Positions 1-64,000 of a stretch of DNA of 64,000 nucleotides are shown piece after piece. The stretch is taken from sequence record NZ_CP015284.1. One strand, written 5' to 3'. The translations under genes were made by a program, and so were the position numbers. Positions within the stretch are counted from its first letter, which is position 1. Each line of letters begins with the position of its first letter. Origin of the DNA: a plasmid. Under the pieces are notes generated by a model. The model ran no database searches, was not told the DNA's origin, and saw only the letters and a list, made by a program, of their open reading frames with translations.

Positions 1-714
1 ATACGTTAAACTTGATGGCAATTCTATTTTGGATAGCGATGTCCCCTCAAAAGCTGATATTCCTATACTTTTTAGAGTACTTGGTAAAATTACTTCCTTT
101 AATTTCGAATTATTTTTAAAAGCATTATTATCTATAACAGTCATACCTTCTGGAATTTCAATACGTGAAGCACCACTGGCATTTAACTCTTCAAAATAAT
201 CTAATCGCTTTCTATTTTCTTCCTCAACTGTTTTTTCTACTCTACTATCCGAAGAATTAGTTAGAACTGATGCTCTGTCGTCACCTATTGAATTGTCTAA
301 GGTTCTATTTGCATCTTCTTTAGAAGTAATCTTATCTACAGAACTATTATTATTTGCTACTAGAGCGGTAACATCTTCTGAGGGTGATGATGTACCAGTC
401 TCCGGATTTACCTGTTCGGACACAGAAAAATTTGTTTTATGTTCTTCAGTGTCTATAGCCTTCTCTGAAGATGTTACTTCACTATTTGTATTAGAAGAGT
501 TTTCAATAGAATGCGGTAACACGACATCACTATACCCGGATGTTACTGTTTCAGTTACCGTACTGTTTTCAGTGATTGTAGGTACGTTATTTGAAGCCTC
601 ATCTGCAAACACAACTGAATTCCCAAATACCATGCAGGCACCAACTAAAACCGTCCCAGCAACAGTTACCCATTGACCTGTTCTGCGTTTTCTTAGTTTT
701 AAAACTTCTTTCAT
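1..714 (-). CDS. secreted surface protein, N-terminal part (signal peptide, Ser/Thr-rich region, LRR-like segment); gene runs off window start
   Basis: Minus-strand reading frame open to position 1. ATG at 712-714 is preceded by a GGAG RBS. N-terminus MKEVLKLRKRRTGQWVTVAGTVLVGACMVFGNSVVFA is a typical Gram-positive signal peptide. Absent from ORF track because there is no stop in the window; track ORF 293..676(+) is antisense to it. Confidence 0.55.
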   Translation of the reverse strand, partial: MKEVLKLRKRRTGQWVTVAGTVLVGACMVFGNSVVFADEASNNVPTITENSTVTETVTSGYSDVVLPHSIENSSNTNSEVTSSEKAIDTEEHKTNFSVSEQVNPETGTSSPSEDVTALVANNNSSVDKITSKEDANRTLDNSIGDDRASVLTNSSDSRVEKTVEEENRKRLDYFEELNASGASRIEIPEGMTVIDNNAFKNNSKLKEVILPSTLKSIGISAFEGTSLSKIELPSSLTY

Positions 715-1309
715 TCAAATATCTCCTATTGTAATAATATCCTTCAAGCTGCTCTTTGACTGTTCTTTTGATTATCAAATTGTTTTATTATTCTTCATAA
801 AATCTGTCTTAATACTCCTCTCCAGAAAAATCAGTGCTATACAAAGTAATGATTAAATCATTTGTCAAAAAAAACTATTCGAATTTGGACCACAACAATA
901 ATTATAATATGTATTAAATTACTGAAATAATGGTCACTATAACAAATAGATACTTATATCCAACAAAGACACGAATATCGGATGATAATTAATATTTGTC
1001 ATCACCTAAACTAATGCTTATACTTTGAAGTAGAACGTAACTAAATTGTTCTTCAACCTCTCACTACTAACAAATAAAATCAATCCATTTTTTGAAAGGT
1101 CGTAAAATTATGAAATATCTACATATAGCATCTACAAATTACACTGTATGTCTGAAATAATCTGATAATTTACACCTCTTTAGTATTTTAACATAATCCT
1201 ACTCTTTAAAATGAAGATTTCCATGAAAATTTTGTTTTTAGTAAGCGTTTACATTTCTTTTATCTATACATTTTAATGGTTTCTCATTATTTTTTTGAAT
1301 ATTAGGCAA

Positions 1310-1350
1310 AAAAAAGACAAACATTAGAAATTATGTTTGTCTTTTTTAGT
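1310..1350. terminator. bidirectional rho-independent terminator
   Basis: Hairpin aagacaaacat/atgtttgtctt flanked by A-run on one side and T-run on the other. Confidence 0.6.
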
Positions 1351-1408
1351 TAATGTCCAAACGCTTACGCTGATTCTTATTGTAGCATAAAACATTCTAT
1401 AGTCAATG

Positions 1409-2314
1409 TTAGTAATTACTTGTGGCTGTACCGTCTAAGTAGTTAATATTAGCATTCTTTGAAACGTTCTGAAGTGTGACCGAACTCACATTTCCATCAC
1501 TTGTTGCTAATCCTTCTTCTGATAGTTCAACTCCATACTGTGAACCATTTTCATCAAAGGACGTCCAGTAAAGCGTTACAGTTCTTGGAATTAGCTCATT
1601 GCCAGTATAGTTTGCAACAACACAATAATCTAAGTACATATTTGGGTTTTTCTTCAACCATTTGGCTAGTGCATTTTCGTAGTATAGCATACCGTTAGGA
1701 TTATTAGTATCCGTTTTACTATCAGACATCGTTCCTGCATTCAAATAGCGTGTCATAGGTACTAGATTTTTGATTTCAGAATTCAATCCAGAAAACTGAT
1801 AACCAATAAGATGGCCACGATTCATCAGATATGCTTTTTTAACTTTTCCAGACTCATCTTCGTACTTGAAACGATAGTTATGCCAACCGACTGGATCAAC
1901 ATTAATTTTACTTTCCCTATCATCTTGTGGTTTATCCGAATACTTTAGTCTGATGTGCCCATATGTTGCTCTACCAAGACTATCCAAATCTCCATTGACC
2001 ATTAGCTTATGGTTTTCAAAAGGCAATGGACTATAGTTAAAAGCATCAGACTTTCCACCACTTGTTTTAGAAGAACTGTTTCCTGTTTCCGAAGATTCTG
2101 ACTTGGGAATAAATTTCCCAAATAATTTTCCGACATCACTTGAATTGGCATGCTCTCCTTTACTAATAACATTAAAGCCACTAGATAAAATACCAGGTAC
2201 ATTAATTCCTTGGGACATACCATATCCAGCTATACAAAACATAACAACAATAGCTATCGGTATCCAAATCAGACTGCCAAGACAACCTCTTTTTTCATTG
2301 TTTTTTCTAAGCAT
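1409..2314 (-). CDS. membrane-anchored DNA/RNA non-specific endonuclease (EndA/streptodornase-like beta-beta-alpha-Me nuclease)
   Basis: 301 aa. N-terminal TM helix (LIWIPIAIVVMFCIAGYG). NRGHLIGYQFSG motif resembles the DRGH catalytic motif of DNA-entry/non-specific nucleases. Confidence 0.7.
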   Translation of the reverse strand: MLRKNNEKRGCLGSLIWIPIAIVVMFCIAGYGMSQGINVPGILSSGFNVISKGEHANSSDVGKLFGKFIPKSESSETGNSSSKTSGGKSDAFNYSPLPFENHKLMVNGDLDSLGRATYGHIRLKYSDKPQDDRESKINVDPVGWHNYRFKYEDESGKVKKAYLMNRGHLIGYQFSGLNSEIKNLVPMTRYLNAGTMSDSKTDTNNPNGMLYYENALAKWLKKNPNMYLDYCVVANYTGNELIPRTVTLYWTSFDENGSQYGVELSEEGLATSDGNVSSVTLQNVSKNANINYLDGTATSNY

Positions 2315-2432
2315 AAGACCTCCTTAATTCTCTATAAATTCATTATAGACTTAGGAGTCACTATTCGTAACCCAGTGACATAAAAAAGACCTTAAGTGGC
2401 CTTTTGACTAATCTGGAGATAAGTTCATACTA

Positions 2433-3416
2433 TCAATCAATAAATCTTATAAGGTGATTCTTATCTAAACTATATCCTTGTATTTCAGCAACTTTCTTAA
2501 TATCACCTGTCTCTTTATAAACAATAGAGGCGTGGCTGTCTTTTAAAATGCTAGGAGTTATTACCTTACCATAAGCATGTCCAATGTTCTTTGCCAAATG
2601 ACCTATTGTATTTCTCCCCATAGGCTTTTTCAACATGGTTAAAAATAATGACGGTATAGAAGGGTCTAAGTCCCAGCGTCCACGTCGTTCCTTAACAAAT
2701 GGAGCTATGTAAGGAATTGTGAAAGGAAGAAAACGGATAAATTGTTTCTCATTGTTCCTAACAACCCAAATTCCTTTTTTACGCATATCAATATCCCTAA
2801 CTGTCAAGTTAACAACTTCTTGTGTACTTGCTCCAGTACCAATTATGATTGCAAATATAGCAATATTTCGCTCTTTCTCGTTTTCCCAATTATCAGCCTT
2901 TTTCTGAGTTGGTAGAGTTGTAACATAACTGTTTGCCATGAAATCAAGTAGACCTTCTAGCTCTTGCTGCGTATACAAAATAGTATTCTTCTTTGATTCC
3001 GAATATATAATGTTATGGTAACTCTCTTTATAAACAATCTTCCATTCATCAAAAACGTTACGATAAAATAAAGGCATACCTCTCTCAACTGTAAAAGAGG
3101 TATTCGTAAGGAAACTCCAAAAAGCTGCTAAAGTATAGAGTATGAATCTTTTCCCTACTGGTTTCAGACGTAAATTTGCCAAATAATTTTGAACAAATTC
3201 TCGTGGTAATTTTTCTAAGTCTGTCAATGATAGGGAGGCACCCTCTTTATCAATCGTAATTGCATAGCTATTTAAAAATTTCTGGATCACTGACAAACGT
3301 TCAACCATTTTGGGAGAAGGCTCTTCGACATCTACTTGAAGGTAAGATATATACTCATCTATAATATCTGGTAATTGCCTTCTGAGTGCTAGATATTTAT
3401 CTTTCTGTTTTGACAT
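2433..3416 (-). CDS. XerS-like tyrosine-recombinase-fold protein, apparently catalytically degenerate
   Basis: By-eye alignment with the XerS at 52709..53782: FYRNV, NEKERNIAIFAIIIGTGASTQEVVNL vs NKERDLAVIALLLSTGVRLSELVNL, and PYI motifs. Arg I replaced (GTGAS vs STGVR). Box II reads SILKDSHAS instead of HKLRHTLAT. No C-terminal catalytic Tyr (ends ...NHLIRFID vs ...VEVYAHV). Confidence 0.6.
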   Translation of the reverse strand: MSKQKDKYLALRRQLPDIIDEYISYLQVDVEEPSPKMVERLSVIQKFLNSYAITIDKEGASLSLTDLEKLPREFVQNYLANLRLKPVGKRFILYTLAAFWSFLTNTSFTVERGMPLFYRNVFDEWKIVYKESYHNIIYSESKKNTILYTQQELEGLLDFMANSYVTTLPTQKKADNWENEKERNIAIFAIIIGTGASTQEVVNLTVRDIDMRKKGIWVVRNNEKQFIRFLPFTIPYIAPFVKERRGRWDLDPSIPSLFLTMLKKPMGRNTIGHLAKNIGHAYGKVITPSILKDSHASIVYKETGDIKKVAEIQGYSLDKNHLIRFID

Positions 3417-3552
3417 AATTCTCCTCCTCTCAATAATGATAGCAATTAACTACAGGTTTACCACTACTTATTTTTAAACCTATTATATCATACAAGATTG
3501 CATGTTGATTTTAGATTTAACTAGTATAAAAAATCTCTAAAACAAAATAGCG

Positions 3553-3580
3553 ATACATCGTGTATCGCTATTATATATAT
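3553..3580. promoter_or_regulatory. near-perfect palindrome atagcgataca-n5-tgtatcgctat (dif-like two-arm site candidate)
   Basis: 11-bp inverted arms between rep and the XerS-like gene. Core CGATACA/TGTATCG recurs in the 7.1-8.0 kb repeat field and at 10090-10100. Confidence 0.45.
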
Positions 3581-3607
3581 AATCTATCTACAAAAATACA
3601 TCTGAAG

Positions 3608-5071
3608 TTATACTTTAAAATAATCAAGTATCTCAGTCAAGAGTTGTTCTCTTGTCTCTTCAAAGTGGCTATCAGACAGTGACTCTAAACCTTTATCTTT
3701 AAGTTCCCACAGCTTCTCTTGCAACAGTTTCTCTGCTAAATGTTTAATATCCGCCTTGTTATCTTCGTCAGGCGTCTTTGAGAGTTCTATTTTAATTGCT
3801 GATTTAACTGCTACTACTACTAGTCCTAAACGGTCTTTTTCATCCGTTCCATTTTCATAGTTTGGCTCAGACCAGTCTGGAACATTTGAAGGACGATTAT
3901 CCTTATTAGTTGGATGACTATCTCTCAAATCTGAAAGTTTTGTGTACCCTGCTACTTCCCATTTATTGAGCAACGTTCTTGTCCAACCGAAAGTACGGTT
4001 TGCATCACTTCCTGTTCTTTCCAACGCCTCAATAACTAGTTCATGGTCCATTGTTTCAAGCCAACGTTTGAGTTGATTTTTATTATTGTAGTTGTCAGCC
4101 TTGCTCCCTTTAGGAAAAACAGTGTAGAATTTCTCCATCACGATAGCCATCTTACGTTTGAAGTCTAACTCCTTCTTCTTCTCAAAGGTAATGACTTTAT
4201 CGTTTGTTGCAACAATACGTCTCAAATCGTCATCGAACGGTTTAAACCTAAATATATAGTGGGTAATTGATTTTCCTTTTTTGATTCGCTCTACTGTCAA
4301 ATCTTGTATTACAGGAAGGCCATGCTCATCAACTAATAGCGTATTGATTTCATCCATTGCTTGCTGCAGCTTAGTACCTTTCGAACGAAGTAAACTTGGA
4401 CTATCCAAGATCAAAACTTCTTGCTCTAGTTCTTCAGCTGTATCTTTTACAAAACCTGTTTTACGCCAGTCTGCTAGATGTCTAAATAATCGTTTAGAAT
4501 ACTTACTCTTCAATAGGTTATGGTAGTCACGTCCATACTGAATGTACTTAGCTTTTTTACCCCACTCTGGGTTGTTAAAAAGGTCTTTAACTGTACGCCT
4601 GACCGCTACTTTTACTTTTGTTCCATCTTCTGTAGTTACTTCATCATATTCAGTATATTCCGCATCAGACAGGTGGATTTTAATGAGTTTGTTTTCGTGG
4701 TCTACTCTAAAGGTCTTGAACAGTGGGATGGAGGTGTAAGAGACAACCTTACCATCGACAACCTTTTCGGGATGTCGATATACAATTTTAGTCATTCTTT
4801 CCTCTAGTTCCTCAACTGTAGTTTCAAATCGCTTACCAGTCCTAGGAACAATTTTTTGTTCCCTAGAACTGTAAAATGTATTTCCTGCTAGCATTGCCAG
4901 ACTCGAATAAGAAAATATTGCTGCTTCGTTTTCATCATAAACATCTCGCAACTCACCAAATATAGAGTAAATCATATTTTCTTGAAGAGGAGAAAGGTCG
5001 CCAAGTTGGAACATTTGGGTAAACTTATTATCATATTTGATGATTTCTCTGAACTCTCTATTCTCTACCAA
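3608..5071 (-). CDS. theta-type replication initiator (Rep_3-like N-terminal region fused to DnaD-like C-terminal domain)
   Basis: 487 aa. C-terminal NKNQLKRWLETMDHELVIEALERTGSDANRTFGWTRTLLNKWEVAGY resembles DnaD/replisome-organiser domains. Iteron array lies immediately upstream. Confidence 0.55.
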   Translation of the reverse strand: MVENREFREIIKYDNKFTQMFQLGDLSPLQENMIYSIFGELRDVYDENEAAIFSYSSLAMLAGNTFYSSREQKIVPRTGKRFETTVEELEERMTKIVYRHPEKVVDGKVVSYTSIPLFKTFRVDHENKLIKIHLSDAEYTEYDEVTTEDGTKVKVAVRRTVKDLFNNPEWGKKAKYIQYGRDYHNLLKSKYSKRLFRHLADWRKTGFVKDTAEELEQEVLILDSPSLLRSKGTKLQQAMDEINTLLVDEHGLPVIQDLTVERIKKGKSITHYIFRFKPFDDDLRRIVATNDKVITFEKKKELDFKRKMAIVMEKFYTVFPKGSKADNYNNKNQLKRWLETMDHELVIEALERTGSDANRTFGWTRTLLNKWEVAGYTKLSDLRDSHPTNKDNRPSNVPDWSEPNYENGTDEKDRLGLVVVAVKSAIKIELSKTPDEDNKADIKHLAEKLLQEKLWELKDKGLESLSDSHFEETREQLLTEILDYFKV

Positions 5072-5184
5072 ACGCTTCTACCTCTCTTAGTTCATTCATC
5101 ATACATTTTGGTTGTATTTTAAATAAAAGTAATTATTTTACTACAAGCTAATTACTTACTGCAATATGTGACAGGGTATAAAAA

Positions 5185-5495
5185 TATTAATTTACAACCC
5201 TTTTGTATGATATTATATCATTAATATTCTGATTTTCATAGTATTTTTTAAAATTTACAACCATTTTGTAGGATATACCTGCAATTTTATATGACACACA
5301 TGCATTTTTGTAGACTTAACATACAACTTTATAGGATATACATACCGTTTTGTAGGATACGCCTACAATTTTATATGACATACATACATTTTTGTAGACT
5401 TAACATACAACTTTGTGTGACTTTCATGCAAAGTTATATGATATACCTACCAATTTGTAGGATATACATACAATTTTATATGATAAAGGTAGGCT
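5185..5495. repeat. iteron array / putative replication origin (about ten tandem 21-22 bp units TTTTRTAGGATAYAC...)
   Basis: Visible tandem units ttttgtaggatatacctgcaa / ttttatatgacacacatgcat / ttttgtagacttaacatacaac repeated, with an AT-rich tract 5170-5260. A further single copy lies at about 5700-5730. Track ORF 5291..5506 is an artefact of this array. Confidence 0.6.
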
Positions 5496-5733
5496 TAGCT
5501 CAGTAATAGCAAGGGGTTCAGGAGTTCTACTACTTAAACTATAATTAACTACTTAGTTACTATTATTAACCACTTAATACTACTTAATACTATTTAAACT
5601 ATTATTACTAAATGTTCTTAATCATAATTGAAACCATAAAATAAAAAAAATTCTTTAAAAAAGATACAACTCATATAAAGAATAAAAAGTGTAGAAATAC
5701 CTACACTTTTGTATGATATAACATAAAGTTTTC

Positions 5734-6258
5734 CTACTTAAAGCTCATCTCAGTTTCTACTAATGTGTTAAACAACTCCTTTTGTTCTGGATCTAGAAGT
5801 TGGTACACATGGTCTAACATTTCAGTGAATAGCTTATCAGAACCACCGCGTTTAGGATAATTGCCATTTTCTCCTTTAAGGTCTTTTTTGTTTAAAACAG
5901 CTCTTAATGCAGAAAAACGTGACATTGATAATTGTGTCATATTGAGATTTGCACGTGATTTTTCTTCCACTGTTTTAGCTGGTTCCAGTTTTGTAGGAAG
6001 TTTATTTTTTTCTTTTTTCTGAGTGACATCGTTTACTTTTTTAGGGGCAACAGCAGCTTTTTTTGGTTCTACACTTTCTTCAGTTAGATAAGCAATATCA
6101 TGCTTTTCCTTAAGTTTATCAATTACTACTTCTTCAATTTCTTTCCCTTTAAAAAAGCGTTCAAATAATTCTTTAGCTGCTGTTCGGTCATTTGATTCAA
6201 CAGCCGTTAAAAGGTTATTAAAATTTCTTTGTTGGATTGTATTAAGCTTTTTCGCCAT
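5734..6258 (-). CDS. partition protein, putative centromere-binding partner of ParA
   Basis: Overlaps the parA stop by 17 nt. GGAG RBS 7 nt before ATG at 6258 (MAKKLNT...). Lys/Glu-rich, 174 aa. Function inferred from position only. Confidence 0.4.
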   Translation of the reverse strand: MAKKLNTIQQRNFNNLLTAVESNDRTAAKELFERFFKGKEIEEVVIDKLKEKHDIAYLTEESVEPKKAAVAPKKVNDVTQKKEKNKLPTKLEPAKTVEEKSRANLNMTQLSMSRFSALRAVLNKKDLKGENGNYPKRGGSDKLFTEMLDHVYQLLDPEQKELFNTLVETEMSFK

Positions 6259-7072
6259 TGTGTTCTCCAATCGTCTTAATTAGTTCTTTCATAACATTTG
6301 TGATTTGTTTTTTAGGGATGCTATAGCCACTATTTCTGAAAACATTTGCTTGATTAGCAATCATATCTTTGTATTGTTTATTATTAAACAAGTATTGGTC
6401 AAAAACCTTGGTATTATGCTCTTCAGCAATTTCTTCAAGAGTTGCTACTGCTTCTCTTGCTTTGATTTGTTTAATTGATTTTTTACCAAAGCCTGGCCCT
6501 TTATCAACCTGAGTTATAACGATTCCAGCTATAACAATATCAATTCCAAAGAAAGAGAACCCTTCTTGAACAGCTTCAATATCTTCGATTGTATCTTTTA
6601 CACCTTCAATACCAAACTTATCAGGTGTTGTAGGAATAAGAACGAAAACTTTCGAATTTGTAAAAAGAGAACTTGTTGTAGAAACACCAAAAAAAGGAGG
6701 TGTATCAAAAAGTACAAAATCGTAATAGTCATTGATATCTTGTACAACATTTCTTAAACGAAAATCTCTATCTTTTAGTCCTGATGCTTCACTCTCCCAG
6801 TTTTTCATAAGCTTACTTCCAGGAAGCAAATCATAACCGTCAACTGGCACAATGGCATCAGCTACTTCTACTTCTTTTTTTAGTACATCATAAATTCCTT
6901 TATGTTCTTCTTCGTTTACTCCTGCCGCTGTAGTAAGATTGCATTGACCATCAAGATCTCCTGCACAAGTTTTATAGCCAGCGTCTCCTAGAGCTTGAGC
7001 CAGTAATACAGTTAAAGTTGTTTTTGAGGCTCCTCCTTTCTCGTCCATCATTATGACTGTATTTGCAACCAT
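6242..7072 (-). CDS. parA: ParA/Soj-family partition ATPase
   Basis: Deviant Walker A MMDEKGGASKTT. GGAG RBS before ATG at 7072 (MVANT...). Track ORF begins 15 nt further upstream. Confidence 0.85.
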   Translation of the reverse strand: MVANTVIMMDEKGGASKTTLTVLLAQALGDAGYKTCAGDLDGQCNLTTAAGVNEEEHKGIYDVLKKEVEVADAIVPVDGYDLLPGSKLMKNWESEASGLKDRDFRLRNVVQDINDYYDFVLFDTPPFFGVSTTSSLFTNSKVFVLIPTTPDKFGIEGVKDTIEDIEAVQEGFSFFGIDIVIAGIVITQVDKGPGFGKKSIKQIKAREAVATLEEIAEEHNTKVFDQYLFNNKQYKDMIANQANVFRNSGYSIPKKQITNVMKELIKTIGEHNGEKA

Positions 7073-7089
7073 AGAAACTCCTTTCAATC

Positions 7090-8230
7090 CATTATGTACG
7101 ATACACTATGTATAACAAAACGATACATATTATTAACTATTTAAAGTATACCATATAGAAATCTAATAGCAAGTATTATGTAAGATATATCGTAAATAAT
7201 ACAATATACACTATGTATAGCTTATAATGGATTATTGATAATAAGCGTGTTACGCATTAGCTAATACATAGTGTATCGTTTACAATATACTATTTAAAAA
7301 GAAAGCATATGACATATCAAAACTAGACAAGAATAAAACACGATACATTATATAAAATAAACGATGTATCTTATAGATATATAAGATACATATGGTAATG
7401 ATAGATAGGATATATTACTATATTCAAGTTTCCTTCAAGCATTACACATTACACTATACATAACATCACTATATATAGTGTAGTGTAAAAAAGAAATTGC
7501 ACTTTTTTAGTGTACTATAGACGATGTAATATATATCGTTAAATGATATATTGCTAAGTATTATATAGTATACCTTTCATACACTCCTTTATTATAATAA
7601 AGGAGAATATTTTTATTACAACACGATACATAATACATTATGTAGTGTGAATAATATATAGCTTTTGTATTTATCGTATATAGTAGGTAATATACGATAC
7701 ATTATTATAGTGTACTATAGACGATGTAAGATATATTGTTAAATAATGTATTGCTAGGTATTATATCGTATATCTTTCATCCATTCCCTTAATATACTAA
7801 ATAAGAATAGTTGTATTATAATACGTTACACGATACATTATGTAATGTGAATATTGTATAGTACTATCTGTTATCGTATATAATAGATAATATAAGATAT
7901 ATATTGTACGATACATTAAAGAACTATATATGATTATGTTCTTATTGGGTTATAAGTTATATTTAAAATTAGTATAAATGTTGTTCTATGTTGTTTACGA
8001 TACAAGATACATAGTTTAACAATGTATCTTGTATTCCTTTATGATGTTTGACACTTCGCTTATTACGATTGGCGAACTATACATAATGTGTTGTAAACAT
8101 ATAGATTATGTATAGTATATAATGTAATGAAAAATAGTATATATAGTTATAATTTCGAATAACGATAAACTTGTAATGTTAGTAGCTCTTTGCTATACTA
8201 AAGTCATAAATAATTATATTTATATTTTCA
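7090..8230. repeat. AT-rich centromere/promoter-like repeat field with recurring CGATACA/TGTATCG motifs and two about 155-bp direct repeats (7508-7662, 7709-7866)
   Basis: Direct repeat units beginning tagtgtactatagacgatgtaa..., about 80 percent identical. More than 10 copies of acgatacat or its reverse complement. Upstream of the parAB operon. Confidence 0.5.
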
Positions 8231-8239
8231 CCACCTCAA

Positions 8240-8725
8240 ATGGTGAACCTTTGGTCACGTGACTAAAGAAAAGAGAAGCATGGAGGAGGATATGTCATTA
8301 CTGGTTCTGTCCCAGCAATAGGCATACCATGTTTTATAATGGGTTAAAAGGGAGCGTACTCGCTTTTAGCTATCAGTTAAGTCATCAGACAGAAGAAGAG
8401 GCTTAACGCTTATAACAGGTACGAGAAATTGCTTTTCTGACTTTGAAAGGCTACAACAAACGTTATTAGCAACTAAGCATAACGAGAAGTTTATCCTATG
8501 GTTTGCCATAGGCACGCGCAACCTTGTTTTTTGAGACAAGGCTTGCCGGCTTCTTTGTTATGCTTTTTTTGTTTTGAGTTTGGGTAGACAGACAAAAAAG
8601 GGAGGCGACATCTCGATGATTAGAGGTGAGGAACAGGTGTTCCCAACTCTAACTTGTCGGCATACGGAGGAAGGGCTACGAATCAGTATTCGAGGCTTTC
8701 CAAGGTCACTTTACAACAACAATTT
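8240..8725. other. GC-richer structured non-coding segment (candidate oriT/sso or ncRNA)
   Basis: No ORF over 60 aa. Multiple stem-loops (e.g. ccttgttttttgagacaagg, tggtttgccataggc). Distinctly higher GC than flanks. Sits between the partition locus and the primase operon. Confidence 0.3.
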
Positions 8726-8739
8726 TTAAGGAGAAAAAA

Positions 8740-10065
8740 ATGACAAAATTAATCACTATTGGAAATCAAGAGTTAATTCGTGTTGGGCGAGATTACCCTT
8801 GTCCTATTTGTGGGAAACCAGATTGGTGTTTGTTGTTCGCAGATCAATCTAAAGCAGTTTGTGCAAGAAAAATTGACCCAGACAAACCACAATTTGGTAG
8901 TGCTGGGACAATTTATGAATTGGACCCTAAAAAAGCGAAAGAGGTGACTTTTGAACCAAGTTGGAAAAGTCAGCCTTTGGCAAGTATCTCAACACTTCAC
9001 AAGGTAAATTCTCTTGTGATTGATGTGTTAGGATTGACTAAGGAACATGTCGAGCACTTAACAAGTGCGGAACGAGGTCTTTCTGTTGAGACCATTGCAC
9101 TGCGTGGTTACGCTTCATCAACAAAGCAAACACGTCAGAAGCAGGTTGATACAACAGTATCTCATCCAGCAACTATTTGGGAAAAGCTCTTTGTTGCTAA
9201 TGGGCTTCCTAAAGATGCATGGCGTGGAGTGCCTGGCTTCTACTGGAATGAAAACGCAAAATGTCCTATTTTTGAATCAAAAGATGGAATTCTAATTCCA
9301 TGTCGCAATTCTTGGGGACAAATTGTAGGTTTTCAAGTACGTCTTGATAACGTTAGTTATCAAGCCAAAGTAAACGAAGCCTTTCAAGAGGGACGAAATG
9401 CACGTACTGCTAAGGTCTTCCAAAATGACGACGGAAGTTTCGATTGGTATGTGTTTGCTAAAGGTTCATCACACGAACTAGCAAGTGGGACAACTAAGGA
9501 AACTAGTGTTAAACTTCGTTCTGGACTTGAGTTGACATTTAAAAAAGGGCAAAAATATGTCTTTGTTTCGTCAGCATATAAACCAGAAGGAACGAGTGCT
9601 AAGTCCTTTCCCCATTTTGCTTATTCTGATGAAGTCTTAGAACAAGCACGCTTTTCTGAAGAAGGTAAGGCAAAAGTCAATCTTATGAGTAAGGTTGATA
9701 ACCTTCTAGTTACTGAAGGTCTGCTTAAAGGAGATATCACCGCGTCAGTTGCGAAAAACACTCGTCTTTCTCAATTGGGGAATATCTGTGTTATCTCTAT
9801 GGCAGGAGTAGCAGCATGGCGTCCTATCTCGGACTTTATCGGAAAGACTGAACTCAAAAAGGTTAAACCAATTTATCTTGCATTTGACCAAGACTTTGAG
9901 GATAATGACTCGGTATTTGAACGCATGTATGACATGGTTCAAGATCTAGTTACTAAGCAGTCTTGTACGGTTCGTGCTCTAATCTGGCCTCGCGAAAAGG
10001 GAATTGATGATTTCCTTTTGAAAGCATCCCCAGAAGAAAAGATTAAGTTTAAAACTTATCAATGA
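8740..10065 (+). CDS. plasmid/ICE-type DNA primase-like protein (N-terminal zinc ribbon + C-terminal TOPRIM/DUF3854-like domain)
   Basis: CPICGKPDWC zinc-binding motif. TOPRIM signature LLVTEG...IYLAFDQDFEDND (Glu + DxD). Confidence 0.55.
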   Translation: MTKLITIGNQELIRVGRDYPCPICGKPDWCLLFADQSKAVCARKIDPDKPQFGSAGTIYELDPKKAKEVTFEPSWKSQPLASISTLHKVNSLVIDVLGLTKEHVEHLTSAERGLSVETIALRGYASSTKQTRQKQVDTTVSHPATIWEKLFVANGLPKDAWRGVPGFYWNENAKCPIFESKDGILIPCRNSWGQIVGFQVRLDNVSYQAKVNEAFQEGRNARTAKVFQNDDGSFDWYVFAKGSSHELASGTTKETSVKLRSGLELTFKKGQKYVFVSSAYKPEGTSAKSFPHFAYSDEVLEQARFSEEGKAKVNLMSKVDNLLVTEGLLKGDITASVAKNTRLSQLGNICVISMAGVAAWRPISDFIGKTELKKVKPIYLAFDQDFEDNDSVFERMYDMVQDLVTKQSCTVRALIWPREKGIDDFLLKASPEEKIKFKTYQ

Positions 10066-10118
10066 TATAACGCAATATATAGTATGATATACATCGTATA
10101 TCGTACATATAAGAGAAA

Positions 10119-10158
10119 GAGGAAGGTAGTAACCCTAGGCTACACCTTCCTCTTTTTC
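10119..10158 (+). terminator. rho-independent terminator
   Basis: gaggaaggtagt...ctacaccttcctc hairpin followed by TTTTT. Confidence 0.6.
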
Positions 10159-10175
10159 TATGGAGGAGAAAAACA

Positions 10176-11639
10176 ATGACAAATTTACTAACAGCAGCAC
10201 AAAAAACTGCTAAAAAAGTCACTTTTCCCAAGATAAAAGAGACTGATAAAGCTGCAGATATCGTGAGAAAGTTTTGTACTTACTATGCGAATATTCGTAG
10301 ATATCAATGTCAGGAACTTTTATCTCAAGAAGTCGGAGCACTAGCAGTAGAGGTATTTGGACAGGATAATGTTTACACAGCCTATAAAGTCAAAGACATC
10401 ATGGCTGATATCGAAACCATTGGCTATGATCAAGCTCATTTTTCGAATCAACTAAAAAGACTGTTCGAGGGCTTGAGCTTGAGGGATGAAGAAAATCAAG
10501 AACACCTTTTCGGTGAACAGATTCTTCTCACATTAGATGGAAGTAGATTACCTGCTACTAAAACTGCAGAAGACACCAAACGCACTTTGTATCTTCTCAT
10601 TGTCGACGATTCAAAGGTTAGAGTACCTTTGAAGAAAAACCTAAGTTTTTGGAGAGAGAGAAATTCACAAACAAGGTATGGACTAGTATCTTTTAGCTTT
10701 CTTGAATTGATGTCTATCCATAGTGAAGGTATCTACAAGGAATGTAGTTATTATGGAAATATCCAAAAGATAGCTAACGTTCTAAAAAGAGAGTATGAAG
10801 ATGCTCTTGCAGCTAACCTAAATGCACAATATGTTAATCAGTCAACTAAGACGATAGCCAGTGTGCGTGAGGATAAAATCTTTCAAGATCATGAAATGAA
10901 CAGTAATACGTCATTTCTTGATTTAGGGTTTTCGAAAGTTGAAGTGGATACCGAGCGTTATCGAGGTAGTGATTTTGACAAGGAGAAATTCAAGGTTCTA
11001 GAGAACGAATGGGAGAAGTTGTGTAATCACTTACCTCATTCTACTGTAGAACCCGAACTCAAATTCCGGAAGCTAGGAAAACATAAAGCAAGCGGACTTT
11101 ATGTGCCAGGGTTAAATATCATGGCAGTTGATGTAAGAGATTCCTCATCCTTCATCCATGAGTATGGTCATTATTTAGACTATACGTATGATAAAGCTGG
11201 AATCATTAGTTCTACGTCTCATAGCTTTAAAGATATTCGTTATATCTACAAGGCTAGCTTGCTGAAACTTATTCAAATAGCTGAGGAAAGCAGAACGGAC
11301 TTAGCTCAAGCTGTTCATATTAAGAAGAAGTTGGATTATTATTTGACACCGACTGAAGTGTTTGCACGTGGCTTTGAATGGTGGGTTTTTGAAACTTATA
11401 CCAAAGATTCAGAACTGCTATCTGATGAAGCTACTTACTATACTCGATTAGAGTATAGGGCTTTGAGGCAATGTCGACACCTTTTGTTTGCATTTTTTGA
11501 CACGTTCTTTGAGAACTATCGTGCAATGCAACCTATTTATAAGGTTGAGAAGGAGCCAAAAACACTAGTAGCTTGTCGAAAGCCACTTGAAGATAAACCA
11601 ACAACTGAAGGAGAACAGTTAAGCTTGTTTGAGTTCTGA
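10176..11639 (+). CDS. HExxH zinc-metallopeptidase-motif protein, possibly ArdC-like antirestriction/establishment protein
   Basis: HEYGH motif followed by acidic residues. 487 aa. Conserved RBS ggaggagaaaaacaATG. Confidence 0.3.
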   Translation: MTNLLTAAQKTAKKVTFPKIKETDKAADIVRKFCTYYANIRRYQCQELLSQEVGALAVEVFGQDNVYTAYKVKDIMADIETIGYDQAHFSNQLKRLFEGLSLRDEENQEHLFGEQILLTLDGSRLPATKTAEDTKRTLYLLIVDDSKVRVPLKKNLSFWRERNSQTRYGLVSFSFLELMSIHSEGIYKECSYYGNIQKIANVLKREYEDALAANLNAQYVNQSTKTIASVREDKIFQDHEMNSNTSFLDLGFSKVEVDTERYRGSDFDKEKFKVLENEWEKLCNHLPHSTVEPELKFRKLGKHKASGLYVPGLNIMAVDVRDSSSFIHEYGHYLDYTYDKAGIISSTSHSFKDIRYIYKASLLKLIQIAEESRTDLAQAVHIKKKLDYYLTPTEVFARGFEWWVFETYTKDSELLSDEATYYTRLEYRALRQCRHLLFAFFDTFFENYRAMQPIYKVEKEPKTLVACRKPLEDKPTTEGEQLSLFEF

Positions 11640-11652
11640 GAGGAGAAAAACA

Positions 11653-12033
11653 ATGACTGAAATGACGGTCAAAAAGTATTTGGAACCTTATTACACTTTA
11701 GATAGAGTGGCATTAGGTTCAATACTAGAAACAGCTAGGAAAGAATTAGATAGACCTCTATCTCTTCAAGATGTTGCAAATAGAATTGGGGTTTTTAAAG
11801 GAACTGTCAATAATTATGAAAAAGGACGGTCTATTCCTAAAGAACCACAATTTTCGATGCTTTGTAAACTGTATAAAATTGATAAGGTTGACCTTATCAA
11901 TAAAACTACAATTCTTGATAGAGATAAGGTTCTTTCCAAACGTTACGAATTGTTGAGTACGATTCGTGAATTGCAGAAAGAAGCTGCAGAGTTAAAGCTG
12001 TTACTAGAAACTGAAAAAGGAGAAAAACAATGA
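11653..12033 (+). CDS. XRE-family helix-turn-helix transcriptional regulator
   Basis: LQDVANRIGVFKGTVNNYEKGRSIP HTH. Start chosen at ATG after the conserved gaggagaaaaacaATG motif; the track ORF starts 24 nt upstream. Confidence 0.65.
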   Translation: MTEMTVKKYLEPYYTLDRVALGSILETARKELDRPLSLQDVANRIGVFKGTVNNYEKGRSIPKEPQFSMLCKLYKIDKVDLINKTTILDRDKVLSKRYELLSTIRELQKEAAELKLLLETEKGEKQ

Positions 12034-12812
12034 TTGTAAACAATATTTTAAAAGAAGCTATCGATAATAATATCCAAGATATTACCTTCTTCCCACATGG
12101 TGAAGATTACGAGGTAGCATTTAGAACTGCTGATGTTAAACAGGTCCATGACTTCATTTCATCAGAAGATGCGGATGCTCTATTTGGTCATATTAAATTT
12201 ATAGCTGAAATGGACTTAACAGAAAAACGTTGTAGTCAGGTAAGAACTTGTGACTATGAGTTGGACGATGGTAGAGTTATTACCATTAGGATATCGACGA
12301 TAGTTAATTTTCAAGGACTAGAAACGATGTCTATCCGACTTATTCATGTGAATGAACGACGAATTTCTTTGAGTGAGTTTGATAGTAGTTGTATGGAAGA
12401 AGTGCTTAAACAAGTACGCATTCCAGGCTTACATGTCATTACTGGTCCTGTAGGTGTCGGCAAAACGACTTTAGCTTACTCGTTACTTGCTGAAGCTTTT
12501 AAAGAAGGTAAAGTAATGACAATTGAAAGACATGTCGAGATAAAAGATGTATCTTTTTGCCAGCTACAAGTCAATAAGGCTAACGGTATGGAACTGGAAA
12601 AGCTCGTGACTTTTGTATTACGCTTCAACCCTGACGTCTTGTTCATTGGTGAAGCTAATACACAAGAAGAAGTAGAAGCAGTACTTAAGGCTGTTTCTGC
12701 AGGATTAAGTGTCGTTACAACAGTTCATAAAGATGGCTTTTCAATCCCACATGATGTTTTAGAAATGAAACAAGGAAAAGATGGGAAACGAAATGTAGCT
12801 TTGATTAAATAG
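12030..12812 (+). CDS. compact PulE/GspE/ComGA-like secretion ATPase
   Basis: Walker A GPVGVGKTT, Walker B-like DVLFIGE, His-box-like SVVTTVH. N-terminal TFFPHGEDYEVAFRT resembles the ComGA/PilB N-domain. Only 260 aa. Confidence 0.5.
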   Translation: MIVNNILKEAIDNNIQDITFFPHGEDYEVAFRTADVKQVHDFISSEDADALFGHIKFIAEMDLTEKRCSQVRTCDYELDDGRVITIRISTIVNFQGLETMSIRLIHVNERRISLSEFDSSCMEEVLKQVRIPGLHVITGPVGVGKTTLAYSLLAEAFKEGKVMTIERHVEIKDVSFCQLQVNKANGMELEKLVTFVLRFNPDVLFIGEANTQEEVEAVLKAVSAGLSVVTTVHKDGFSIPHDVLEMKQGKDGKRNVALIK

Positions 12813-12824
12813 AGGAGAAAAACA

Positions 12825-13286
12825 ATGACGATGGAAATTAATGATTTTGACCGCTTCATGGCAGTAAGCCATTTTGATGATGAAATGGCGGAAGCTCACA
12901 CACCGACTGAGGATGCTATTCATAATTGGGTAGTTGATAATCAAGAGGATGATGAGCTGATTGCTGGGATTCTCAAACATCTTGATCGTACGATTAAGGA
13001 TGCTATGGCTTACTGCATCAGAAAAGCCAGTAAATCTGACTATAGAGAGGGTCAGGGTGCTATGGTTGATGATGCCACAGTCTTTTCTTGGGTTAAAGAG
13101 TATTTTACCGCTGAAAAGGTTGAGACTAAACCAGTTGTAGGTAAAATGACTACTGGTAGTAAGAAATCAACCAAGCAACCAACGAAGAAGCCAAAAAAGA
13201 AAAAACCAACTAAGAAAACTCCTGAAAAGGATGAGAAACAGTTAGATCTTTTTTCGGATTTATCTATTGAAGAAGGCGAATTTTAA
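12825..13286 (+). CDS. hypothetical protein, acidic N-terminus and Lys/Pro-rich tail
   Basis: ORF with conserved RBS motif. KKPKKKKPTKK tail. Confidence 0.45.
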   Translation: MTMEINDFDRFMAVSHFDDEMAEAHTPTEDAIHNWVVDNQEDDELIAGILKHLDRTIKDAMAYCIRKASKSDYREGQGAMVDDATVFSWVKEYFTAEKVETKPVVGKMTTGSKKSTKQPTKKPKKKKPTKKTPEKDEKQLDLFSDLSIEEGEF

Positions 13287-13299
13287 CAACAATAAATAG

Positions 13300-13327
13300 A
13301 AAAATGGTCCTAGGGCCATTTTTTATT
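13300..13327 (+). terminator. rho-independent terminator
   Basis: aaatggtcctagggccatttttt. Confidence 0.55.
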
Positions 13328-13345
13328 AATTAAGGAGAAAAAACA

Positions 13346-14893
13346 ATGACAAAAGCAGAGAATATTCAAGAAATCGTAGATAATCGTTTAAAAGTTCCTA
13401 ACGGATTTTTCAAATGGGCGAAGAATGATTTTCCTATCTATGAATGGTCAAATAAGTCTAAGACAATTATCTCTTCCGACCGAAAAAAATTCTCGGAAAA
13501 GGTTACAAAACGTTTATCACTTAACAGCCGTTTAACCTTTGTAGGTGATACTTTTTACTATGTCTGGATGGGAGTCACAAAGAAACGTATTGAAATGCAG
13601 ATGTATTCTGTGACTCAATCCTTCGAAAAAGGAAAAGAAAAGTTCAAAGTCAGACTTTACAACTTTTATCAGCTTGCCAACAATAAGATTGTTAAAGCAC
13701 ACCGGGATCCATTTCTTTCAGCCCAAAAAGGTAAAGATATCTATAGAAGTGGATTCCAAAATCAGAGGAATGCTCTCTTTTTTGGTTCTGGTGCATTTAG
13801 TGTCTATACGCTTTATGGGGATATGGAAAGTCTTATTCAGAAATTACAAACAAAGTCTGAGTTGAGATATTTAGATTTTGGACAAGTGATTAAAGATAAT
13901 TTTGAGATAAGCTTAGTACTACCTCATCTCTATAAATATAGAGAACGCATTGAATTCGCTCAAAAAATCAAGGCGCGTGGAATCGTCAAAGACTTGGTGG
14001 GGTCTACTTTTTATAGGTCTTATTACTCATCTAGTCTAGGACATGGTCATGCAAATATGGGTAAGGTTACCATGAACTTTCTTAAAAGGAATAAACCGTT
14101 TCTAAAAAATACGGATATGAATGTTGAAAAGGCATTTTTTGAGGAAGATTTGCGTAAACGATATGGTCGAACTTTCAAGGGGTTATACGAGTTGCTTCCA
14201 AACGCTATGATTTCTGACAAGAAGCCACTAATTAAGCGTTTGGAAAGTATCTTACCATCCACTGTGAAACCAATTCGTTTTATTAACTGGATGATGAAAA
14301 ACAATATCTCCCTTCGTGATTATGAGGACTATCAAGAAATGGTAGAAGCTCTGGGAATTCCATTTGATGGAGATTATGTAGTTATCCCAAAAAATTGGGA
14401 AAACAAACATACAGAGATCGTAGAAAATTATTCAACTTTTCTCGAGAATCAACAAGCACGTGGTACATATTTACGTGTAACTAATGCTGTCAGAGATTTG
14501 AGAGCAGAGAAACAACGCCTTGAGGACGAAAAGAAAGAGGCGAAGTTGAGGGTTGAAACAGCTAAACGTTTGACAAACATGATGAAGGCTCAGACCGCAT
14601 TTGACAAGTATGCTTTTATCTTTCCTAAAGACGAAAGTGAAATTGTCAAAGAAGGCAAAACCCTACATCATTGTGTTGGAAGTTATGCAAAAAAACACTT
14701 TGTATACGGAACTTCTATTATTGTCTTTGTTCGTGATAAAGAACACAGAGAAACCCCTCTCTATACTCTTGAATTGAAGAACAATAGGATTATTCAACTG
14801 AAAGGAGAAAGGAACAAATCCGCAGATGAAGAGGCAAAGAAAGAAGCAGAACTATTTTTAGCCCATTGTGGAAAGCTTAACATTCAGTTTTAG
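13346..14893 (+). CDS. conjugative-plasmid-associated protein of unknown function (possibly PcfJ-like)
   Basis: 515 aa. C-terminal HHCVGSY...GERNKS region. Family assignment from memory only. Confidence 0.3.
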   Translation: MTKAENIQEIVDNRLKVPNGFFKWAKNDFPIYEWSNKSKTIISSDRKKFSEKVTKRLSLNSRLTFVGDTFYYVWMGVTKKRIEMQMYSVTQSFEKGKEKFKVRLYNFYQLANNKIVKAHRDPFLSAQKGKDIYRSGFQNQRNALFFGSGAFSVYTLYGDMESLIQKLQTKSELRYLDFGQVIKDNFEISLVLPHLYKYRERIEFAQKIKARGIVKDLVGSTFYRSYYSSSLGHGHANMGKVTMNFLKRNKPFLKNTDMNVEKAFFEEDLRKRYGRTFKGLYELLPNAMISDKKPLIKRLESILPSTVKPIRFINWMMKNNISLRDYEDYQEMVEALGIPFDGDYVVIPKNWENKHTEIVENYSTFLENQQARGTYLRVTNAVRDLRAEKQRLEDEKKEAKLRVETAKRLTNMMKAQTAFDKYAFIFPKDESEIVKEGKTLHHCVGSYAKKHFVYGTSIIVFVRDKEHRETPLYTLELKNNRIIQLKGERNKSADEEAKKEAELFLAHCGKLNIQF

Positions 14894-15009
14894 ATAAGAG
14901 GAGAAAAATAGAATCGTCAATAGGTTATTAGTCAATCTCGAATTTTCTGTGCTATACTAAAGAAAACATTAGATGTATTCTCTAGTAAAATGCTGGGAGG
15001 ACAATAGTT

Positions 15010-15357
15010 ATGAAATTGACTATTATTATATATAACAACAAAAGGATGGTTGGGAAATACCTAGTTGATACGGTTAGTGAGACTATAGAAACGTTTGTAA
15101 GAAAAGATGATTATCTGTTAAATACAGAATTCACTTATGAACGGATGGTAGACTTTCTAAAAGGGCGTCAAATTGATTTTGGTCGAAAAAATCGAAAAGA
15201 GCTTTTAGGCTATACTTATAAAGCTCCAGATGTCTGGCATGAAATTGCCATGACACACGGTTTTGATACCGATGATTTTTATTGGGTATCAATACCAGAA
15301 CTCAACGATGAACCGTTTGTTTTAGAAGACCATCATCCTAACTTAGGAAGACGATAA
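15010..15357 (+). CDS. hypothetical protein
   Basis: 115-aa ORF followed by a terminator. Confidence 0.4.
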   Translation: MKLTIIIYNNKRMVGKYLVDTVSETIETFVRKDDYLLNTEFTYERMVDFLKGRQIDFGRKNRKELLGYTYKAPDVWHEIAMTHGFDTDDFYWVSIPELNDEPFVLEDHHPNLGRR

Positions 15358-15378
15358 ACAATTATTTTAACGAAAAAG

Positions 15379-15411
15379 AAAGACTTGGTATTGTACCAGG
15401 TCTTTTTTTGT
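15379..15411 (+). terminator. rho-independent terminator
   Basis: agacttggtattgtaccaggtct + TTTTTTT. Confidence 0.6.
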
Positions 15412-15431
15412 TTTAAGGAGAAAGAACAACA

Positions 15432-18400
15432 ATGGAAGAACAAAAAAATAATACTAAAACAATGACTAAAGCAGAAAAGGTTCAAGCTAACCTTTCTGCT
15501 ATTAAACTTGTGAAAGCACTCGAAGCAGATAACCGTCTAGCTGATAGTGCCGAACAAGAAATTCTCTCTAACTATGTTGGTTGGGGAGGACTTGCTAACG
15601 ATTTCTTTGATAGTAAGATTAATCGTTTTGCAAAAGAACGTGATGAGCTAAAAAGTCTTGTCACTAAAGAAGAATATCGTGCGATGGAAATGAGCTCCTT
15701 GACGGCTTACTACACAAGTCCAGAGATTGCTACTGCAATGTGGGATAAGATTGTAGAAAGTGGTTTTAAAGGAGGTAATATTCTTGATCCATCAATGGGT
15801 ACTGGTATCTTCTTTGAAACAATGCCAGAGGACATCAAGAAGAATTCTACACTTTATGGAATTGAACTTGATACCATTACTGGTGCTATTGCTAAACACC
15901 TTCATCAAGATGCTACTGTTTTAGTCCAAGGATTTGAAACAGTAAACTTTGAAGGGACCCCATTTGACTTGGTCATTACGAATGTTCCATTTGCGGATGT
16001 TCGCATTGTCGATAAGGCTTATGATAATAAACCTTATCGTATTCATGATTACTTCTTTAAGAAAGCTATCGATTTGGTACCCTATCATGGGATGGTTGCT
16101 GCTATCACTTCAACTGGTACTGCAGATAAGAGTGCTGGTTCAATTCTGCCAGAACTCCGTCGTAGCGGAACTCAGTTTTTAGGTGGTGTCCGCTTACCAA
16201 ATACTGCTTTTAAAGATGCTGGAACACGAGTGGTAACAGATATCCTATTTTTCCAAAAAGGAGCTTTTATCCCTGTTCCCGATAATAATATCGACTTTTG
16301 GTCTTCAGATAGAAATAAACTCCCCTTTGATAAACGTGTCTCACTCAATCCCTATTTCTTCCAGGATGCTATTTGTAAAAATCCTTGTGTCCTAGGTGAT
16401 TATCAGGTACGTAATTTCAATGGTGGAACACTGGATCTTGTGGTAGATAGCTCTTTTGACTTAGCTTCAGAGCTTCAAGAAGCACTATCAAAAGTAACAG
16501 TGCCTTTCGAAGTAGAGAGACTAGAACCTCGTGATATTATCCTTAAAGAAGAAGTGAATCATCTTGACCAAGGCTTACTTACTTCACTTGATATTCGATT
16601 GAATGAGTATGCTTGTGATAAAAATGGGCGTGTCTATTATCGTGATAACACGTCTATCCGTCCTAGCTCACGCGCAGCTGAAATGATTTTTTATCAAGAC
16701 GAACAAGGACAGTTCGTAAAATACGATGATAAATACAAAGAAGAAGCCATTTTAGACTTTGAAGCAGCAGTAGAAGCAGACCCTAATATTGTTACAAATA
16801 CATGGGTAAGTCAAACACCTTCTAAAGCAGCTAAAAGTAAAGGGCTTTACAAAGGTATTTATTTCTATGAAACACCCCTTACGGATACAGAAAACAAGCG
16901 TATCCGTGGCATGGTTGCTATCAAAAATGCTTATCAAGCCATTATTGATATTCAAATGACGACAGACTATGATGAAGGGAAATTCAAACAACTGCTTGCA
17001 ACACTTAATCAAGCCTACGATACTTTCAAGAAGAAGTATGGTTATATCAATCAAGCGGTGAATGCTCGCCTCTTTGACCGAGATGACCGTTATCCTCTTA
17101 TCGCTAGTCTTGAATTAGAGGAGTTGGACGAGAATGACAGCTCAAAGGTAGTCTTTGTGAAGTCAGATGCTTTTAAAAAGCCAACTATTCGTCCTAAAAA
17201 ACACCTCCATCAAGTGATGTCAGCAGTAGAAGCTTTGAATGTGTCGCTTTCAGAAGGTCGTGGCGTTGATTTGAACCTCATGAGTTCTGTCTATCCAGAT
17301 GTTTCAGAAGATATGATGATTTCAGAACTAGGTGAGACAGTGATGATTGATGTGGAACGCTATATTGATGATAAGACTGTACACTATGTTACTAAGGATA
17401 AATTCCTTTCCGGTGATGTTCTTGCTAAACGTGATTGCATTAACTCTCTCATTGAAGACGGAGATACACAAGCGGATTGGGAACGATATTTGGAATTGAT
17501 TTTATCTGTTGTACCAGAACCAGTTGTCTTATCTGATATTGATTTCAGCATTGGTTCTAGCTGGATTCCTAGTAACGTCGTTTCTCAATGGGTGTTTAGT
17601 GAATTGTTGGATGAAAAGGTTGGTCTCCATTCTGAAGAAGCTAAATCACTATTAGTGACATCCAGAATCGGACGAGGTTTCAACGAACGCTTGTTAAACT
17701 GCTATATGAGTCGTCAATCTAACCTTCGTTTAGGTCTACGTGATGAGTACAATAAAAGCTACTCACACGCAACAGATATTGTGGCTCACTTGCTTACAAG
17801 TAATCAACCAACAATCATGCGTAACTTTGGTACGACTGAAAATCCTGTACGTAAGGTTGATGAAGTGGCAACAGCAAACCTACGTGAGTGTGAGCGTGTT
17901 CTACAAGAAAGCTTTAAGAACTTTATTCATGAAAACCCAACAGTTCAAGAAGTGATTGAGGATACCTACAATGAAGTCTTTAATCGCTATGTGACACGTC
18001 AATATGATGGAAGTCTCTTGGAATTTGATGGGTTGGCTAAAGGAGTAGAGCTTCGCCCTCACCAAAAAAATGCGGTACAACGTATTCTTGAAGAGAGACG
18101 TGCACTACTTGCTCACGAAGTGGGTACTGGTAAGACACTAACCATGATTTCTGCAGCTTTCAAGATGAAAGAACTAGGGCTTATTCATAAACCATTGTTT
18201 GTGGTTCCATCTAGTCTAACAGCACAATTTGGTCAAGAAATTATGCGTTTCTACCCTACCAAGAAAGTGTTTGTTACGACTGAGCAGGACTTTGAAAAGT
18301 CACGTCGTCGCTTGTTCGTTTCTCGTATTCTAACGAGCGACTATGATGGTATTGTGATTGGGCATTCTCAATTTGAGAAAGTTCGTGTCTCACAAGAACG

Positions 18401-20948
18401 TGAACAAGCCTTTATTTCGGAAAAGATTGATGAGCTTGATGAGATCATTAGTTACGCAAAAGCTAATGATGACAAAATCACTTTTAAGCAAGCACAATCT
18501 ATGCGTAGAAGTCTTGAGGCAAGCTTAGAAACGTTGCTTGAAAACAAGACTGGTATTGATGAGTTTATCAACTTTGAAAGCCTTGGTATTGATATGCTCT
18601 TTGTTGATGAAGCCCACGGGTACAAGAATGTCCGTCCTATGACACGTTTGGGGAACGTTGCTGGTATTACCAACCGTACCTCAAAAAAGAATATGGATAT
18701 GGAAATGAAGGTGCGCGTGCTTCAAGAAGAGCATGATACACGTCACGTTGTCTTTGCGACTGGAACACCAGTTTCCAACTCTATTAGCGAAATGTATACG
18801 ATGATGAATTATCTTCAACCAGATGTCATGGAACATTTTGGTGTCAGTTTCTTTGATGCTTGGGTTGGTGCGTTTGGGATTGTTGAGAATAGTCTTGAGC
18901 TTAACCCTACTGGAGACAAGTATATTTCACGTAAACGCTTTGCTAAATTTATGAATCTCCCTGAGCTGATGGCGATTTACCGTCAGACTGCAGATATCCA
19001 AATGACTGAAGACCTTAATCTTCCAGTTCCTATGGTAGAAAAGGTAGCGGTTGAAAGTCAGTTGACGGATAACCAAAAAGTTTATTTGGATGAGCTTGTA
19101 GAACGCTCAGACCGAGTTAAAAATGGGAGTGTAGATCCTAGTGAAGATAACATGCTTAAAATCACTAGTGAAGCCAGAAAGTTGGCTTTAGATATGCGTT
19201 TGCTTGATGCAGAGCTCTATGTAAGAGCTGATGCAGACAAACTTATGCAAGTGGTTGAGCGAGTGGATAAGATTTATCACATGGAAGCTAAGCATAAAGG
19301 GACACAGATGATTTTCTCTGACCTTGGAACTCCTAATGGCAAAGGTTTCTCTGTTTATCAAGAGTTGAAAGATTTGCTTGTTGAACGTGGGATTCCAGAA
19401 GAAGAGATTGCTTTTATTCACGATGCTGCTAACAAAAAGGCTAAGCTCCAACTTCAACGTCAAATGAATGCTGGTGAGATTCGTATTCTCATGGCCTCAA
19501 CGGAAAAAGGGGGAACCGGTCTTAACGTACAACGTCGTATGAAAGCTGTTCATCACCTCGATGTGCCTTGGAAACCGTCTGATATTATCCAACGTAATGG
19601 ACGTTTGGTTCGTCAAGGAAATATCTATCGTAAGGTAAATATTTTCCACTATATCACTAAAGGAAGCTTTGATAACTACCTTTGGCAGATTCAAGAAACA
19701 AAGCTTCGTTATATTACTCAAATCATGACCAGTCGTACACCGATGCGAGCTTCAGAGGATATTGACGAGCAAACACTCTCAGCCTCTGAATTTAAAGCTA
19801 TTGCGACAGGTAATCCATATCTTAAACTTAAGATGGAACTTGATAACGAATTTGAGTTGTTGTCTAATCGTCGTAAGGCTTGGAAACGTGATATTGCTTT
19901 GTCTCAAAAACGTATTAAGCAGGCCCTTAAAGATAAGGCAATTTACGAGAAGAAACTTTCTCTATTAGTCCAGGATAAAGAGCTTGCAGAAAAGACAAGA
20001 CCTTGGAAAGAAGTGGTTGAAAAAGAAGATGGTAAGAAATATGAGGTTGAGCATAACCCATTTGTTATGACATTTGAACCAGATGGATACGAAGCAACTA
20101 AGAAAGATGTTGCAGGGAATCAACTGAACTATGCTATGCAGATGAATGTTGCCGCTGATCCACTCCATATGAAAATGACAACCCTTGCTCATTATCGTGG
20201 TTTTGTCCTTCGTGCGTTGGAACAAAAATCACCTTGGCAACCAGAACGCATGCTTGACTTGCATATTATTGGTCAAAATAGCTATGCTGTTCGTCTAGAC
20301 TTTGCGAGTGGTATTGGGACTATCCAGCGTATCAACAATGTTATTGATGGTATGGATAAACAAGCCAAACTCTTACAGGAAAACATTGAACGTTGTTCAG
20401 AAACTATTAAGCGAGGAGAAGCTGCAGATGTTTTTGCAGACCAAGCTCGTCTTGACTATGTATCAGCAAAACGTGCCATTGTTAATCCTCTTATCGAAGT
20501 AGAGGACGAGTCTAAGAAGCCTACTGTAGAACAAATTGAAGAAGCAATCAATGCTTTTGACTTGCGTTATAAGGCAGACCATCCAGAAATGGATGAGGAC
20601 TCAGATGTAAAAGTTAGCTCAATCACTGAGGAATATAGTACTAGCTATGATCCTGATGAAGAAAGCGAACTTGTTGAAGCTATCGATGAGTCAGTAGATG
20701 AAGCAGAAACTGCCTTCGAGGAAGAAGAAGTAGTTGCTAAAGAAACCGTTGAAGAAACGACTCATGTTGTTGTTTCACAAGAAGTTCTTGATATGGCTGA
20801 TGACTTCCTAGAAAGTATTTCTGAACTCTTTGGAATGACTGAAGAACATAATGATAATGTTGCTACAGAAGTAGTTTCTGAAACCTCTGTTAATGAGGTA
20901 GAAAAAGTAGAAGTTTACGAAGAAATTTCACTATTTGACTTTGTTTAA
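15432..20948 (+). CDS. DarB-like antirestriction protein: N6-adenine DNA methyltransferase fused to SNF2/DEAH helicase, acidic C-terminal tail
   Basis: NVPF (motif IV-like) in the N-terminal MTase region. Helicase motifs [11 protein letters not shown] (I), VDEAHGYKN (II), [11 protein letters not shown] (VI). 1838 aa; last about 150 aa extremely acidic. Confidence 0.75.
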
Positions 20949-21057
20949 AATGCGAAGGGTATTGTTAGTATCACTTTTGCAGCATAAAAACACCCTATTT
21001 TTGAACTGCACCCCAAAAGTTAGACAGAAAAAATCTAACTTTTGAGGTGTTTTTATT

Positions 21058-21594
21058 ATGAAATTAACTTATGAGGACAAGATTCAGATATATATACTGA
21101 GAAAACAGGGGAGAAGCTTCAAAGAGCTTTCAAAAAGATTTGGTGTGGATGTTTCTGGACTAAAATATATGGTGAGGTTGATTGAACGTTACGGAATAGA
21201 AATCGTCAAAAAAGGGAAGAATCGTTACTATTCTCCCGAATTAAAGGAAGAAATAATTAATAACGTTCTGCTTAAAGGTCGTTCACTAAGAAGTGTATCT
21301 TTAGATTATGCTCTACCCAATCCTTCTCTGTTGAAAAATTGGATAGCACAATACAAGAAAAATGGGTATACTATTGTTGAAAAAACAAGAGAGAGAGTAC
21401 CTAAAATGGGACGTAAACGTAAGAAAACTTGGGAAGAAATGACAGAACTAGAGCGACTCCAAGAGGAGAATGAACGCCTACGTACCGAGGTGGCCTACCT
21501 AAAAAAGTTAAAAGAGCTAGAAGACAGGGACGAAGCCATACAGCGAGAAAGGCAGAGACAATTAGAAAAATGGTTTCAGGAGGATTTCGACTAG
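21058..21594 (+). CDS. IS3-family transposase OrfA (HTH/leucine zipper)
   Basis: 178 aa, HTH and coiled-coil region. Overlaps orfB by 25 nt. Confidence 0.75.
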
Positions 21595-22409
21595 ATTTAC
21601 TTCTTGAAACGGCTGGTTTAGCTCGCTCAACTTACTACTATCAGTTGAAACAACTAGATGGATTTGACAAAGATAAAGAGCTTAAAGCTGAAATTCAATC
21701 AATTTATTGTGAGCATAAAGGAAATTACGGCTATCGTCGAATGACTCTTGAATTGAGAAATCGTGGCTTCATGGTAAATCATAAGAAAGTGCAACGTCTG
21801 ATGAAGGTTCTTGGTTTAAGTGCTCGAATTCGTCGTAAACGTAAGTATTCTTCATATCAAGGAGAGGTTGGTAAGAAAGCAGAGAATCTCATTCAACGCC
21901 AGTTTGAAGCATCAAAACCAATGGAAAAGTGCTACACAGATGTGACAGAGTTTGCCATTCCAAATAGCACACAGAAATTGTATTTATCGCCTGTTTTAGA
22001 TGGCTTTAACAGCGAAATTATTGCCTATAATCTCTCAACTTCACCAAACTTAAAACAAGTGAAAGCTATGTTAGACCAGGCCTTCACAGAGGAGCATTAC
22101 GAAAATACAATTCTCCATAGTGACCACGGTTGGCAATCCCAACATCAGTATTATCATCAATTTTTAGAGGATAAAGGGATCCAACCGTCCATGTCACGTA
22201 AGGGAAATAGTCCAGACAATGGTATGATGGAGTCCTTCTTTGGCATTCTTAAGTCTGAGATGTTTTATGGTTATGAGAAGACGTTTCACTCACTTGAGCA
22301 ATTGGAACAAGCTATTGTAGACTATATTGATTATTACAACAACAAACGAATTAAGGTAAAATTAAAAGGACTCAGTCCTGTGCAATACAGAACTAAATCC
22401 TTTGGATAA
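21570..22409 (+). CDS. IS3-family transposase OrfB (DDE/rve integrase domain)
   Basis: HSDHGWQSQ...[15 protein letters not shown] motifs. Confidence 0.8.
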
Positions 22410-22493
22410 ATTAAATGTCTAACTTTTTGGAGTCAGTACAAAATAGGGTGTTTTAAATGAAGACAACGACGTTTTTATGATAATATTATATTT

Positions 22494-22937
22494 ATGAAGT
22501 TACATCTTTTTAAAACACGTATAAATAATATTCTACTCTCAGAAACAATAAAATATCTTTTTTTTGGTGTATTGGCAACCATAGTGTATTTTATAACAAG
22601 GACTATTACATATTTAATATTTGATTCTGCTATATTTTCTTCAGTGATAGCAAGCATTATATCAATCCTCTTTGCATTTTTTACAAACGATATTTTTGTA
22701 TTTAATCAATCTTCACAAAAGCGTATAAAAAGACTTATAAAATTTTTTATAGCACGACTTTTTACTCTACTCTTAGATATGTTCTTTGCTTGGTTTCTTG
22801 TAGATAAATATCCTAATATTTTAGGTGTTCTAGTTAAACATAATATACAAATTGTTAATATTTTAGAATCTTTTATATCACAATTTTTTATTATTGTACT
22901 AAATTACATTATAAGTAAATTTTTGATTTTTAAGTGA
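22494..22937 (+). CDS. GtrA-family polysaccharide-synthesis membrane protein
   Basis: 147 aa, four predicted TM helices. ETIKYLFFGVLATIVYF pattern typical of GtrA. Confidence 0.5.
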   Translation: MKLHLFKTRINNILLSETIKYLFFGVLATIVYFITRTITYLIFDSAIFSSVIASIISILFAFFTNDIFVFNQSSQKRIKRLIKFFIARLFTLLLDMFFAWFLVDKYPNILGVLVKHNIQIVNILESFISQFFIIVLNYIISKFLIFK

Positions 22938-23028
22938 AATGTCTCGCACGACAGCTCTCTGCAGGAGTTCCTCGGAAGGAGCGTTTATCGTTTTGATGTG
23001 GCAAAGCTAAGTCAAAACAGAATAAACG

Positions 23029-23265
23029 TTACTCTTTTGGAAATAGCTTACAAAGTTGTTCGATAGCTGAAAACATGGATTTGGCTGTTCTGTCTGGTAT
23101 CTTGAAAGCTAAGTAAAAGCGCGTTTTTCGCTCTAGGAAGGTCGCTAAACAGCCCTTGCTTTTGCCTCTGGAAGACACCACAGTATCGAGCTCCCAGTGA
23201 TCAAAGGTCTCACGATTCCTGACCTCTCTAGATGTTAGCTTTTCGTCACCCACTACAGTTGACAA
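23029..23265 (-). pseudogene. IS30-family transposase internal fragment
   Basis: Near-identical to residues of the disrupted IS30 copy at 41148..41564 (ETFDHWELDTVVSSRGKSKGCLATFLERKT...). Confidence 0.6.
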
Positions 23266-23453
23266 AGAACCTTATATCTCATCTTATGTAAAACCAAAAG
23301 TCCCCCTTGGTAGTCAAACCAAGGGGGACTTTTTCGAGGAAAATATAAGATTGATATTCTCCAACGCTCTTAAGAGCAATTCTATTTTCTATAAGTATTC
23401 TAGTATATTTAGATACATATGTCAACAGAAAAATATAATTTATTTAGCTTTAT

Positions 23454-24548
23454 TTAAAAATGATATTTTGAGTCCATAAAAATAAATTTTTTCCAGTCTT
23501 TTAAATTTGGATTCCCCATTCGTGTCAATAAACGAGTATTCAAGTCAAAATCAGGTGATTTGAAATGTTTATTGTTTCTATAAATAATTGAATTGATATG
23601 TTTTTTTAATGGTTTAGTACTTTCAAAATAATTGACAATCTGTAAAGTGTCAAATAAAGATAGGGCTGAAGGAGGTGTACCTGTTTCAGATGGTGTTAAA
23701 TTAAATAATGAAACCAAGCTCGCATTTAACTTAATATATTTTGGAGATTGGTAGCGATATACTAATGAACCGTGGGCACAAAAATTTCGAAGTGATTTAA
23801 TAATATCAAACATATTTAAAAATTCATTTCGATAAAATAATGGCATATTAAAGTCTTTCATTACCTTATTTAGTACGCTAGGATCTAAGTAATGTAGTAG
23901 ACAGATTACCTCTCCTAAGGTCATTGTTTCAACTGCGACCCAAAAAGGTACTGCAACGTGAGGATGATAGGTATAATTTGGAGCTTGGCCTGTACGAAAA
24001 GTTGTCTGACCGCTTTGGCTGGTATAACGTGAATCTGTATAAAACTGATAGTCAATGTGGTCGTTTTCGTTGATTAATTTTGTAAGATAAAAAGGTTTAA
24101 AAAGGATAAAATTATCAAATTCGTCATAGATCCTTTTGTTTTGGTAATTTACAAAGGGATAGTTGTTAGCAAATTGACTATTTCTTGGGTCTATATAATT
24201 TGATTTTAAGGTATAGTTCATAGTGTCACTTATTGTTAGACAATAAGTTTGTGTGAAATGGTGAGCTACTGAATTTTTTAACTTTGATTCAATATTATCT
24301 AAAATCTCCAGAATTGTAGTCGCCAATTTTTTATTAAATTTATAAATTGTAATAAAGTCATCTAATGTAACTTTATTGAATCGTTTGGGATTTCTACTAG
24401 AGAGTAAAAGGTTTTCAATTCCATTAAATAAATTAAAGTAATTATATTTTATTAGGGCATCATCAAGTTCTTTATCTTCAAAATACAATTTTCTTTCATG
24501 TAATTTTTGTTTTAAAGAATGACGCCCTTCGCTTTGTTTAATAGCCAT
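23454..24548 (-). CDS. abortive-infection protein, Abi_2 (AbiD/AbiF-like) family
   Basis: 364 aa. Size, Asn/Tyr/Phe-rich composition and internal motifs resemble AbiD1/AbiF. Family call from memory. Confidence 0.45.
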   Translation of the reverse strand: MAIKQSEGRHSLKQKLHERKLYFEDKELDDALIKYNYFNLFNGIENLLLSSRNPKRFNKVTLDDFITIYKFNKKLATTILEILDNIESKLKNSVAHHFTQTYCLTISDTMNYTLKSNYIDPRNSQFANNYPFVNYQNKRIYDEFDNFILFKPFYLTKLINENDHIDYQFYTDSRYTSQSGQTTFRTGQAPNYTYHPHVAVPFWVAVETMTLGEVICLLHYLDPSVLNKVMKDFNMPLFYRNEFLNMFDIIKSLRNFCAHGSLVYRYQSPKYIKLNASLVSLFNLTPSETGTPPSALSLFDTLQIVNYFESTKPLKKHINSIIYRNNKHFKSPDFDLNTRLLTRMGNPNLKDWKKFIFMDSKYHF

Positions 24549-24661
24549 GTGTTACTCCATATCCATAATATCTTGTCTTTAAGTATATCATATTTTAATA
24601 TTTTTTTATCACAATTCATCATGTAGTGATACTGTCCATAATTTTGTGTAAACACTCAAGT

Positions 24662-24745
24662 AGAGTTTGTACTGACCTCAAAAAGTTAGACATTTAATTT
24701 ATCCAAAGGATTTAGTTCTGTATTGCACAGGACTGAGTCCTTTTC
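24662..24745 (-). mobile_element. IS3-family right-end remnant (IR plus last 13 codons of orfB)
   Basis: tgtactgacctcaaaaagttagac IR and ...[13 protein letters not shown], identical to the end of the IS at 22370-22430. Confidence 0.6.
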
Positions 24746-24879
24746 TACAATTTGTCAAGTATATCAAGGTATTTGATGAAAAATAGTTTGAGTTCCATAT
24801 GTCAAACGAAGGAAATTGTCTTTTTTTTTTTGAGCTAAAGTTTAGTGTAAAAAGTGTACACAAAACCAACACCTTACCT

Positions 24880-26400
24880 AGTGATTTTTTTGATAAGGTG
24901 TTACAATAATATGGCATAAACAATTTTACCGATTTTGGGTAGAAGTATAATCGTAAAGTTTGTTATGCGTTATGAGGTAATACATTGTTCTGATGAGACG
25001 ATGTATAGAGGCAATCGTGTGTGGTTTGGTTGAAGTCACTTGCGATTGTCTTTTTCGTTTATCATAGAAGTCTGCGATATGACAAGGATTGCTGTGACTA
25101 GCTGAACCTATGTTATGAATGCACTTAAAGAGAATCTTTCTAGCATAGGGATTCCCACGTTTGGTGATATGTTCCTTGGCTAGAAAGTCCCCAGATTCAT
25201 AGTGTCTGAGGTCAATGCCGATAAAAGCATTGATTTGATTGGCAGAGTGAAATCGACGAATGTCACCAAGTTCACCAATAATGCTTGTCGCTGTAGTTTC
25301 AGCTATTCCAGGAATAGAGAGAAGAATCTCGTATTCTGGCAAAGGTTGAGCCAATGTTACCATCTCCTCTAAAACACTTTTTCTATATTCAGAAAGCCTA
25401 AGTAACTCCCCTGCATAGTATTTGACCTCTTCCATCATTGGAGAGGTTTTCTTGACCGCACAATAAGACTGATTAGCTAGTTTTGTAAGCTTATCTACTA
25501 AGTAAGTCACACGTTTTTCAGAGATGCGTTTTGATGTAGACTGACGGATGATAGCTCTTAATGTGGCGTCATCCAACTCCAGTACAAAACTATTACATGG
25601 AAAAGTTATGACCAAGTTCCAATATTGTTCCCCAGTTGGTGCCGACAAGATGTTTTCCAATTCAGGAAAAGTGACCTGTAAAACCTTGTGTAGACGGTTT
25701 TTAGCGCAGACAATATCTTCAGTAAGATTCTGATAGAAACGGCTAAGGTCTCGTAATTCTTGATAAAGCGCTTCTTGGACATAGCTTGGTTTACGATTGA
25801 GGATGAACTGAGACGCAGCTAGTTTTTCAGCGTCAATCTTATCAGTTTTACGTACTCGTAAGCTATCTAGTTGTTTTTTGGAGTCTAAGGGACTGAGGCG
25901 TGTATAAGCGTAACTATTATCCTCAAAGAAGGCCTGAAGACGACGAGAATAGACACCAGTCGCCTCGAAGACAATCTCTGGCTGGTGAACAGTCTTCAAG
26001 TCTCCAAGTAGTCGATTAAATCCGATGGCATCATTGGGTATGGTATAGCCATGTACTTTCTCTCCATTGATCAAGATGGCTACTTCTGAACTTGCTTTAC
26101 TCACGTCAATCCCAAAAACTACTCGCATTATATTACCTCTTTGTCTTGAATGATTCCTTGCTTTAGTGATGTCATTTTCAATACTCGACGTTTTTCGTCC
26201 CACATACTTTGATAACATTCTTCCTAAAACAGGTGTCTTGCCAGTTTTAGTTACGACGTCTAGCGCCAAAGGACTCATCGACTTAACAAGACACCTCTAC
26301 TTTAACATAACGAAAAAAAGTAGTGAGTACTTTCTCCCGTCGGAGATTTTCTCACTACTAATCTTAGTATGTTTTAATTTTACCTTAATTCGTTTGTTGT
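24880..26400 (-). mobile_element. IS110-family insertion sequence, copy 1
   Basis: About 1.5 kb block homologous, flanks included, to 34545-36055. Confidence 0.6.
24926..26128 (-). CDS. IS110-family (DEDD) transposase
   Basis: Starts MRVVFGIDVSKASSEVAI. Track ORF extends 50 codons upstream of this ATG. Confidence 0.7.
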   Translation of the reverse strand: MRVVFGIDVSKASSEVAILINGEKVHGYTIPNDAIGFNRLLGDLKTVHQPEIVFEATGVYSRRLQAFFEDNSYAYTRLSPLDSKKQLDSLRVRKTDKIDAEKLAASQFILNRKPSYVQEALYQELRDLSRFYQNLTEDIVCAKNRLHKVLQVTFPELENILSAPTGEQYWNLVITFPCNSFVLELDDATLRAIIRQSTSKRISEKRVTYLVDKLTKLANQSYCAVKKTSPMMEEVKYYAGELLRLSEYRKSVLEEMVTLAQPLPEYEILLSIPGIAETTATSIIGELGDIRRFHSANQINAFIGIDLRHYESGDFLAKEHITKRGNPYARKILFKCIHNIGSASHSNPCHIADFYDKRKRQSQVTSTKPHTIASIHRLIRTMYYLITHNKLYDYTSTQNR

Positions 26401-26860
26401 TGTAATAATCAATATAGTCTACAATAGCTTGTTCCAATTGCTCAAGTGAGTGAAACGTCTTCTCATAACCATAAAACATCTCAGACTTAAGAATGCCAAA
26501 GAAGGACTCCATCATACCATTGTCTGGACTATTTCCCTTACGTGACATGGACGGTTGAATCCCTTTATCCTCTAAAAATTGATGATAATACTGATGTTGG
26601 GATTGCCAACCGTGGTCACTATGGAGAATTGTATTTTCGTAATGCTCCTCTGTGAAGGCCTGGTCTAACATAGCTTTCACTTGTTCTAAGTTTGGTGAAG
26701 TTGAGAGATTATAGGCGAAATTCAGGAAAATTATTATGAGCATAAAGGAAATTATGGCTATCGCCGAATAGTGGACCATCTAGAATACAACAAACGATAG
26801 ACTTTTGGTGGACATCAATTCCACAACAAGTTTCAATCATAACTTCCATTACAAAAACCT
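26297..26860 (-). pseudogene. IS3-family orfB C-terminal fragment abutting an IS110-like N-terminal fragment
   Basis: ...[43 protein letters not shown]. Reverse complement of 26780-26860 encodes MEVMIETCCGIDVHQKSIVCCILDG. Confidence 0.5.
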
Positions 26861-27204
26861 CCTGTTAACTATTGAACAATAGAACAAGAGGCTACTAGTA
26901 ATTTTATTTTCATGCTCAAGGCATATTCGAGTTATCTCATGACTCTTGTTCATCCAGTTTTTGTTACAGGCTAGGCAAAGCCCTATTAAAAACTACGGAT
27001 TTGTATTGTTCACCTTCATTATAAGCCGAACTTTCTTTTCTGTCATGAGTTAGCAGGCTAATCCTGCTTAGAGTTTTTGTTGCACTTCATTTTACAACAG
27101 GGTGAAAAGTTTTCTTCATGTATTTGTCGAAATTCTAAATTGAATAATCGTGAATAAATGTTATAATACAGACGAGTAAGCGATTTCTTTAGACGGAGGA
27201 AAGT

Positions 27205-27885
27205 ATGGTCGAAAAAATTCGGATGTACATCGGAGTTCTTTCTTATAAAAAGGAAGGCCGAGAGGGACAAAAGGGAACAGGTTGTATTTTTAGTTATAAA
27301 GGGAAATGGTTCTTAGCAACTGCAGCACATTGCGTTTATGATATAGATGAAGATAAATTTTACACCGATTTTAAATTTACTCAGCCAAATAGTGGAAAGG
27401 AATATATACTTGGTGATGTTTACTTACATAAATTTTGGTCGAGTTTATATGCCCCAGAGTATGATATTGCTTTTTTTAATATTTATTGTGATGATAATTT
27501 TTTTAATTTGGATAGGACTTATTTAACACCTTATTTTGAAATTTCAAATGATAACAAATTTACAATTGCTGGTTTTCCTGGAAAGATACTTAGAAATAAA
27601 TTATATATAAAGAGGGATAACAACGGGATTAGCGATAGAATGTATTCGTCGAGTTTAATAGGAATAAGGACCTGTAAAAAAGAGGGAATGTCGGGAGGAC
27701 CTTTAATATGTCAAAATGAAGATAGTTTGAGTATAGTTGGTACTATTAGTTTGTCTTTTGTATCTGAAAAAGGGATTTTATGGTGTGCTCCATGGAATAA
27801 AGACTTCAAGGCTATTCTTGAGTTTCTGACAAGTGATAAACAAGCGGAGCCAGACTTTATGGAAATGTATAATTGGAAAATATAG
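27205..27885 (+). CDS. trypsin-like serine protease, candidate lanthipeptide leader peptidase
   Basis: TAAHC (His), GMSGGP (Ser) catalytic motifs. No signal peptide. Immediately upstream of LanKC (15-nt gap). Confidence 0.55.
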   Translation: MVEKIRMYIGVLSYKKEGREGQKGTGCIFSYKGKWFLATAAHCVYDIDEDKFYTDFKFTQPNSGKEYILGDVYLHKFWSSLYAPEYDIAFFNIYCDDNFFNLDRTYLTPYFEISNDNKFTIAGFPGKILRNKLYIKRDNNGISDRMYSSSLIGIRTCKKEGMSGGPLICQNEDSLSIVGTISLSFVSEKGILWCAPWNKDFKAILEFLTSDKQAEPDFMEMYNWKI

Positions 27886-27900
27886 AAATGGAGGATAACA

Positions 27901-30465
27901 ATGGATGTAAGGTATGAAATGTATTTAGCCCCCAATAATAAATTTTACAAACGAGCAGGAGCAACCAACAAAAAGAAAACTATGCTTTATGTAAAAGATT
28001 TACCAGAGGGATGGTATTCAAAAATTGGTAAGGAGAAGCACTGGCATTATTGTGGTCCAATTGGTGTTCCTATCCCACCACAAGGTTGGAAGATTCACAT
28101 CAGTTCTACATTAGACAATGCTCAAAAAACACTTGATATCGTATCAAAAATACTAATCTCTAGAAACACTCATTTTAAATTTGTAATGAGTTCATGGGAT
28201 TTATTTGTGAAAAATTCAAAATATGGTGATAGAAGCGCTTCGGGAAAATTTATTACAATTTATCCGGCGACGATTTATTTGTTTTTTACTTTACTTGATG
28301 AATTGGATAAAGCACTTTCTGGATTAGAAAATGGGGCTTATATATTAAATGATAATCGTTGGTTCTTTGGAAATGTATACTTTAGATACGGTGGTTTCTT
28401 AGAAATGCATACTCAAGAGGGAGAAGATGGTATAATTAATGAGTACGGAGAAATTATACCAGATCAACGAATTCCTGGATATGTTGTTCCTTCTTTTGTG
28501 GAAATACCTGAGAAATTAAAAGCGATGGAGTTGGAAAAAGAAAATAAGTCTTTAGATGCTAGTAAATTAGATGATTATAATATATCTGAAGCAATGCATT
28601 TTAGTAATGGAGGTGGAGTTTATAAAGCAACTAACGTATCTTCTGGAGAAAATGTAATAATAAAGGAGGGAAGGCCGGAGGCAGGTCTGGACAGTACAGG
28701 AAAAGATGGTTTTAAAAGGCTATCAATTGAATTTGAAACATTGTCTAAATTGGCAGATGTTGATGAAGTTGTTGATGTTTATGAATATTTTAAAGCGTGG
28801 GAAAATGTTTATTTAGTTGAAGAAGTGGTAAATGGGATTCCTCTCCAATCTTGGATTGCTCAAAATTATCCATTTGGTGGATCAGAGGATAAAAAGAAAA
28901 GCTATCTTCGTAAGACGTTGGATATTACAGAAAAAATAAAAACTGGTTTACAAAAGATACACGATAAAGATGTTGGAATAGGTGATTTATCACCATCTAA
29001 TATTTTAATTAACAATGATACACTCGAAATCAAGTTTATAGATTTCGAAACTGCGGGAGTTGCTGATGCTAAATATTCACCAAGTTTAGCCACTCCGGGT
29101 TTTGTTTCAAAGTATTCTAAAACAAGGAAACAATCTGATTGGTTTAGTTTTTATAGGATTGTATATTCTATGTTAGCACCAATTGCTCCAATTCAAGATA
29201 TCGAAATTAAAAATGAACAAAAAATAGATAAGTGGATTTTAATGACATTTGGTAGCGAGGCATATAATTACGTTAATAACTTAAAAAAACTTCTTCCTCT
29301 ATCTAAGCGTATGTATTACTCAGATGTTCAAGAAAACAGATTGGATTATGATTTAGATAATTTAACTTCAAAAGTTCGTCTAGGAATAATATCTCATTTA
29401 CAACCTAGTAAGAAGCAATTGATTCCGGGAGACATAAGGCAATTTGAATACTCAGGTGGTATGTATAATGTTTTAACTGGTGGTTTTGGGGTAATAATGT
29501 CACTTGTTAGAACTGGGGAAATTTCACAATCTATTAAAGAATGGGCAATTAGATATTCAAAGGAAAAGTATTTGGCGGAGTTAGATTCGGGACTATTTTC
29601 TGGAAAATCAGGAATTGCTTGTATATTATTTGAATTAGGAGAAATCCAACGCTCTAAGGAAATAATTGGCTCAATTACTATTCCAAATGAAGCTTCAGAT
29701 ATTTCTCTAATGACAGGTCTATCTGGGATAGGACTTGCACTTTTATCATTTTATACTTCATTAAATGAACATTCATATTTAGAAAAGGCTACCAAAGCTG
29801 CTAATGAGATAAAAAATATCTTTAGTAAAAATACTGAAATCTATTCAAAAGATCCAGATTTTTTTCCTAAAGGTCTATTTGATGGATGGAGTGGAGCTGT
29901 GATGTTTTTCGGTGCATTATATACAGTCACAAAAAATAAAGAGTGGCTTGATTTTGCAGAGAAAATGATGAGTAGAGAATTAGAAAGTTGTGTTTTAGAT
30001 GATGATGGAATTCTTCATATTGAAGATGAGCAAAGACTACTTCCCTATTTAGCGGGAGGAGGAGTGGGTGTAGCAGTCGCTCTACTTTCTCTTGCTAAGA
30101 AAACAAATAAAGAATTTTACTTTAAAAAATTTGAACAGACTCTTCCATTAGCCTCAACTGTTTGTTGTTATAATAGTGGTCTATTTAGAGGATATGCTGG
30201 TTTTTTACTTTTTGTTTCCTTTTTAGAACAAGAGTATGGTATAATAAATAGAGAGAAAACGCTGACATTACTGAGTACAATTCAATTGTATGCAGTAACA
30301 ACGACAGGGCAGGAAGTAATGTTTCCTGGAGACTATGGCTACAGATTGTCAGGTGATTTATTTTCTGGTTCTTCAGGTGTACTTATTGCTCTAGAAGCAA
30401 TGAGAGGGAAGAGTTGGAAAAACTGGATTCCATTGATTTCTGAAACGATGGATGTGTTATTGTGA
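27901..30465 (+). CDS. class III lanthipeptide synthetase LanKC (lyase - Ser/Thr kinase - LanC-like cyclase lacking Cys/His zinc ligands)
   Basis: Central kinase motifs (VGIGDLSPSNILIN, IDFETAG). C-terminal LanC-like Gly-rich repeats (SGKSGIACILFELG, GLSGIGLALLSF, GWSGAVMFFGALY, GGGVGVAVALL, SGSSGVLIAL). No CHG zinc-ligand motif. Confidence 0.7.
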   Translation: MDVRYEMYLAPNNKFYKRAGATNKKKTMLYVKDLPEGWYSKIGKEKHWHYCGPIGVPIPPQGWKIHISSTLDNAQKTLDIVSKILISRNTHFKFVMSSWDLFVKNSKYGDRSASGKFITIYPATIYLFFTLLDELDKALSGLENGAYILNDNRWFFGNVYFRYGGFLEMHTQEGEDGIINEYGEIIPDQRIPGYVVPSFVEIPEKLKAMELEKENKSLDASKLDDYNISEAMHFSNGGGVYKATNVSSGENVIIKEGRPEAGLDSTGKDGFKRLSIEFETLSKLADVDEVVDVYEYFKAWENVYLVEEVVNGIPLQSWIAQNYPFGGSEDKKKSYLRKTLDITEKIKTGLQKIHDKDVGIGDLSPSNILINNDTLEIKFIDFETAGVADAKYSPSLATPGFVSKYSKTRKQSDWFSFYRIVYSMLAPIAPIQDIEIKNEQKIDKWILMTFGSEAYNYVNNLKKLLPLSKRMYYSDVQENRLDYDLDNLTSKVRLGIISHLQPSKKQLIPGDIRQFEYSGGMYNVLTGGFGVIMSLVRTGEISQSIKEWAIRYSKEKYLAELDSGLFSGKSGIACILFELGEIQRSKEIIGSITIPNEASDISLMTGLSGIGLALLSFYTSLNEHSYLEKATKAANEIKNIFSKNTEIYSKDPDFFPKGLFDGWSGAVMFFGALYTVTKNKEWLDFAEKMMSRELESCVLDDDGILHIEDEQRLLPYLAGGGVGVAVALLSLAKKTNKEFYFKKFEQTLPLASTVCCYNSGLFRGYAGFLLFVSFLEQEYGIINREKTLTLLSTIQLYAVTTTGQEVMFPGDYGYRLSGDLFSGSSGVLIALEAMRGKSWKNWIPLISETMDVLL

Positions 30466-30499
30466 TTGAGTTTTTATTAAGATATTATATTTTATATAA

Positions 30500-31557
30500 T
30501 CCCAATTTGTAAAATTAAGCTAGACAGAAAAAGCCATCTATGTTAGGCTCAGATAAACACCACATTTGTCTGAAAGGAACTAACATAAATGACCTATACT
30601 CATCTTATCACAAACGAGCTTGTAATGATAGAGGCTTACTATCAAGAAGACATAAAAGTTTCAGATATTGTGACTTCACTTGGCAGATCAAAACAGACAA
30701 TCTACAATGTCATCAACTATCTGAAAGAGGGGCACTCTGCTTATGATTACTATAACCGATATAAAATCAATAAGAAACGCTGTGGCAGGAATAAAACCAG
30801 TCTTACGCAATCAGAAAAAGATTTTATCCAAACTCATTTAGAACAAAATTGGAGCCTTGATGTCATTAAAGGAACTTATCCAGATAGGGTTGCTTGTTCT
30901 ATGAGAACTCTCTATCGACTAGCAGACCATGGTATTCTAAAGAAAGAGGATCTCCCTTGGAAAGGCAAAAGAAAACCAAATGGTCATAGCGAAAAACGAG
31001 GAAAACAAGCGTTGCGCAGAGATTTAAGTGAGAGAGCAGACAGTCATCCTAATTTTAAGACGGGATTCGGTCATCTAGAAGGGGATACAATTGTGGGAGA
31101 AAAACACAAAAGTGCAGTCATTACCTTAGTAGAATGCTTCTCAAAAGCCATCATCACACTGAAAATCAATGGATGGAAAGCAAGTGATATTGAGGCCTCC
31201 ATCAATCAATGGTTGTCTCAAGTTCCCAGTCATCTCTTTAAGTCGATAACTTTTGATTGTGGGAAAGAATTTTCTAATTGGAAATCTATTTCGAATGCAC
31301 ATGACATTGATATTTTCTTTGCGGATCCAGGATGTCCTGGTCAAAGAGGTCTCAATGAACATTCTAATGGCTTATTAAGACGAAATGGATTACCGAAACA
31401 GATGGTTTTTACTAATATTTCTCAAAAATATTTATCAGCTATAGCTGATAAAAGAAATAGAATTTCTAGGAAATCATTGAATTATCAATCACCATACCAA
31501 GTTTTTCTGAGTTACTTGAAAAGTCTAACTTAATTTAACAATTTAGGAATATAGGGT
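30500..31557 (+). mobile_element. IS30-family insertion sequence between LanKC and the precursor genes
   Basis: Full-length transposase. Right boundary placed where homology to the duplicated precursor cassette (40497 onward) begins. Confidence 0.55.
30589..31533 (+). CDS. IS30-family transposase
   Basis: 314 aa, N-terminal HTH, DDE region (GHLEGDTIVG...FADPGCPGQRGLNEHSNGLLR). Confidence 0.8.
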   Translation: MTYTHLITNELVMIEAYYQEDIKVSDIVTSLGRSKQTIYNVINYLKEGHSAYDYYNRYKINKKRCGRNKTSLTQSEKDFIQTHLEQNWSLDVIKGTYPDRVACSMRTLYRLADHGILKKEDLPWKGKRKPNGHSEKRGKQALRRDLSERADSHPNFKTGFGHLEGDTIVGEKHKSAVITLVECFSKAIITLKINGWKASDIEASINQWLSQVPSHLFKSITFDCGKEFSNWKSISNAHDIDIFFADPGCPGQRGLNEHSNGLLRRNGLPKQMVFTNISQKYLSAIADKRNRISRKSLNYQSPYQVFLSYLKSLT

Positions 31558-31634
31558 ATTATTAAGTGAAATCAATTTTTTTACAATAGATTCATACAGA
31601 GTCACTTATTCTTAAATAATGAAGGAGAACAGAA

Positions 31635-31754
31635 ATGAAAAATATCTTATCTTTACAACAACTTAAAGTAAAAGAAAATACTAAATTGATGGCTAAATCA
31701 TCAAAAAGCATAAACTGTAAAAATAGTAGCCATGCTAGCTGGTTTGTTTGCTAG
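31635..31754 (+). CDS. class III lanthipeptide precursor A1 (39 aa)
   Basis: MKNILSLQQLKVKENTKLMAKSSKSINCKNSSHASWFVC. GGAG RBS. Leader ILSLQ (ILxLQ-like). Two S-xx-S-xx(x)-C motifs (SSKSINC, SSHASWFVC). Confidence 0.6.
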   Translation: MKNILSLQQLKVKENTKLMAKSSKSINCKNSSHASWFVC

Positions 31755-31810
31755 TCTCTAAAATTAAAATTACTTTTCATTTTTTATCTTAGTTTTATAG
31801 GAGGAATCAA

Positions 31811-31924
31811 ATGAAGAAAATACTATCTTTACAGCAATTAAAAAAAACAGAAAGAGCTAAAACGAAATCTAGTATGAGTTTGAACTGTCAAATGAGTAGT
31901 AATAATAGCTGGTTTTTCTGCTAA
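31811..31924 (+). CDS. class III lanthipeptide precursor A2 (37 aa)
   Basis: MKKILSLQQLKKTERAKTKSSMSLNCQMSSNNSWFFC. AGGAGG RBS. Motifs SSMSLNC and SSNNSWFFC. Confidence 0.6.
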   Translation: MKKILSLQQLKKTERAKTKSSMSLNCQMSSNNSWFFC

Positions 31925-32008
31925 AAAAGTATTTTAAATGTTTACCTAATAATACCCTAACTAGCCTTGAAAGTTTTTCAAGGCTAGTTGCATAGTGAGA
32001 GTAATGAT

Positions 32009-33730
32009 ATGAAAAAAAATAATTATTTAGATATAGCTTATTTAAAAAAGTATCTACCAAATAATTTTTATCTTTTCTTTTTGAGCTTACTAATACTAAC
32101 TGGTACGATTGTCTCTTTAAGTATTCCAATTTTTATTATGGGAATAATTAATAATATGAAAAATGGGATTCATATCAGTAGTATATTAGTTGTTATTTCA
32201 CTTTTCCTTATAGAATTATGCTTCACAGCAGTTTCGTATTATTTCATTAATAAAACATCGGAAAGGATTGTAGAGCAGATACGTAACGAAATATGGATGC
32301 ACATTTTAAAGTTGCCAGTCTCATATTTTGATAAAAATCGTTATGGGGCGGTTGTAACAAATATTATTCATGATACTGAAGAAATATTAGAATTTTTCAA
32401 CAGTCAAATAAGCTCTTTTTTTACAAATGTTATATCTATAATTGGCTCTATTGTAATTTTGTTCGTATTGGATTGGAAGTTAGCAATTTTATTAGGTGTG
32501 GCTGTTCCTATAGCTGTTCTGCTTACTAGTTATTTTGGTAATCAAGAATACACGATATCAATGAGATATAGAGAAAGTATTGCGCACTTACAGAATAATC
32601 TTACATCTACTCTTTCAAAAATTAGGTTAGTAAAATCGACGACTTCGGAAGAGACCGAGTTTCAGAAAGAGAGTGAATTATTTAATTCTTTATATAAGAC
32701 TGGTGTAGAAGAAGGAAAAATATTGGGTATTCTTTCACCAATTTCTTCTATGGTAGTTATGCTACTCTTAGTTGTAACCTTTGGTTACGGTACCTACCGG
32801 GTATCAAATGGAACCCTATCGAGTGGAGCATTAGTTGCAAGTATTGTATATTTATTTCAATTAGCTGATCCGTTTTCGCAAATTATTTCGTTTTTCACAA
32901 GCTATCAAAAATTTAGAGCCTCGGTCGTGAAGATAGGAGAATTACTTCAAGAACCGATTGAAGCTGATTTGGTTTTGGAGTTCAAACAGGCTAAATGTAC
33001 AGATAGAGATGGTTTATTATTTAAAAATATCGATTTCTCTTATACAAAAGAAGATGTCATATTTAATAACCTAGACTTTGAATTTCAATTGTACAAAACA
33101 ACGGCCATTATTGGTAGGAGTGGAGTTGGAAAAACAACAATATTTTCATTGATAGAAAGATTTTATGTACCAACTCAAGGTAGTATCTTATTCCGCAATA
33201 AAGATATTGCCAGTATTCCTTTAAAAACTTGGCGGTCTAAAATTGCTTATTTATCGCAGGATATTGATTTGTCATACGGGACACTTTTAGAAAATTTAAC
33301 TTACGGTATACACAATTATACGATGAACAAAGTAGATAACTTAGTTGAGGAATTTGGATTAAAATCATTTTTAGATAGTCTAGAAATGGGATATAATACT
33401 ATCATTGGCGAGAAGGGAGTAACAATTTCGGGTGGTCAAAAGCAGCGAATTGCCCTTATTAGGGCAATATTGAAAGATGCTGATATTTACTTACTTGATG
33501 AGCCAACCTCAGCACTTGATGCACATACAGAAAAACTTGTTCAAATCACCTTAGAAAGATATTTGAAAGGAAAGACTGTCCTAGTTATAGCACATAGATT
33601 GAAAACAATTACCTCTGCAGATGAAATTGTTATTGTAAATAATAAGAAAATTGAATATCACGGTACTCACAATGAATTATTAAATTCTTGTCACTTGTAT
33701 AATCAGTTACTGGAGGATAGTGTACTATAA
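32009..33730 (+). CDS. ABC transporter, fused permease/ATPase, lanthipeptide exporter candidate (no C39 peptidase domain)
   Basis: Six N-terminal TM segments. Walker A GRSGVGKTT, signature ISGGQKQR, Walker B IYLLDEPTSALD. Confidence 0.8.
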   Translation: MKKNNYLDIAYLKKYLPNNFYLFFLSLLILTGTIVSLSIPIFIMGIINNMKNGIHISSILVVISLFLIELCFTAVSYYFINKTSERIVEQIRNEIWMHILKLPVSYFDKNRYGAVVTNIIHDTEEILEFFNSQISSFFTNVISIIGSIVILFVLDWKLAILLGVAVPIAVLLTSYFGNQEYTISMRYRESIAHLQNNLTSTLSKIRLVKSTTSEETEFQKESELFNSLYKTGVEEGKILGILSPISSMVVMLLLVVTFGYGTYRVSNGTLSSGALVASIVYLFQLADPFSQIISFFTSYQKFRASVVKIGELLQEPIEADLVLEFKQAKCTDRDGLLFKNIDFSYTKEDVIFNNLDFEFQLYKTTAIIGRSGVGKTTIFSLIERFYVPTQGSILFRNKDIASIPLKTWRSKIAYLSQDIDLSYGTLLENLTYGIHNYTMNKVDNLVEEFGLKSFLDSLEMGYNTIIGEKGVTISGGQKQRIALIRAILKDADIYLLDEPTSALDAHTEKLVQITLERYLKGKTVLVIAHRLKTITSADEIVIVNNKKIEYHGTHNELLNSCHLYNQLLEDSVL

Positions 33731-34544
33731 GAGAAAGGAATATATATATTTACTATTATGAACCATATAGTTCATTTAAAAGGATTTATTACTTTCTAAA
33801 TTGGAATTTATATAAGGAATGCTATAAAAAATATGAAATCATTTTGTGAGTTGAGTCTTATTTTTTCAGGCTAGGAAACACCCCAATAACGAGGCGCCAC
33901 AGAATTACCAAAGTCAGCTTGAGACTTGATTACGGATTTTCTCTTTATCCTAGAATAAATGTAAGCGTCCAATAATAAAGTATCTCCCCCTTACCTAAAC
34001 TCCCTACTAAACTATTACTATGGAGCATGTAACGACATTACAATAAATAAATCTGGGACAGGTCCATATCTTTTGCGGAAAAACAGGCTTAAGAAAAGGA
34101 ATTGACTCCCTGGTTTTTTTGGTGAAATCACAATACGATTTAGTCCCATTTTCAAAATCTATCTTTATCTTTTGCAGTAGACGAAGTAATCGCTTCAAAG
34201 TACTTTACTGGGATGGTGAGGTGGGGTACTCTACAAGAGGTATGAAAATAGAAAACTACCCGGCTAAGAGATGTTAACGAAGTTCGAGTTCTTACGGAAG
34301 AGGAAGTGGACTGGCTCATGAAGAGGGCTATTCACCGCAAAAAAATAGTACAAGAAGTCGTGTTCTCTATTGAGTCATGGATTTTGAACCAGTATAATAG
34401 AAAAATCAGTGTAACGTGGCTCTTTTCTACCATTTGTCAAGTATAATACGGTTTCTGATTCAACATTATTTATGAAAGTGTATGAAGGGAATTTATTGAG
34501 GAATAGTTCAAGCCGTTTTTTCTGACATTTGAGCATATAAAAAC

Positions 34545-36055
34545 GACACCTTATCTGGTATTTTTTGAAACAAGGTGTTACAATAATACGGCATAGACAG
34601 CCTTATCGATTTTGGGTCAAAGAGTAATCGTAAAGTTTGTTATGCGTAATGAGGTAATACATTGTTCGAATGAGACGATGTATAGAGGCAATCGTATGTG
34701 GCTTAGTTGAAGCTATTGTCGATTGTCTTTTTCGTTTCTCATAGAAATCTGCGATATGGCAGGGATTGGTATGGCTAGCTGAAGCGATATTGTGAATACA
34801 TTTGTACAGAATTTTTTTGCATAAGGATTCCCACGCTTAGTAATATGCTCTTGACCTAGGAAATCTCCCGATTCATAGTGTTTGAGATCAATACCGATAA
34901 AAGCGTTGATTTGATTAGCAGACGTAAAGCGACGAATGTCTCCTAATTCACCAATAACGCTTGTAGCCGTTGTCTCTGCGATGCCAGGAATAGAGAGAAG
35001 AATCTCATATTCAGGTAGAGGTTTAGCTAACTCTATCAACTGTTCTAAAACTTGTTCCCGACGGTTTGTCAACCTTATAAGTTCCTGTGCATTATACTTA
35101 ACCTCTTCTATTATAGGAGAGGTTTTTGAAATGGCAGAATAAGATTGCTTTGCCAGTCCAACTAACTTCTCAGCCAAGTTATCTACTCTGTTCTCTGAAA
35201 TGCGTTTAGAGGTTGACTGGCGAATAGTCTCTTTCAACTCAACTTCCGATAATTCCAGCACCCAATGCTTTGTTGGGAAGATGGACACGAGATTCCAATA
35301 CTGCTCACCTGCAGGAGTAGATAGTAGAATCCCGATTTCTGGGAAGGCGACTTGAAGAACTTTGTGCAGCCTATTCTTCGTCCTTACGATATCCTCTGTC
35401 AGATTTTGGTAGAACCGGCTAAGATCATGCAAGTTTTGATAGACTTTTTCTTGAACATAAGTTGGCTTACGGTTTAAAACGAATTGTGACGAAGCTAGTT
35501 TCTCTGCGTCAATTTTATCGGTTTTCCGGACTCGTAAGCTATCAAGTTGCTTTTTAGCTTCCAAAGGATTAAGACGTGTATAGTCATAGCTGTTTTCTTC
35601 TAGAAAAGCCTGAAGTCGGCGAGAGTAGACACCAGTAGCTTCGGAAATAATTTCGGGGTTACTCACGGTCTTTAGGTCCTTCAGTAGACGAGAAAATCCG
35701 ATAATGTCATTAGACATAGTATAACCGTGAACCCTTTCACCATTCACAAAAATAGCAACTTCTGAGCTTGCTTTACTCACATCAATTCCAAATACTGTCC
35801 GCATTATGTTTACCTCTTTGTCTTGAACGATTCCTTATTTTAGTGATTTCATTTTCAATACTCGACGTCTAGCGTCCAACATACTTTGATAAAATTCCAT
35901 CTAAAACAGGTGTCTTGCCAGTTTTTTATACGGCGTCTAGCGCCAAAAGAAGCCACGACTTAACAAGACACCTCTACTTTAACACAAAGAAAAAGTAGTG
36001 AGTACTCACTCCCGTCGGAGATTTCTTCACTACTAATCTTAGTATGTTTTTTATA
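34545..36055 (-). mobile_element. IS110-family insertion sequence, copy 2 (same orientation as copy 1)
   Basis: Homologous to 24880-26400, flanks included. Confidence 0.6.
34713..35804 (-). CDS. IS110-family transposase, C-terminally frameshifted relative to copy 1
   Basis: MRTVFGIDVSKASSEVAI.... Diverges after ...GNPYAKK because of an indel near 34800. Confidence 0.6.
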   Translation of the reverse strand: MRTVFGIDVSKASSEVAIFVNGERVHGYTMSNDIIGFSRLLKDLKTVSNPEIISEATGVYSRRLQAFLEENSYDYTRLNPLEAKKQLDSLRVRKTDKIDAEKLASSQFVLNRKPTYVQEKVYQNLHDLSRFYQNLTEDIVRTKNRLHKVLQVAFPEIGILLSTPAGEQYWNLVSIFPTKHWVLELSEVELKETIRQSTSKRISENRVDNLAEKLVGLAKQSYSAISKTSPIIEEVKYNAQELIRLTNRREQVLEQLIELAKPLPEYEILLSIPGIAETTATSVIGELGDIRRFTSANQINAFIGIDLKHYESGDFLGQEHITKRGNPYAKKFCTNVFTISLQLAIPIPAISQISMRNEKDNRQ

Positions 36056-37390
36056 TTCAGAGTGATGAAAACACGCTTCCTAAAGTTAATAAAGTTTCTA
36101 AAACCGAATCCCAGACGTTTGATGTCTTTGATAAGCTTATTGGTGCCCTCCAATTTTGCATTTGAGTAATGTGTTTCTAGTGCGTTTTTGATGTATTGTT
36201 TGTGTCTAAGAAAGGTTCTAAAGACAGTTTGAAAGTAGTGATTGACCTTACTTATATTCTCCTCTATGAGTTCAAAAAACTCATCAATTCTTTTTTCTGA
36301 AAATAAAAAAGCAAAAACTTGTAGAGGTTATAGTCATTAGCGAGCTCTTTTGAAAAGTCCAATATCTTCACGGTGACTTCATTTGACTTAAAGTTTGACA
36401 AAAGGTCTTTGAGTGAAATGAGTTACAAGATAACTTACGGCTATCCTTTTGGAAGAGTCTCCAGTGATTTTTCAAGGCTCGGTAGGGTAGTGACTTCTTA
36501 TCAAACTGATTCATAATGGCAATTCTTGTCTTCAAAAAGGCTCGACCAAGGTGTTGGATGATGTGGAAACGATCAATAATGATTTCGGCATTTGGGAAAA
36601 GTCTACGAGCTAGTGGGATATAGGCTCCTGACATATCCATTGTAATAAACTGCACTTTTTGGCGAACCTTCAATGGATACTTCAAAAAGTGGTTTCGAAT
36701 AGTGGTTTGACGGCGATTATCAAGGATGGTTATGAGTTTGTTGGTCTCATAGTTTTGTGCCACAAAAGCGAGTTCACCTTTCTTGAACCCAAACTCATCC
36801 CAAGACATAACAGCTGGGAGCTTGTCATAATGCTCCTTGAAAGTAAACTAGTCAAGCTTACGATAGACAGTGGACGTTGATACACGAAGTCTTCTGGCAA
36901 TATCTGTTAGTGACACCTTTTCAGTAAGGAGCTGTGCAACTTTTTGCCGGACTAGATTGGAGATTTGGCAGTTTTTCTCAACGATTGATGTCTTAGCTAC
37001 CGTGACTCTCCTACAACTTTTACACTGGAAACGACGCTTTTTAAGACGTAATAGTGTAGGTGTTCCAGCTTGTTCAAGGAGAGAAATTTTAGAAGGCTTT
37101 TGAAAGTCATATGTGATCAACTTTCCTTGGCAGTGAGGACATGATGGTGCAGGGGAATCCAGTTTTGCATGAATTTCGATATGAGTATCAGTTTCAAAAA
37201 CAAGAGAAATAATGATGTTAGGGTCTTTAATTCCGATTAATTCTGTGGTATTCTTAATAAGTCTCATAAGTTCTTCCTAATGATGGTTTGGTTGCTTTTC
37301 ATTATAGTTCTTATGGGACTTTTTGTCTGCATTCAAAAAGCTCTATAATCTCTACAGTGGTTTTACCCACTACAGAAATTATAGAGCCTG
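36040..37390 (-). mobile_element. ISL3-family IS, disrupted copy
   Basis: Right end ...aaagctctataatctctacagtggttttacccactacagaaattatagagcc, identical to the end of the intact copy at 52526. Confidence 0.6.
36056..37270 (-). pseudogene. ISL3-family transposase with frameshifts
   Basis: ORFs 36848..37267 and 36368..36808 plus a further out-of-frame C-terminal region 36060-36370, all homologous to the transposase at 51147..52403. Confidence 0.7.
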
Positions 37391-37509
37391 TTACACCTTG
37401 TTATTGAATACTTACGAATAAATAGCCAATTTTTTAAAATTATTGACAAAAAAATATTATTGTCTTACAATAATATCGAAGAAAGAATTATTGTAAGGCA
37501 ATAATTGAG

Positions 37510-38040
37510 GTGTTTAACATGAAAAAAATATTAAAAATAACAAGTCATCTCTTGTCTCTAATGAGGTATCCTGTTTGGGGAATAAATTTCCTGTTATTTT
37601 TAGGAATAGTAGGAGTTTTATTTGGGGGACAGAGAAGTCATTGGATGTTTACATTTGACTATGGTGATTCCATTATTGATGTTCCAATAATTTTTCCATT
37701 AGTTATTCTTATATTGTTGATTATAATTTTTGTTTTTATTATCCAGTTATTAAAAATTTGGAGTAAGTTGTTATTTGGTTTCAGTAAGGGTCAATTTTTT
37801 AGTGGTGAGAATCTTAAAAAATTAAAAAGATCGATGATATTTCTAGTTTTGGTGACTGCTATTCAATTATTGATTAATCTAATATTCAACTATTTAAGTG
37901 TAGAAAATGTTAGTGAAGTATTTGATTTTTCGTTGAAAAATTACGTGGTACATACTGTATTCATATTATTTAACGCTATATTGATTATCGTATTGGAAAA
38001 AGGAAAAAATATTCAAAAAGAAAATGAGGACTTTATTTAA
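37510..38040 (+). CDS. DUF2975-like multi-pass membrane protein
   Basis: Four to five TM helices. Followed by a small XRE regulator, the YozG-type pairing. Confidence 0.45.
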   Translation: MFNMKKILKITSHLLSLMRYPVWGINFLLFLGIVGVLFGGQRSHWMFTFDYGDSIIDVPIIFPLVILILLIIIFVFIIQLLKIWSKLLFGFSKGQFFSGENLKKLKRSMIFLVLVTAIQLLINLIFNYLSVENVSEVFDFSLKNYVVHTVFILFNAILIIVLEKGKNIQKENEDFI

Positions 38041-38269
38041 TGTAATGGATAAGATACAAATAAATTTAGAAAAGTTAATTAAAGAAAAGAAACTTACATC
38101 TAAAGAAGTTGCAAAAAGAATAAATATCACAGAGGCAAATCTATCAATTTTGAAAACGGGAAAAGCAAAAGGCATACGTTTCACTACACTCTTACGAATA
38201 TGTAGAGCACTTGATTGTCAACCTGGTGATATTTTAGAGTATGTTAGGAGTGAAAACCATGAAGATTAA
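38024..38269 (+). CDS. small XRE-family HTH regulator (YozG-like)
   Basis: LTSKEVAKRINITEANLSILKTGKAKGIRFTTLLRICRAL. Confidence 0.6.
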   Translation: MRTLFNVMDKIQINLEKLIKEKKLTSKEVAKRINITEANLSILKTGKAKGIRFTTLLRICRALDCQPGDILEYVRSENHED

Positions 38270-38711
38270 AAAAGTAATATTATGTATGATCTTTACTCTT
38301 GCAAGCATTATGCTAGTTTCATGTAGTATAAATGAAACAGTAAAAGATGTTACACAAGAAATAGAACAACAAATATCCAAAGATGATACAGATAATTTAG
38401 GTATAACTTATATTACGGAACAAAAAGAAGGGGAGACTCTAAAAGCATCATTTACTGATTTTGATGGGGTTATTTATGTAATTAGTACTAAAGAGAATAT
38501 TGAGTCAATAAAGAATTCAGATTTTAGTTTGGATAATAAAAATTTCGAAGATGTTAAAACTGATTCCTACGATGATTTCAATATTCGTTATAAAAATAAA
38601 ACTTATTTTTCGGTTAAAAAACTTGATATAGAGTCAAATAATATTACTTCATTAAAATTTAATTCAGATTATTCAAAGAGTATTTTATTAGTTTATAGAA
38701 CAAAAAACTAG
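38259..38711 (+). CDS. lipoprotein
   Basis: MKIKKVILCMIFTLASIMLVSC lipobox (LVSC). Confidence 0.55.
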   Translation: MKIKKVILCMIFTLASIMLVSCSINETVKDVTQEIEQQISKDDTDNLGITYITEQKEGETLKASFTDFDGVIYVISTKENIESIKNSDFSLDNKNFEDVKTDSYDDFNIRYKNKTYFSVKKLDIESNNITSLKFNSDYSKSILLVYRTKN

Positions 38712-38734
38712 TTTGTAGTCATAACTAGGGGGGT

Positions 38735-39110
38735 AGTAGTACTATGGCGAATATTTCGCTTATAGTGCTTTTGTGTACGACGTCATGTCGTACATCTGTG
38801 GTGAAATTCCCACGGTTCACTTGTTACGGGCGAAACAAATAACCCAATAGAGACTCCTAAGTTTGACGATTGTGATCTTGAGGAGAGGGGAAGTGATAGC
38901 AAAATTGTGGCTCTACAAACAAAATCAGATATAGGTAGATGAGGAAATCTAAAGTGTTCTTGCCAAAGTTTAGTTGAGCAGTCGTATGCCGAACGACATG
39001 TACGGTGGTAGTAGAGGCGCTACAAGTTGGCCTCTACTCTATTTTAGTGATTTTAGTCCGTTTTATTCCGCAGGAGAAAAAAACACTAGGTGCTAGAGGT
39101 AATTGAAAAA
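38735..39110. other. GC-rich structured non-coding segment of unknown nature (possible ncRNA or degraded ribozyme/intron remnant)
   Basis: No ORF. Several strong hairpins (gtacgacgtcatgtcgtac, gtagaggcgctacaagttggcctctac). GC well above flanks. Confidence 0.25.
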
Positions 39111-39479
39111 GTCAGTCACAGCAAATATTATTCATATAATATTTGCTGTGAAGAAAAGTACAAACATAAAATCGAATGATAGACAATTTCTGAGTTTTAT
39201 AGGAAATATATCATTCGGTTTTTACTAACTGAAATGCTAATGCTTTTACAATTTTCAGTTGACTAGGCAAGTGCTGACTGGTTTATAGCCTTTTACAAGA
39301 TGCACGATTGATGGGTGGTTGTTATTTTTTTCTGGAAGAGACAGGAAAAATCAAAATCTTACTGATTTTCTCAAATTTTAACAATAAGAAATCATATGAT
39401 ATCAATTGACATCAATGTTTTTTAATAAAAGATTTAAAGCGATTTTGTTAATTATGTTAATATAGATTTTTGCCCCAAA

Positions 39480-39890
39480 ATATCATGGCCAAATTATTAA
39501 TGGACGATATAAAGCAAGTATCGGTCATAATAATTTGAGATTTGTGTGAACGAAAAGGTGTTATCATACATGAAGCTAATGCTTGTTCAGATTATATTCG
39601 CATATTAGTCAGTATATCATCCAAATTAAGTGTTTTAGGTTTTATGGGCTACTTAAAAGGTAAAAGTTGATTGATGATTTTTGGCAAATGTGTGAATTTT
39701 AAATACAAATAAGGGAACAGAAAATTTTGGTGTAGTGGTTACTTATTATGGTCGCAATCAAAAAGTGATTGCAGAATATATACAAAATCAATTGCAAGAT
39801 GACAGGGTAGCTGACCAACTGACCTTGCTTGAGACAGTTGATCCGTTTACAAGCGAAGCAAATAAAAAAGTAGGATAGTGGTGCGCAAGG
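39480..39890 (+). pseudogene. IS200/IS605-family TnpA (Y1 HUH) remnant with frameshifts/stops
   Basis: Three frames together read SKLSVLGFMGYLKGKS, NRKFWCSGY and IAEYIQNQLQDDRVADQL, matching conserved IS200 TnpA segments (MGYLKGKSS, REFWCRGYYV, IQDYIKHQLEEDK). Confidence 0.5.
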
Positions 39891-40123
39891 AAGCTACTTT
39901 GGGTGAGGTTGTGTCCTAGGTCGGTAAGAGTGACCTTTCTCGATATCTTTAGAATCTTGTCCATTTCTCAGAAACAGTCTTGGCTAAGAGATGTTTTTTG
40001 GGGTTATTTGGGCGTAATAGAACTTTTTTCAAAAATCATACCAAGGATAACTTTATAGACATGGGGTGCCGGTGCCTTATTGAGTGGGTGACAACCACCT
40101 TATCCTTTAGTAGAATGGGCCTC

Positions 40124-40231
40124 TTAACGCTCTTTGAAATAGCTGTAGGCGCTTATACTGCCCAATGTTTTTGAAAGTCGTTCTATATGGATATCCACTC
40201 TATCTGAAAGAGTTAAGTGTTTATATTTCAT
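40124..40231 (-). pseudogene. IS30-family transposase N-terminal remnant
   Basis: MKYKHLTLSDRVDIHIERLSKT... resembles MTYTHLITNELVMIEAY / MSYSHLTITDRIKIETY of the other IS30 copies. Confidence 0.35.
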
Positions 40232-40585
40232 AGCTTCTTCTCTAGCAGAAAAGCTTCAGACTTGATACCACCACAAAACACGATTCATGTTAACTTCCGA
40301 TTTTGAAGATAATGTGGAACTTAATATGAAAAATAACTCGATGAGGTAATTTTTTATTTTACTTTCCAAATTTAAAAAAGATATGATATAATATGTAAGA
40401 AGAAAGCGCTATCACTACCCTGAAATGAGGTGAAATTACTTTCCGATATGAAAATAATATTCAATAATTACAATATTCACTAACATATTGGGTATTCGAT
40501 TTTTCTAATTTATTAAGTGAAATTAATTCTTTTACAATAGATTTATACAGAGTCACTTATTCTTAAATAATGAAGGAGAACAGAA

Positions 40586-40705
40586 ATGAAAAATATCTTA
40601 TCTTTACAACAACTTAAAGTAAAAGAAAATACTAAATTGATGGCTAAATCATCAAAAAGTATGAATTGTAAAAATAGTAGCCATGCTAGCTGGTTTGTTT
40701 GCTAG
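40586..40705 (+). CDS. class III lanthipeptide precursor A1, second copy (I26M variant)
   Basis: Part of an about 250-bp duplication of 31560-31810. MKNILSLQQLKVKENTKLMAKSSKSMNCKNSSHASWFVC. Confidence 0.55.
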   Translation: MKNILSLQQLKVKENTKLMAKSSKSMNCKNSSHASWFVC

Positions 40706-40760
40706 TCTCTAAAATTAAATTACTTTTCATTTTTTATCTTAGTTTTATAGGAGGAATCAA

Positions 40761-40898
40761 ATGAAGAAAATACTATCTTTACAAACGTTGATTTCTACTG
40801 AAAAAGCAACGTTGTGCAATGCCTCCAATCTTAGTGTGACGTGTAAAAAACAAAGTTCAATTAGCTTGTTTTTATGTGTTAAAACTACGGATAAATAG
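40761..40898 (+). CDS. class III lanthipeptide precursor A3 (45 aa, distinct core)
   Basis: MKKILSLQTLISTEKATLCNASNLSVTCKKQSSISLFLCVKTTDK. Same RBS and leader start as A2. Motifs SNLSVTC and SSISLFLC. Confidence 0.45.
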   Translation: MKKILSLQTLISTEKATLCNASNLSVTCKKQSSISLFLCVKTTDK

Positions 40899-41039
40899 CT
40901 GATTGCAATAAGACTTTGATTTATTGTTTAAGGTTGATTTAAAACTTAACAACTATAAAAATTGTAAATTAATTTTTATAGTTGTTTTTTTGTATTACCT
41001 CTAACCTTCGTACTAAGCTATTGCCTTCCAAATAAGAAG

Positions 41040-41880
41040 TGATAAGTACAATAAGAGTCCTTCCATTACTTTGGAGTCTTGGAGTGGTTTATCAACATCC
41101 CTTGAGGAAGATGACTTTTTGGAAGACAAACGTCAAGTAACCCTTGTTCAACCTGGAGAAACAAGTGTTAAAGCGTTTGGTATTGATATTTCCCTATCTG
41201 AAGTGAAGGTTTTAAGAGCCTCTTTTGGAAATAGCTTACAAAGTTGTTCGATGGCTGAAAACATGGATTTGGCTGTTCTGTCTGGTATCTTGAAAGCTAG
41301 GTAAAAGTGCGTTTTTCGCTCTAGAAAGGTCGCTAAACAGCCCTTGCTTTTGCCTCTGGAAGACACCACAGTATCGCTCTCCCAGTGACCAAAGGTCTCA
41401 CGATTCCTGACCTCTTTAGGACGTTTGGCAATCGACGTACCAATCCTAAAGGTTCCACGTGTTTCTTTGGGTTGTCGAGTTTTTCCTTTACGACGAAGGA
41501 CGCTTAAATCCAGATCAATCAAACCAGCATAGAGCCAGTTATAGATAGTTTTAAAAGCTACCATTGCCTTTTGTTCAAGCTGATAGCGGCCACAAATCTG
41601 TTCCGGCGATCAGGAGGATTTTAAACCGTCCTCAATTTCCTTTTTCAACTTTGGTGTCAAACGAGACTTCCGACCTTTTTGCTTAGCCCTGTGGTCATAC
41701 TGTTCCTGTGCTAAGGCTGCGGAATAACCATTTTGGTATCGTCTTAACTCTCTTGAAATAGTAGACTTATGGACGCCAAGTTTATTTGTAATTTGGCAAG
41801 GTTTCAAACCTAATTCCAAGTAGGTTTCTATCTTTATTCGGTCGGTTATGGTAAGATGGGAGTAGCTCATAGTTTTTCCT
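41040..41880 (-). pseudogene. IS30-family transposase, frameshifted and 3'-truncated
   Basis: ORFs 41610..41870 (HTH N-term) and 41148..41564 (DDE start). Confidence 0.65.
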
Positions 41881-42264
41881 CGGGTTCTGTTTGTGTGGTT
41901 ACTTACAGTTTACACCAATGAAACGCTATGAGTTTTTTTGTTGCACTTGACTTGACAATTAGGGATTTTTCTTTAAATTCAATACGAAGTATAATAAGAA
42001 CAGTTCAAATATTTATGTAGCTATTTTAAGTGATGGAGGTAAAGAAATTAAAATCAATGAACTTGATTCAAGTGCTAAAGACGATAATTATGTTTATAAT
42101 TTCACTGGTAAAGCCGAATAGAACAGAAACTTTTTACTCTTATAATGCAAAAGAAGCCCTTAGAAGAAAAACTTCCGAGAGCTTCTTTTTTAGTCTGAGA
42201 TTAACCATAGGTTAGTCTTTTTATTGTTCATTGAGCAATAGTTATAATCGCAATAAAACCAATG

Positions 42265-42700
42265 CTACATAAATACAACCTTACCAAAGATGGTGAAGTC
42301 GTCCTTTTCAGAAAGGGTATTTGGTACCTTGCTAGAATTTAGTGAGTTTAGAAGAATGTCACCATTATCTCTATTTTGACTCACCTTCATTACGTGGTAC
42401 TGACACTTTAGCTGCACGATGCAGATATCGCCTGTTCGAAGGACGGAGTCTTTCATGACAAATATTACTTCATCATCGAAGAAACTAGGTTCCAAGGAAT
42501 CACCAACAACCTTAAACGCAATATCATGTACCGGAATAGGAACAGGATAGTCAAGGCAGTCAACTGGAACCTCTGATAGTTCAAATCCATGTGCGTTGGC
42601 TCTAGCATAAATACTGACTCTTTTGGTTGGTCGTTCATCTTGTCCAACTAGTTGTTTTCTATGGTCTTTTTCTCTGATTTCTTTAGAGATATGCTGATTA
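42265..42700 (-). pseudogene. truncated duplicate of the S24-peptidase domain of the cI-like repressor
   Basis: ...VDCLDYPVPIPVHDIAFKVVGDSLEPSFFDDEVIFVMKDS..., about 90 percent identical to the C-terminus of 45062..45856. No N-terminal HTH. Confidence 0.6.
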
Positions 42701-43640
42701 TCTAATCGTTTTTCCAGTATTTAAAGTGAGTTGGTTTAAGTCTAGTGTACCAGCTTACAGGCAAGATATTTGTTTAGAACAAAATAAAAACTAGGGGGGA
42801 ACCCTAGTTAGCAGTAGACGTTCATACAAGAGTATTATGTAAATAAGAATGTTAGAGTGAAGTCTCTATGATAGAAGCTAATTAGAGACAAAGGGAAGAT
42901 TAATTCATAGTTTGATGTATGTGTCTACTACTGAGATTATAACAGTGCGGTTAGAATTTTTCAACAAGTTTTGTTAAAAGTCAAATTCTCAACTTAGGTA
43001 AGATAACATTTCAGATTAAGCTAAAAATTTTTTGAGACAAGTAAAATTGTAATTAGGGATGCCTCAAAGCTGTTCATATTTAGTAATTTAACAGCATTTT
43101 AGATTCTGATGATGAATTGATAATTAAATTTAAGTGGCTAAATAATTACTATGCATATGAGAAAATAATATAATTAGATTGTATGACGATTGTCATTTAG
43201 ATTATATTGTGCTATATTACTTCTTAGATAGTTTATCTATGTATCATCTCCCAAGGTAGATGGGTAAACTGTGGAATATTAATGCAGAAAAACGCAGGAG
43301 TTACTCTTGCGTGCATTAGGGAGGGATGTCGATTGTTTCTTGGTGAACAATTTTATTGAGCAAGTTGTGAATAACAACGATACTTAAATATTTAAAATAA
43401 TTTCTTGAAGGATGAAAAATAACCTAATAGAAGAATATTTTGTCATAGTTGAAAGTTTATTTGAAAATAAAAAACAGCTCTTTTCACAATGGAAGGAGCC
43501 AGACTTTTATAGATAGCTTTTATTATATGGATTTGATATACTCTTATATGTAGAAAAGTGATAGACGGTGGCTTTCAATTATTAGAGAGGAGTGATGCCT
43601 ATGGGCAAACATTCAAAATCTAGTAGAGAGGAGAGCCGTT

Positions 43641-43745
43641 TTGACAGCGTTCGAGATTGTGCAAACCATTCTAGGCTTTGGTAGTTTTACTATCGCTCTA
43701 ATTGGATTATGCTACAAACTCTTTAAAGACGATGACAAAAAATAA
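43641..43745 (+). CDS. holin-like toxin peptide (type I toxin-like, 34 aa, TTG start)
   Basis: LTAFEIVQTILGFGSFTIALIGLCYKLFKDDDKK. GGAG 7 nt upstream. Followed immediately by a terminator. Confidence 0.4.
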   Translation: MTAFEIVQTILGFGSFTIALIGLCYKLFKDDDKK

Positions 43746-43746
43746 T

Positions 43747-43792
43747 CCGTCCCCACTTTTGGCGAAGTAAGACGGATTATTTTCGTTTAAAA
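43747..43792 (+). terminator. rho-independent terminator
   Basis: aatccgtccccacttttggcgaagtaagacggatt + ATTTTCG. Confidence 0.5.
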
Positions 43793-44176
43793 CTAGCCAC
43801 CGTCTTTTAAACGGCTCTACATGGAAGTTGAGTGACTGCTCAACTTCTTTTTTTCTACCACAATTTTATCAGAATAAACAATTTAAGTCAATTCGAAATA
43901 TACAGATATTGATAAACTGACAGTACCAATGATAAATGAGTATATAGAAAAAGTAGTAGTCCATGAAGCAACAGGGGGAAGAAAAGGAAAAGATAGAAAA
44001 CAACAAGTCGATGTTTACTTTAATTTTATAGGCAACTGTCAAGTGCTATGAAAAGCGAGCATAGAAAAAATGACTTAAAAATGGTAAAATATTATTAGTT
44101 AATTTAGACTAACTTGCAATTAGCTTTCATCTTTAAGGAATAATGTGAAATGCTAAAAGCGGAGAGAGTTTAAAAT

Positions 44177-44818
44177 TTGTTGTTGGGAAGAGTTTTGCTG
44201 GTGAGTGATAAGAGTAACAAAAAATTTTGGGATAAATTCGCCAAGTTGTATGCTCCTTTTATGAAGAAGGATAAAGGTGTTTATGATAAAGTTTGCGGAT
44301 ACATAAACCCCTATTTGAGTAAGGATATGAATGTACTTGAACTTGCTTGTGGTTCAGGTCAATTATCCTTTAACCTTTCAAAATATACGAAAAGTTGGAT
44401 TGCAACTGATTTTTCTAAACAAATGATTTTTGAAGCAAGAAAACATGGAGAATACGAGAACCTTGTCTTTGAAATAGCTGATGCTACTTCATTGATTTAT
44501 ACAGATGAGAAATTTGATTGTGTAGTAATAGCTAATGCACTTCATATTATGCCCGAGCCTGACAAGGCAATGAAAGAAATATATAGGGTATTAAAACCTA
44601 ATGGTACTTTGTTTGCTCCCACTTTTTTATGGAAAGAGGAAAAACAAAGTAAATTCAAAAAACGGCTGATGTCTATTGTAGGGTTTAAGATGTATAAAGA
44701 ATGGGATAAAAAGCAATTTGAAGAATTTATCCATGAATATGGATTTTCAGTAGCTGAAATGAAATTGGTAAATGGAGGTCTTGCACCAGTTGGTGTAATG
44801 ATTGCATATAAAAAGTAA
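44177..44818 (+). CDS. class I SAM-dependent methyltransferase (UbiE/Methyltransf_11-like)
   Basis: Motif I VLELACGSGQLS. Start codon uncertain (TTG at 44177 or GTG at 44204). Confidence 0.65.
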   Translation: MLLGRVLLVSDKSNKKFWDKFAKLYAPFMKKDKGVYDKVCGYINPYLSKDMNVLELACGSGQLSFNLSKYTKSWIATDFSKQMIFEARKHGEYENLVFEIADATSLIYTDEKFDCVVIANALHIMPEPDKAMKEIYRVLKPNGTLFAPTFLWKEEKQSKFKKRLMSIVGFKMYKEWDKKQFEEFIHEYGFSVAEMKLVNGGLAPVGVMIAYKK

Positions 44819-44874
44819 TATTAAATTATTATTTACAAAGTAATATGAATTTAAAAGCGGTAGTGTAAAATAAG

Positions 44875-44945
44875 TTGTGTACACTCAAAAAGCTCTATAA
44901 TCTCTACAGTGGTTTTACCCACTACAGAAATTATAGAGCCGTAAA
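44875..44945. repeat. solo ISL3 terminal repeat
   Basis: gtgtacactcaaaaagctctataatctctacagtggttttacccactacagaaattatagagcc matches the ISL3 right ends at 37325-37390 and 52460-52526. Confidence 0.6.
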
Positions 44946-45061
44946 ATGAAGGTACTTTCTTTTATTCCTGTAAGTTAGATACTTGCAGTTTATGGCAACT
45001 CCATTGGGGTTGCCTTTTTACTTATTGATTATGTAATCAAAATGAATCATTATGACTAACC

Positions 45062-45856
45062 TTACATAAGTACAATCTTGCCAAAAATGCTGAAATCATC
45101 CTTTTCTGACAAGGTGATAGGTGCCTCGTTAGAATTTAACGAGTTAAGAAGAATGTCACCATTATCTATATTTTGACTTACCTTCATTACGTGGTACTTA
45201 CTCTTTAGCTGCACGATGCAGATATCACCTGTTCGAAGGATGGAGTCTTTCATGACAAACATTACTTCATCATCGAAGAAACTAGGTTCCAAGGAATCAC
45301 CAACAACCTTAAACGCAATATCATGTACCGGAATAGGAACAGGGTAGTCGAGACAGTCAACTGGGACCTCTGATACTTCAAACCCTTGTGCATCTACTTT
45401 AGCATAAATACTAACTCTTTTGGTTGGTCGTTGATCTTGTTTAACTATTTGTTTTCTATGGTCATTTTCTTTGATTTCTTTAGAGATATGCTGATTATCT
45501 AATCGATTTTCTATGAAATCAACAGTCGCGTCTTGGTTTCCTTCATCAAGCTCCTTAAACATTTCCTCTACTTGCTCTTGCTTATTGTCGTTAATTGGTG
45601 GGTAAGCATACTTGCTTGGTGAGTCCGATAATCCTAGTAAGTAGTCTGACGTCACCCCAAATAATCCAACTAACTTCACAAGATCTTTAAATGTAGGGGC
45701 ATTACTTCCATTTTCCCACTTTCCAACAGTTTGTTGTGTTTTCCCTATTTTGGCACTAAATTCCTTTTTAGTCCAACCTCTAGCTTGTCGGAGTTTAATT
45801 AATCGGTCAGTAAACATTTCCCCCATTAAATTATTACTATCCTTACACTCTTTCAT
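45062..45856 (-). CDS. cI/LexA-like repressor (XRE HTH + S24 peptidase)
   Basis: N-terminal HTH (KKEFSAKIGKTQQTVGKWENG). C-terminal GDSLEP...K Ser/Lys dyad. Confidence 0.8.
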   Translation of the reverse strand: MKECKDSNNLMGEMFTDRLIKLRQARGWTKKEFSAKIGKTQQTVGKWENGSNAPTFKDLVKLVGLFGVTSDYLLGLSDSPSKYAYPPINDNKQEQVEEMFKELDEGNQDATVDFIENRLDNQHISKEIKENDHRKQIVKQDQRPTKRVSIYAKVDAQGFEVSEVPVDCLDYPVPIPVHDIAFKVVGDSLEPSFFDDEVMFVMKDSILRTGDICIVQLKSKYHVMKVSQNIDNGDILLNSLNSNEAPITLSEKDDFSIFGKIVLM

Positions 45857-46207
45857 GTATTATCCCTATAACATCTTCCTAAAAAAATTATAATTTTTTA
45901 TAATCAAAATTATTATAGCAGTTTTAGAAACAATAAACAAATGTAGAAATAACAGTATTCAAAAGACTTTATAGACTGTATAAAATAGCTATATAAGACT
46001 GAGTCACACTGAATGAAAATGAAATAATTACTAATTTAACACTAAGTTATAATTAAAACAAACCCACGTTTTAGTAGAAAATCATAGCTTTTTAGTTAAA
46101 GTAATATGAGTTAGGTGTAATTTAATTATAAAATTTTCTTGATTGTTTGCCATAAAAATAGTAAAATCATTTCAGGACTATATTGATTAGGCAGGTTATA
46201 TATATAC
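45857..46207. promoter_or_regulatory. divergent cI/cro-type switch region
   Basis: 350-bp AT-rich intergenic region between divergently transcribed repressor and Cro-like genes. Several short inverted repeats (ttataat...attataa). Confidence 0.4.
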
Positions 46208-46396
46208 ATGGGAAATATTATTTCAGAATTGAGACGACGAAAGAAGCTCTCAAAGAAAGCGTTAGCTCATAATCTTAATGTTGATGCAGGGACTATCGAC
46301 AAATGGGAAAATGGAGCTAATATTCGTATGGAAAACGTTGTAGCCTTAGCTGAATACTTTGGTGTTTCTACTGACGATATTTTAGGAATAAGATAG
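46208..46396 (+). CDS. Cro-like XRE-family HTH protein
   Basis: 62 aa. LSKKALAHNLNVDAGTIDKWENG HTH. Confidence 0.6.
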   Translation: MGNIISELRRRKKLSKKALAHNLNVDAGTIDKWENGANIRMENVVALAEYFGVSTDDILGIR

Positions 46397-46465
46397 CACT
46401 AATTACTAATCTTTGGCATCTAAAATATTACGCAGCGTTTTATGATGGAAGATAAGGGAGGGACA

Positions 46466-47170
46466 ATGACAACAGCAATCACGAACCCTAAAAAAATCAC
46501 TTTAGAAGACCTAGAAGAAAAGCTAGAATCGTTCATCCAGGTATTTAATGATGACCTATGCCGAACCATTATTGAGTATATGATTGACTCGGAAGGGCCA
46601 TTTGCAATTACTCGATATAAGAAATTTGGATCACCGTGGTTTTATCAGGCAACCAGAGATATTTCTGATAAACTCTGGAGAAAACTAATCGAAGAGGGAA
46701 AATCAGAGACTGAAGCTAAAGCCATAGCTAAAGACGTGATATCAACGTACTATCAATATATGTTATTTGATATGTTACTTGCGGGACAAAATAAGCTAGC
46801 TTCTAAAGAAGTCCAAGTCAGGATCTCCAGTTTGACAAATAACCGGCAACAAAATGAAGTAAAAAAATTAGCCTTCATGAAAGGTTGCAGGGAATACATT
46901 CAGAATTTACCATTGAAGACACTCACTAATTACATTCCTCTAGCCGAATTGTTTAAATATGCTGGTGTCGGAGAAGTTCCAGATTTAGCTAAAATCTTCA
47001 GCTTACTTGATTCCAGTGAAGCGGGATGTTTGAAAAAAGTCGGAGAAGTTATCCATTTTGACGATGCTGCAGTAGATGAAGTGATTGAAAAAAGATTTTT
47101 AAGGAGTTCTCAACTTCGTTTCTCTAGCGGTAAACTATTGTACAACTCAGAAAGTGTTGTGTTTAAGTAG
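46466..47170 (+). CDS. hypothetical protein
   Basis: GGGAGGG RBS then ATG (MTTAITNP...). 235 aa. Confidence 0.45.
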   Translation: MTTAITNPKKITLEDLEEKLESFIQVFNDDLCRTIIEYMIDSEGPFAITRYKKFGSPWFYQATRDISDKLWRKLIEEGKSETEAKAIAKDVISTYYQYMLFDMLLAGQNKLASKEVQVRISSLTNNRQQNEVKKLAFMKGCREYIQNLPLKTLTNYIPLAELFKYAGVGEVPDLAKIFSLLDSSEAGCLKKVGEVIHFDDAAVDEVIEKRFLRSSQLRFSSGKLLYNSESVVFK

Positions 47171-47328
47171 ATTTTAGAATTAAATATAGAATGAATAAAG
47201 GGGAAAAGGATATAAAAACATATCCTTTTTTTGTGTCTTCATAAACAAGGTGGGTGTCACTGGGTTATAGAAGGTATATGAGTTTTAGTATAATGGTTCC
47301 AAAAAATTGAAGAGAAGGACTAGACAAA

Positions 47329-48758
47329 TGACAAGAATACCAGGTAATAAAAAATGGTTACAAAATATTGCTAAGAAAATCAATCTTCCACTTTATCCGA
47401 AGAAAAAATTTAATGGGGAAGAAGTCACACTCTTGCCTGATGGGACAGTCCGATTATCTGAAACAGGAGAAAAGCCTTCTGCTGAAGCACTGGAAGCCTA
47501 TCAAGACTTCGTTAAGAAATTCAATGAAAGACTACGCCGTTTTGGGGTAAGAACAATCGATGGAAAAGCAACATTGAATACTGTCTCTCGATTTTCGGAC
47601 GACTATTATAAGAAGTATGCCTCGACACCATTACTGAAACAAGTTTACCCAAACAATGACTTTCCTTTCCATTTGCAACTTCAAGAAGATTACATCATTC
47701 AAATCAACTATAGTCAAGAAACGGATTATGAGTTAATTAGTAAGCAACTAAACCAGTTAGATATGGATATCCTACTATTTATAGCTACTTTCCGAAATGT
47801 TCAACTACTACAAATTTCAAGGGAGTTTGGTTTACCGATTCCTAAAATCAAACCACATCTCAAACGACTCAGAGAGTTTTACTTAGTTCAAGAGTGGGAG
47901 TTCGAACGTGAAGATACTCCAGGGGCTCTTGCGACAAGCTATTCTATTTACAGTCATGGAACAATGTTGCTCTTACTAGCAAATAAGATCACTAGAAACT
48001 TCACTTATAAATGGAAAGATATCCTTCGGGAAGAAGATAACTACTCTCCTATTCGATACTGGAAGGTCGTAGATGCCTATCAGAACTTCAAATTTAATCA
48101 AAACTATGCCTATTTTGTTCCTACGTCAAACCTGGAGAAGTTCACGTATACAGTGACAAAGACACAAGAAAAGAGTGAGGGGACAAGTCCTCTTTCTGGT
48201 ATGGAGAAACGAAAATCAGAATTACAATCCAAAAAGGCGAAGAAGAAAGAGCGTACGTATACAGTCCATGTTCCTAGATATCTTTTTATCGGTCAGTTAG
48301 CTCTCAATAAAAAGGAAGATGACGGTACAAAGAATCTTTTTGATGTGTATCCTTATATTACTAACGTTGGTGATACCAGCGATCTTGATAAATTGCTCAA
48401 TGTCTTTAAACACTTTGGACGTTTCGAGGAGGGTTTAGATGAAGAAGGCAACAAACGTTATCTACTGATTATCGTTGATAATTTTGACGACATTCAAGAA
48501 ATTGAAGACAAGTATATGCTTATTGAAAATGGTGGCTATAAGAACCTTAATAACATTATTTTCCTCAACCTAGAGCTTGCTGCTGAAGAAGGAATTGACA
48601 AGTCTCTTGTTGTTATCAGAAGTCAAAATACAACTGATGGTAGTCGCGTGGCTAAATACATGCCTTTTAGAATGAATGAAGCGTTTAATGAGCGTCCACT
48701 AATCAAAGACTCTGAACTAGAAGAGTTAAATCAAGAAGAAGGTGATACTGATGCTTAA
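47329..48758 (+). CDS. hypothetical protein (476 aa)
   Basis: ATG after AAGGAC RBS (MTRIPGNKKW...). No recognisable motifs by eye. Confidence 0.45.
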
Positions 48759-49734
48759 TATCTATATTGATCCCTACGTCCTATCTCCTTTTGAAGCCTC
48801 TCCCTTTTTTCATAAGCTGACTAACTTTGCAAAATCTAAAGACCACAGAGTCGCTATTATGGGGTTTAAGTCCCATATCTCTTGGAATGCTCTATCGTAT
48901 TTAGAAGATAAAGCTAAGATTACGATTACCCACAATCAAGCAGACCTAGAGGATGAGAAAAAACATGCCGTTCTGCTAGCGGGCTATTTAAAAAAGGATA
49001 TTGAGTTAGTCACGTCTCCAACAAGCCACATTACAGACATCTTTCTCTTTGATGAGCAGGCTCAGATGGATACGAATACTTTGTCTCAGCTACTCAGCAA
49101 GGTCCCTTACGTACATTACCTATCAACAGAGCATTTTTTCCATTCTCCTCACGTCAATAATTTCCCTAAGAACAGGCCATTTATTTTCAATACCCAACTT
49201 TTCCGAGACATGAGAAATATTTATTTTGCTAACAGTTTAGTAGAGGGACACGATTCTTTATTTGAGTGTTTAGCTAAAAATGATATTACCCAACAATCTT
49301 TTTTTGGTAGCAACAACTATATCTATATACCAGGTCATAATGGAAAAGAAGAAGCACGTGCTAAGGTTATTATGAACGTCACAAAAATTGAAGATTTGAC
49401 GGTTGAAAGCATAAAACCTTTAGAGCCAGTATCAGCCACTGCAGAACCTCAACAAAGTATGAAAGAGCTACGTTTAGACGAAATTGAAGAACGTCTTAAG
49501 CAGAAAATGAAAAGCTCAGATACAATTAAAAACAATGAAAATTCAAGTGAGGTCTTGAAAATTACTTCTGAAACCCTTACAATGATAAGGAAGGTAATGG
49601 ATTGTATTGGGAGGATGGAAAATAGTTTAAATGCTAAGATGACTGAACAAACTGACGACAACAATAAACTTGATTCAGATTTTGATCCATTATACGCCTT
49701 CAGGGCCCAACATGATAAAATAGGGGAAGATTAA
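48742..49734 (+). CDS. hypothetical protein (330 aa)
   Basis: 17-nt overlap with the preceding gene suggests translational coupling. Confidence 0.45.
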   Translation: MILMLNIYIDPYVLSPFEASPFFHKLTNFAKSKDHRVAIMGFKSHISWNALSYLEDKAKITITHNQADLEDEKKHAVLLAGYLKKDIELVTSPTSHITDIFLFDEQAQMDTNTLSQLLSKVPYVHYLSTEHFFHSPHVNNFPKNRPFIFNTQLFRDMRNIYFANSLVEGHDSLFECLAKNDITQQSFFGSNNYIYIPGHNGKEEARAKVIMNVTKIEDLTVESIKPLEPVSATAEPQQSMKELRLDEIEERLKQKMKSSDTIKNNENSSEVLKITSETLTMIRKVMDCIGRMENSLNAKMTEQTDDNNKLDSDFDPLYAFRAQHDKIGED

Positions 49735-49763
49735 ACAATATTAAAGGGTTGAAGGAGATAAAA

Positions 49764-49967
49764 ATGGCCGATGAAGTAATGACTAAAAAAAACATTTACT
49801 TAGTGTCAGACGTTGACAAAGCCAGGGAACTTGAGGCATACATCGTAAGTACTAAAGATGGTATGGAAGTCTTCGGACTTATTGGTTGTGATGAGCTTGA
49901 GGAATTAACAGATGCTCAACGAGATTTTGTGCAGAGCGACGAAGCGATGCAATTCAAAAGTAACTAA
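49764..49967 (+). CDS. small acidic hypothetical protein
   Basis: GGAG RBS then ATG (MADEVMTKK...). Confidence 0.4.
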   Translation: MADEVMTKKNIYLVSDVDKARELEAYIVSTKDGMEVFGLIGCDELEELTDAQRDFVQSDEAMQFKSN

Positions 49968-50298
49968 GCAAAGACCTTTATGAAAATAAACTACAAATAG
50001 ATTATTTTTCTGAAGACTATATCTGATTTGAAGAGGATTTTCAACGTTATTCAGCATTGAATATTCCGTTAACATTTCTGATTGATGATATTTTGATAAC
50101 TATGGCCATGAACCAGATAAATTATTTTTACTTTGAGATTTCAGTTATAAAATCAAGGAAGAATATTAGAATGTTTCGGTACAGAGGAGAGACGTTAAAA
50201 ATTTAAAGTTCTACATATTGTGTCTTATAAGTGTTTACCAACACAATATATAGGGGCTTGACAAGTATGATATAATAAAAATAGATATTGGAGGTTGT

Positions 50299-50604
50299 AT
50301 GGAAAAAGTTCCAGAAGTGGTTTGGGAACGATTAACTGATTTTTTTGGTTTTAGTATGCCACTAGGTGTCGTTATTATTCTCTTTATTATGGGGGTAGTT
50401 TTTTACATGAATTCTTCTTCTAGTTTAAGAAAGAGTTCTAAGGCCTTATCGGAACACTATAACGGATTATTTCAAAATATGACCACCAGTAACGAACAGC
50501 TACAGAAACAAAACCAACAGTTGAGTGAACAATTAGAGCAATCTCAAGCTAGAAATGAAAAACTCGAGGATAAGATAGTAGCAATGCTTGAAAGGACAGA
50601 GTAG
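50299..50604 (+). CDS. small membrane protein with C-terminal coiled coil
   Basis: One TM helix followed by a Gln/Glu-rich heptad region. Confidence 0.4.
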   Translation: MEKVPEVVWERLTDFFGFSMPLGVVIILFIMGVVFYMNSSSSLRKSSKALSEHYNGLFQNMTTSNEQLQKQNQQLSEQLEQSQARNEKLEDKIVAMLERTE

Positions 50605-50617
50605 GGAGGAAAATATT

Positions 50618-51109
50618 ATGGTTATCGCTATTTTCTTTACAGTGCTATCAATCTTAACGTTTGTTTTTTTGACAGAGAAAAGAAAGAATCAGCAAACGAC
50701 TTTTGAAATTTTGGGACAGCTACATGACTCATATCTAACATATTATTTAATTCAAAATAAGGAATTAGCCGACACCCATCCTACTTTTTATGGGATAGTA
50801 AAATCCTTTAAAAATATTGATTTTAGTAAGACAGAGATCCTTAAAAAATCAATGAGACGTGTCGGAGAAGATGATAGTACGATTTCTGAACTATTGAAAA
50901 ATGAAATGATTGACATTGCAGAAAATGGTGATACATCAGCCAAGGCTTTGCTAGGTTGGTATGTAACAACATGCCGTACCATTGATGAAGTAATCTCTGA
51001 ACCAAGTTTCGAACTTAAATTTAAAGATAATATTGGAGAAATCGTTATTCAACCGCAGAATATAAGTCGCAGTGATGTATCAGCATCTAGTAATCTTTGT
51101 GTAGCATAA
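50618..51109 (+). CDS. membrane protein, hypothetical
   Basis: GGGAGG RBS then ATG (MVIAIFFTVLSILTFVFL...). Confidence 0.4.
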   Translation: MVIAIFFTVLSILTFVFLTEKRKNQQTTFEILGQLHDSYLTYYLIQNKELADTHPTFYGIVKSFKNIDFSKTEILKKSMRRVGEDDSTISELLKNEMIDIAENGDTSAKALLGWYVTTCRTIDEVISEPSFELKFKDNIGEIVIQPQNISRSDVSASSNLCVA

Positions 51110-51146
51110 TTGTGGCTCTTTGTCAACTGTAGTGGGTGACGAAAAG

Positions 51147-52403
51147 CTAACATCTAGAGAGGACCTGATAGGTCTTCTCTTTTTTTATGTTCAGAGTGAT
51201 TAAGATCCGCTTCCTAAAGTTGATGAAGTTTCTAAAACCAAATCCTAGACGTTTGATGTCTTTGATCAACTTGTTAGTCGCTTCAAGTTTTGCATTTGAA
51301 TAGTCCGTTTCTAGTGCGTTTTTGATGTATTGCTTGTGTCTAAGAAAAGTCCTAAAGACAGTTTGAAAATAATGATTAACCTTGCTCCTATTTTCCTCTA
51401 TCAGCTCAAAGAACTCAGCTACTCTCTTCTCCTGAAAATGAAAAAGTAAGATCTGATAAAGTGTATAGTAGTCGGTAAGCTCTTCTGAAAAGTCTAGTGT
51501 TTTCCCAACAACTTCATGTGGACTTAAGGTTTGGTGGAATGTCTTTGAATAAAAAGAGTTGAGAGATAACTTACGGCTGTCCTTTTGGAAGAGTCGCCAA
51601 TGATTTTTCAAGGCTCGATAGGGTAGTGACTTCTTATCGAACTGGTTCATAATCGCAATTCTTGTCTTTAAAAAGGCACGACCAAGGTGCTGGATAATGT
51701 GGAAACGATCAAGAACGATTTTAGCGTTTGGAAAAAGTCTTTTGGCAAGTGGAATATAAGCTCCAGACATATCCATCGTGATAAACTGCACCTGTTGGCG
51801 AGCTTTTAATGGATACTTTAAAAAGTAGTTTCGTATAGAGGTTTGGCGACGATTATCAAGGATGGTTATGAGTTCGTTTGTCTCATAATTCTGCGCCACA
51901 AAAGCCAATTCCCCTTTCTTGAACCCAAACTCATCCCAGGACATAACAGCTGGAAGTTTGTCATAATGTTCTTTGAAAGTGAACTGGTCAAGCTTACGAT
52001 AGACAGTGGACGTCGACACACGAAGTCTTCTGGCAATATCAGTTAGTGAGACCTTCTCAGTTAGGAGTTGTGCAACCTTTTGTCGGACTAGATTGGAGAT
52101 TTGGCAGTTTTTCTCAACGATTGATGTCTCAGCTACCGTGACTCGTCTACAACTTTTACACTGAAAGCGACGTTTCTTCAGACGTAGTAGTGTTGGAGTT
52201 CCCGTTTGCTCGAGAAGAGGGATTTTAGAAGGCTTTTGAAAGTCATATTTGATCATCTTTCCTTGGCAGTGAGGACATGATGGTGCAGGGTAATCAAGTT
52301 TTGCTTGAATCTCTATATGAGTGTCAGTTTCAAAAACAAGTGAAATCTTGATATTTTGGTCTTTAATTCCGATTAATTCTGTGGTATTCTTAATAAGTCT
52401 CAT
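51147..52403 (-). CDS. ISL3-family transposase
   Basis: 418 aa, MRLIKNTTELIGIKD...CPHCQG zinc finger, DDE region. Confidence 0.85.
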   Translation of the reverse strand: MRLIKNTTELIGIKDQNIKISLVFETDTHIEIQAKLDYPAPSCPHCQGKMIKYDFQKPSKIPLLEQTGTPTLLRLKKRRFQCKSCRRVTVAETSIVEKNCQISNLVRQKVAQLLTEKVSLTDIARRLRVSTSTVYRKLDQFTFKEHYDKLPAVMSWDEFGFKKGELAFVAQNYETNELITILDNRRQTSIRNYFLKYPLKARQQVQFITMDMSGAYIPLAKRLFPNAKIVLDRFHIIQHLGRAFLKTRIAIMNQFDKKSLPYRALKNHWRLFQKDSRKLSLNSFYSKTFHQTLSPHEVVGKTLDFSEELTDYYTLYQILLFHFQEKRVAEFFELIEENRSKVNHYFQTVFRTFLRHKQYIKNALETDYSNAKLEATNKLIKDIKRLGFGFRNFINFRKRILITLNIKKEKTYQVLSRC

Positions 52404-52526
52404 AAGTTCTTCCTAATGATGGTTTGGTCGCTTTTCATTATAGTTCTTATGGGACTTTTTGTGTACACTTAAAAAGCTCTATAATCTCTACAGTGGTTTT
52501 ACCCACTACAGAAATTATAGAGCCAT
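51169..52526 (-). mobile_element. ISL3-family insertion sequence, intact copy
   Basis: Right end ...ttatagagcc, shared with the two other copies. Left end abuts an IS30 fragment (51121-51170 matches 23221-23265 in reverse complement). Confidence 0.6.
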
Positions 52527-52620
52527 AATTGTCTGTTGAGCCTATTTTAACGGCTCTTTTTTTGGCTCTCAGATACATGCCTAGCTCCAGATAAACTTAC
52601 AATTTAAAAAGCTGCTGACG

Positions 52621-52651
52621 TCTATTCGGAAAACAGTTATTTGTTGAATAC
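52621..52651. other. putative diverged dif-like (difSL-type) site immediately upstream of xerS
   Basis: tctattcggaaaacagttatttgttgaatac compared with difSL ATTTTTCCGAAAAACTATAATTTTCTTGAAA recalled from memory: left arm TTCGGAAAA/TTCCGAAAA and right arm TTGTTGAAT/TTCTTGAAA are similar. Confidence 0.35.
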
Positions 52652-52708
52652 ACATGTTAGCTATGATAAACTACTACTAACAAGAAAATTGTTAGATTTG
52701 AGGCTAAT

Positions 52709-53782
52709 ATGAAACAAGAAACACTAATGAAAAATATAAACGAGTTGCTTGAGATTATGCCTTGGTATGTTAAGGAATATTATCAAGCAAAGCTCGTTAT
52801 TCCATATAGCTATAAGACACTGTATGAGTACTTAAAGGAATATAGACGATTTTTTGAATGGTTGATTAGTGATCATGAGAAATTGGGTGAAACTGTACGA
52901 TATGCAGATTATGATACGATTGCCGATGTTCATATTGATGAGCTGGCCCATTTACCAAAGTCTGTTATCGAAGCCTATTTTGTCTATCTTCGTGAAAATA
53001 CTGAGCGTCGTTCAATCTCTGAAGTCAGCATTGTTCGGACTAAGGATGCTCTCTCAAGTTTGTTTAAGTATCTTACTCAAGAGACTGAGGATGACGAGGG
53101 TGAGCCTTATTTTTACCGAAATGTCATGGTTAAGGTCAAAATCAAGAAACCTAAAGATACCTTGGCAAGTCGTGCTGATAACATGAAAGAAAAACTCTTT
53201 TTAAATGATACACAGTCTTTCTTGGACTATATCGATAATGAGCATGAAAAGAAAATCTCAAAACGTGCCCAGGTATCCTTTGTCAAAAATAAAGAGCGTG
53301 ATCTTGCTGTCATAGCACTTCTACTCTCTACTGGAGTCCGGTTATCTGAATTAGTGAACCTAGATATGCAAGATGTCAATCTAGCCACAAGAACAATTAC
53401 AGTCATTCGAAAAGGTGGGAAAAAGGACGTTGTAAATATCGCTCCATTTGGACTACCTTATATCGAGCGATACTTAGAAATTAGGAAGGGACGCTACTCA
53501 GCAAGTGATTCAGATAAAGCATTCTTCTTAACAACTCAGAATAAAGTGCCTGCAAGGCTTGGAACACGTTCTGTCGAGCTATTGGTGAAGAAGTTATCTA
53601 CCGCCTATGGTAAACCCACTACTCCTCACAAATTGCGACACACACTTGCGACACGTCTATATGAGCAAACAAAAGACAGCCTCCTAGTCTCCCAACAATT
53701 GGGACACAAGGGGACTGCAATGGTAGAGGTATATGCACACGTAGCTGCAGAGACAACTAAGGAAGCTTTGAGTGATTTATAA
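52709..53782 (+). CDS. xerS: tyrosine recombinase XerS
   Basis: 357 aa. N-terminal LLEIMPWYVKEYYQAKLVIPYSYKTLYEYLKEYRRFFEWL is characteristic of streptococcal XerS. Catalytic LSTGVRLSE, HKLRHTLAT, LGHKG, VYAHV all present. Confidence 0.85.
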   Translation: MKQETLMKNINELLEIMPWYVKEYYQAKLVIPYSYKTLYEYLKEYRRFFEWLISDHEKLGETVRYADYDTIADVHIDELAHLPKSVIEAYFVYLRENTERRSISEVSIVRTKDALSSLFKYLTQETEDDEGEPYFYRNVMVKVKIKKPKDTLASRADNMKEKLFLNDTQSFLDYIDNEHEKKISKRAQVSFVKNKERDLAVIALLLSTGVRLSELVNLDMQDVNLATRTITVIRKGGKKDVVNIAPFGLPYIERYLEIRKGRYSASDSDKAFFLTTQNKVPARLGTRSVELLVKKLSTAYGKPTTPHKLRHTLATRLYEQTKDSLLVSQQLGHKGTAMVEVYAHVAAETTKEALSDL

Positions 53783-53876
53783 ATCATTTAATGGTTAATA
53801 CATTATACACGATATATAGTTAATAGATAAACTATGTATATGGTAATGAAGACTATAAATTGTTAACACGGTTTAT

Positions 53877-53926
53877 GATAAGTTAGAAAAAACGAGGAAT
53901 CTTCTTAAATAAGAGTAGATTCCTCG
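53877..53926. terminator. bidirectional rho-independent terminator
   Basis: aaaaaacgaggaatct...agattcctcgttttt between convergent xerS and the LPXTG gene. Confidence 0.65.
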
Positions 53927-54004
53927 TTTTTCGTTATTATTTAAAATTTAAAGACGACTGTTTCAATGGTCTCGTTCTTTAAGTTTGCCTCTAGTCATTG
54001 TTTA

Positions 54005-55360
54005 TTATGAACGTCTGTGACGCCCTTTATAAACGAAGCTTGTCAAACCAAGTCCTACCAAAACCATACCTAGCATACCAACTTTAGAGTTTGTATCTCC
54101 TGTTTTTGGTAAATCGTGACTTGTCAATTTTCCATCAGCTTCCGATTTAATTCCTGCATTACGTGTTTGTGTAAATGGAGAAGTGACAGAATTCATGGAA
54201 TGAATGTTTTTTGAAGGCACTAGACTTGTAGCAGGTGTTGTGCTGACCGCAGGTGCTTCACTTGTAGCAGGTGTTGTGCTAACTGCAGGTGCTTCACTTG
54301 TAGCAGGTGTTGTGCTAACTGCAGGTGCTTCACTAGTAGCAGGTGTTGTGCTAACCGCAGGTGCTTCACTTGTAGCAGGTGTTGTGCTGACCGCAGGTGC
54401 TTCACTTGTAGCAGGTGTTGTGCTAACTGCAGGTGCTTCACTTGTAGCAGGTGTTGTGCTAACTGCAGGTGCTTCACTAGTAGCAGGTGTTGTGCTAACT
54501 GCAGGTGCTTCACTAGTAGCAGGCGTTGTGCTGACTGCAGGTGCTTCACTTACTGAATTAGGGTTAGTTCTATAATAACGATAATATAGGGCATCATCCT
54601 CATAGTTGGCATGGCCAAATAACCCTGGTTCTTCCGTTGTGATAATATCTCCAACCGAATACTTCTTACCATTAGATCCAGTAATTGTGTAGTATGGGTA
54701 CCCTTCCAGCTCGTCACCTGGCATTACAGTATATCCTTTAGGGGTAACTACGTTACCAGTGAGCCAGCTGATTGTAGGGTCATCTGATGCTGAATAATTA
54801 AGGTATAACATGCGATTAAGACTAGGATCGTTATCAGATATTGGATTTTCACTAGTAGCCGGCGTTGTGCTAACCGCAGGCGCCTCACTAGTAGCCGGCG
54901 TTGTGCTGTTCGCAGGTGCTTCACTTGTATTATCAGAGTTTAGAGGATAATAGTAGTAATATAGTCTATTATCTTCCTCGTTCTTGTGATTTACTAAAGG
55001 ATCATTGACAGTTATAATATCGCCGACATTGTAATGTTTGCCGGTGTCATCGAATACGTCATAATGACTATATGTTCCAGGGTTACGAAAGTTCTCATCT
55101 ACAACGTATGGTTCGCTAGGTTTAATAACCCGACCTGACATACTACCACTATCAGGTTTATCGGGATAATCTGCCGAATAAACATAGAACATACGCCAAT
55201 CATTATAGTTAGCATCACTAGCTGTTTCTTCAGCATATACCTTTGTAGATGACTGACCGAATTGAGTTTGCACAGCAGTTGCAAGAGTAATTGCTGCAAC
55301 TAAAACAATTCCATATTTAGAAAACTTATTAATAGACAAAATAAACCTCCAGGGCAACAT
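54005..55360 (-). CDS. LPXTG cell-wall-anchored protein with about 12 tandem TSEAPAVSTTPA repeats
   Basis: YSIRK-like signal (ILSINKFSKYGIV). C-terminal LPKTG + hydrophobic stretch + KGRHRRS. Start taken at ATG (MLPWRF); the track uses an upstream GTG. Confidence 0.7.
   Translation of the reverse strand: MLPWRFILSINKFSKYGIVLVAAITLATAVQTQFGQSSTKVYAEETASDANYNDWRMFYVYSADYPDKPDSGSMSGRVIKPSEPYVVDENFRNPGTYSHYDVFDDTGKHYNVGDIITVNDPLVNHKNEEDNRLYYYYYPLNSDNTSEAPANSTTPATSEAPAVSTTPATSENPISDNDPSLNRMLYLNYSASDDPTISWLTGNVVTPKGYTVMPGDELEGYPYYTITGSNGKKYSVGDIITTEEPGLFGHANYEDDALYYRYYRTNPNSVSEAPAVSTTPATSEAPAVSTTPATSEAPAVSTTPATSEAPAVSTTPATSEAPAVSTTPATSEAPAVSTTPATSEAPAVSTTPATSEAPAVSTTPATSEAPAVSTTPATSLVPSKNIHSMNSVTSPFTQTRNAGIKSEADGKLTSHDLPKTGDTNSKVGMLGMVLVGLGLTSFVYKGRHRRS
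54215..54560. repeat. near-perfect 36-bp tandem repeats (about 9.5 copies) inside the LPXTG gene, plus two more copies at 54850-54925
   Basis: Unit acttgtagcaggtgttgtgctaactgcaggtgcttc. Track ORFs 54204..54575(+) and 54220..54549(-) are artefacts of this repeat. Confidence 0.85.
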
Positions 55361-55474
55361 TATATAATTTTTAGAAATATAAATTATCACACTTAATATA
55401 TCAGAAAAATAAATAAAGTCAATGTTTTTTTAAAAAAACTTTGACTTTTTACTCATTCTCAGTAAATTATTTTT

Positions 55475-55828
55475 CTAACTTCTTAGAGTTGGTGCAATTT
55501 GAAGGATATTATCGAGTTGAACTAATCTATACCCTTCACTAGTCTTTATTGATATTTCCTTACGAGACAGTTCTCTCACTTCACCAAATAAAGTAATTTT
55601 ATTATCACGATGTTTGATAGTGAATTGCCCTTTAAGTTGGTTGGCATAGAGTTGAGAAAGTAATAAGAGTTTTTGAGGTTTACTTAAGTCTGTTGTGAAG
55701 TCAACACGATATTTAGCAGCATGTAATGATGAGGTATGCTCGGACAGAAAGAATCCCATCCACTTTTGCATCCCTGGATCCTGGTATTCTCTTGCTGCTT
55801 GAAATGGTAAATAAGAACGATCAATCAT
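55475..55828 (-). CDS. YolD-like protein (partner of UmuC-type polymerase)
   Basis: 117 aa. 4-nt overlap with the upstream Y-family polymerase gene. Confidence 0.5.
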   Translation of the reverse strand: MIDRSYLPFQAAREYQDPGMQKWMGFFLSEHTSSLHAAKYRVDFTTDLSKPQKLLLLSQLYANQLKGQFTIKHRDNKITLFGEVRELSRKEISIKTSEGYRLVQLDNILQIAPTLRS

Positions 55829-57240
55829 TTTAAACCATCCAATCCTCCAGCAGAATGTCCTCCGATGAGCCTACTTCTGGCAATACTTCTTGATGCCCCG
55901 TCAAGTGCATTAGCTTTTAGCAGAGAGGTAAAGCCAAATTGGTCTCTGATAGAATCTATTGCTGTCTGGAGCCTTTCTTCTTTTTCAATTTGTTCGACAT
56001 CATCGAATAGTGAGATTAATCCAAAAGATTCATCTACAAACCCAGAATAATTAACCGCTACACTTCGGATTGCCCCTGAAGTGTATTTATTATGGAATAA
56101 TTTCAACACATAGTTTGTCAGCATGTCGGTGTTATTCGTTGGTTCAATTTTCATTTGGGTATTGATAGAACGCTTGTTCTCATGCTTAGAGTAGCCAAGG
56201 TGTATTGAAACAACAGTCGCTTTCTTGCCTATCTTTCTCAGTCGGATAGCAACTTGTTCGGCCATCTCTCTAAGGACAATTTCAATATCTCGTTGTCTAA
56301 AATAGTCTCTAGGGAGAACCTGGGAGTTGCCTAGACCTTTTGATTTTGGTTTATAGGGTTTATGAACGTTACTTTCATCAATACCATTAGCATGAAACCA
56401 TAAACGAAGGCCCGCTTCTCCTAGTTCTTTCTTCAAGATATCTGGGTTAGCATTTGCCAAGTCTTTGATTGAGTGGATATCTAACGTGTTGAAGCGTTTC
56501 TCCATTCTTTTACCTATACCCCAGAAATCAGTCATCTTAGGAATAGACCAGACCTTATTCTCCACATCCTCATAGGACCAGTTAGCTCTCATGGTTGAAG
56601 TTTTCTTTGCTTCATTATCAAGTGCTAGTTTAGCTAGTAAAGGGTTAGCATTGGACATACCAACGGTTGAATAGATGCCAGTTTGTCTCCAGATGTCCCT
56701 TTGGATCCTCGCAGAAATAAGGTCGAGCTTTTGCTTTCGAGATAACTGCTTATCTGGAACGAAGTAATTAAGAGAACTAGACAGGTCGATAAAACCCTCG
56801 TCTATAGAATAAGGGTAAATATCATTTGGGCTACCATAGTTTTGAAAAATGCCTTGGATTTCCATATTAACTGAGATATATTCGTCCATTCTAGGAGGAA
56901 CGATGAAAGTCACTTTTGCCCAATCTTCAATGAATCTCACGTATTCTGGATCTGTTCTCAGTCCTTGTCTCTTGGCATTGTAATACGAGAACCTTCTTGT
57001 TTGAACATCAAAAGGGAGATCGTATGCTCTTCCAACATTTGATTTTCCAAACACTTTCTTAAATATCGGTGAAGAAGCAAGGATAAGACCTGCAGAGTTA
57101 TCAGCTCTACTCATAACACATAAAGAAGTCTTTAAAGGATGTAGTCCTCTCTCAACACATTCGACGCTAGCGTAAAACGACTTCATATCGATAAAAGCGA
57201 TATCGCTTCTTGGTTCTCTTGAATAATCAAAATATCCCAT
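55825..57240 (-). CDS. Y-family error-prone DNA polymerase (UmuC/ImpB-like)
   Basis: N-terminal FIDMKSFYASVE and SPNDIYPYSIDEGFIDL (catalytic Asp/Glu) motifs. Confidence 0.85.
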   Translation of the reverse strand: MGYFDYSREPRSDIAFIDMKSFYASVECVERGLHPLKTSLCVMSRADNSAGLILASSPIFKKVFGKSNVGRAYDLPFDVQTRRFSYYNAKRQGLRTDPEYVRFIEDWAKVTFIVPPRMDEYISVNMEIQGIFQNYGSPNDIYPYSIDEGFIDLSSSLNYFVPDKQLSRKQKLDLISARIQRDIWRQTGIYSTVGMSNANPLLAKLALDNEAKKTSTMRANWSYEDVENKVWSIPKMTDFWGIGKRMEKRFNTLDIHSIKDLANANPDILKKELGEAGLRLWFHANGIDESNVHKPYKPKSKGLGNSQVLPRDYFRQRDIEIVLREMAEQVAIRLRKIGKKATVVSIHLGYSKHENKRSINTQMKIEPTNNTDMLTNYVLKLFHNKYTSGAIRSVAVNYSGFVDESFGLISLFDDVEQIEKEERLQTAIDSIRDQFGFTSLLKANALDGASRSIARSRLIGGHSAGGLDGLK

Positions 57241-57419
57241 GTGCCACCTCTTTTGTTAGTTTATAAGCTAACAAAAAGTATAGACTATTTTGGTGAGGTT
57301 TTCAAGTGTTACAACGTTGCCAATAGTCTTTGAGAGTAAAAAAACACCAATAACTATGTAATTGGCGTTTTCAGTGGTCTTCTGATTCTTTTTAAAAAGA
57401 GTATAGTGTTATAAGGAAC

Positions 57420-58610
57420 TTATTCAGAACTTCCTGTTGATGATGATGGCTCGGTAGTAGCATGATAGTTATTTGCCTCGTCAACCATATCTTGCATATA
57501 AACACCCAAGAGTCTGTTATAACCATTTTCATCAAAATTACTATGAAATTCAGGATTTACACTTGTTTCTTTTGATGATTCGGGAACTCCAGCATCTTGT
57601 TGTTGAGCAGGTGTTGTTGGGGCACTTCCGGCTACCGTATTGGTGTTACTCTGAGCTGATTCACTAACTGTTGTTTGAGTAGAGCTTGAACTAGACGATG
57701 ATGATGGTTGCGTAGAGGATGAGGTTTCCGTTTTTGAGGAGTTTTTGCTTGTGCTATCATCTTTAATCTCAATTAACTTCTCATATATCTTTTGCGTCAA
57801 AGCATTTTGTTGAGAGGCCGTTAATGATGCTGCGACACGAATAACAACCGTTCCATAAACATAGTGTGAACCAGGGTTAATGACAGTTGGAAGGCCATCG
57901 AAAGCACTTAAATAGTCATTTCGTTTTTTGGCATCTTCTACCGTTTTATAAACCTCTACGCATCCCCCTGCATCCGTACCTTTTGCTACTAAATCAGCAC
58001 CAGCAACTGGATTAGTCACTTCATTGTCAGAGAAATAAACTGCTGCCGTATAACTTCCTTGTTTGTTTAAGCCTTGGTTTGGATCATTATCTTCTGTAGC
58101 TGACTGAACATCTGAAATCGTATCAATTTCCTTAAGACGACTTTCCACAAATGTATTGGAAGGATTTGTAATTTGTTTTAACTGCTTAACACTTGTTGAA
58201 TACTTCTGGTTTTTATCTTGAAGTTCTTTTATCTCTGTTGTGTAGTTAATTGGTTTTTTTAGTGATTTAACTTGTTTATTGATGTCGCTTGTTTTCTTTT
58301 TAATTTTAGGAATTACTTGTTTCTTCTTTTCAGCAGTTGAGACTTCGTTTTTTAACTCAACCGTCAGCTTTTCGTCTAAGGGTTTATCTTTACTACTAAG
58401 TAGTTTCTTAGATACTTTGATTGTTTCCTCTAAGCTACGGTTTTCTTTTTGAATTTTGGCTGTTACTTCATTAAATGACTGTACCGCTCTTTGATGTGGT
58501 GAAATTGCAAGTACATAGTACCCTATACCGAAACAAAATAGTGCGATAAGAGAAATTATGGCACTTTTCTTTGTACTAATTCTTTTCATAAAATCAAATT
58601 TCATTTTCAA
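57420..58610 (-). CDS. membrane-anchored extracellular protein, hypothetical (Ser-rich C-terminal region)
   Basis: N-terminal TM (IISLIALFCFGIGYYVLAI), coiled-coil region, poly-Ser tract. Confidence 0.45.
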   Translation of the reverse strand: MKMKFDFMKRISTKKSAIISLIALFCFGIGYYVLAISPHQRAVQSFNEVTAKIQKENRSLEETIKVSKKLLSSKDKPLDEKLTVELKNEVSTAEKKKQVIPKIKKKTSDINKQVKSLKKPINYTTEIKELQDKNQKYSTSVKQLKQITNPSNTFVESRLKEIDTISDVQSATEDNDPNQGLNKQGSYTAAVYFSDNEVTNPVAGADLVAKGTDAGGCVEVYKTVEDAKKRNDYLSAFDGLPTVINPGSHYVYGTVVIRVAASLTASQQNALTQKIYEKLIEIKDDSTSKNSSKTETSSSTQPSSSSSSSSTQTTVSESAQSNTNTVAGSAPTTPAQQQDAGVPESSKETSVNPEFHSNFDENGYNRLLGVYMQDMVDEANNYHATTEPSSSTGSSE

Positions 58611-59020
58611 TCTCCAAAAATCAAGTCTTCAGTATCCCAGATAGTTAACAGGGACTTCCTATTAAGTATTCTGTTTTTATTATACTTAAATATTCTCATA
58701 TTTTAAAGTAGTCTTTTGATTATTATTCAAGAAAATTACTAGAGTTGTGAAGTGAAGTGTTGCGCGTGGTATATGATTCAATACAAAAAGGATAGCATAT
58801 AGTGATGCTATCCTCAGAATGATGAATTGTACCGTTTCCATCAACCTGTGGGGAAACAATATACTTATGGTAAAGGGATGAAACAGTTATCCGAAGTAGA
58901 ACAGTTACGTTTGCAGGTAGAATTACTAAAAAAGTATCAGAGCTTGGTAAGAGAATCTAAAAAGTAAGTCTTATAATCTCGTCGTTCTACAACCCTTATG
59001 CTTTGACCCTAATCAATTGA

Positions 59021-61765
59021 TTAGTTTTTCTTACGTTTGCGACCAGCAAATCCAAGAAGGCCAAGAAGACCAATACCTGCAACACTTGCAATAATACCGC
59101 CATTATCACCTGTTTCTGGAAGTGTGTGACCATGTCCGGCTTTAACAGCTACTGCGGTAGCTTCTGCTACAGTGTTGACTGTTTGTTCTTGTGTCTTGTT
59201 GAATTTAGATACTGATACTGGTGCTGCTTCGACTTGACTGCTTACCACTTTCGGTGCCACAACATCGTCATATTTAGCTTTTGCACCTTGATTTGGTTTT
59301 ACAACGTCAGTTTCTGGCTTAGTATTGTCAGTTTTACCAGATTCAGGTTTAGTATCAGGTGTCACAATATTACCTTTTTTAGCGTCATCTAACGCTTTTT
59401 GAACTTCATATTTAGTCAACACGGTTTCATATTCTGATTTAGCTGATGCATATTTGCTACGAGCGTCTGTAAGTTTAGCTTGTTCAGCGGCAAGTTTAGC
59501 TTGAGCGTTGACAAGTTTAACTTGAGCGGCTGCAAGTTTAACTTGAGCGGCTGCAAGTTTAGCTTGTGCATTTTCCAACTCAGATTTATGAGCTTTAGCA
59601 GCTTCTACTGCAGATTTTGCGTTGTTAAGAGCTTTTTGAGCAGCAACAACATCATTGTTTGCTTTTTCAGCCGATGATTTAAGATCTGCTAATTTAGCTT
59701 GTTCAGTTGCAAGTGCAACCATTGCATCATCAGCTTTTTCTTTTGCAACTTTAGCATCTTCTTTTGCTTGTGCAAGCGCTTGGGCTTTAGTTGCTTCTTC
59801 AGCTGTTACGGATGCAAGCACAACTTTAGCCACTGCAAGTTTACCTTCAGCTTCTGTTAACTTAGCTTGAGCAGCTCTCAATTCAGCTTCTGCTTTTGGT
59901 GTTTGACGTTCACGTGATTCAAGCTCTGCTACTTTTGCTTTGGCGTCATCGACAGCCTTTTGAGCCGTTGTGACTGCTGTTTTGGCTACGGTAACATCTT
60001 CTTGAGCAGCTTTCAACGCAACACCTGCAGTTGTTTGTTTCAATACTACTTTATTGTATGCATCTACACTTGGCTCAAAGTTTGCTCGACCGGCTGACAA
60101 TACATCATATACATGACCACCCCAAATGTCTTGTGCAAATTTAGCTTCATGCAAGCTTGAAGTTGTAGTTACAACATTGAATTCTGCTGGAACTTCAATA
60201 AACGAATTACTGTTGTCTTGTAGGTACATTGAAATACCTTGTTGGTCGTAGTCCGTCAAACTAGCTGTATGACTATAATAATTTGTCCCATCATCCACTG
60301 TGAATAAAAATACAGCTTCACGAACACCCTCTAGAATTTCGCTTAATGTTGCATAATGAGATCGTTTGTATGCCAAATCACCTGAAAACGGTTTGAAGTG
60401 ACGTTGATTTGTTAAGTTTTCTCTAACATACAAGTGCTCCAATTCGGGTTTTTTTGTTGAAAGCTCAATTGAGTAGTCAGATCCCGTTTCATCAGTGTTA
60501 TCACGTAATGCGTTGTATTTCACCGCACGTGCTTTTGCAAGATCCATCATTAAAGTGTTTACTGTTGCATCTGGTAAACCTAGTGCACGACGAAAGGCAT
60601 TAACTTGGTCTACAAAATATTGGTTTACAATATTGTTCACGTTTTCCGGGAGATTTTCGACATCATATTGAGTATTATCAGCTACTGTGATTGTGTCTGG
60701 ATAAAAGTAATTACAAATCCCATTATCGTTTGCGTCGTAATGGATATCACCATCATAAACATGTACGATTTTATTATATTGGTTAATGATGTTGAAATCT
60801 GTTTTGATTGGAAGCGCGTTATAAATTGCAAGAGCTTCATCAGCTGCTTTCACACGGTCTTCACCTTTAGCATTCACCCATTTCTTCAATGCATTCAAGT
60901 ATTCTTCTGGAATATTGACTTTTGATTCCCATGTCGCTAATGGCTTGACAGCGTCTGCAGCCGCTTTTGCTTGGTCAAAGGCTGTTTGTGCTTGACTTAC
61001 GACAGTTTCTTTAGCTGTTACAGTTTGTTTTGCATCTTTAACACCTTGTTCAGCTGTTGATACGGAACCGTTTGCATCTGAAATTGCTTGGTCAAGTTTT
61101 GAATCTGCCTTTTTAGCTGTTTCAAGGTTTGTTTCAGCTGTTTTCACATCTGATTTAGCTCGTACTACAGTTGCTTCTGCCACTGTTACATTATCTTGAG
61201 CTGTTGATACATCTGTTGATTCTTTTGCAAGAGCATCTACTTTTGCTTGAGCAGCGTCACTTTTAGCTTGTGCCTTATCTGCAGCCGCTTGAGCGTCTGA
61301 TACAACAGCTTTTTGGTTTGTCACAGTCGTTTGAGCGTTTGTAGCGGTAGCTTGTGCGTCAGTTACTGCCTTTTCTGCAACAGGTACGTGACTGTCAGCT
61401 GTTGTGATCGCATTAGTAGCTTGAGCAATGGCTTCAGGTGTCGCTTGTGCTGCTGTTGCTTGTGCGTCAGTCACTTGACTTTGAGCAGCATTCACTTGAT
61501 TTTGAGCGTCATTTACTTGATTTTGAGCCAAACCAGTTGCTGATTCTTGAATAACAGCGGCTGTTTCAGCTTTTTCCATATTTTGTTTCGCATCTGATAC
61601 TTGTTGTTCAGTAACGGTTGATTGAGCTTGTGTTTCAGATACAGCATTTGTGTCTGGTGTAGTTACTGTTACTTCATCAGCATTTACAACACCTGTTGCA
61701 CAAGCCGCAGCTACAATTGCAGCAGTACCAGCGATAAATTTCATTTTGTTGTTTGTTTCTTTCAT
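59021..61765 (-). CDS. LPXTG-anchored alanine-rich coiled-coil surface protein with central globular domain
   Basis: Signal peptide MKETNNKMKFIAGTAAIVAAACATG. LPETG + TM + RKRKKN at the C-terminus. Long Ala/Lys/Gln heptad regions. Confidence 0.75.
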   Translation of the reverse strand: MKETNNKMKFIAGTAAIVAAACATGVVNADEVTVTTPDTNAVSETQAQSTVTEQQVSDAKQNMEKAETAAVIQESATGLAQNQVNDAQNQVNAAQSQVTDAQATAAQATPEAIAQATNAITTADSHVPVAEKAVTDAQATATNAQTTVTNQKAVVSDAQAAADKAQAKSDAAQAKVDALAKESTDVSTAQDNVTVAEATVVRAKSDVKTAETNLETAKKADSKLDQAISDANGSVSTAEQGVKDAKQTVTAKETVVSQAQTAFDQAKAAADAVKPLATWESKVNIPEEYLNALKKWVNAKGEDRVKAADEALAIYNALPIKTDFNIINQYNKIVHVYDGDIHYDANDNGICNYFYPDTITVADNTQYDVENLPENVNNIVNQYFVDQVNAFRRALGLPDATVNTLMMDLAKARAVKYNALRDNTDETGSDYSIELSTKKPELEHLYVRENLTNQRHFKPFSGDLAYKRSHYATLSEILEGVREAVFLFTVDDGTNYYSHTASLTDYDQQGISMYLQDNSNSFIEVPAEFNVVTTTSSLHEAKFAQDIWGGHVYDVLSAGRANFEPSVDAYNKVVLKQTTAGVALKAAQEDVTVAKTAVTTAQKAVDDAKAKVAELESRERQTPKAEAELRAAQAKLTEAEGKLAVAKVVLASVTAEEATKAQALAQAKEDAKVAKEKADDAMVALATEQAKLADLKSSAEKANNDVVAAQKALNNAKSAVEAAKAHKSELENAQAKLAAAQVKLAAAQVKLVNAQAKLAAEQAKLTDARSKYASAKSEYETVLTKYEVQKALDDAKKGNIVTPDTKPESGKTDNTKPETDVVKPNQGAKAKYDDVVAPKVVSSQVEAAPVSVSKFNKTQEQTVNTVAEATAVAVKAGHGHTLPETGDNGGIIASVAGIGLLGLLGFAGRKRKKN
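59466..59580. repeat. short tandem 18/27-bp repeats encoding AAQAKL(A) units within the surface-protein gene
   Basis: caagtttagcttgagcg / caagtttaacttgagcggctg repeated 5-6 times. Confidence 0.6.
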
Positions 61766-61789
61766 AAGTGTTATCCCTCAATAAAATAA

Positions 61790-61870
61790 TTTGTTTTCAA
61801 AAATAATAAGGGGTTCCGAGGTTTAACCCCGTATTCGCGCCCGCATAGGCTGGCGTGAAATTAACCCTGG
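61790..61870 (-). other. GC-rich structured 5' leader element upstream of the surface-protein gene
   Basis: ggggttccgaggtttaaccccgtattcgcgcccgcataggctggcgtg, a strong hairpin-forming GC island in an AT-rich leader. Confidence 0.25.
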
Positions 61871-62743
61871 ATGAATAATTATTTACAACTATTAGAATTT
61901 TACTCCCGAAATTTAAGGGTGTCAAGTATTTTTTGAAAATTTAAACCATTATTTCGAGTTAATAAATTCTTTTAAAATAAGGTTTTTCAATATATTCTAG
62001 AATTATTATTATCATTTAATTATTATTAAGATTAGATTGATAATTAAAAAATTACTGTTTTTACACAATTTAAAAAAAGCGTAAAACCATTACAATTGCA
62101 GTGAAAATGCTAATATATGCTCGTTTTATTTTCCTTTAATTTTTTGAGGATGCAGAAAGCTAAACCTTCACATATTCATCAAGATTTCTAATTTATTTTT
62201 TCTTAAAAGCATCCAAATAATTCTACTCTTTAAAAATAAAATTTTTATAAATAACGGTATATTTTTCCCTAAATATTGAAAAATACTCCCCATAAAAGAA
62301 ATTATCAATACAATTTATTTCACAATACATAAATACGACACACAAACTCAATATCATTTTATAAAGTAACTCCAAACTTTTAGAAAAGAAGCTCATAATA
62401 TTCACACAAAATACTTAAACTCATCAAAAAAAGCCGGACCTCAGTCCAGCTCAGAATGAAGAAAAACATCAAAAACGATGTTTGTCTTTTTTTTATAGTC
62501 ACACTTAATTCTCCCATAATCCAATAATATTGAGGTATTATGTGAAGCCCATCAAGCGTATAGAAACCTAATTGACGACGATTATATTCAAGATTATCTT
62601 TGTGAAACATAGGAGTACCTCATCAAATACTTTTTTTATTATACTCCTTCGAAGCAAGAAAACTCCCCAGATAACTTCTGAGGACTTTATCTTCATTCTG
62701 AGGATAGCATCACTATATATGCTATCCTTAGCTAGTCCTATGA

Positions 62744-63313
62744 TTATTGTGCAGGTCTCAAGGTTGCTGCTACTGTTCTGATAGAACTTTGTGTAAGTTC
62801 ATCATGTCGTTCTTCATCTGTGATTACACGAGGTTTTGGAAAGTTCTCGATAGGCTTTTCATGTTCTTGGGCTTGCTTTTTAGCTTGTTCAAGTCGTTGG
62901 TGTTGAGCTTCTGGTCCCCAGTCTTTTTCTGCAGCAATCTCAGAGACCATAAAGGCACTATATCGATATGCCTCTGGAACAATCTTCTGGATTTGTTCTT
63001 TCGTGAAGCGGTCTCCCTCACTATAATCAACGACATCCCAAATTAGTCCGCCATTGCCATCTTCTTGTGCTGCAAGGAAATGTTCACATCCAATAGGATT
63101 TGATAGGTTGATCATAAAGAGTTCTTCAGACCATTCTCCAGTCATTACAGCATCAATAAATGTTTTATATTCATCGTCCGAGGCAAAATTTAGACGCCCG
63201 TTCTTTTCAGCTTTTTGAGCTTCACATAATACCTCAAAGCGTTCTTGGTATAGAGAGAAATTGTACTGTTTCAAAAAACTTGCTTGTTCCGTTGTTAAAA
63301 TATTTTTCTTCAT
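62744..63313 (-). CDS. hypothetical cytoplasmic protein
   Basis: 189-aa ORF. RBS-like GGAG upstream (reverse complement of 63314-63330). Confidence 0.4.
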   Translation of the reverse strand: MKKNILTTEQASFLKQYNFSLYQERFEVLCEAQKAEKNGRLNFASDDEYKTFIDAVMTGEWSEELFMINLSNPIGCEHFLAAQEDGNGGLIWDVVDYSEGDRFTKEQIQKIVPEAYRYSAFMVSEIAAEKDWGPEAQHQRLEQAKKQAQEHEKPIENFPKPRVITDEERHDELTQSSIRTVAATLRPAQ

Positions 63314-63325
63314 CGTGATTACCTC

Positions 63326-63979
63326 TTATTCTAAGTTAAATGTCAGTGTTACTTTAGTTAATGGGATATGTTTAAACCCAAGAAATCCGGATTTTAGCAA
63401 GACCTTGAACATTCCAGCTACATTACCCTTTGTGTCTTGCCTAAATTTTTCATCTCTGATTTCCATAAGTCCTTTAAATTCAGGAGTAATGCTACTAGTT
63501 ATAGATGAACGCATAGAATCCTTTATATTTTCTACAGAATCAAATCGTCCTCTGATATTTGCATTGTGTCTATCGTCAAAAATGATTTTATTGATTTGAC
63601 CTTTGCTGAAGTTTCTTAAGGCAATAGCTACAACATAAGGAAGTGCAATCCCCAGTGTAACTAGAGGGTGTGTTAGAATATCAAACACAATACCTTTTAG
63701 AGTGGTGATCAGGACGATATATGCCAATGCTCCTATCAATTTAAAGTAATTAACTGACATCGTAAATTTATTTTTTCGATTAGCTAATAACAAACCAATA
63801 CATACATAAACTACCAGTAATACCAGGGCGATAATATGAATCGTCTTTGTTGAAACATTGAGAATATTGTTTGCTAATAACAGAACTGAAGTGGCTGTTA
63901 TAAATATGATTTCAAGGAAATAAATACTTTCAGCAAACCATTTCATCAGCAACATGAACATTAATTTATTATTTTTCAA
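63326..63979 (-). CDS. multi-pass membrane protein, hypothetical
   Basis: 217 aa, at least four TM helices. Confidence 0.4.
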   Translation of the reverse strand: MKNNKLMFMLLMKWFAESIYFLEIIFITATSVLLLANNILNVSTKTIHIIALVLLVVYVCIGLLLANRKNKFTMSVNYFKLIGALAYIVLITTLKGIVFDILTHPLVTLGIALPYVVAIALRNFSKGQINKIIFDDRHNANIRGRFDSVENIKDSMRSSITSSITPEFKGLMEIRDEKFRQDTKGNVAGMFKVLLKSGFLGFKHIPLTKVTLTFNLE

Positions 63980-64000
63980 ATAGATACCTTCTTTCTACCT

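Follow-up and report, generated by a model that had tools for sequence, protein, structure and literature searches.

In streptococci and lactococci, chromosome dimers are resolved at difSL by one tyrosine recombinase alone, XerS (PMC1914069, PMC5357621). The use of a recombinase fold without catalysis is already known: MrpR, YopR and SroF, the master repressors of SPbeta-like phages, have a tyrosine-recombinase fold and perform no catalysis (PMC10516654; bioRxiv 10.1101/2025.11.27.690993), and TnsF of Tn6022-like Tn7 transposons uses an inactivated tyrosine-recombinase domain for DNA site recognition (PMC10293859). The recombinase-like relaxases (TcpM, MobK and MpsA) retain the catalytic pentad and the Tyr and have no core-binding domain, and MobK needs its Tyr (PMC8152469, PMC6414798). 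Here we examined a XerS-like protein encoded on the Streptococcus salivarius megaplasmid NZ_CP015284.1, of which 64,000 nucleotides, referred to as the window, were analysed. A preliminary description of the locus had recognised no such protein as described among XerS relatives. The examples above would contradict such a claim for the general kind, but it holds for relatives of XerS, no XerS-derived case having been found in the literature that we searched. Our preferred reading, to which we assign a probability of roughly 0.6, is that the protein is a XerS-derived, non-catalytic, sequence-specific DNA-binding protein and that the palindrome near its gene is the terminator of rep and a par-type dyad (Table 1).

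Table 1. Positions, in the window, of the XerS-like gene and of the features discussed with it
Feature	Position	Strand	Basis
Membrane-anchored DNA/RNA non-specific endonuclease	1409..2314	-	Endonuclea_NS_2 1.1e-18; synteny
XerS-like pseudo-recombinase gene	2433..3416	-	327 aa; core-binding and ex-catalytic domains; alignments, AlphaFold, dN/dS
Putative promoter element of the XerS-like gene	3482..3495	-	TTGTATGATATAAT, inferred; contains extended -10 TGATATAAT
Perfect palindrome AATAGCGATACA-CGA-TGTATCGCTATT, then TTTTGTTTT	3546..3572	-	Terminator scan, RNA fold, dyad enrichment
rep, Rep3-family replication initiator, 487 aa	3608..5071	-	Rep3_N 9.6e-07; so annotated in related plasmids
Replication origin iterons, core TTTTGTAKGATAT	5189..5490	+	At least 11 units, 21-bp period
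AT-rich short repeats, TACTAnTTAA type, beside the iterons	5520..5610	+	Sequence, repeat scan
Small second par gene, 178 aa, candidate centromere-binding adaptor	5734..6270	-	ORF call, plasmid comparison
parA, partition ATPase	6242..7087	-	AAA_31 4.7e-34, CbiA, ParA
Centromere-like region upstream of parA	7088..8030		9 ACGATACA copies, several GATACA-n3-TGTATC dyads
Plasmid-borne canonical XerS, 357 aa	52709..53782	+	All catalytic residues; 438 bits, cut-off 267

The XerS-like gene has an ATG start and a strong GGAGG ribosome-binding site, and it lies directly downstream of rep, as originally described, at a distance of 192 bp. By BLASTP its product shows 27% identity over 267 residues (E 2e-28) to the canonical XerS of the same plasmid, which bears out the homology previously noted by eye, and both proteins have the FYRNV linker motif and a two-domain architecture. 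Its top NCBIfam match was the XerS model (NF003462 equivalog) at 123.7 bits, below the cut-off of 267, whereas Pfam PF00589 (Phage_integrase) exceeded its cut-off of 27.1 with 42.7 bits. Catalytic positions were set by BLASTP against XerS, phmmer against XerA and XerD structures, and MAFFT alignment with 18 relatives. The protein has Ser197 at the Arg-I position, Ser289 at His-II, Lys292 at Arg-II (with Asp293 for the His that follows), Tyr315 at His-III and Phe325 in place of the nucleophilic Tyr; the chain ends two residues later, at 327, and lacks the C-terminal tail that XerS has beyond its catalytic Tyr. Judged by the residues Arg-I, Lys, His-II, Arg-II, His-III and Tyr, it falls outside XerS. 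The replacements listed in the preliminary description (Ser for Arg I, Lys/Asp in box II, no Tyr) thus stood in all three analyses, and the rigorous alignment with XerS and XerD restored no Arg, His or Tyr to its catalytic position. AlphaFold predicted a confident two-domain recombinase clamp from an alignment of 132 sequences (pLDDT 94.1), replacing a model built with 5 sequences (pLDDT 48.8). Foldseek related this model with probability 1.00 to XerA, XerH, Cre, IntI and Tn1549 Int, the top fold matches being XerA, XerH-DNA, Cre-lox and Tn1549 Int. The Phage_integrase match, the N-terminal core-binding domain and the predicted C-shaped clamp place the protein, at the level of fold, in the tyrosine recombinase superfamily. 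Automated annotation calls it 'tyrosine-type recombinase/integrase' or 'recombinase XerS' and attaches GO terms for DNA integration. An Rfam search at the locus returned nothing. A role as a known defence-system component was rejected on the basis of zero PADLOC matches and of PHROGs matches merely to generic integrase families.

We found that the protein belongs to a discrete family under purifying selection, comprising about 14 clusters from streptococcal plasmids at 27-59% identity. When 1.84 billion representatives were searched with a profile, about 13 further clusters emerged (175-354 bits, 310-341 aa), below which there was a gap and then the canonical XerS-type proteins (at most 129 bits, 350-380 aa). 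The best NCBIfam match of every member was the XerS model, at 55-145 bits, the next matches scoring 400-448 bits. Among the 14 members in the MAFFT alignment, none has His-II and just one has Arg-I; of the 11 sequences long enough to cover the His-III position, 10 have lost that residue. The nucleophilic Tyr is retained in seven, 13 have Arg or Lys at Arg-II, and conservation does not extend to the beta-hairpin Lys. Every member ends a few residues from the Tyr position or earlier, with no XerS-type C-terminal tail, and all are basic, with a pI of 8.9-9.8 in 13 of 14, like that of XerS. We note that the Tyr survives in half of the family and Arg-I in one member, so that some of them may have residual or unusual chemistry. 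The gene is full-length and intact in all eight related megaplasmids, and the 90% cluster of its product holds 1774 member sequences. Its dN/dS between megaplasmids is 0.05-0.12, similar to that of parA, and that of the ex-catalytic half is 0.02-0.05 in most pairs. The protein thus has the marks of a pseudo-enzyme: a recombinase fold, a lost active site and maintenance by selection. The earlier proposal of a XerS derivative without a recombinase active site is borne out, with the addition that selection keeps it. Since the active site is lost and the gene is kept, a non-catalytic and probably DNA-binding plasmid function is suggested.

The genomic neighbourhood is conserved as well. A one-genome-per-species scan gave just three close copies, and the wider context was drawn from metagenome contigs and PLSDB. 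The block of Rep and origin, the XerS-like gene, the Endonuclease_NS_2 gene, and the small protein with ParA recurs, whole or in the part visible on each contig, even in lineages where identity falls to 28%, and alongside iterons of three different types; the secreted nuclease was a constant neighbour wherever a lineage showed a flanking gene. The XerS-like gene is part of the conserved backbone in a family of streptococcal Rep3/ParA plasmids of conjugative type. Such a neighbourhood may also be syntenic backbone alone, with no functional coupling of its genes, a consideration against our preferred reading. Across lineages we found no conserved candidate site or motif upstream of the gene. AT-rich repeats lie directly upstream of it in three Rep3 lineages with unrelated iterons, are absent from that place in L003, L017, L021 and L022, and stay by the iterons, not by the XerS-like gene, in NZ_CP015284.1; such repeats (TACTAnTAAT) were rejected as a target of the protein and assigned to the origin. 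An operon of the XerS-like gene and the nuclease was likewise rejected. In most lineages a hairpin of terminator type and a distinct promoter-like element intervene, and in one plasmid the two genes are convergent, so their co-transcription is unlikely.

The palindrome between rep and the XerS-like gene had been described as two 11-bp arms around five nucleotides. The arms are present, but the spacer is 3 nt (atagcgataca-tcg-tgtatcgctat), and with 12-bp arms the element measures 27 bp. In the sense of rep it folds at -15.3 kcal/mol (z -3.7, RNA fold) and is followed by UUUUGUUUU; a 12-bp stem, a 3-nt loop and TTTTGTTTT on the minus strand, 36 bp past the rep stop codon, give it the anatomy of an intrinsic terminator. 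It is conserved in five plasmids, with the loop flipped in one, and matches the par-type dyad GATACA-n3-TGTATC perfectly. From its sequence, the palindrome is better explained as a putative intrinsic terminator of rep that is also a copy of this dyad. Where 4.2 copies of CGATACA would be expected, the window has 11 (a number reached in 1 of 100 shuffles), two in the palindrome and nine at 7099-8004 upstream of parA, a region previously credited with more than ten copies. For GATACA-n3-TGTATC with up to two mismatches, the window gave 12 matches where 3.4 were expected, six of them upstream of parA.

The arrangement of ParA, a small gene behind it and repeats upstream of parA is that of a type Ib partition locus, with the small gene product as the candidate adaptor. 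The type Ib centromere-binding regulators omega of pSM19035 and ParG of TP228 are associated with short 7-bp repeats upstream of parA. The likeness extends to the direct and inverted arrangement of the 7-bp repeats, to extra copies near backbone genes and to the small second par gene, and it concerns the par locus, not the XerS-like protein. The 178-aa gene overlaps the 3' end of parA; its product is 91-98% identical among S. salivarius plasmids and unrelated in L007, L014 and L020, found no family or structure match in Pfam or among PDB sequences, and, by eye only, may be a ribbon-helix-helix protein. The palindrome, as rep terminator and partition-type dyad, would most simply be read by this small protein.

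The original proposal gave the XerS-like protein a centromere or maintenance role, exerted through binding to the palindrome and to the CGATACA repeats. We regard this as unlikely, although several observations are consistent with it. The palindrome is a perfect dyad of the type enriched upstream of parA and, at 27 bp, comes close in length to a dif-type core site; moreover, in L007 a different dyad (GACATAATTATGTC) has perfect copies within the par operon and also beside the XerS-like gene, so that dyad sites flanking the gene are a recurrent feature. However, the small second gene of the par operon co-varies with the motif equally well. Co-variation was discarded as a test of which protein reads the dyad, since the small par protein and the XerS-like protein both differ between the two dyad lineages. 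Recombinase core sites have arms of 11-13 bp, whereas half-sites of 6-7 bp at 3-bp spacing suit a small dimeric centromere-binding protein better than two recombinase clamps. The full terminator anatomy in the rep sense argues against the proposal, as do an IS200/IS605 element that separates the palindrome from an intact XerS-like gene in pSAL813, the divergence of gene and rep in L007 with no such palindrome upstream, and a plasmid with a 61%-identical homologue in which CGATACA enrichment is absent. The dyads belong upstream of parA, and the tie originally drawn between them and the XerS-like protein is not supported. Quite unlikely, too, in our view, is a role in which the protein joins or modulates an active XerS, that of the plasmid or that of the host, without cleaving DNA itself, whether in asymmetric complexes on a plasmid site for multimer resolution or by blocking XerS-mediated fusion of plasmid and chromosome. 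Descent from XerS with both DNA-binding domains kept would fit such a role, as would the second XerS-type match in 10 of 11 plasmids that have the XerS-like protein and a difSL-like inverted repeat upstream of the plasmid xerS. Against this, the whole family has lost the C-terminal tail, which by analogy with Cre and XerD would mediate subunit contacts; the L023 record has the XerS-like protein with no second XerS-type match; and XerS genes are a common finding on large plasmids of Firmicutes without the XerS-like protein. Nor was a difSL-like site found near the gene. A difSL consensus, of which the two arm sequences were checked against PMC5357621, had no match in the whole window at up to three mismatches, and the plasmid's own difSL-like arm had no copy near the XerS-like gene, where the terminator palindrome is the one dyad close by.

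A function in conjugation appears improbable, whether as a relaxosome accessory that binds oriT or as an atypical, recombinase-like relaxase similar to TcpM, MobK or MpsA. All carrier plasmids are typed as non-mobilizable, meaning that no known relaxase was found, yet they carry a coupling-protein gene or PcfJ and DUF3854 genes; megaplasmid transfer in vitro has been reported (PMC3681767), and in some lineages the gene abuts a DUF3854/LPD1/AcrIIA9/SNF2 block that resembles a leading region. Like those proteins, the XerS-like protein would combine a recombinase fold with a function other than recombination on an element without a classical relaxase, be it a plasmid or an island. It departs from them precisely where they agree (PMC8152469, PMC6414798), since it has a core-binding domain, has no active site and carries Phe at the Tyr position. 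Still less probable is a recombinase or nicking enzyme with a non-canonical active site. The Tyr kept in half of the family and the Arg or Lys at Arg-II in nearly all of it would speak for it, but Arg-I, His-II and His-III are gone from nearly every member, the beta-hairpin Lys is unconserved, and the Tyr-to-Phe change in NZ_CP015284.1 is the classic inactivating one. The lost catalytic residues, taken alone, would also speak for a decaying pseudogene or annotation noise, to which we give hardly any credence. That reading is refuted by the selection and conservation data, namely intact full length in all the megaplasmids, the low dN/dS, the number of sequences in the 90% cluster, and a family kept at the same length and in the same neighbourhood down to 27% identity.

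The XerS-derived pseudo-recombinase has, in our preferred reading, kept the two-domain C-shaped DNA clamp of tyrosine recombinases, while active site and C-terminal tail were lost. Judged from fold and charge, DNA binding is its most likely activity. Through sequence-specific binding without catalysis it would serve the plasmid core as regulator or architectural factor, possibly acting as a monomer or dimer with no recombination synapse, and a regulatory or maintenance role may follow. Of the original proposal of a non-catalytic DNA-binding maintenance or regulatory factor, the part that draws on the lost active site survives, and the link to the palindrome and CGATACA is not supported. By analogy, such use of the recombinase fold most likely resembles that in MrpR/SroF and TnsF. 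MrpR, YopR and SroF share with the protein the core-binding and catalytic-type domains, the loss of catalysis, the predicted role as a pure DNA clamp and encoding by a mobile element. They differ in that no close sequence relationship was detected, in that they are absent from its listed PDB sequence and fold matches, and in having mapped 24-bp operators and an antirepressor, whereas the XerS-like protein is known from sequence and model; moreover, the pseudo-recombinase family derives specifically from XerS. TnsF offers the parallel of an extant active ancestor (Tsy), comparable to the active XerS beside its dead paralogue, but it has an N-terminal zinc-finger region, tandem core-binding domains and transposase machinery, none of which is found here. 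XerS itself is the closest sequence family, with a canonical copy on the same plasmid. The pseudo-recombinase differs from it in being about 30 residues shorter, with neither tail nor active site, in family scores far below the XerS cut-off of 267 (55-145 bits), and in a gene that lies in a plasmid replication/partition block, not at the chromosome terminus, with no adjacent difSL-like site found.

Xer recombinases have been treated as enzymes, and here is a discrete, selected family incapable of that chemistry. The bacteriocin megaplasmids of S. salivarius, the replicons found in the probiotic strains K12 and M18 (PMC3681767), carry its gene in their replication/partition core, as do related streptococcal plasmids. 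Should a target be found, the SPbeta repressors and TnsF would be joined by a third, independent example of a tyrosine-recombinase clamp put to new use in binding DNA, and it could explain part of the maintenance or regulation of these large plasmids. A narrower proposition, that the dead paralogue is a new kind of plasmid maintenance factor made from a resolvase of chromosome dimers, is a tentative one that we hold to be rather doubtful. It would be either a centromere or copy-control protein reading the lineage-specific dyads on both sides of its gene and of the par operon, or a non-cleaving partner that redirects or restrains active XerS on the plasmid; if true, it would in either form give the Xer branch its first described non-catalytic function on a plasmid. 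In practical terms, the protein should not be counted as an integrase in mobile-element typing. Upstream of its gene, TTGTATGATATAAT, with the extended -10 TGATATAAT, is its putative promoter. This element matches identically an iteron-type 13-mer at 5709-5721, copies of which cluster at the origin; it is invariant across five plasmids and also precedes the homologue in L007.

The XerS-like gene, which has a strong ribosome-binding site ahead of it, encodes a protein that scores 42.7 bits against Pfam Phage_integrase. Its best NCBIfam model is XerS, at 123.7 bits where the cut-off is 267, with far lower scores on the XerA, XerD and XerC models; the product of the plasmid xerS gene is a bona fide XerS (438 bits on the XerS model). 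The BLASTP alignment of the two proteins covers 267 residues, with 27% identity (E 2e-28). We assigned the catalytic positions from three independent alignments, made with BLASTP against XerS, with phmmer against the solved structures of XerA and XerD, and with MAFFT on a set that included 18 relatives. Since all three gave the same residues, the replacements read by eye in the preliminary description were right. The protein ends at residue 327, and XerS runs 10-25 residues further. Judged from its sequence by score, active site and length, it lies outside XerS, and its membership of the tyrosine recombinase superfamily is at the level of fold only.

Catalytic positions of the XerS-like protein and coordinates of features in the window and in related plasmids (strand in brackets)
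Feature	Sequence	Position	Remark
Arg-I	XerS-like protein	Ser197	three alignments agree
His-II	XerS-like protein	Ser289	three alignments agree
Arg-II	XerS-like protein	Lys292	three alignments agree
His following Arg-II	XerS-like protein	Asp293	three alignments agree
His-III	XerS-like protein	Tyr315	three alignments agree
Nucleophile Tyr	XerS-like protein	Phe325	three alignments agree
Gap between nuclease and XerS-like genes	window	2315-2432	
XerS-like gene	window	2433-3416 (-)	327 aa
Iteron-type 13-mer with extended -10	window	3482-3495 (-)	TTGTATGATATAAT
Palindrome	window	3546-3572 (-)	
Region with palindrome, loop inverted	L009	5001-5227	
IS200/IS605-family element	pSAL813 (L002)	~3260-4010	equivalent to window ~3538
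GACATAATTATGTC dyad sites	L007	3518-3547, 4679-4692, 5170-5183, 6217-6624	
Duplicated 162-bp unit	window	7500-7661, 7700-7861	
Non-coding, G+C-richer stretch	window	8200-8740	
DUF3854 to helicase/methylase-like genes	window	8740-20948	
Predicted lanthipeptide synthetase gene	window	27901-30465	854 aa
ABC transporter gene	window	31988-33730	
Srn266 copies	window	37279-37388, 52415-52524	Rfam
rli28 and RatA pair	window	43527-43866	Rfam
ISL3-like transposase gene	window	51147-52403	
Inverted repeat near xerS	window	52620-52650	TATTCGGAAAACAGTTATTTGTTGAATA
Plasmid xerS	window	52709-53782 (+)	

Two relatives came out of a word-indexed search, one in a metagenome (61% identity) and one in S. agalactiae (41%), and a profile search of 1.84 billion representatives added about 13 further clusters (175-354 bits, 310-341 aa). 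Below these, profile scores drop to 129 bits or less, for proteins of 350-380 aa that are canonical XerS, with 400-448 bits on the XerS model against 55-145 bits for the family members. The 90%-identity cluster of the window protein has 1774 member sequences. In a 14-member alignment His-II is absent throughout, His-III is retained in a single member, and 12 members have Thr or Ser at the Arg-I position, the other two having Asp and Arg, respectively. Arg-II is Arg in eight members, Lys in five and Gln in one; the nucleophile Tyr is retained in seven, replaced in four (Phe in the window protein) and missing by earlier truncation in three. None of the 14 has the XerS C-terminal tail, and new invariant residues specific to the family include Trp100 and an NEWK motif after FYRN. 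On these sequence grounds we regard the XerS-like proteins as a family rather than an accident.

The gene is under selection. It is intact and full-length in all eight PLSDB megaplasmids, and comparing six megaplasmid copies pair by pair gives dN/dS values of 0.05-0.12, close to those of parA (mostly 0.02-0.10) and slightly higher than those of rep (0.01-0.06). The C-terminal, formerly catalytic half is the more constrained part (dN 0.003-0.008 against dS 0.06-0.32). AlphaFold gave a pLDDT of 94.1 and pTM of 0.78 with a 132-sequence alignment, the model used here, against a pLDDT of 48.8 with five sequences. Foldseek matched it with probability 1.00 each to XerA, XerH bound to difH (TM 0.58), Cre-lox, IntI4 and Tn1549 Int, and 13 of the 14 family members have, like XerS, a basic pI (8.9-9.8), the exception being P0018, a member at 7.7. 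From these fold matches and this charge, the DNA clamp appears intact while the chemistry is gone. The lost catalytic residues, the selection and the clamp fold support the earlier proposal of an inactive, co-opted recombinase. We give a probability of roughly 0.6 to the reading that the window protein is a pseudo-recombinase descended from XerS and retained in the plasmid core to bind DNA without catalysis. With its clamp intact and under selection, it would bind DNA sequence-specifically and might then serve as a regulator or as an architectural factor.

Over the stretch that each contig covers, lineages down to 28% identity share the same block around the gene: a Rep gene, iterons accompanied by AT-rich repeats, the XerS-like gene, the gene for a membrane-anchored Endonuclease_NS_2, and a small gene with parA, often followed by conjugation-type genes (coupling protein, PcfJ/K, DUF3854, SNF2 helicase). 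The iterons differ entirely between lineages, being TTTTGTAKGATAT in the window and in the related plasmid L007, GGCATAAAAGGGATTTATA in L014 and TCGTAGTTTTTGGTATA in L020. The origin usually lies between rep and a divergent XerS-like gene; the window lineage is rearranged, with the XerS-like gene downstream of rep. An exact iteron-type 13-mer lies ~65 bp before the XerS-like start codon and the same element also precedes the L007 homologue, which suggests that Rep could influence expression of the gene. In all lineages with a visible flanking gene, the nuclease is the neighbour of the XerS-like gene. An operon of the two is unlikely, because hairpins and separate promoter-like elements lie between them and they are convergent in one plasmid. 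Two hairpins lie in the gap, AAAAGGCC-ACTTA-AGGTCTTTTTT, which is weak and terminator-like, and GTCACT-n11-AGTGAC, just upstream of TATAAT; the same gap in L007 has a similar element containing GGTTACGA.

The palindrome reads AATAGCGATACA-CGA-TGTATCGCTATT followed by TTTTGTTTT in the rep sense, 36 bp past the rep stop codon, so that its spacer is 3 nt and not 5 nt as first described. It was called by a terminator scan (6 sites in 3.5 kb in total against 1.1 expected) and has a folding energy of -15.3 kcal/mol (z -3.7). Five plasmids have it unchanged, apart from a flipped 3-nt loop in one of them, the S. salivarius ICDC2 plasmid L009, where CATCGTG replaces CACGATG in an otherwise identical element. 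This reads as a hairpin flipped in place, as expected where the stem is what matters. In pSAL813 an IS200/IS605-family element (tnpA) sits in the T-tract right after the palindrome, which remains with rep, ~0.8 kb from the still-intact XerS-like gene.

CGATACA occurs 11 times in the window against 4.2 expected; the count of more than ten holds for the window, including two in the palindrome, and falls to nine upstream of parA, the region for which it was claimed. The palindrome is a perfect GATACA-n3-TGTATC dyad, of which the window has 12 copies with up to two mismatches (3.4 expected, no shuffle reaching 12), six of them upstream of parA. This enrichment makes the proposed sequence link between palindrome and repeats real. 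In L007, whose XerS-like protein is 61% identical and whose small par protein is unrelated (19% identity), we looked for CGATACA enrichment and found none. That plasmid has its own dyad, GACATAATTATGTC, with 10 matches against 1.05 expected. Perfect copies lie between the two par genes and just past the XerS-like stop codon, just upstream of the nuclease gene; one two-mismatch copy adjoins the perfect copy past the XerS-like stop codon, another follows the nuclease gene directly, and the region upstream of parA has five degenerate copies. These positions suggest that the partition adaptor regulates backbone genes too, and the dyads in both plasmids make partition-type dyads near backbone genes a recurrent design of these plasmids. 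Within the centromere-like region that precedes parA, a 162-bp unit occurs twice with a spacing of 200 bp and 83% identity.

Both the small par protein and the XerS-like protein co-vary with the dyad motif, so co-variation cannot pick the one that reads it. Short repeats of this type are what type Ib partition adaptors such as omega and ParG bind, often controlling further plasmid genes as well, and for this reason we take the small second par protein as the putative default reader; family and structure searches did not confirm its fold. Half-sites of 6-7 bp placed 3 bp apart would also suit binding by a small dimer more than by a pair of recombinase clamps. Binding of the XerS-like protein to the palindrome and the CGATACA repeats, as the preliminary description proposed, is left unsupported by this default reader, the terminator features and the insertion in pSAL813, and we consider it unlikely. 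A role in partnering or restraining active XerS seems slightly less likely still: a second XerS-type match is present in 10 of 11 plasmids, but one has none, the XerS C-terminal tail is missing, and XerS is common on plasmids without the XerS-like protein.

MOB-suite types every plasmid with the gene as 'non-mobilizable', and a recognised relaxase is absent from all; each nevertheless has either a gene for a coupling protein or genes for PcfJ and DUF3854 proteins, and S. salivarius megaplasmid transfer has been reported in vitro (PMC3681767). The relaxase of this group of plasmids appears to be an unrecognised one. On these grounds the XerS-like protein could be a relaxosome component, but the recombinase-like relaxases known so far have retained an active site and have no core-binding domain (PMC8152469, PMC6414798), and we rate this as improbable. 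Residual catalysis, set beside the active-site replacements, is very improbable, and a pseudogene, set beside the selection, hardly credible.

The pseudo-recombinase reading has precedents. MrpR/YopR/SroF are non-catalytic repressors with a recombinase fold, SroF being a monomer that clamps a 24-bp operator (PMC10516654; bioRxiv 10.1101/2025.11.27.690993), and TnsF is an inactivated recombinase domain serving as Tn7 target selector (PMC10293859). The claim that such a protein was undescribed goes too far for the general kind; it stands for the XerS-like family, on which full-text literature searches found no paper. What is new is the Xer-branch origin, the setting in a plasmid replication and partition core, and the family's size and coherence.

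Eight Streptococcus megaplasmids (138-237 kb) match bases 1400-7100 at 91-96% identity, which identifies the window as part of an S. salivarius-type bacteriocin megaplasmid. They include pSsal-NU10, pSAL813 and further plasmids of S. salivarius or S. equinus, and each is typed rep_cluster_199. RamC_N, protein kinase and LanC-like domains mark one product as a predicted class III/IV lanthipeptide synthetase, and an ABC transporter gene follows. The G+C-richer stretch lies ahead of DUF3854, LPD1, PcfJ and SNF2-helicase/methylase-like genes; the whole looks like a conjugative leading region and may contain an oriT. In S. equinus p1_CNU_G6 one gene of the equivalent block is annotated as the anti-CRISPR AcrIIA9. 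The rli28 and RatA antitoxin-RNA pair is a possible type I toxin-antitoxin locus. One copy of the streptococcal sRNA Srn266 directly adjoins the ISL3-like transposase gene. The imperfect inverted repeat ~60 bp upstream of xerS has arms resembling those of difSL, TTTCCGAAAA and TTTTCTTGAAA (PMC5357621), with a central region that looks shorter, and may be the plasmid's own dimer-resolution site.

Follow-up and report, generated by a model that had tools for sequence, protein, structure and literature searches.

Putative iteron origin, Rep_3 initiator, and candidate ParA partition cassette of a probable Streptococcus salivarius-type lantibiotic megaplasmid

Among described replicons, mini-F (RepE/ori2), P1 (RepA with incA), and R6K (pi) have initiators of the WH1-WH2 fold, a fold predicted for the Rep of the locus analyzed here, and share with this locus tandem iterons beside an AT-rich stretch. 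Like the present locus, such plasmids also carry an iteron-like site at the rep promoter and extra iterons beyond rep, as in incA of P1. However, the present Rep showed only remote sequence similarity to these initiators and had a probable added DnaD-like C-terminal domain, and its origin differed in its eleven 21-bp iterons, which form a higher-order repeat of 84 bp (four units), and in having no DnaA box (one mismatch allowed) in the origin region. In the large Lactococcus theta plasmids (e.g., pKF147A), Rep is 26-29% identical and about ten iterons of 21 bp lie upstream of rep, and S. equinus p1_CNU_G6 has a homologous Rep (33% identical), eight iterons of 21 bp, and AT-rich repeats. In the Reps of both kinds, Rep3_N is joined to a C-terminal domain related to DnaD (Phg_2220_C or DnaB_2), but their iteron sequences are unrelated to those found here. 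The lactococcal theta-plasmid organization proposed in a first-pass annotation of this DNA reflected a link that is real but, at such Rep identities, distant. The classical lactococcal replicon of the pCI305 type, with 3.5 copies of a 22-bp iteron and a RepB with its own C-terminal domain, differs from the present one.

In the type Ib partition systems of TP228 (ParF-ParG-parH) and pSM19035 (delta-omega), whose centromere-binding proteins are small and dimeric, as here, the gene of a small ParA lacking a DNA-binding domain precedes that of a small partner, and numerous short sites in front of parA extend over its promoter; such sites directly upstream of parA are the usual type Ib centromere. 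The present partner, however, has 174 amino acids and is more than twice the size of ParG or omega, the site here is a 17-bp palindrome rather than the heptads or 4-bp repeats of TP228 and pSM19035, and the field of sites is unusually long (1.1 kb). The S. salivarius lantibiotic megaplasmids had the same gene order, iteron layout, palindrome, and motif field as the window, the 64-kb stretch of DNA analyzed in this study. Positions 3608-8230 of the window very probably hold the origin, initiator gene, and ParA partition cassette of a megaplasmid of this type.

Initiator and putative iteron origin

The features of the replication region were as follows.

2433-3416, minus strand: XerS-like tyrosine recombinase of 327 aa, directly downstream of rep (Pfam Phage_integrase 42.7 bits)
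3485-3505, minus strand: inverted iteron ACATGCAATCTTGTATGATAT in the gap that separates the rep stop from the recombinase start (position weight matrix, PWM, 22.5 bits)
3608-5071, minus strand: rep, 487-aa initiator with WH1 and predicted WH2 (Rep_3) and a probable DnaD-like C-terminal domain (Pfam, fold)
5193-5213, plus strand: isolated iteron in the rep promoter zone, 63 bp (3 x 21) from the array (PWM 19.8 bits)
5256-5486, plus strand: tandem array, 11 back-to-back copies of the 21-bp iteron, consensus ACATACAATTTTGTATGATAT (repeat finding, PWM)
5487-5528: conserved 42-bp spacer, 48% G+C, from the iterons to the AT-rich stretch (six-plasmid alignment)
5529-5698: AT-rich stretch containing short repeats of the ACTACTTAA type, 17-18% G+C (composition)
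5699-5719, plus strand: isolated iteron after the par operon (PWM 26.7 bits, the top-scoring copy)

The Rep_3 family was defined by Pfam PF01051/PF21205 and the DnaD-like domain by PF07261 or TIGR01446. The N-terminal winged helix (WH1) of Rep scored 29.7 bits against Rep3_N, above the Pfam cut-off of 22.4, and Rep3_N matched five of the seven Rep family members. The second winged helix (WH2) of the window protein scored 16.7 bits against Rep3_C, below the threshold of 21.1, which three of the seven members passed. Foldseek matched the AlphaFold2 model (pLDDT 71) best to plasmid F RepE and to Rep-iteron complexes, with an E of 6e-5 and a probability of 1.0; the fold alignment with RepE spanned approximately 270 columns at probability 1.0, with a low TM-score of 0.36. 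The DnaD-like domain of the window protein remained below both thresholds (TIGR01446, 21.7 vs 24.95 bits; PF07261 or DnaB_2, 14.9 vs 22 bits). DnaB_2 was matched by five of the seven family members (best E 2.4e-6) and, at 41.3 bits, by the 33% identical homologue from the S. equinus plasmid, and a comparison of the Rep profile with solved structures identified the DnaD-like protein 2zc2 (E 0.098). By sequence and predicted fold, Rep is a Rep_3 winged-helix initiator of a family that carries a DnaD-like C-terminal domain.

Tandem direct repeats beside rep with an AT-rich flank, as expected for Rep_3 replicons, were found as 11 x 21 bp next to DNA of 17-18% G+C. Tandem Repeats Finder reported a period of 21 and 11.0 copies at 5256-5485. 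The PWM identified 14 copies of at least 17.9 bits, all within the module; outside it, no position of the 64 kb scored above 14.1 bits. The iterons had been recognized earlier, but as ten copies of 21-22 bp; there are 11 in tandem, each exactly 21 bp, plus three dispersed. This layout was common to about 40 loci, most of which had 11 iterons; clean arrays ranged from 9 to 15, and three loci had shorter unbroken runs.

The dispersed copies occupied recurrent positions. The iteron at 5193-5213 overlaps the highest-ranking promoter-like site of rep (5239-5212, minus strand), an ATGAAA-16-TATAAT element carrying a TG extension. Its offset of -63 was found in nearly every related locus containing that region, and it is a candidate autorepression site. 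The iteron at 5699-5719 overlaps a terminator-like hairpin of the par operon detected by the terminator scan (5685-5710, minus strand), and related loci had one or two copies at this position. The inverted iteron kept the same offset in nearly all of the approximately 40 related loci and lay about 765 bp further away in four; in pSAL813 (L003), an IS200/IS605 transposase gene is annotated in the gap before it. The AT-rich stretch at 5529-5698, in which relatives showed 21- and 10-bp indels inside the short repeats, is a candidate DNA-unwinding element.

The XerS-like recombinase adjoined rep in all seven annotated relatives. It scored 123.7 bits against the NCBIfam XerS model NF003462, below the cut-off of 267, and is a candidate multimer-resolution enzyme and diverged paralogue of the true xerS of the plasmid.

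ParA, its small partner, and the repeat field

The remaining part of the module included the following features.

3546-3572, minus strand: perfect palindrome AATAGCGATACA-tcg-TGTATCGCTATT with a T-run behind it (terminator scan)
5734-6258, minus strand: 174-aa ParA partner, candidate centromere-binding protein (position, conservation)
6242-7072, minus strand: parA, 276-aa ParA/Soj-type ATPase (Pfam AAA_31 118 bits, CbiA 56.6 bits)
7088-8230: AT-rich repeat field, 23% G+C, upstream of parA (nine CGATACA copies, 18 palindrome matches)

Along the minus strand, the order was the repeat field, parA, the 174-aa gene, the AT-rich stretch, the 11 tandem iterons, and rep. The iterons lie upstream of rep, and rep, the small gene, and parA are co-directional on this strand, which contradicts the divergent rep of the first-pass annotation; the elements it had listed were nonetheless present where it placed them, far beyond chance. 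The open reading frames as listed span 5734-6270 and 6242-7087 (both minus strand), and the true starts, judging from conservation and ribosome-binding sites, are probably ATG 6258 (174 aa) and ATG 7072 (276 aa). The pair of parA and the small gene, along with the whole module order, was conserved in a second, distant metagenomic lineage, with identities of 54% for ParA, 49% for the small protein, and 33-34% for Rep.

ParA had the characteristics of a small type Ib-like ParA/Soj protein (KGGxxK[ST] P-loop, about 200-300 aa): a deviant Walker A motif, KGGASKT, is located near the N-terminus, and an N-terminal DNA-binding domain is absent. Its relatives are annotated as 276 aa, and among solved structures it came closest to 8ray, a protein of the ParA family, and to Thermus Soj (E 1e-17 to 1e-15).

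The 174-aa protein begins with a domain of three helices; a linker rich in Lys and Pro joins it to the C-terminal region (RANLNMTQLSMSRFSALRAVL...GNYPKRGGSDKLFTEML), which is highly conserved. Searches of Pfam and NCBIfam returned weak sub-threshold matches and none above the curated thresholds, and a ParB-type domain was absent even at E up to 10. No solved relative was found, and a recognizable ParB was rejected; the earlier "ParB-like" label had drawn on position, without homology. Among 5.8 billion proteins, only close relatives were identified. An exhaustive HMMER scan added only one real diverged homologue, 44% identical and also directly 3' of parA; its weakest match, a 1187-aa repeat protein, appeared to be spurious. 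Detectable relatives were confined to two plasmid lineages. The AlphaFold2 monomer model was weak (pLDDT 58), and a fold search with it returned nothing. Comparison with the omega and ParG profiles gave no significant similarity (probability 0.2 or less); the best ParG alignment covers the ParG strand and first helix, where the monomer model is of low confidence. Gene position, conservation, and a co-varying motif mark the protein as a candidate DNA-binding partner.

The CGATACA motif occurs 11 times in the 64 kb. Nine copies fall at 7099-8004, as the many sites of the AT-rich field noted earlier, and two form the palindrome at 3551-3567; composition-preserving simulations of the field gave 0.2 copies (maximum 3). 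The field contains 18 matches to the 17-bp palindrome CGATACA-N3-TGTATCG with up to four mismatches (simulation mean 0.94), and the 3-nt spacer was specifically enriched, as other spacers gave 2-5 matches. Two direct repeats of 155 bp had been described here; the repetition was recovered, but as a 200-bp tandem duplication (7508-7899, 82% matches, ungapped core of 162 nt). The motif distribution was the same in all relatives. Two of the field sites (7099 and 7121) overlap a promoter-like element before parA. A cluster of short sites lies immediately upstream of parA and over its putative promoter, as in type Ib centromeres. The second lineage has another field motif (CCATACATCATGTA), which changes together with the pair of ParA and small protein. 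The field at 7088-8230 is a candidate centromere and operator.

Two other readings of these repeats were considered. Flanked by the parA and DUF3854 operons, which diverge from it, the field may not be, or not only be, a centromere; it could be the operator of the two operons under another regulator, or a transfer origin with the right-hand operon as the leading region. In its gene content, that operon resembles the first-transferred side of conjugative plasmids, with an AcrIIA9-family anti-CRISPR (annotated in relatives), PcfJ, and a large SNF2 protein; S. salivarius-type megaplasmids have been reported as transmissible (PMC10086258), and the small protein has no recognizable DNA-binding fold. 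However, a relaxase gene is not adjacent, the approximately 10-18 dimer-type sites before a parA lacking a DNA-binding domain follow the usual type Ib layout, and the motif co-changes with the protein pair, so that this reading appears unlikely next to that of a candidate centromere. The palindrome after rep was found in 38 of the 41 loci scanned. It has all features of an intrinsic terminator (12-bp stem, 3-nt loop, tail TTGTTTTAGA; terminator scan), for which a hairpin of any sequence would do, and its likeness to the field motif might reflect coincidence or functionless shared ancestry. This interpretation carries appreciable weight but is doubtful: the hairpin contains CGATACA-N3-TGTATCG with the only two CGATACA copies outside the field, in approximately 62 kb, and the hairpin that follows rep in the second lineage bears the field motif of that lineage, with a 14-mer in common with a field site. 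By its sequence, the palindrome at 3546-3572 doubles as rep terminator hairpin and field-type site, a link with comparative support from two independent lineages only. Such an extra site elsewhere on the plasmid can be likened to omega of pSM19035, which acts at several promoters.

Plasmid context and GC skew

Over its backbone (1.3-21 kb and 47-64 kb), the window shared 92-95% identity, and over the module 93%, with eight Streptococcus plasmids that are complete and circular (138-237 kb), all typed as rep_cluster_199 (PLSDB), the S. salivarius megaplasmid family, with which nucleotide identity and gene order were shared. A megaplasmid context, as suggested earlier, was therefore supported. 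The relatives, of the pSsal-K12 family, included pSsal-NU10, pSsal-YU10, pSAL813, and pIKMIN-B501, as well as plasmids without a name from ICDC2, FDAARGOS_192, and S. equinus FDAARGOS_251. The module DNA was 85-95% identical to these relatives (Rep 91-99.8%, ParA 88-95%, small protein 88-96%), and the accessory middle of the window (25-45 kb) differed from them; no record matched the window exactly, the best reaching 93%. Within the module, the records of the relatives annotate only a "replication initiation protein" and an "AAA family ATPase", leaving the iterons, origin, and centromere without annotation, and no paper on this replicon was found in the literature.

The cumulative GC skew of the window reached its lowest point at 7469 and peaked at 55091, beside xerS; the skew itself was positive throughout blocks of minus-strand genes. 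In the complete pSAL813, the global minimum was at 26,557, between parA and the neighbouring operon, and the maximum and plateau at 128-140 kb adjoined xerS. The window minimum falls inside the repeat field, about 2 kb off the iterons and exactly where transcription diverges; hence, the skew cannot tell an iteron origin from a field origin and is not wholly free of gene-orientation bias. A minimum at the module in both the window and pSAL813 gives indirect support to use of the origin in vivo.

The first-pass annotation had also raised integration into a chromosome near xerS/dif, in which case the module, as part of a plasmid or conjugative element, might be silent as a replicon. The window is just 64 kb, so its ends are unseen, and it carries a true xerS (438 bits) and several recombinases. 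However, xerS is located in the plasmid backbone of all circular relatives and is no chromosomal landmark, both window ends are 93-95% identical to backbone sequence of complete circular plasmids, the skew pattern mirrors that of a free plasmid, and no chromosomal sequence was identified in any part of the window. Integration is accordingly highly improbable, and a megaplasmid location is preferred.

Proposed maintenance of the plasmid

We infer the binding events and functions of the module from sequence features, statistics, homology, conservation, and skew. Rep monomers would load through WH1-WH2 on the 11 in-phase iterons, where two helical turns per iteron would place all monomers on one DNA face. 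Loaded Rep would open the adjacent stretch of 17-18% G+C, and its DnaD-like C-terminal domain may recruit the host helicase-loading machinery; forks would leave bidirectionally (theta mode) and converge close to the xerS that the plasmid carries. Autorepression may act through the lone iteron at the rep promoter, and pairing ("handcuffing") of the more distant iterons, among them the inverted copy past rep, is a candidate mechanism of copy control. The 174-aa protein, as a dimer, would bind the degenerate 17-bp palindromes packed in the 1.1-kb field to form a partition complex, repress the par promoter, and stimulate the ParA ATPase, so that plasmid copies would be moved apart over the nucleoid. 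Through the perfect palindrome in the rep terminator, the partition protein may also be linked to the junction of rep and the recombinase gene.

The Rep_3 initiator, the iterons beside AT-rich DNA, ParA with its small gene, and the repeat field agree with the earlier reading of a theta replicon with a partition system. The small ParA partner and the repeat sites have not been described previously, and the replicon and partition module as a whole is an ordinary kind of plasmid maintenance module.

Layout of the module and its plasmid family

The first-pass annotation read a theta replicon joined to a partition module, and this was borne out by a Rep3_N match above the cut-off, iterons, the hallmarks of ParA, and a conserved layout. 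Its description of rep as diverging was mistaken, as every relevant feature from 3.4 to 8.3 kb reads on the minus strand. Listed in transcriptional order, these are:

8230-7088: AT-rich repeat field, the candidate centromere
7072-6242 (-): parA, with a mechanical ORF start at 7087
6258-5734 (-): small gene encoding a 174-aa protein
5719-5685: single iteron copy on a terminator-like hairpin, after the small gene
5698-5529: AT-rich stretch (17-18% G+C), with ACTACTTAA-type short repeats
Between the AT-rich stretch and the iteron array: conserved, G+C-rich spacer of 42 bp
5486-5256: iteron array, 11 contiguous copies of 21 bp each
5213-5193: single iteron exactly three periods beyond the array; it overlaps with the rep gene's best promoter-like site
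5071-3608 (-): rep
3572-3546: perfect palindrome with a T-run, after rep
3505-3485: inverted iteron, after the palindrome
3416-2433 (-): XerS-like recombinase gene

Eight complete circular Streptococcus plasmids (138-237 kb), each typed as rep_cluster_199, shared 85-95% identity with the module. Positions 1.3-21 kb and 47-64 kb of the window matched the same eight plasmids at 92-95%, and positions 25-45 kb were variable cargo. The related plasmids are the S. salivarius lantibiotic megaplasmids, described in the literature as transmissible and as bearing bacteriocin loci (PMC10086258, PMC6318363, PMC6787328). Of the two contexts proposed earlier, a megaplasmid or a plasmid integrated into the chromosome, the backbone identity to complete circular plasmids supports the former: the window very probably belongs to a free megaplasmid from the family that, in oral probiotic strains, bears loci for salivaricin and other lantibiotics, which would account for its lanthipeptide locus. 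No analysis of the origin, iterons, or centromere of these megaplasmids was found in the literature.

Metagenomes contributed approximately 35 further loci of the same lineage, 30 of which entered the layout count, and seven loci of a distant second lineage with the same gene order. A common layout was observed across approximately 40 loci, with tandem iterons usually numbering 11, clean arrays ranging from nine to 15, and three loci having shorter unbroken runs. The 15 iterons of pSsal-NU10 and of the family's S. equinus plasmid reflect one extra 84-bp unit. Recurring elements included a lone iteron at -63, another one or two past the AT-rich stretch, and the perfect palindrome and inverted iteron after rep. 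Wherever a locus spans the repeat field, the field contained five to 12 copies of CGATACA.

In the pSAL813 locus (L003, 2362-2853), an annotated IS200/IS605 transposase gene separates the rep terminator palindrome from the inverted iteron, placing the latter about 765 bp further off with both elements retained; the same offset was seen in three metagenomic loci (L021, L023, and L038). Additionally, the start of the pSAL813 record (NZ_CP040803.1, 183.7 kb) recurs from about position 163,983, so that some 19.7 kb are present twice, and the nearly identical NZ_CP090008.1 has 164,439 bp. The pSAL813 record may include an untrimmed circular overlap.

Rep, iterons, and compositional skew

The Rep protein matched Pfam Rep3_N at 29.7 bits (cut-off 22.4), and its WH2 and DnaD-like matches were below threshold. 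Relatives of Rep were very few; among seven family members, Rep3_N was found in five, the DnaD-like domain DnaB_2 in five (best E-value 2.4e-6), and Rep3_C in three. The best solved matches to an AlphaFold2 model of Rep (pLDDT 71) were RepE of plasmid F, Rep-iteron complexes, and RctB, with E-values of about 1e-4 and a probability of 1.0; their TM-scores were low because the domains are placed differently. A scan of species-representative genomes recovered Rep in only three contigs, all from Streptococcus and 97-99% identical. The nearest plasmid Reps outside the salivarius megaplasmids included those of large Lactococcus plasmids (26-29% identity) and of an 86-kb S. equinus plasmid (33%). Two such plasmids were inspected; each had about eight to ten 21-bp iterons preceding rep, and the C-terminal domain of its Rep was DnaD-related.

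Two apparent exceptions within the family were rejected. A swap of rep and part of the iterons in NU10, DB-B5, and S. equinus, suggested by a megablast table, arose from how matches were joined, as these Reps are 99% identical pairwise. Similarly, a locus with a seemingly intermediate, 55% identical Rep (L049) is an indel-ridden assembly of the same plasmid family and not an independent lineage.

Iterons had been noticed in the first reading, where they were counted as ten; Tandem Repeats Finder identified a period of 21 with 11.0 copies. A weight matrix derived from the iteron copies themselves located 14 sites of at least 17.9 bits, all inside the module, and the best site elsewhere in the 64 kb scored 14.1 bits. 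No DnaA boxes with one or fewer mismatches were found at the origin.

The cumulative GC skew of the window had its minimum at 7469 and its maximum at 55091, the latter adjoining a true xerS gene of the plasmid backbone (52709-53782, +; NF003462, 438 bits). In the complete pSAL813, the global minimum was at 26,557, between parA and the DUF3854 operon, and the maximum and plateau spanned 128-140 kb, close to xerS at 142.4 kb. Since xerS sits at the skew maximum, the plasmid has a chromosome-like origin-terminus layout, and this pattern fits bidirectional replication from the module. The skew minimum coincides with the point of transcription divergence; the positive skew persists across minus-strand gene blocks of the window. 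As an origin, the iterons and the field 2 kb away cannot be told apart by GC skew. Just upstream of xerS, at about 52625-52655, TTCGGAAAAC...TTGAAT has a dif-like look; no match to the streptococcal dif consensus was found at three or fewer mismatches, including at this site.

Binding and function are predicted here from sequence features, their statistics, homology, conservation, and skew. The replicon would be of the Rep_3-type iteron theta type, with a Rep carrying a DnaD-like recruitment domain. Rep may repress its own gene through the iteron at the promoter, and the outlying iterons could permit copy control of the pairing type.

Elements flanking the module

A G+C-richer non-coding stretch (8225-8575, +) separates the repeat field from the DUF3854 gene; it folded at -112.8 kcal/mol versus -83.2 kcal/mol for shuffled sequences (z -6.0). 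It terminates in a hairpin and U-run, and conservation was seen across 30 related loci. There were 133 pairs in the consensus fold, where changes were mostly invariant or G-U-compatible and three pairs had compensatory double changes. No Rfam match was found in 3.3-8.8 kb, even at E-values up to 1. The stretch is a candidate for an unclassified structured RNA or a long leader of the right-hand operon.

That operon (8740-20948, +) diverges from parA and encodes a DUF3854 protein, an LPD1-domain protein, a helix-turn-helix protein, a T2SSE/VirB11-like ATPase, an AcrIIA9-family anti-CRISPR protein (annotated in relatives), PcfJ, and a 1838-aa SNF2-related protein. It resembles the anti-defense leading regions of conjugative plasmids; the relatives of the window plasmid are nevertheless typed as non-mobilizable. 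At the gathering threshold, Rfam identified two copies of the Streptococcus sRNA Srn266 (37279-37388 and 52415-52524), as well as rli28 with RatA (43527-43866), a pair that suggests a type I toxin-antitoxin locus.

The ParA partner and its candidate binding sites

ParA is a standard small ParA, with the motif KGGASKT, an AAA_31 match of 118 bits, and solved ParA/Soj relatives. The 174-aa protein encoded after it had been labeled ParB-like, a label that homology did not support; the protein matched no family above any curated threshold. Only close relatives were found among 5.8 billion proteins, and an exhaustive scan of 1.84 billion representatives identified one real diverged homolog. This homolog, in the second lineage, also follows a parA; next come AT-rich repeats, about seven to ten iterons that differ in sequence, and a gene for a 508-aa Rep belonging to the same family as that of the window. 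Between the lineages, identity was 54% for ParA, 49% for the small protein, where the C-terminal region is the most conserved, and 33-34% for Rep. The AlphaFold2 monomer model of the 174-aa protein was weak, and a Foldseek search with it returned no match. Neither profile searches against solved structures nor profile comparisons to omega and ParG reached significance; a non-significant alignment set RANLNMTQLSMSRF of this protein against the ParG strand and first helix, which serves as a lead only. In pSsal-YU10 (L005, 5382-5907), the partner gene is frameshifted and annotated as two hypothetical proteins, reflecting either a sequencing error or a natural partition-system mutant.

The repeat field is distinguished by the heptamer CGATACA, of which the window contains 11 copies: nine at 7099-8004, two forming the palindrome at 3551-3567, and none in the remaining 62 kb or so. 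Similarly, ACGATACA occurred nine times in the field versus zero in the compared remainder. The palindrome CGATACA-N3-TGTATCG, allowing up to four mismatches, had 18 matches in the field, whereas simulated fields of preserved composition averaged 0.94 and never exceeded five, and spacers other than N3 gave just two to five matches. The direct repeats reported earlier as two copies of 155 bp are present, but as a 200-bp tandem duplication (7508-7899, 82% matches). Weak palindrome matches with three to four mismatches were clustered directly after the xerS stop (53803-53841), and one lies in the gap that follows the DUF3854 gene (10087-10103); these may be due to chance.

The palindrome after rep scores as an intrinsic terminator, and both of its arms carry the otherwise unique heptamer of the field. 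In the second lineage, the field motif differs (CCATACATCATGTA and variants), and the hairpin AAAGCTATACATGATGTATGGCTTTTTT directly after rep, which seven of eight loci possess, contains that lineage's field motif. The arrangement, with its co-varied motif, is kept across lineages whose Reps are only about 33% identical. The sample of two lineages is small; even so, that motif and hairpin changed together favors a single protein reading both the field and the rep hairpin.

The module is best explained by a type Ib-like ParA system joined to the replicon, where the partner protein would bind the 17-bp palindromes of a long centromere that could double as the par operator. A possible but on balance doubtful extension is that the 174-aa protein is the founding member of a new centromere-binding family, which would read the 17-bp palindrome in the long centromere and in the rep hairpin and couple partition, through a physical or regulatory link, to expression of rep or of the XerS-like recombinase. 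Such a family would so far be limited to two streptococcal plasmid lineages, and the centromere would be unusually long.

The plasmid family is already known, its sites are un-annotated, and the ParA partner is an orphan. The present map covers the predicted minimal replicon, likely copy-control sites, and the candidate centromere, none of which is annotated in public records, and it provides a basis for shuttle vectors, for plasmid curing or stabilization, and for judging incompatibility. For plasmid biology, the orphan partner of ParA and the centromere-type site within the rep terminator add two small points that can be tested.

Follow-up and report, generated by a model that had tools for sequence, protein, structure and literature searches.

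A probable ICE-borne class III lanthipeptide gene cluster of Streptococcus salivarius, interrupted by insertion sequences

The window, a 64,000-nt stretch of plasmid sequence (NZ_CP015284.1), encodes at positions 27205-33730 a trypsin-like protease, an 854-aa LanKC synthetase, an IS30 element, two precursor peptides of 39 and 37 aa and an ABC exporter. We propose, with a probability of roughly 0.85, that this Streptococcus salivarius locus is an ICE-borne class III lanthipeptide cluster and that it belongs to a Bacillota-wide family including LanIII-43 of Bacillus cereus. S. salivarius, an abundant commensal of the human mouth and gut that is also used as a commercial probiotic, is known for its class I and class II salivaricins. 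A class III cluster would add an unstudied peptide family to its competitive or signalling repertoire.

The first-pass annotation, made from the sequence alone, had described all of these elements, and each was found where it had been placed, in the Streptococcus background that it had recognised. The core it outlined stands, but two distal precursor genes and three accessory genes had been overlooked: the cluster extends to about position 40898 and adds a DUF2975 membrane protein, an HTH regulator, a lipoprotein and the precursors A1' and A3 (Table 1). The coding sequences of the cluster are all intact. The locus had been thought to fit no familiar family; it falls in NCBIfam NF038159 and in the LanIII-43 family, and RefSeq already carries names for these exact S. 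salivarius proteins. The accompanying view of class III lanthipeptides as mostly actinobacterial is outdated, since such clusters are common in Firmicutes (PMC7268733) and the structure of PneKC from S. pneumoniae is already solved (PMC11330476). The novelty once attached to the locus is unsupported, and the overall picture is unchanged: a known and annotated kind of system, carried by a mobile element and interrupted but not broken by IS elements.

Table 1. Features of the S. salivarius cluster and of the insertion sequences within it, in window coordinates.
Feature	Position	Strand	Basis
Promoter-like site: TTGAAT and TATAAT 16 nt apart, TG ahead of the TATAAT	27140..27167	+	Consensus scan, 10/12
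S1 (trypsin-fold) serine protease, 226 aa, candidate leader peptidase	27205..27885	+	Pfam, structure model
LanKC, class III lanthipeptide synthetase, 854 aa	27901..30465	+	NF038151, Pfam, PDB matches
AAT target-site duplication, left copy	30498..30500	.	Last 3 nt of the TATAAT hexamer of the empty site
IS30-family element, 1,047 bp	30501..31547	+	NF033563, 230 bits; inverted repeats; empty site
IS30 transposase, 314 aa, co-oriented with the cluster	30589-31533	+	NF033563, 230 bits
Candidate hybrid outward promoter	31535..31562	+	Consensus scan, 10/12; hypothesis
AAT target-site duplication, right copy	31548..31550	.	Sequence comparison
Precursor A1, 39 aa, MKNILSLQQLKVKENTKLMAKSSKSINCKNSSHASWFVC	31635..31754	+	NF038159, 55.6 bits (cutoff 30), E 3.8e-15
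Precursor A2, 37 aa, MKKILSLQQLKKTERAKTKSSMSLNCQMSSNNSWFFC	31811..31924	+	NF038159, 42.6 bits, E 4.6e-11
Perfect 15-bp hairpin between A2 and ABC gene	31958..31990	+	MFE -20.9 kcal/mol
ABC exporter, 573 aa (580 aa from TTG at 31988)	32009..33730	+	Pfam ABC_membrane and ABC_tran
IS110-family transposase	34713..35804	-	Pfam DEDD_Tnp_IS110 and Transposase_20
ISL3-family transposase, split into 146-aa and 139-aa ORFs	36368..37267	-	Intact (431 aa) in other S. salivarius contigs
DUF2975 membrane protein, 176 aa	37510..38040	+	Pfam DUF2975, 30.3 bits
Xre/HTH_26-type DNA-binding protein, 81 aa, candidate regulator	38024..38269	+	HTH_26 (PF13443) on orthologs
Predicted lipoprotein, 150-156 aa, lipobox LVSC	38241..38711	+	Sequence; orthologs
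Degenerate IS200/IS605 (Y1 transposase) remnant	39542..39878	+	Pfam Y1_Tnp, 26.7 bits, 42-aa fragment
Precursor A1', 39 aa	40586..40705	+	One difference from A1, I26M
Precursor A3, 45 aa, MKKILSLQTLISTEKATLCNASNLSVTCKKQSSISLFLCVKTTDK	40761..40898	+	NF038159, 50.2 bits (cutoff 30)

Synthetase, precursors and adjoining genes

The class III reading rests first on the synthetase. LanKC passes the curated class III model NF038151 (784.2 bits against a cutoff of 575) and fails the class IV (LanL) model NF038150 (291.3 bits against 650), the profile comparison that the first-pass annotation had proposed as a check. It consists of a lyase domain (RamC_N, PF25816; residues 32-210, 170.4 bits against a cutoff of 27), a kinase domain (Pkinase, PF00069; 68.9 bits) and a cyclase domain (LANC_like, PF05147; 47.4 bits). 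The motifs of all three domains are common to the active enzymes TherKC and ThurKC, which are also its best PDB matches (540 and 527 bits over the full length). In the lyase domain, K64, H66 and K116 are present, and the motifs GWKIH and GKFITIYP are common to TherKC; in the kinase domain, K255, D362 (GDLSPSN) and D381 (DFE) are conserved with TherKC. The three zinc-ligand positions hold neither Cys nor His, in agreement with the absence noticed earlier: they are A718, F762 and R763, corresponding to S726, F770 and D771 in ThurKC, the zinc-ligand equivalents according to the ThurKC paper. Two residues that ThurKC needs for cyclisation are replaced in LanKC, R610 by M604 and D771 by R763. The clade to which the active B. 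cereus-type enzymes belong shows these replacements too, with Gln as an alternative at D771. Such natural replacements provide a ready-made system in which to test labionin formation by metal-free cyclases.

Measured on the cyclase domain alone, LanKC is 32% identical to ThurKC and 36% to TherKC, outside the within-subclass ranges given by Zhang et al. 2026 (PMC13504147; >74% for III-a, >55% for III-c). LIPGDIRQ and GLFDGWSG are both found in LanKC. Where the subclass cyclase motifs of those authors include GILxxNPLYWLP and the R685 hotspot, LanKC has AMRGKSWKNWIPL and K680. By sequence, the enzyme is nearest to III-a and III-c but outside both by the authors' criteria.

The precursors, all four of which fit the curated model NF038159 (lanthi_III_b), show the features of their family, an (I/V/L)L(S/E/A)LQ leader box and Ser-x2-Ser-x2-3-Cys core motifs. 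As had been noticed, A1 and A2 each carry an ILSLQ leader followed by SxxSxxC and then SxxSxxxC, and their E-values on NF038159 (Table 1) argue that this pattern is not due to chance. In A1, the ILSLQQL leader is followed by Lys21 and the core SSKSINCKNSSHASWFVC; in A2, the core after Lys19 is SSMSLNCQMSSNNSWFFC. The pattern recurs in homologous precursors, where the leader box and the Ser and Cys positions are invariant across a 7-sequence alignment (L5, S6, L7, Q8, S22, S25, C28, S32, S35 and C39). The A1 core SSKSI(N/Q)CK(N/G)SSHASWF(V/F/I)C hardly varies across the range from Bacillaceae to streptococci, and both the A1 and the A2 type end in SWFxC. A1' lies in a 275-bp duplication (40510-40783, 97.5% identical to 31559-31833) and retains 76 nt of native upstream sequence. 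On sequence, A3 is the type closest to the characterised LanIII-43 peptide of B. cereus; its orthologs occur in S. sanguinis, Niallia, Priestia and two further related loci (L001 and L010). Niallia and Priestia have peptides of all three types, the A1 core being almost unchanged there.

The protease gene ends 15 nt before LanKC, the gap that had been reported. Its product matches Pfam Trypsin (26.6 bits against a cutoff of 20.6), and the triad His42/Asp87/Ser163 is invariant across 29 family members. An AF2 model (pLDDT 92.4) has the S1 proteases 3cp7 and 3wy8 as its nearest folds, so that the S1 fold is predicted confidently; the trypsin fold and the lack of a signal peptide bear out the earlier description of a cytoplasmic enzyme. 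The promoter-like site upstream, a putative promoter, lies 38 nt ahead of the protease start, and homology to IS-free relatives begins at 27133 (blastn synteny boundary).

The exporter follows the precursors as described, a position conserved in all relatives. It is an MsbA-like half-transporter in which a Pfam search found no C39 peptidase domain. The hairpin ahead of its gene has a z-score of -3.74, with none of 200 shuffles equally good, and lacks a T-tract. L001, L002 and L019 all keep it, L001 with a single compensatory change from A-U to G-C; it is a candidate attenuator or transcript-stabilising element. Further downstream, the accessory genes (37510-38711) are divided from the core by IS110, ISL3 and IS200 debris. 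The DUF2975 gene, preceded by a strong promoter-like site (37443-37471, 11/12 matches), is a conserved accessory gene kept after the ABC gene in L001, L002, L010 and L013. HTH_26 (PF13443) is precomputed on orthologs of the putative regulator in S. salivarius and related loci, and the 81-aa window ORF itself gives weak sub-cutoff matches to NCBIfam HTH regulators (best VanU, 24.8 bits against a cutoff of 150). The lipoprotein has lipobox-bearing orthologs in L002 and L010 and no family match in Pfam or NCBIfam; we regard it as a candidate LanI-like immunity protein.

Conservation among relatives supports the assignment further. Precursors are encoded beside LanKC in the related loci L001-L003, L010-L017 and L019-L022; homologs of the small ORFs adjoin LanKC genes in every lineage sampled, among them S. 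vestibularis-like streptococci, S. sanguinis, Niallia, Priestia and S. pseudintermedius, the last locus being cut at a second LanKC. A small trypsin-fold protease adjoins LanKC, and the precursors with them, in six of seven further lineages, and an ABC exporter then follows wherever the fetched locus reaches far enough. The adjacency is missing in the remaining lineage, a Lactobacillus MAG in which only the protease, peptide and ABC genes are found. Protease identity among these lineages falls from 77% to about 25-30%, and LanKC is 39% identical over its full length to the Niallia enzyme. Judged from these comparisons, the module is conserved from Bacillaceae to streptococci. Against other species, dN/dS of the protease, KC and ABC genes is 0.09-0.23.

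Insertion sequences and transcription of the precursors

The IS30 between the synthetase and its substrates is intact, as first described, with a DDE transposase, an AAT duplication and terminal inverted repeats that are imperfect and 25 to about 31 nt long. Its removal rebuilds exactly the empty site of L001 and L002. The target is AT-rich and partly palindromic. The element is otherwise ordinary, its co-oriented position between synthetase and substrates being the only noteworthy point. The cluster had been called split by IS30. The element does lie between LanKC and A1, but "split" overstates the damage, because it occupies an intergenic spacer and disrupts no coding sequence.

The same holds for the other elements. 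The IS110 insertion separates the ABC gene from the DUF2975 gene, and L001, L002 and L010 lack it; the IS200/IS605 remnant lies between the lipoprotein gene and the distal precursors; IS30, IS110, ISL3 and IS200 are all in spacers. IS30 entered the KC-A1 spacer cleanly, with a 3-bp duplication, and IS110, ISL3 and IS200 entered other spacers.

The cluster could instead be a decaying relic, its precursors, exporter and accessory genes uncoupled from their promoters and its peptides no longer made, and we consider this unlikely, though a real contender. There are four IS insertions in about 14 kb. IS30 hit the TATAAT of the KC-A1 spacer, and it divides A1-A2-ABC both from that hexamer and from the upstream promoter-like site. 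The insertions, IS30 included, are present in all ten S. salivarius contigs sampled, which all come from ENA metagenome assemblies. Two IS-bearing alleles differ by 18 nt (11 nonsynonymous, 7 synonymous), which is not distinguishable from neutral and too small a difference to show continued constraint. Some contigs show decay of ISL3 and of one IS30 copy as well; the ISL3 transposase is intact (431 aa) in others. Against decay, all ten cluster ORFs are full length in both alleles, for which the assembly collection has 224 and 242 indexed blocks (contigs read: 23 and 24), and each IS is confined to a spacer. On the relic view, lesions have simply not yet accumulated in these ORFs.

Transcription might also persist across the insertions. 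The co-oriented IS30 transposase is followed by no plus-strand terminator before A1, and the candidate hybrid promoter, with -35 TTAACA in the right inverted repeat of IS30 and -10 TATTAT in the flank, points at A1 from 73 nt upstream. The DUF2975 operon has its own promoter-like site, and A1' keeps native upstream sequence. Provided that transcription of A1-A2-ABC continues, whether by read-through or from a promoter supplied by an IS, the cluster is potentially functional.

Proposed pathway and its products

By homology, we postulate that LanKC binds its four precursors, of the three types A1/A1', A2 and A3, at their helical (I/V)LSLQ leader. Its kinase domain would phosphorylate core serines with NTP, its lyase domain would eliminate the phosphate to give dehydroalanines, and its zinc-free cyclase domain would add the two Cys thiols across SxxSxxC and SxxSxxxC, most likely yielding two labionin (or lanthionine) ring systems per peptide. 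The cytoplasmic S1 protease would then cut after the Lys adjoining the core, removing the short leader, and the MsbA-like transporter would carry the product out. The conserved trio of DUF2975, HTH and lipoprotein genes probably provides regulation and/or self-protection.

In both A1 and A2, a Lys directly precedes the first core Ser, and it is kept in the A1-type peptides of Niallia and Priestia. The cores also contain internal Lys residues, which a trypsin-like enzyme would need to spare. The B. cereus trypsin-like protease cleaved LanIII-43 after 'Lys24' (PMC9576775), and we infer its homology to the window protease through the orthologous Niallia and Priestia clusters. A LanIII-43-type family would offer a compact cytoplasmic protease, predicted here to be Lys-directed, that could help class III engineering.

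The "labionin-type" label of the first-pass annotation is plausible by homology. LanIII-43, produced heterologously by Ayikpoe et al. 2022, carried five dehydrations and two labionins as indicated by MS/MS (PMC9576775), and ThurKC and TherKC, the nearest structurally characterised enzymes, make labionin. It is doubtful, if conceivable, that the products are instead lanthionine-bridged, SapB-like peptides with a surfactant or signalling role. All precursors give weak SapB/AmfS and RamS matches, but SapB-family scores stay below the cutoff (17.6-23.6 bits against 25). The Sx2Sx2-3C motif does yield lanthionine in some class III peptides (PMC7268733), the Asp771 required for labionin in ThurKC is Arg in LanKC, and LanIII-43 showed no antimicrobial activity (PMC9576775).

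That inactivity would also be explained if activity needed A1, A2 and A3 together. The refactored B. cereus construct held one precursor and LanKC only, and of the three types the study covered A3 alone (PMC9576775); for A1 and A2, neither structure nor activity has been reported. On this more speculative and rather improbable proposal, protease-linked LanKC clusters encode a conserved three-type peptide set that acts only in combination and is made by a distinct LanKC subclass, whose cyclase may have a different catalytic arrangement with Arg or Gln for ThurKC Asp771 and no Arg610.

As for the biological role of the proposed lanthipeptides, the cluster sits in an ICE context (PcfJ, PcfK, a VirB11-like ATPase and integrases, with a relaxase in L001) among defence genes. 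On the same proposal, it could therefore serve in niche competition within the human mouth and gut, or in an element-linked function such as kin discrimination or phage defence. That the kinase-protease pair itself serves the element in anti-phage defence or abortive infection, and not in making a natural product, is very improbable: AbiD and an SNF2-methylase are among its neighbours, anti-phage actinobacterial class I lanthipeptides exist (bioRxiv 10.1101/2024.06.26.600839) and PADLOC matches the kinase to PD-T4-6, MkoA and mad6 and the protease to LmuA and RT-protease, but these matches span the generic folds only (29-53 bits, against 784 for the full-length class III model), and the pair always occurs with precursors, and with the ABC exporter where the locus reaches, in chromosomal, non-ICE contexts as well.

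Relation to known systems

The inserted IS30 resembles its family in its single 314-aa transposase, terminal inverted repeats and 3-bp duplication. Among synthetases, PneKC of S. pneumoniae and SalKC (class III-b; PMC11330476; PDB 8W7A, 9UGQ) establish that class III lanthipeptides are not foreign to Streptococcus, PneKC being streptococcal; SxxSxxxC motifs are a shared feature. They are nevertheless much more distant from LanKC (about 255 bits) and have a different cyclase signature. The PneKC cluster has an S9 prolyl oligopeptidase and a heterodimeric ABC transporter, unlike that of S. salivarius, and its precursors are longer and unrelated to A1, A2 and A3.

The best solved-structure matches are ThurKC of the andalusicin system (class III-a, B. 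thuringiensis; PDB 8SAO) and TherKC (class III-c, Thermoactinomyces; PDB 9WJ0), both of which form labionin without metal (PMC10604976, PMC13504147). LanKC has the same three-domain layout, a cyclase that is metal-free by sequence, and GDIRQ (R513), D651, D661 and F762 in common with them; substrates of both kinds carry an S(S/T)xSxxC motif. The cyclase domains of ThurKC and TherKC are 49% identical to each other, as against 32-36% for LanKC, and the TherKC dimer hotspot R685 is Lys in LanKC. Their clusters encode M16 or other metalloproteases where S. salivarius has an S1 protease, and their Thr-rich substrates have one ring motif, against two in the S. salivarius precursors.

The closest likeness is to the B. 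cereus cluster of LanIII-43 (family III 43 of Walker et al. 2020), which likewise combines a small trypsin-like protease and LanKC with NF038159-family precursors. Its peptide (59.1 bits on NF038159) has a (V/I)LSLQ leader, SxxSxNC and then SxxSxFxC; its counterpart is A3, and a related A3-type peptide of S. sanguinis aligns with it. Over its N-terminal 133 aa, the B. cereus LanKC is 47% identical to that of S. salivarius and 62-69% to the Niallia and Priestia orthologs. Unlike the LanIII-43 cluster, that of S. salivarius has A1 and A2 after KC and A1' and A3 in a distal position, contains additional DUF2975, HTH and lipoprotein genes, and is ICE-borne and IS-ridden.

Gene content and order of the cluster

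The class III lanthipeptide cluster of Streptococcus salivarius comprises a protease, a LanKC synthetase, two tandem precursors (A1 and A2) and an ABC exporter. The first-pass annotation had placed these elements at 27205-33730, and the ORF table bears out every one of them (see the table below). The cluster extends beyond that interval to a distal precursor pair, A1' and A3, located about 7 kb further downstream. The ABC protein contains membrane and ATPase domains, and no C39 peptidase domain was found in it by Pfam search. By exact-sequence look-up, the synthetase corresponds to WP_084871559.1 / ARI60668.1 (RefSeq/GenBank, S. salivarius, 'class III lanthionine synthetase LanKC'), the protease to WP_084871558.1 (RefSeq name 'trypsin-like serine peptidase'), and A1 and A2 to WP_198166467.1 and WP_198166468.1, both named 'class III lanthipeptide'. 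In the assembly collection index, 224 blocks contain the exact LanKC and 242 contain a second allele. All ten contigs shown are ENA metagenome assemblies, with record names resembling human-gut study codes. Gene callers annotated A1 and, in one contig, its distal copy; A2 and A3 are uncalled in every contig shown.

Features of the cluster and its insertion sequences (window coordinates)
Feature	Position	Strand	Evidence and remarks
IS110-family copy	24926-26278	-	transposase 450 aa, against 363 aa of the N-terminally shorter second copy
Protease, 226 aa	27205-27885	+	ORF table; 15-nt gap to next gene
LanKC, 854 aa	27901-30465	+	ORF table
IS30 transposase, 314 aa	30589-31533	+	ORF table; NF033563, 230 bits
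A1	31635-31754	+	ORF table; MKNILSLQQLKVKENTKLMAKSSKSINCKNSSHASWFVC
A2	31811-31924	+	ORF table; MKKILSLQQLKKTERAKTKSSMSLNCQMSSNNSWFFC
ABC protein, 573/580 aa	end at 33730	+	ORF table
IS110	34713-35804	-	between ABC gene and DUF2975; transposase 363 aa
ISL3, frameshifted	36368-37267	-	between ABC gene and DUF2975
DUF2975 membrane protein	37510-38040	+	gene order matching IS-free relatives
HTH gene	38024-38269	+	gene order matching IS-free relatives
Lipoprotein gene, lipobox LVSC	38241-38711	+	gene order matching IS-free relatives
IS200 remnant	~39542-39878	+	between lipoprotein gene and distal precursors
A1'	40586-40705	+	distal precursor; I26M relative to A1
A3, 45 aa	40761-40898	+	NF038159, 50.2 bits; MKKILSLQTLISTEKATLCNASNLSVTCKKQSSISLFLCVKTTDK

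IS-free relatives are found in a gut Streptococcus MAG with proteins matching S. vestibularis (locus L001, LanKC identity 83%), in S. sanguinis (L002 and L003, 77%) and in a further lineage (L010-L012, 62%). Their shared order runs from protease, LanKC, A1-type, A2-type (absent in L010) and ABC genes to DUF2975, an HTH_26 regulator, a lipoprotein of 146-166 aa, and a distal pair of A1-type and A3-type precursors (A3-type, 45-48 aa) in either orientation. The window carries every gene of this order. Within it, a 275-bp segment containing A1 and the 76 nt 5' of A1 is duplicated (31559-31833 and 40510-40783, 97.5% identity). In S. sanguinis L002 (14634-15333) and the S. vestibularis-like MAG (16116-16945), the distal pair is inverted and follows a duplicate of the final ~160-240 bp of LanKC, indicating that it arose by partial duplication of the region spanning the LanKC 3' end and A1. 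The LanKC fragment is missing beside the distal pair of the window.

Precursors, synthetase and protease

A1 and A2 each combine an ILSLQ leader with a SxxSxxC and then a SxxSxxxC motif, as had been read from the sequence, and both score above the 30-bit cutoff of NF038159, the curated model for class III precursors (55.6 and 42.6 bits). A3 contains a third Cys and extends into a C-terminal tail of six residues. The residue immediately before the first core Ser is Lys in both A1 and A2, and likewise in the A1-type peptides of Niallia and Priestia (...LKAK|SSKS...).

The synthetase contains RamC_N (170 bits), Pkinase (69 bits) and LANC_like (47 bits) Pfam domains. NCBIfam profile searches confirm it as a class III enzyme (equivalog NF038151, 784 bits against a cutoff of 575), and a class IV reading fails (291 bits against a cutoff of 650). 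In the solved enzyme ThurKC, the zinc-ligand equivalents are S726, F770 and D771 (PMC10604976). Carried over by HMMER alignment (chain numbering = native minus 3), these positions are occupied in the window enzyme by A718, F762 and R763. The enzyme therefore lacks the zinc ligands, which the first-pass annotation had guessed. All protease-linked LanKCs keep ThurKC R519, D657 and F770; in all of them R610 gives way to M, I, A, S or T, and D771 to R or Q. Ring formation in ThurKC requires both R610 and D771 (PMC10604976). Judged from the alignment, the cyclase active site of the protease-linked clade is altered. For the protease, LanKC and ABC genes, long-term purifying selection is directly evident against the S. 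vestibularis-like and S. sanguinis orthologs (dN/dS 0.09-0.23).

The protease passes the Pfam Trypsin model, and an exhaustive HMMER search of 1.84 billion proteins returned only 43 representative protease clusters. Across an alignment of 29 family members, His42, Asp87 and Ser163 are invariant, and a signal peptide is absent in all 29. In a fold search, the confident AlphaFold model (pLDDT 92.4) lies nearest to AL20 (3cp7) and Anisep (3wy8), small S1 proteases of bacteria. The family shows no conservation around the position-189 equivalent or in the 213-226 region, and the fold search returned generic S1 neighbours only, so that neither the alignment nor the fold points to a P1 specificity. 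A putative preference for Lys is thus claimed only as far as the Bacillus cereus precedent reaches, where the trypsin-like protease of the LanIII-43 cluster cuts the precursor after 'Lys24' (Ayikpoe et al., PMC9576775).

Genomic context was compared in seven further lineages. In six of them (L001, L002, L010, Niallia, Priestia and Staphylococcus pseudintermedius), the protease lies immediately upstream of LanKC, accompanied by precursors of 39-45 aa, and the ABC exporter comes next in five of these six; in S. pseudintermedius the retrieved sequence breaks off in a second LanKC. The seventh lineage is a Lactobacillus MAG, which has protease, peptide and ABC genes but lacks a LanKC for 6 kb around. 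Its locus (Lactobacillus sp., L018, 6001-8971) encodes a 39-aa NF038159-like peptide (MKKVLKLQHIATDTSVTLRKASSLSVNCKVLSTISLAIC) with a protease homolog and an ABC transporter, and may be either an orphan or a cluster supplied in trans. The S. pseudintermedius locus (L016, 6001-12647) has an S1 protease followed by two LanKC genes (881 and 850 aa) with cyclase domains 32% identical. Three precursors unlike one another lie between and beside these genes, and the locus may be a class III cluster with dual synthetases.

By homology with characterised systems, we postulate that the core Ser residues would be phosphorylated and the phosphate then eliminated, and that each Cys would be added without metal, so that two ring systems, labionin or lanthionine, would form. 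Calculated monoisotopic masses of the unmodified cores are 1983.893 (A1), 2001.850 (A1') and 2071.790 (A2), and would fall to 1875.830, 1893.786 and 1963.726 once all six waters are lost. In the cytoplasm the S1 protease would cut off the leader after Lys, the predicted sites being K21 of A1 and K19 of A2 with K24 and K29 left uncut, and the ABC transporter would export the product. The lipoprotein and the DUF2975 protein may serve self-protection, and the HTH protein regulation. A reading of the locus as an anti-phage kinase/protease module was rejected, as the PADLOC matches are domain-level only.

Insertion sequences, mobile surroundings and activity

The IS30 element (30501-31547, 1,047 bp) has imperfect terminal inverted repeats flanked on both sides by an AAT duplication. 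It lies in cluster orientation, 32 nt past the LanKC stop and 84 nt (plus the AAT copy) before A1. Synteny with the relatives breaks exactly at this element, and removing it with one AAT rebuilds the spacer of L001 and L002 (...TTTTATATAATATAGGGTATT...), a clean insertion that is directly observed. The insertions break no cluster coding sequence. IS30, IS110 and ISL3 are present in 10/10 S. salivarius contigs examined, which represent two alleles, and the insertions therefore predate the spread of the element within S. salivarius. Over its 64 kb the window is exceptionally IS-dense (IS3, two IS110, two ISL3, IS30 and IS200 debris). Two Rfam matches to Srn266 ('Streptococcus RNA 266'; 37279-37388 and 52415-52524, 92 and 97 bits) each adjoin an ISL3 transposase gene, and one overlaps a 20-bp hairpin; this 'sRNA' looks like the terminal part of an ISL3 element rather than an independent gene.

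Several neighbouring genes identify the surroundings as an integrative conjugative or mobilisable element. Those upstream encode DUF3854, a VirB11-like ATPase, PcfJ (also PcfK in sister contigs), a 1,838-aa SNF2-methylase and AbiD; other parts of the window contribute two tyrosine recombinases, a Rep3 initiator, a LexA-like repressor, ImpB, an LPXTG protein and a RatA-type antitoxin RNA. In L001 the gene just before the protease encodes a relaxase, and the cluster flanks differ in S. sanguinis; the module from protease to A3 therefore behaves as a cargo unit. The 1,838-aa fusion (15432-20948), an N-terminal methyltransferase-like region joined to a SNF2 helicase, shows weak PADLOC similarity to ZorD and DrmD, is retained 5' of the cluster in every S. 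salivarius contig, and resembles anti-restriction or defence proteins typical of conjugative elements. An AbiD/Abi_2 abortive-infection gene (23454-24548, minus strand), flanked by IS3 and IS110 copies, separates the ICE backbone from the cluster. Matches to rli28 (Rfam; 43527-43710, plus strand, 55 bits) and to RatA antitoxin RNA (43775-43866, minus strand, 51.7 bits) suggest that the mobile element carries a type I toxin-antitoxin locus.

The S. salivarius cluster is potentially still active. All its ORFs are intact in two widespread alleles, with the IS elements confined to spacers. Although IS30 landed on the TATAAT of the LanKC-A1 spacer, it is co-oriented with the cluster, no plus-strand terminator precedes A1, and a candidate hybrid promoter (31535-31562) would draw its -35 from the IS30 right inverted repeat and its -10 from the flank. 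The DUF2975 operon has a promoter-like site of its own (37443-37471). The consensus scan for native and IS-derived promoters was nevertheless no better than chance overall, promoter-like sites being no commoner than in shuffles, hence these are candidate sites only. Nor does the comparison of the two IS-bearing alleles, 18 nt and 11 amino-acid changes apart, give a resolvable constraint signal: selection after the IS30 insertion was sought between them, and 18 differences are too few.

Between A2 and the ABC gene we observed a perfect 15-bp hairpin (31958-31990, z-score -3.74), which is conserved in relatives with one compensatory change in L001. It resembles the stem-loops of other lantibiotic operons, which set precursor-to-machinery transcript ratios.

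Comparison with characterised class III systems

The cluster had initially seemed unplaceable among known families. This view does not hold, since NCBI maintains a curated model of the precursor family, the proteins themselves are already named in RefSeq, and a Bacillus member with an S1 protease has been produced and analysed (PMC9576775). Nor are class III systems mostly actinobacterial, as had been supposed: clusters are abundant in Firmicutes (PMC7268733). The structure of the streptococcal PneKC is solved (PMC11330476). A protease-linked class III cluster is not new either, given the LanIII-43 precedent (PMC9576775). A literature search for the S. salivarius cluster or the A1/A2 core strings returned nothing relevant, supplements and subscription papers lying outside its coverage. 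The kind of cluster is thus already known, and the S. salivarius cluster and its A1/A2 peptide types are unreported in the literature found.

Among solved structures, TherKC (III-c, 540 bits) and ThurKC (III-a, 527 bits) come closest to the window LanKC; PneKC and SalKC (III-b, ~255 bits) and CurKC (88 bits) lie much further away. Subclasses III-a, III-b and III-c were described with an inter-subclass identity below 20% and with III-c cyclase motifs absent elsewhere (PMC13504147). By these authors' criteria, assignment of the window enzyme to III-a or III-c was rejected on identity and motifs: its cyclase domain is 36% identical to TherKC and 32% to ThurKC. The cyclases of ThurKC and TherKC are 49% identical here, and ThurKC has GDIRQ, RSGLSGIGL and NPLYWLP. 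Because 49% stands against <20% in the paper, the published thresholds may use another metric.

The LanIII-43 precursor (MSRFDVLSLQSLKKHKNNDKPIGSNVSVNCKTQSGLSLFFCVSPK) belongs to the same NCBIfam family as the streptococcal precursors (59.1 bits). It aligns with their A1-, A2- and A3-types, with L5, S6, L7, Q8, both Ser-Ser-Cys triplets and F37 invariant. Produced in E. coli, it yielded a peptide with five dehydrations, for which MS/MS pointed to two labionins and assays detected no antimicrobial activity (PMC9576775). Over the N-terminal 133 aa, the portion of the B. cereus LanKC compared, identity is 69% to the Niallia enzyme, 62% to that of Priestia and 47% to that of the window; the window and Niallia enzymes share 39% identity at full length. 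The Niallia and Priestia clusters encode the same three peptide types, with the A1-type gene in six or two copies, and their A1-type core, SSKSI(Q/N)CK(G/T)SSHASWF(F/I)C, is nearly that of S. salivarius.

What the first reader, a model, noticed from the sequence alone, without database searches (positions are those of the whole stretch)
40497..40900. Displaced second precursor cassette with a third, divergent core peptide
About 250 bp including precursor A1 is duplicated 9 kb away (one conservative substitution, I26M). Here it is followed not by A2 but by A3, a 45-aa peptide with the same leader start but a different core (CNASNLSVTCKKQSSISLFLC), still containing two S-xx-S-xx(x)-C spacings. 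This suggests a multi-substrate lanthipeptide system whose precursor set is being shuffled by IS-mediated rearrangement. The cassette sits beside IS30, IS200 and ISL3 debris.
Basis: seen in the sequence. Interest (0 to 1): 0.6.

Follow-up and report, generated by a model that had tools for sequence, protein, structure and literature searches.

The report
Conserved second lanthipeptide precursor cassette
A Streptococcus salivarius gene cluster for ring-containing peptides (class III lanthipeptides) carries a second small operon with a spare copy of one precursor gene and a conserved third precursor; this split layout is inherited and shared with other streptococci, so mobile elements did not create it, and the system is an ordinary, still untested, multi-peptide cluster.

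Summary
Window 40510-40783 is a 275-bp direct copy (97.5% identical) of 31559-31833. It carries a candidate promoter, precursor A1 (one change, I26M) and the first 23 nt of the next gene. A 45-aa ORF, A3 (40761-40898), follows, then a strong terminator hairpin.

A3 is a genuine class III lanthipeptide precursor:
- It scores above the NCBIfam cutoff.
- It keeps all six ring-forming Ser/Cys positions.
- It has orthologues in clusters of S. vestibularis-like bacteria, S. sanguinis, S. pantholopis and S. suis. Core dN/dS is well below 0.1 where dS is estimable.
- RefSeq already names it (WP_198166470.1, S. salivarius).

IS elements did not create the split layout. IS-free S. sanguinis clusters carry the same distal A1'-A3 cassette beyond the transporter, DUF2975, HTH and lipoprotein genes, there as a perfect 587-bp inverted repeat. 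The two A1 copies evolve in concert by gene conversion, while A3 stays distinct and constrained.

Three things are specific to S. salivarius: the flipped orientation, the loss of the synthetase-3' part of the repeat, and 1.8 kb of unmatched DNA with IS200 debris. In kind this is an ordinary, uncharacterised multi-precursor class III cluster. Modification of A3 by the single LanKC is inferred, not shown.

The parts
40510..40783 (+). Distal copy of the 275-bp repeat: candidate promoter, A1', the intergenic region with its RBS, and the first 23 nt of A3.
   Evidence: Direct repeat of 31559-31833, 97.5% identical, E 2.7e-133. Homology to the distal cassettes of other species starts at 40508.
40533..40538 (+). 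Candidate -10 box TACAAT (TATAAT in other species), 48 nt upstream of the A1' start codon. The proximal counterpart is at 31582-31587.
   Evidence: It is the best-conserved block in the alignment of upstream regions from proximal and distal copies of five lineages. This is a consensus match only. Transcription was not tested.
40586..40705 (+). A1', a 39-aa class III lanthipeptide precursor and second copy of A1 (I26M).
   Evidence: ORF. NF038159 53.5 bits against a cutoff of 30. RefSeq WP_198166469.1 'class III lanthipeptide [S. salivarius]'. RBS GAAGGAGAA lies 6 nt upstream.
40761..40898 (+). A3, a 45-aa class III lanthipeptide precursor with a distinct core and a 6-residue tail after the last Cys.
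   Evidence: ORF. RBS AGGAGG lies 7 nt upstream. NF038159 50.2 bits against 30 and Pfam RamS 24.8 against 24.3. RefSeq WP_198166470.1. Orthologues and selection.
40948..40993 (+). Intrinsic-terminator-like element: a 17-bp perfect hairpin followed by U7, about 50 nt after the A3 stop codon.
   Evidence: Inverted repeat 40948-40986. The 105-nt fold gives -24.6 kcal/mol, z -4.65, with 0 of 200 shuffles as stable. The simple scan missed it because the stem is AT-rich.
31559..31833 (+). Proximal copy of the repeat.
   Evidence: An IS30 element ends at about 31547, 11 nt to the left of the repeat.
31635..31754 (+). A1 precursor (39 aa).
31811..31924 (+). A2 precursor (37 aa).
   Evidence: RefSeq WP_198166468.1.
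27205..27885 (+). Trypsin-like serine protease, a candidate leader peptidase.
   Evidence: Pfam Trypsin 26.6 bits. It is syntenic with KC in all related clusters. The role is inferred.
27901..30465 (+). Class III lanthionine synthetase LanKC, the only one in the window.
   Evidence: RamC_N, Pkinase and LANC_like domains. NF038151 784 bits against a cutoff of 575. Nearest solved structures are 9wj0 and 8sao. No second KC or KC fragment is in the window.
30589..31533 (+). Intact IS30-family transposase inserted between KC and A1.
   Evidence: NF033563 230 bits. Collinearity with S. sanguinis breaks at window 30446/31548.
31988..33730 (+). ABC exporter (fused permease and ATPase).
34713..35804 (-). 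IS110-family transposase inserted after the ABC gene. It is a diverged direct copy of the element at 24926-26278.
36368..37267 (-). Two fragments of an ISL3-family transposase.
37510..38040 (+). DUF2975 membrane protein.
   Evidence: It is conserved in all related clusters.
38024..38269 (+). HTH_26 (Cro/CI-type) regulator.
38241..38711 (+). Small predicted lipoprotein (lipobox LVSC), a candidate immunity protein.
   Evidence: Sequence. No family hit. Conserved synteny. The role is inferred.
39542..39670 (+). IS200-like (Y1_Tnp) fragment within the 1.8-kb segment (38712-40507) that has no blastn match in the S. vestibularis-like, S. sanguinis or S. pantholopis loci compared.
41148..41870 (-). 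Two fragments of a different IS30-family transposase downstream of A3.
   Evidence: There is no DNA similarity to the IS30 at 30589.

Best explanation
The region 40510-40993 is the distal precursor operon of a streptococcal class III lanthipeptide gene cluster in Streptococcus salivarius. It has its own promoter region, a second copy of precursor A1 (A1'), a third precursor A3 and a terminator.

Shown:
- The cluster family ancestrally encodes its precursors in two places. One set sits directly after the single LanKC synthetase (A1-A2). The other sits at the far end, beyond the ABC exporter, the DUF2975/HTH pair and a small lipoprotein (A1'-A3).
- A3 is an old, selectively maintained member of the precursor family, with the same leader motif and the same two Ser-Ser-Cys ring motifs as A1 and A2.
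- The segment upstream of A3 (promoter region, A1, and the first 23 nt of the following gene) is kept nearly identical to the proximal copy in each genome, while A3 stays different from A2.

Inferred:
- Recurrent gene conversion is what keeps the two copies alike.
- The one LanKC recognises the shared leader (ILSLQ...L) and dehydrates and cyclises all three cores.
- The cluster's trypsin-like protease and ABC exporter then process and export the products. The result would be three distinct two-ring peptides, with A1 encoded at double dose.
- In the S. salivarius lineage a secondary rearrangement, probably involving the IS elements whose debris flanks the cassette, flipped it into direct orientation and trimmed the repeat. 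The cassette itself was not damaged.
For: Family membership of A3:
- NF038159 50.2 bits against 30 and Pfam RamS 24.8 against 24.3.
- All six Ser/Cys ring positions are invariant across A1, A1', A2 and A3.
- RefSeq names it a class III lanthipeptide.

Conservation of A3:
- The exact sequence is indexed in 140 contig blocks.
- Orthologues share 74-82% identity in S. vestibularis-like loci (L012-L015, L031, L033), S. sanguinis (L016, L017) and S. pantholopis (L011). The S. suis homologue (L026-L028) shares 63%.
- 28 of 45 columns are invariant, concentrated in the core.
- For core codons 21-42, S. salivarius against L015 shows 9 synonymous and 1 non-synonymous codon differences. Core dN is 0.02-0.10 and dS is 0.95 or more, or saturated, in every pair.
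- A3 stays intact where A1' has decayed. In L031 the start codon is lost and the frame shifted. In L018 and L032 only the last 8 codons of A1' remain.

Ancestral split layout:
- The gene order protease-KC-A1-A2-ABC-DUF2975-HTH-lipoprotein, followed by A1'-A3, occurs in IS-free S. sanguinis, in L012/L015/L033 and in S. suis.

Concerted evolution:
- Differences between proximal and distal copies within a genome are 0/275 (both S. sanguinis strains) and 3-8/275 (S. salivarius). Differences between lineages are about 80/280.
- The K24R change that separates the two S. sanguinis strains is present in both copies of the strain that carries it.
- Among 10 S. salivarius strains, three coding haplotypes (CAC for Ile, TGC and TGT for Met) each occur at both loci. 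Three upstream sites remain copy-specific.
- The right end of the repeat lies 23 nt into A2/A3 in every lineage.

Expression signals:
- Both genes have an RBS.
- A -10-like box is conserved in both copies.
- A terminator hairpin follows A3.

Single synthetase:
- The window holds one full-length LanKC and no other KC sequence.
Against: - No biochemical or transcript evidence exists. Modification of A3 by LanKC, leader cleavage and export are all inferred.
- A3 also survives intact in remnant loci that lack KC, A1, A2 and the ABC gene within 10 kb (L018-L025, L032). An intact ORF is therefore not proof of current function.
- In S. salivarius an IS30 separates KC from A1-A2, and IS110/ISL3 separate the ABC gene from the downstream genes. 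The cluster could be on its way to decay.
- The first ring motif is S-xx-S-xx-C, not the textbook S-xx-S-xxx-C, so the ring chemistry is uncertain.
- The direction of the orientation change is inferred by parsimony, and the S. suis outgroup is also in direct orientation.
- dN/dS values come from only 22-45 codons with saturated dS.
Confidence: 0.75

Rival explanations
1. First reader's reading. The cassette is a recent IS-mediated displacement or duplication. A roughly 250-bp piece with A1 was copied 9 kb away, and the precursor set is being shuffled by insertion sequences. The ancestral position of A3 was next to KC.
For: - The cassette is flanked by an IS200 fragment (39542-39670) and IS30 fragments (41148-41870).
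- The two A1 copies are 97.5% identical.
- The cassette's orientation differs from that in the closest relatives.
- The DNA downstream of A3 varies between S. salivarius strains.
- A KC 3' fragment precedes A1' in S. sanguinis, L035 and S. pantholopis.
Against: - The same split layout exists in a compact, IS-free S. sanguinis cluster and in four other lineages.
- In 0 of 20 or more loci is A3 adjacent to a full-length KC.
- The high identity between copies is explained by conversion. The copies co-vary within genomes and share haplotypes across strains.
- All 10 S. salivarius contigs examined carry the identical four-gene precursor set, so no shuffling of content is seen.
Confidence: 0.12
2. 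A3 is a decaying relic. The distal cassette is the remnant of a partial inverted duplication of KC-A1-A2, and A3 is a non-functional diverged A2 copy that merely has not yet been disrupted.
For: - A KC 3' fragment upstream of A1' in several lineages shows that a partial duplication happened.
- A3 persists in KC-less remnant loci.
- A1' is a pseudogene in L031.
- The S. salivarius cluster is riddled with IS elements.
Against: - The core is under strong purifying selection (9 synonymous to 1 non-synonymous codon differences; dN 0.02-0.10 with saturated dS) across lineages whose KC proteins are only 77-83% identical.
- The ring-forming Ser and Cys residues, and the K29-T42 stretch apart from Q/H31, are invariant in five lineages.
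- An A3-type gene is already present in the S. suis cluster, which has no KC fragment beside it.
- A3 is the gene that stays intact when its neighbour A1' decays.
Confidence: 0.08
3. The repeated A1 segment is a recombination handle. Where the copies are inverted (S. sanguinis, 587 bp, 100% identical), homologous recombination reversibly inverts the 4-kb segment between them. That would place either A2-ABC-... or A3 behind KC-A1. Where the copies are direct (S. salivarius), recombination could delete the segment.
For: - Both complete S. sanguinis genomes have a perfect 587-bp inverted repeat.
- The right-hand boundary of the repeat is the same in all lineages.
- The geometry would swap A2 and A3 exactly.
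Against: - All eight loci with convergent cassettes and a KC (L012, L014, L015, L016, L017, L031, L033, L035) are in the same orientation.
- The S. pantholopis arrangement is explained equally well by deletion of KC.
- No deletion product was seen among 10 S. salivarius contigs.
- Gene conversion alone explains the homogenisation.
Confidence: 0.05

Closest known systems
Class III lanthipeptide precursors of Firmicutes (NCBIfam NF038159 'lanthi_III_b'; Pfam PF19402 RamS/SapB family)
   Same: A1, A1', A2 and A3 all match NF038159 full-length above the cutoff. They share the N-terminal hydrophobic leader motif and two Ser-xx-Ser-xx(x)-Cys motifs, and they are encoded with a LanKC.
   Different: - A3 has a 6-residue tail after the last Cys (VKTTDK) and a third Cys at position 19, neither found in A1 or A2.
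- The first motif has two residues, not three, before the Cys.
- No product of this cluster has been described in the papers searched.
LanKC with solved structures 8sao/8sap/8sam and 9wj0. The first three are deposited as 'Class III lanthionine synthetase LanKC'. From memory they are ThurKC of Bacillus thuringiensis, which PMC11330476 calls class III-a.
   Same: These are the best PDB matches to the window's LanKC, end to end (527-540 bits, residues 2-848). The architecture is the same: lyase, kinase and metal-independent cyclase-like domains.
   Different: - The genus differs.
- The precursor sets were not compared here.
- That these entries are ThurKC rests on recollection, not on a tool result.
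PneKC/PneA cluster of Streptococcus pneumoniae (class III-b; PMC11330476)
   Same: It is a streptococcal class III system with one synthetase. [quoted passage not shown] That parallels A1 and A1' here. [quoted passage not shown]
   Different: - PneKC is much more distant from this KC (255 bits, mainly the N-terminal half).
- Its cluster uses an S9 peptidase and a heterodimeric ABC transporter, according to the paper.
- No distinct third core is described there.
Labyrinthopeptin-type clusters (LabKC with LabA1 and LabA2). This comparison is from general knowledge.
   Same: One class III synthetase serves more than one distinct precursor, each with two SxxSxx(x)C motifs.
   Different: - It is actinobacterial.
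- Its precursors are adjacent in one operon.
- It has no duplicated precursor copy and no split layout.
Multi-precursor lanthipeptide clusters in general (Walker et al. 2020, PMC7268733)
   Same: That survey reports that 57% of class III precursors are the sole precursor in their cluster, so multi-precursor class III clusters are common. [quoted passage not shown]
   Different: Here the extra cassette has a conserved position at the far end of the cluster, and it carries a copy of the first precursor that is homogenised by gene conversion.
Salivaricin 10 of S. salivarius (PMC10235938)
   Same: It comes from the same species and also has several related lanthipeptide precursors (srnA1-A4).
   Different: It is a class II (LanM) system on a megaplasmid. 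It is not related to this locus. The cluster here has no match in PLSDB plasmids apart from its IS elements.

Membership tests
Class III lanthipeptide precursor (LanA; NF038159 / PF19402) | Sequence-model score above the curated cutoff | tested here: met
   For A3, NF038159 scores 50.2 bits against a cutoff of 30, covering profile positions 1-38 of 38. Pfam RamS scores 24.8 against 24.3, which is borderline.
Class III lanthipeptide precursor (LanA; NF038159 / PF19402) | N-terminal leader with the hydrophobic theta-xx-theta-xx-theta / ILxLQ recognition motif | tested here: met
   A3 residues 4-10 are ILSLQTL. M1, K2, I4, L5, S6, L7, Q8 and L10 are invariant across A1, A1', A2 and A3. The motif definition is taken from PMC11330476.
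Class III lanthipeptide precursor (LanA; NF038159 / PF19402) | Core with Ser-xx-Ser-xx(x)-Cys motif(s) | tested here: met
   A3 has S22/S25/C28 and S32/S35/C39. These columns are invariant and in the five A3 orthologues.
Class III lanthipeptide precursor (LanA; NF038159 / PF19402) | Encoded in a cluster with a LanKC synthetase | tested here: met
   LanKC lies at 27901-30465 (NF038151 784 bits against 575), 10.3 kb upstream. The same linkage is seen in L012, L015-L017, L028, L031 and L033. It is not met in the remnant loci L018-L025 and L032.
Class III lanthipeptide precursor (LanA; NF038159 / PF19402) | Dehydration of Ser/Thr and formation of lanthionine or labionin rings by the synthetase | not testable with these tools
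   This needs co-expression or an in-vitro reaction followed by mass spectrometry.
Paralogues under concerted evolution (gene conversion) | Copies within a genome are more alike than orthologous copies between genomes | tested here: met
   Within genomes there are 0-8 differences per 275 nt in S. sanguinis and S. salivarius. Between lineages there are about 80 per 280. L012 and L015 are intermediate (43-44).
Paralogues under concerted evolution (gene conversion) | The same polymorphic haplotypes are found at both loci across strains | tested here: met
   The three haplotypes of codons 25-27 each occur in proximal and distal copies among 10 S. salivarius strains. Three upstream sites stay copy-specific. 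The K24R change is in both copies of S. sanguinis SK115R.
   The IS-free S. sanguinis cluster has the same distal position. No locus has A3 beside a full-length KC.
Invertible DNA segment | Both orientations occur in natural populations | tested here: not met
   All eight convergent loci that retain a KC are in one orientation. The sample is small, and assemblies collapse minority states.
Two-component (synergistic) lantibiotic | Two distinct peptides are both required for activity | not testable with these tools
   Only the genetic precondition, several distinct cores, is seen. There is a single synthetase, unlike the classical two-LanM systems.

The most novel reading that the evidence does not exclude
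The conserved repeat (promoter region, A1 and the first eight codons of the next precursor) may be more than a passive duplicate. It could be a maintained recombination handle. Where it is inverted, as in the perfect 587-bp repeat of S. sanguinis, it would allow reversible inversion of the exporter/immunity block. That would put A2 or A3 in turn behind KC-A1. Elsewhere it would allow cassette-style exchange or loss of precursor genes. This would be a phase-variation-like mechanism for changing which lanthipeptides a strain makes.
Probability: 0.06. Interest if true: 0.65.

Novelty: new member of a known kind. Interest (0 to 1): 0.35.

Why it matters
- The work defines the full precursor set (three distinct cores, four genes) of an uncharacterised class III lanthipeptide cluster. 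The cluster is found in common human oral and gut streptococci (S. salivarius, S. vestibularis-like, S. sanguinis) and in S. suis.
- Genome-mining tools that look only near the synthetase would miss A1'-A3. Gene callers already miss A2: it was not called in any of the ten contigs.
- The most constrained peptide, A3, lies 4-10 kb from the enzyme, which matters for anyone trying to express or assay the products.
- The locus gives a clean small-scale example of concerted evolution inside a biosynthetic cluster. One precursor copy is homogenised while its neighbour is held distinct.
- None of this changes how class III lanthipeptides are understood.

Tried and rejected
1. I recalled salivaricin 10 as a class III S. 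salivarius system. The paper shows it is class II (SrnM) on a megaplasmid, so it is unrelated.
2. I first read S. pantholopis (KC fragment-A1'-A3, convergent with lipoprotein...A2-A1) as the product of an inversion between the A1 copies. The standard layout with KC and the protease deleted explains it equally well, so it is not evidence for inversion.
3. Inversion switch: none of the eight informative loci is flipped.
4. I looked for a relic of KC or of an inverted cassette in the 1.8 kb upstream of A1' (38712-40507) and elsewhere in the window. There is none.
5. A 39-40-aa gene called upstream in some contigs (window 38974-39096) is not a precursor.
6. Rfam found nothing in or next to the cassette. 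The nearest hits are Srn266 copies at IS ends and a RatA/rli28 pair at 43.5 kb.
7. The simple terminator scan found nothing after A3. Folding shows an AT-rich 17-bp hairpin with a U-tract.
8. Plasmid origin: only the IS elements match PLSDB plasmids.
9. Literature searches for the peptide sequences and for class III lanthipeptides of these species found no description of this cluster.
Full report
**What is at the coordinates**

The window carries a class III lanthipeptide gene cluster of Streptococcus salivarius. The species assignment rests on exact-sequence look-ups: the LanKC, A1', A2 and A3 proteins are RefSeq entries named for S. salivarius. A Streptococcus sRNA family also hits nearby.

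The gene order on the plus strand is as follows.

| Coordinates | Feature |
|---|---|
| 27205-27885 | trypsin-like protease |
| 27901-30465 | LanKC (RamC_N, Pkinase, LANC_like; NF038151 784 bits against a cutoff of 575) |
| 30589-31533 | intact IS30 transposase |
| 31635-31754 | precursor A1 |
| 31811-31924 | precursor A2 |
| 31988-33730 | ABC exporter |
| 34713-35804 (minus) | IS110 transposase |
| 36368-37267 (minus) | two ISL3 fragments |
| 37510-38040 | DUF2975 membrane protein |
| 38024-38269 | HTH_26 regulator |
| 38241-38711 | small protein with a lipobox |
| 38712-40507 | 1.8 kb with no blastn match in the related loci compared, holding an IS200-like fragment |
| 40586-40705 | precursor A1' |
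| 40761-40898 | precursor A3 |
| 41148-41870 (minus) | IS30 fragments |

**Checking the observation**

- The segments 31559-31833 and 40510-40783 form a 275-bp direct repeat, 97.5% identical (E 2.7e-133).
- A1 and A1' differ only by I26M.
- The repeat stops 23 nt into the next gene. A3 therefore shares MKKILSLQ with A2 and then diverges at the DNA level.
- In a four-way protein alignment the six residues that would form rings are invariant: S22, S25, C28, S32, S35 and C39.
- A3 scores 50.2 bits on the NCBIfam class III lanthipeptide model (cutoff 30) and just passes Pfam RamS. Both A1' and A3 have good ribosome-binding sites.
- About 50 nt after the A3 stop there is a 17-bp perfect hairpin followed by seven U. 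The fold gives -24.6 kcal/mol with z -4.65.
- Nothing competing lies on the other strand, only ORFs of 23-31 aa.

**Is A3 real?**

It fails.
- The exact A3 sequence is indexed in 140 blocks of the contig collection. All ten places inspected have the same neighbourhood.
- Orthologues turned up in four other settings: contigs matching an uncultured Streptococcus MAG whose A1 protein RefSeq also lists for S. vestibularis (L012-L015, L031, L033; 80-82% identity), two complete S. sanguinis genomes (L016, L017; 73%), S. pantholopis (L011; 74%) and S. suis (L026-L028; 63%).
- Across the five closest lineages, 28 of 45 positions are invariant. Nearly all of the core is among them: A21-N23, S25, C28-K30 and S32-T42.
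- At the codon level the core shows 7-10 synonymous against 1-4 non-synonymous codon differences per pair. Core dN is 0.02-0.10 and dS is about 1 or saturated. The sample is small (22 codons), but every pair points the same way.
- A3 is also the gene that stays intact when its neighbour decays. In L031, A1' has lost its start codon and reading frame. In L018 and L032 only the last eight codons of A1' remain. In both cases A3 and its RBS are untouched.

A3 is therefore a selectively maintained coding gene of the precursor family. It is not an ORF created by a breakpoint.

**Is the cassette displaced by IS elements?**

It is not. In S. sanguinis the cluster is compact, with no room for an IS (collinear blastn). 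The order is protease, KC, A1, A2, ABC, DUF2975, HTH and lipoprotein. On the opposite strand and convergent with these come A3, A1' and a 254-bp fragment of the KC 3' end.

The KC-3'/A1/A2-start segment and its distal copy form a 587-bp inverted repeat that is 100% identical in both strains. Other lineages show variants of the same convergent layout.

| Lineage | Distal cassette |
|---|---|
| S. vestibularis-like loci (L012, L015, L033) | convergent; 281-bp repeat at 86-87%, plus a 65-bp KC relic |
| L035 | convergent; 598-bp repeat at 95% |
| S. pantholopis | convergent; 201 bp at 100%; KC and the protease are deleted and only a 58-aa KC tail remains upstream of A1' |
| S. suis | direct orientation; sits after an extra YknX/MacB-type transporter; first gene is a diverged 40-aa paralogue, not an A1 copy; an A3-type gene follows |

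A two-gene distal precursor cassette ending in an A3-type gene is therefore an old feature of this cluster family. No locus has A3 next to a full-length KC.

**What keeps A1' so similar to A1?**

If the duplication is old, the two copies in one genome should be at least as different as orthologues between species. They are far more alike.
- Within genomes there are 0 differences per 275 nt in S. sanguinis and 3-8 in S. salivarius. Between lineages there are about 80 per 280.
- The single K24R change that distinguishes the two S. sanguinis strains is present in both copies of the strain that has it.
- Among ten S. salivarius strains, three haplotypes of codons 25-27 (AGC-ATA-AAC for Ile; AGT-ATG-AAC and AGT-ATG-AAT for Met) each occur at both loci. 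They occur in matched (I/I, M/M) and mixed (I/M) combinations. Three sites in the upstream region remain fixed differences between the proximal and distal copies.

This is the signature of recurrent gene conversion with short tracts. The right-hand boundary of the homogenised segment is the same in all lineages: 23 nt into A2/A3, where A2 and A3 become too different to pair.

**What is specific to S. salivarius?**

Homology to the distal cassettes of other species runs only from 40508 to the A3 stop at 40898. Compared with its closest relatives, three things differ.
- The cassette is in direct instead of convergent orientation.
- The KC-3' part of the repeat is gone.
- The 1.8 kb of unmatched DNA with an IS200 fragment separates it from the lipoprotein gene, and a degraded IS30 lies on the other side.

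The DNA downstream of A3 also differs between S. salivarius strains. An IS-associated inversion of a module of about 0.4 kb is the simplest reading. The mechanism cannot be reconstructed, and because S. suis is also direct the polarity rests on parsimony.

The proximal copy has an IS30 inserted 11 nt to the left of the repeat. The best-conserved upstream block contains a -10-like TACAAT (TATAAT in other species) about 48 nt before the start codon. It lies inside the repeat in both copies. Both cassettes can therefore plausibly be transcribed on their own. This is a consensus match, not evidence of transcription.

**How it most likely works**

The shown facts are these: one LanKC, four precursor genes with three distinct cores, a shared leader motif, shared ring motifs, and conservation with constraint on A3.

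The rest is inferred from what is established for class III systems (for example PMC11330476 for leader recognition and the SxxSxxxC motifs).
- The single LanKC binds the common leader helix (ILSLQxL), then phosphorylates, eliminates and cyclises the two Ser-Ser-Cys motifs in each of A1, A2 and A3.
- The trypsin-like protease removes the leaders and the ABC protein exports the products.
- The lipoprotein, DUF2975 and HTH genes, plus the MacB-type pump in S. suis, would provide immunity and regulation.
- A1 is encoded twice and A2 and A3 once each.

Whether the peptides act together is unknown.

**Comparison with what is known**

- The synthetase is closest to the solved class III LanKC structures 9wj0 and 8sao/8sap/8sam (527-540 bits, end to end). 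It is much further from the S. pneumoniae PneKC (255 bits).
- Multi-precursor class III clusters are common. In one survey, 57% of class III precursors are the sole precursor in their cluster (PMC7268733).
- The PneKC paper notes a second PneA gene, differing by one residue, encoded away from the main operon.
- Salivaricin 10 of S. salivarius, which I first suspected, is a class II megaplasmid system and is unrelated. This cluster has no plasmid match beyond its IS elements.
- I found no paper describing this cluster or its peptides.
- RefSeq already labels all four genes 'class III lanthipeptide'.

**Verdict**

The claim of a multi-substrate system is supported at the genomic level. The claim of IS-driven displacement is not supported.

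The locus is a new, uncharacterised member of a known kind. It has one mildly notable evolutionary feature: concerted evolution of one precursor copy next to a constrained, distinct third precursor.

The idea that the repeat acts as an inversion or exchange handle is not excluded, but it has no support here. Eight of eight informative loci are in one orientation.

Noticed in passing
window 25000-26375 and 34677-36050: Two diverged direct copies (80-93% identical) of an IS110-family element bracket the protease-KC-IS30-A1-A2-ABC part of the cluster, in a composite-transposon-like arrangement. NCBIfam labels the family 'RNA-guided transposase'.
   Followed up: partly
L016 and L017, 12306-12892 versus 17335-16749: In two complete S. 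sanguinis genomes the inverted repeat is 587 bp and 100% identical. It includes the last 254 bp of the LanKC coding sequence.
   Followed up: partly
L018-L025 and L032 (A3 at 10001-10138 in L018): These remnant loci keep only an intact A3 plus the convergent lipoprotein, HTH_26 and DUF2975 genes next to housekeeping genes (jag, yidC, rnpA). KC, A1, A2 and the ABC gene are absent within 10 kb, and A1' is reduced to its last 8 codons. Why A3 stays intact there is unexplained.
   Followed up: partly
L031 9796-10000: A1' is a pseudogene here (start codon lost, frameshift at the 3' end), while A3, KC, A1 and A2 are intact.
   Followed up: yes
L026 and L027, 11348-15973: In S. suis the A3-type gene is followed by three consecutive large serine recombinase genes. 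This suggests the cluster sits at the edge of an integrative element. The S. suis cluster also has an extra YknX/ABC/MacB-FtsX transporter before the distal cassette.
   Followed up: no
window 40761-40898 (A3 residues 15-19): The basic residue at position 17, found in the four closest A3 orthologue lineages (K or R, before F18), is Thr in S. salivarius, which has Lys at position 15 instead. Cys19 is Ser in S. pantholopis and His in S. suis. If the trypsin-like protease cuts after this basic residue, the mature N-terminus would differ by two residues. This is untested.
   Followed up: no
window 37279-37388 and 44825-44940: Two copies of the Rfam 'Streptococcus RNA 266' family (91.6 bits, and 48 bits below the gathering score of 63), overlapping a 66-nt repeat. 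The first abuts the ISL3 fragment, so the family may be an IS end and not a free-standing sRNA.
   Followed up: no
window 43527-43866: Adjacent hits to rli28 (plus strand, 55 bits) and RatA antitoxin RNA (minus strand, 51.7 bits), both above their gathering scores. This could be a type I toxin-antitoxin locus.
   Followed up: no
window 42251-42550 and 45048-45347: A 300-bp direct repeat (89% identical) duplicates the C-terminal part of the HTH_3/Peptidase_S24 repressor-like gene at 45062-45856. The copy at 42265-42495 is a 76-aa fragment.
   Followed up: no
The scan of one representative genome per species found the cluster only in a Streptococcus MAG and in S. sanguinis, not in the S. salivarius representative. 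The cluster is therefore strain-variable in S. salivarius. In addition, the gene caller behind the contig collection did not call A2 in any of the ten S. salivarius contigs.
   Followed up: partly
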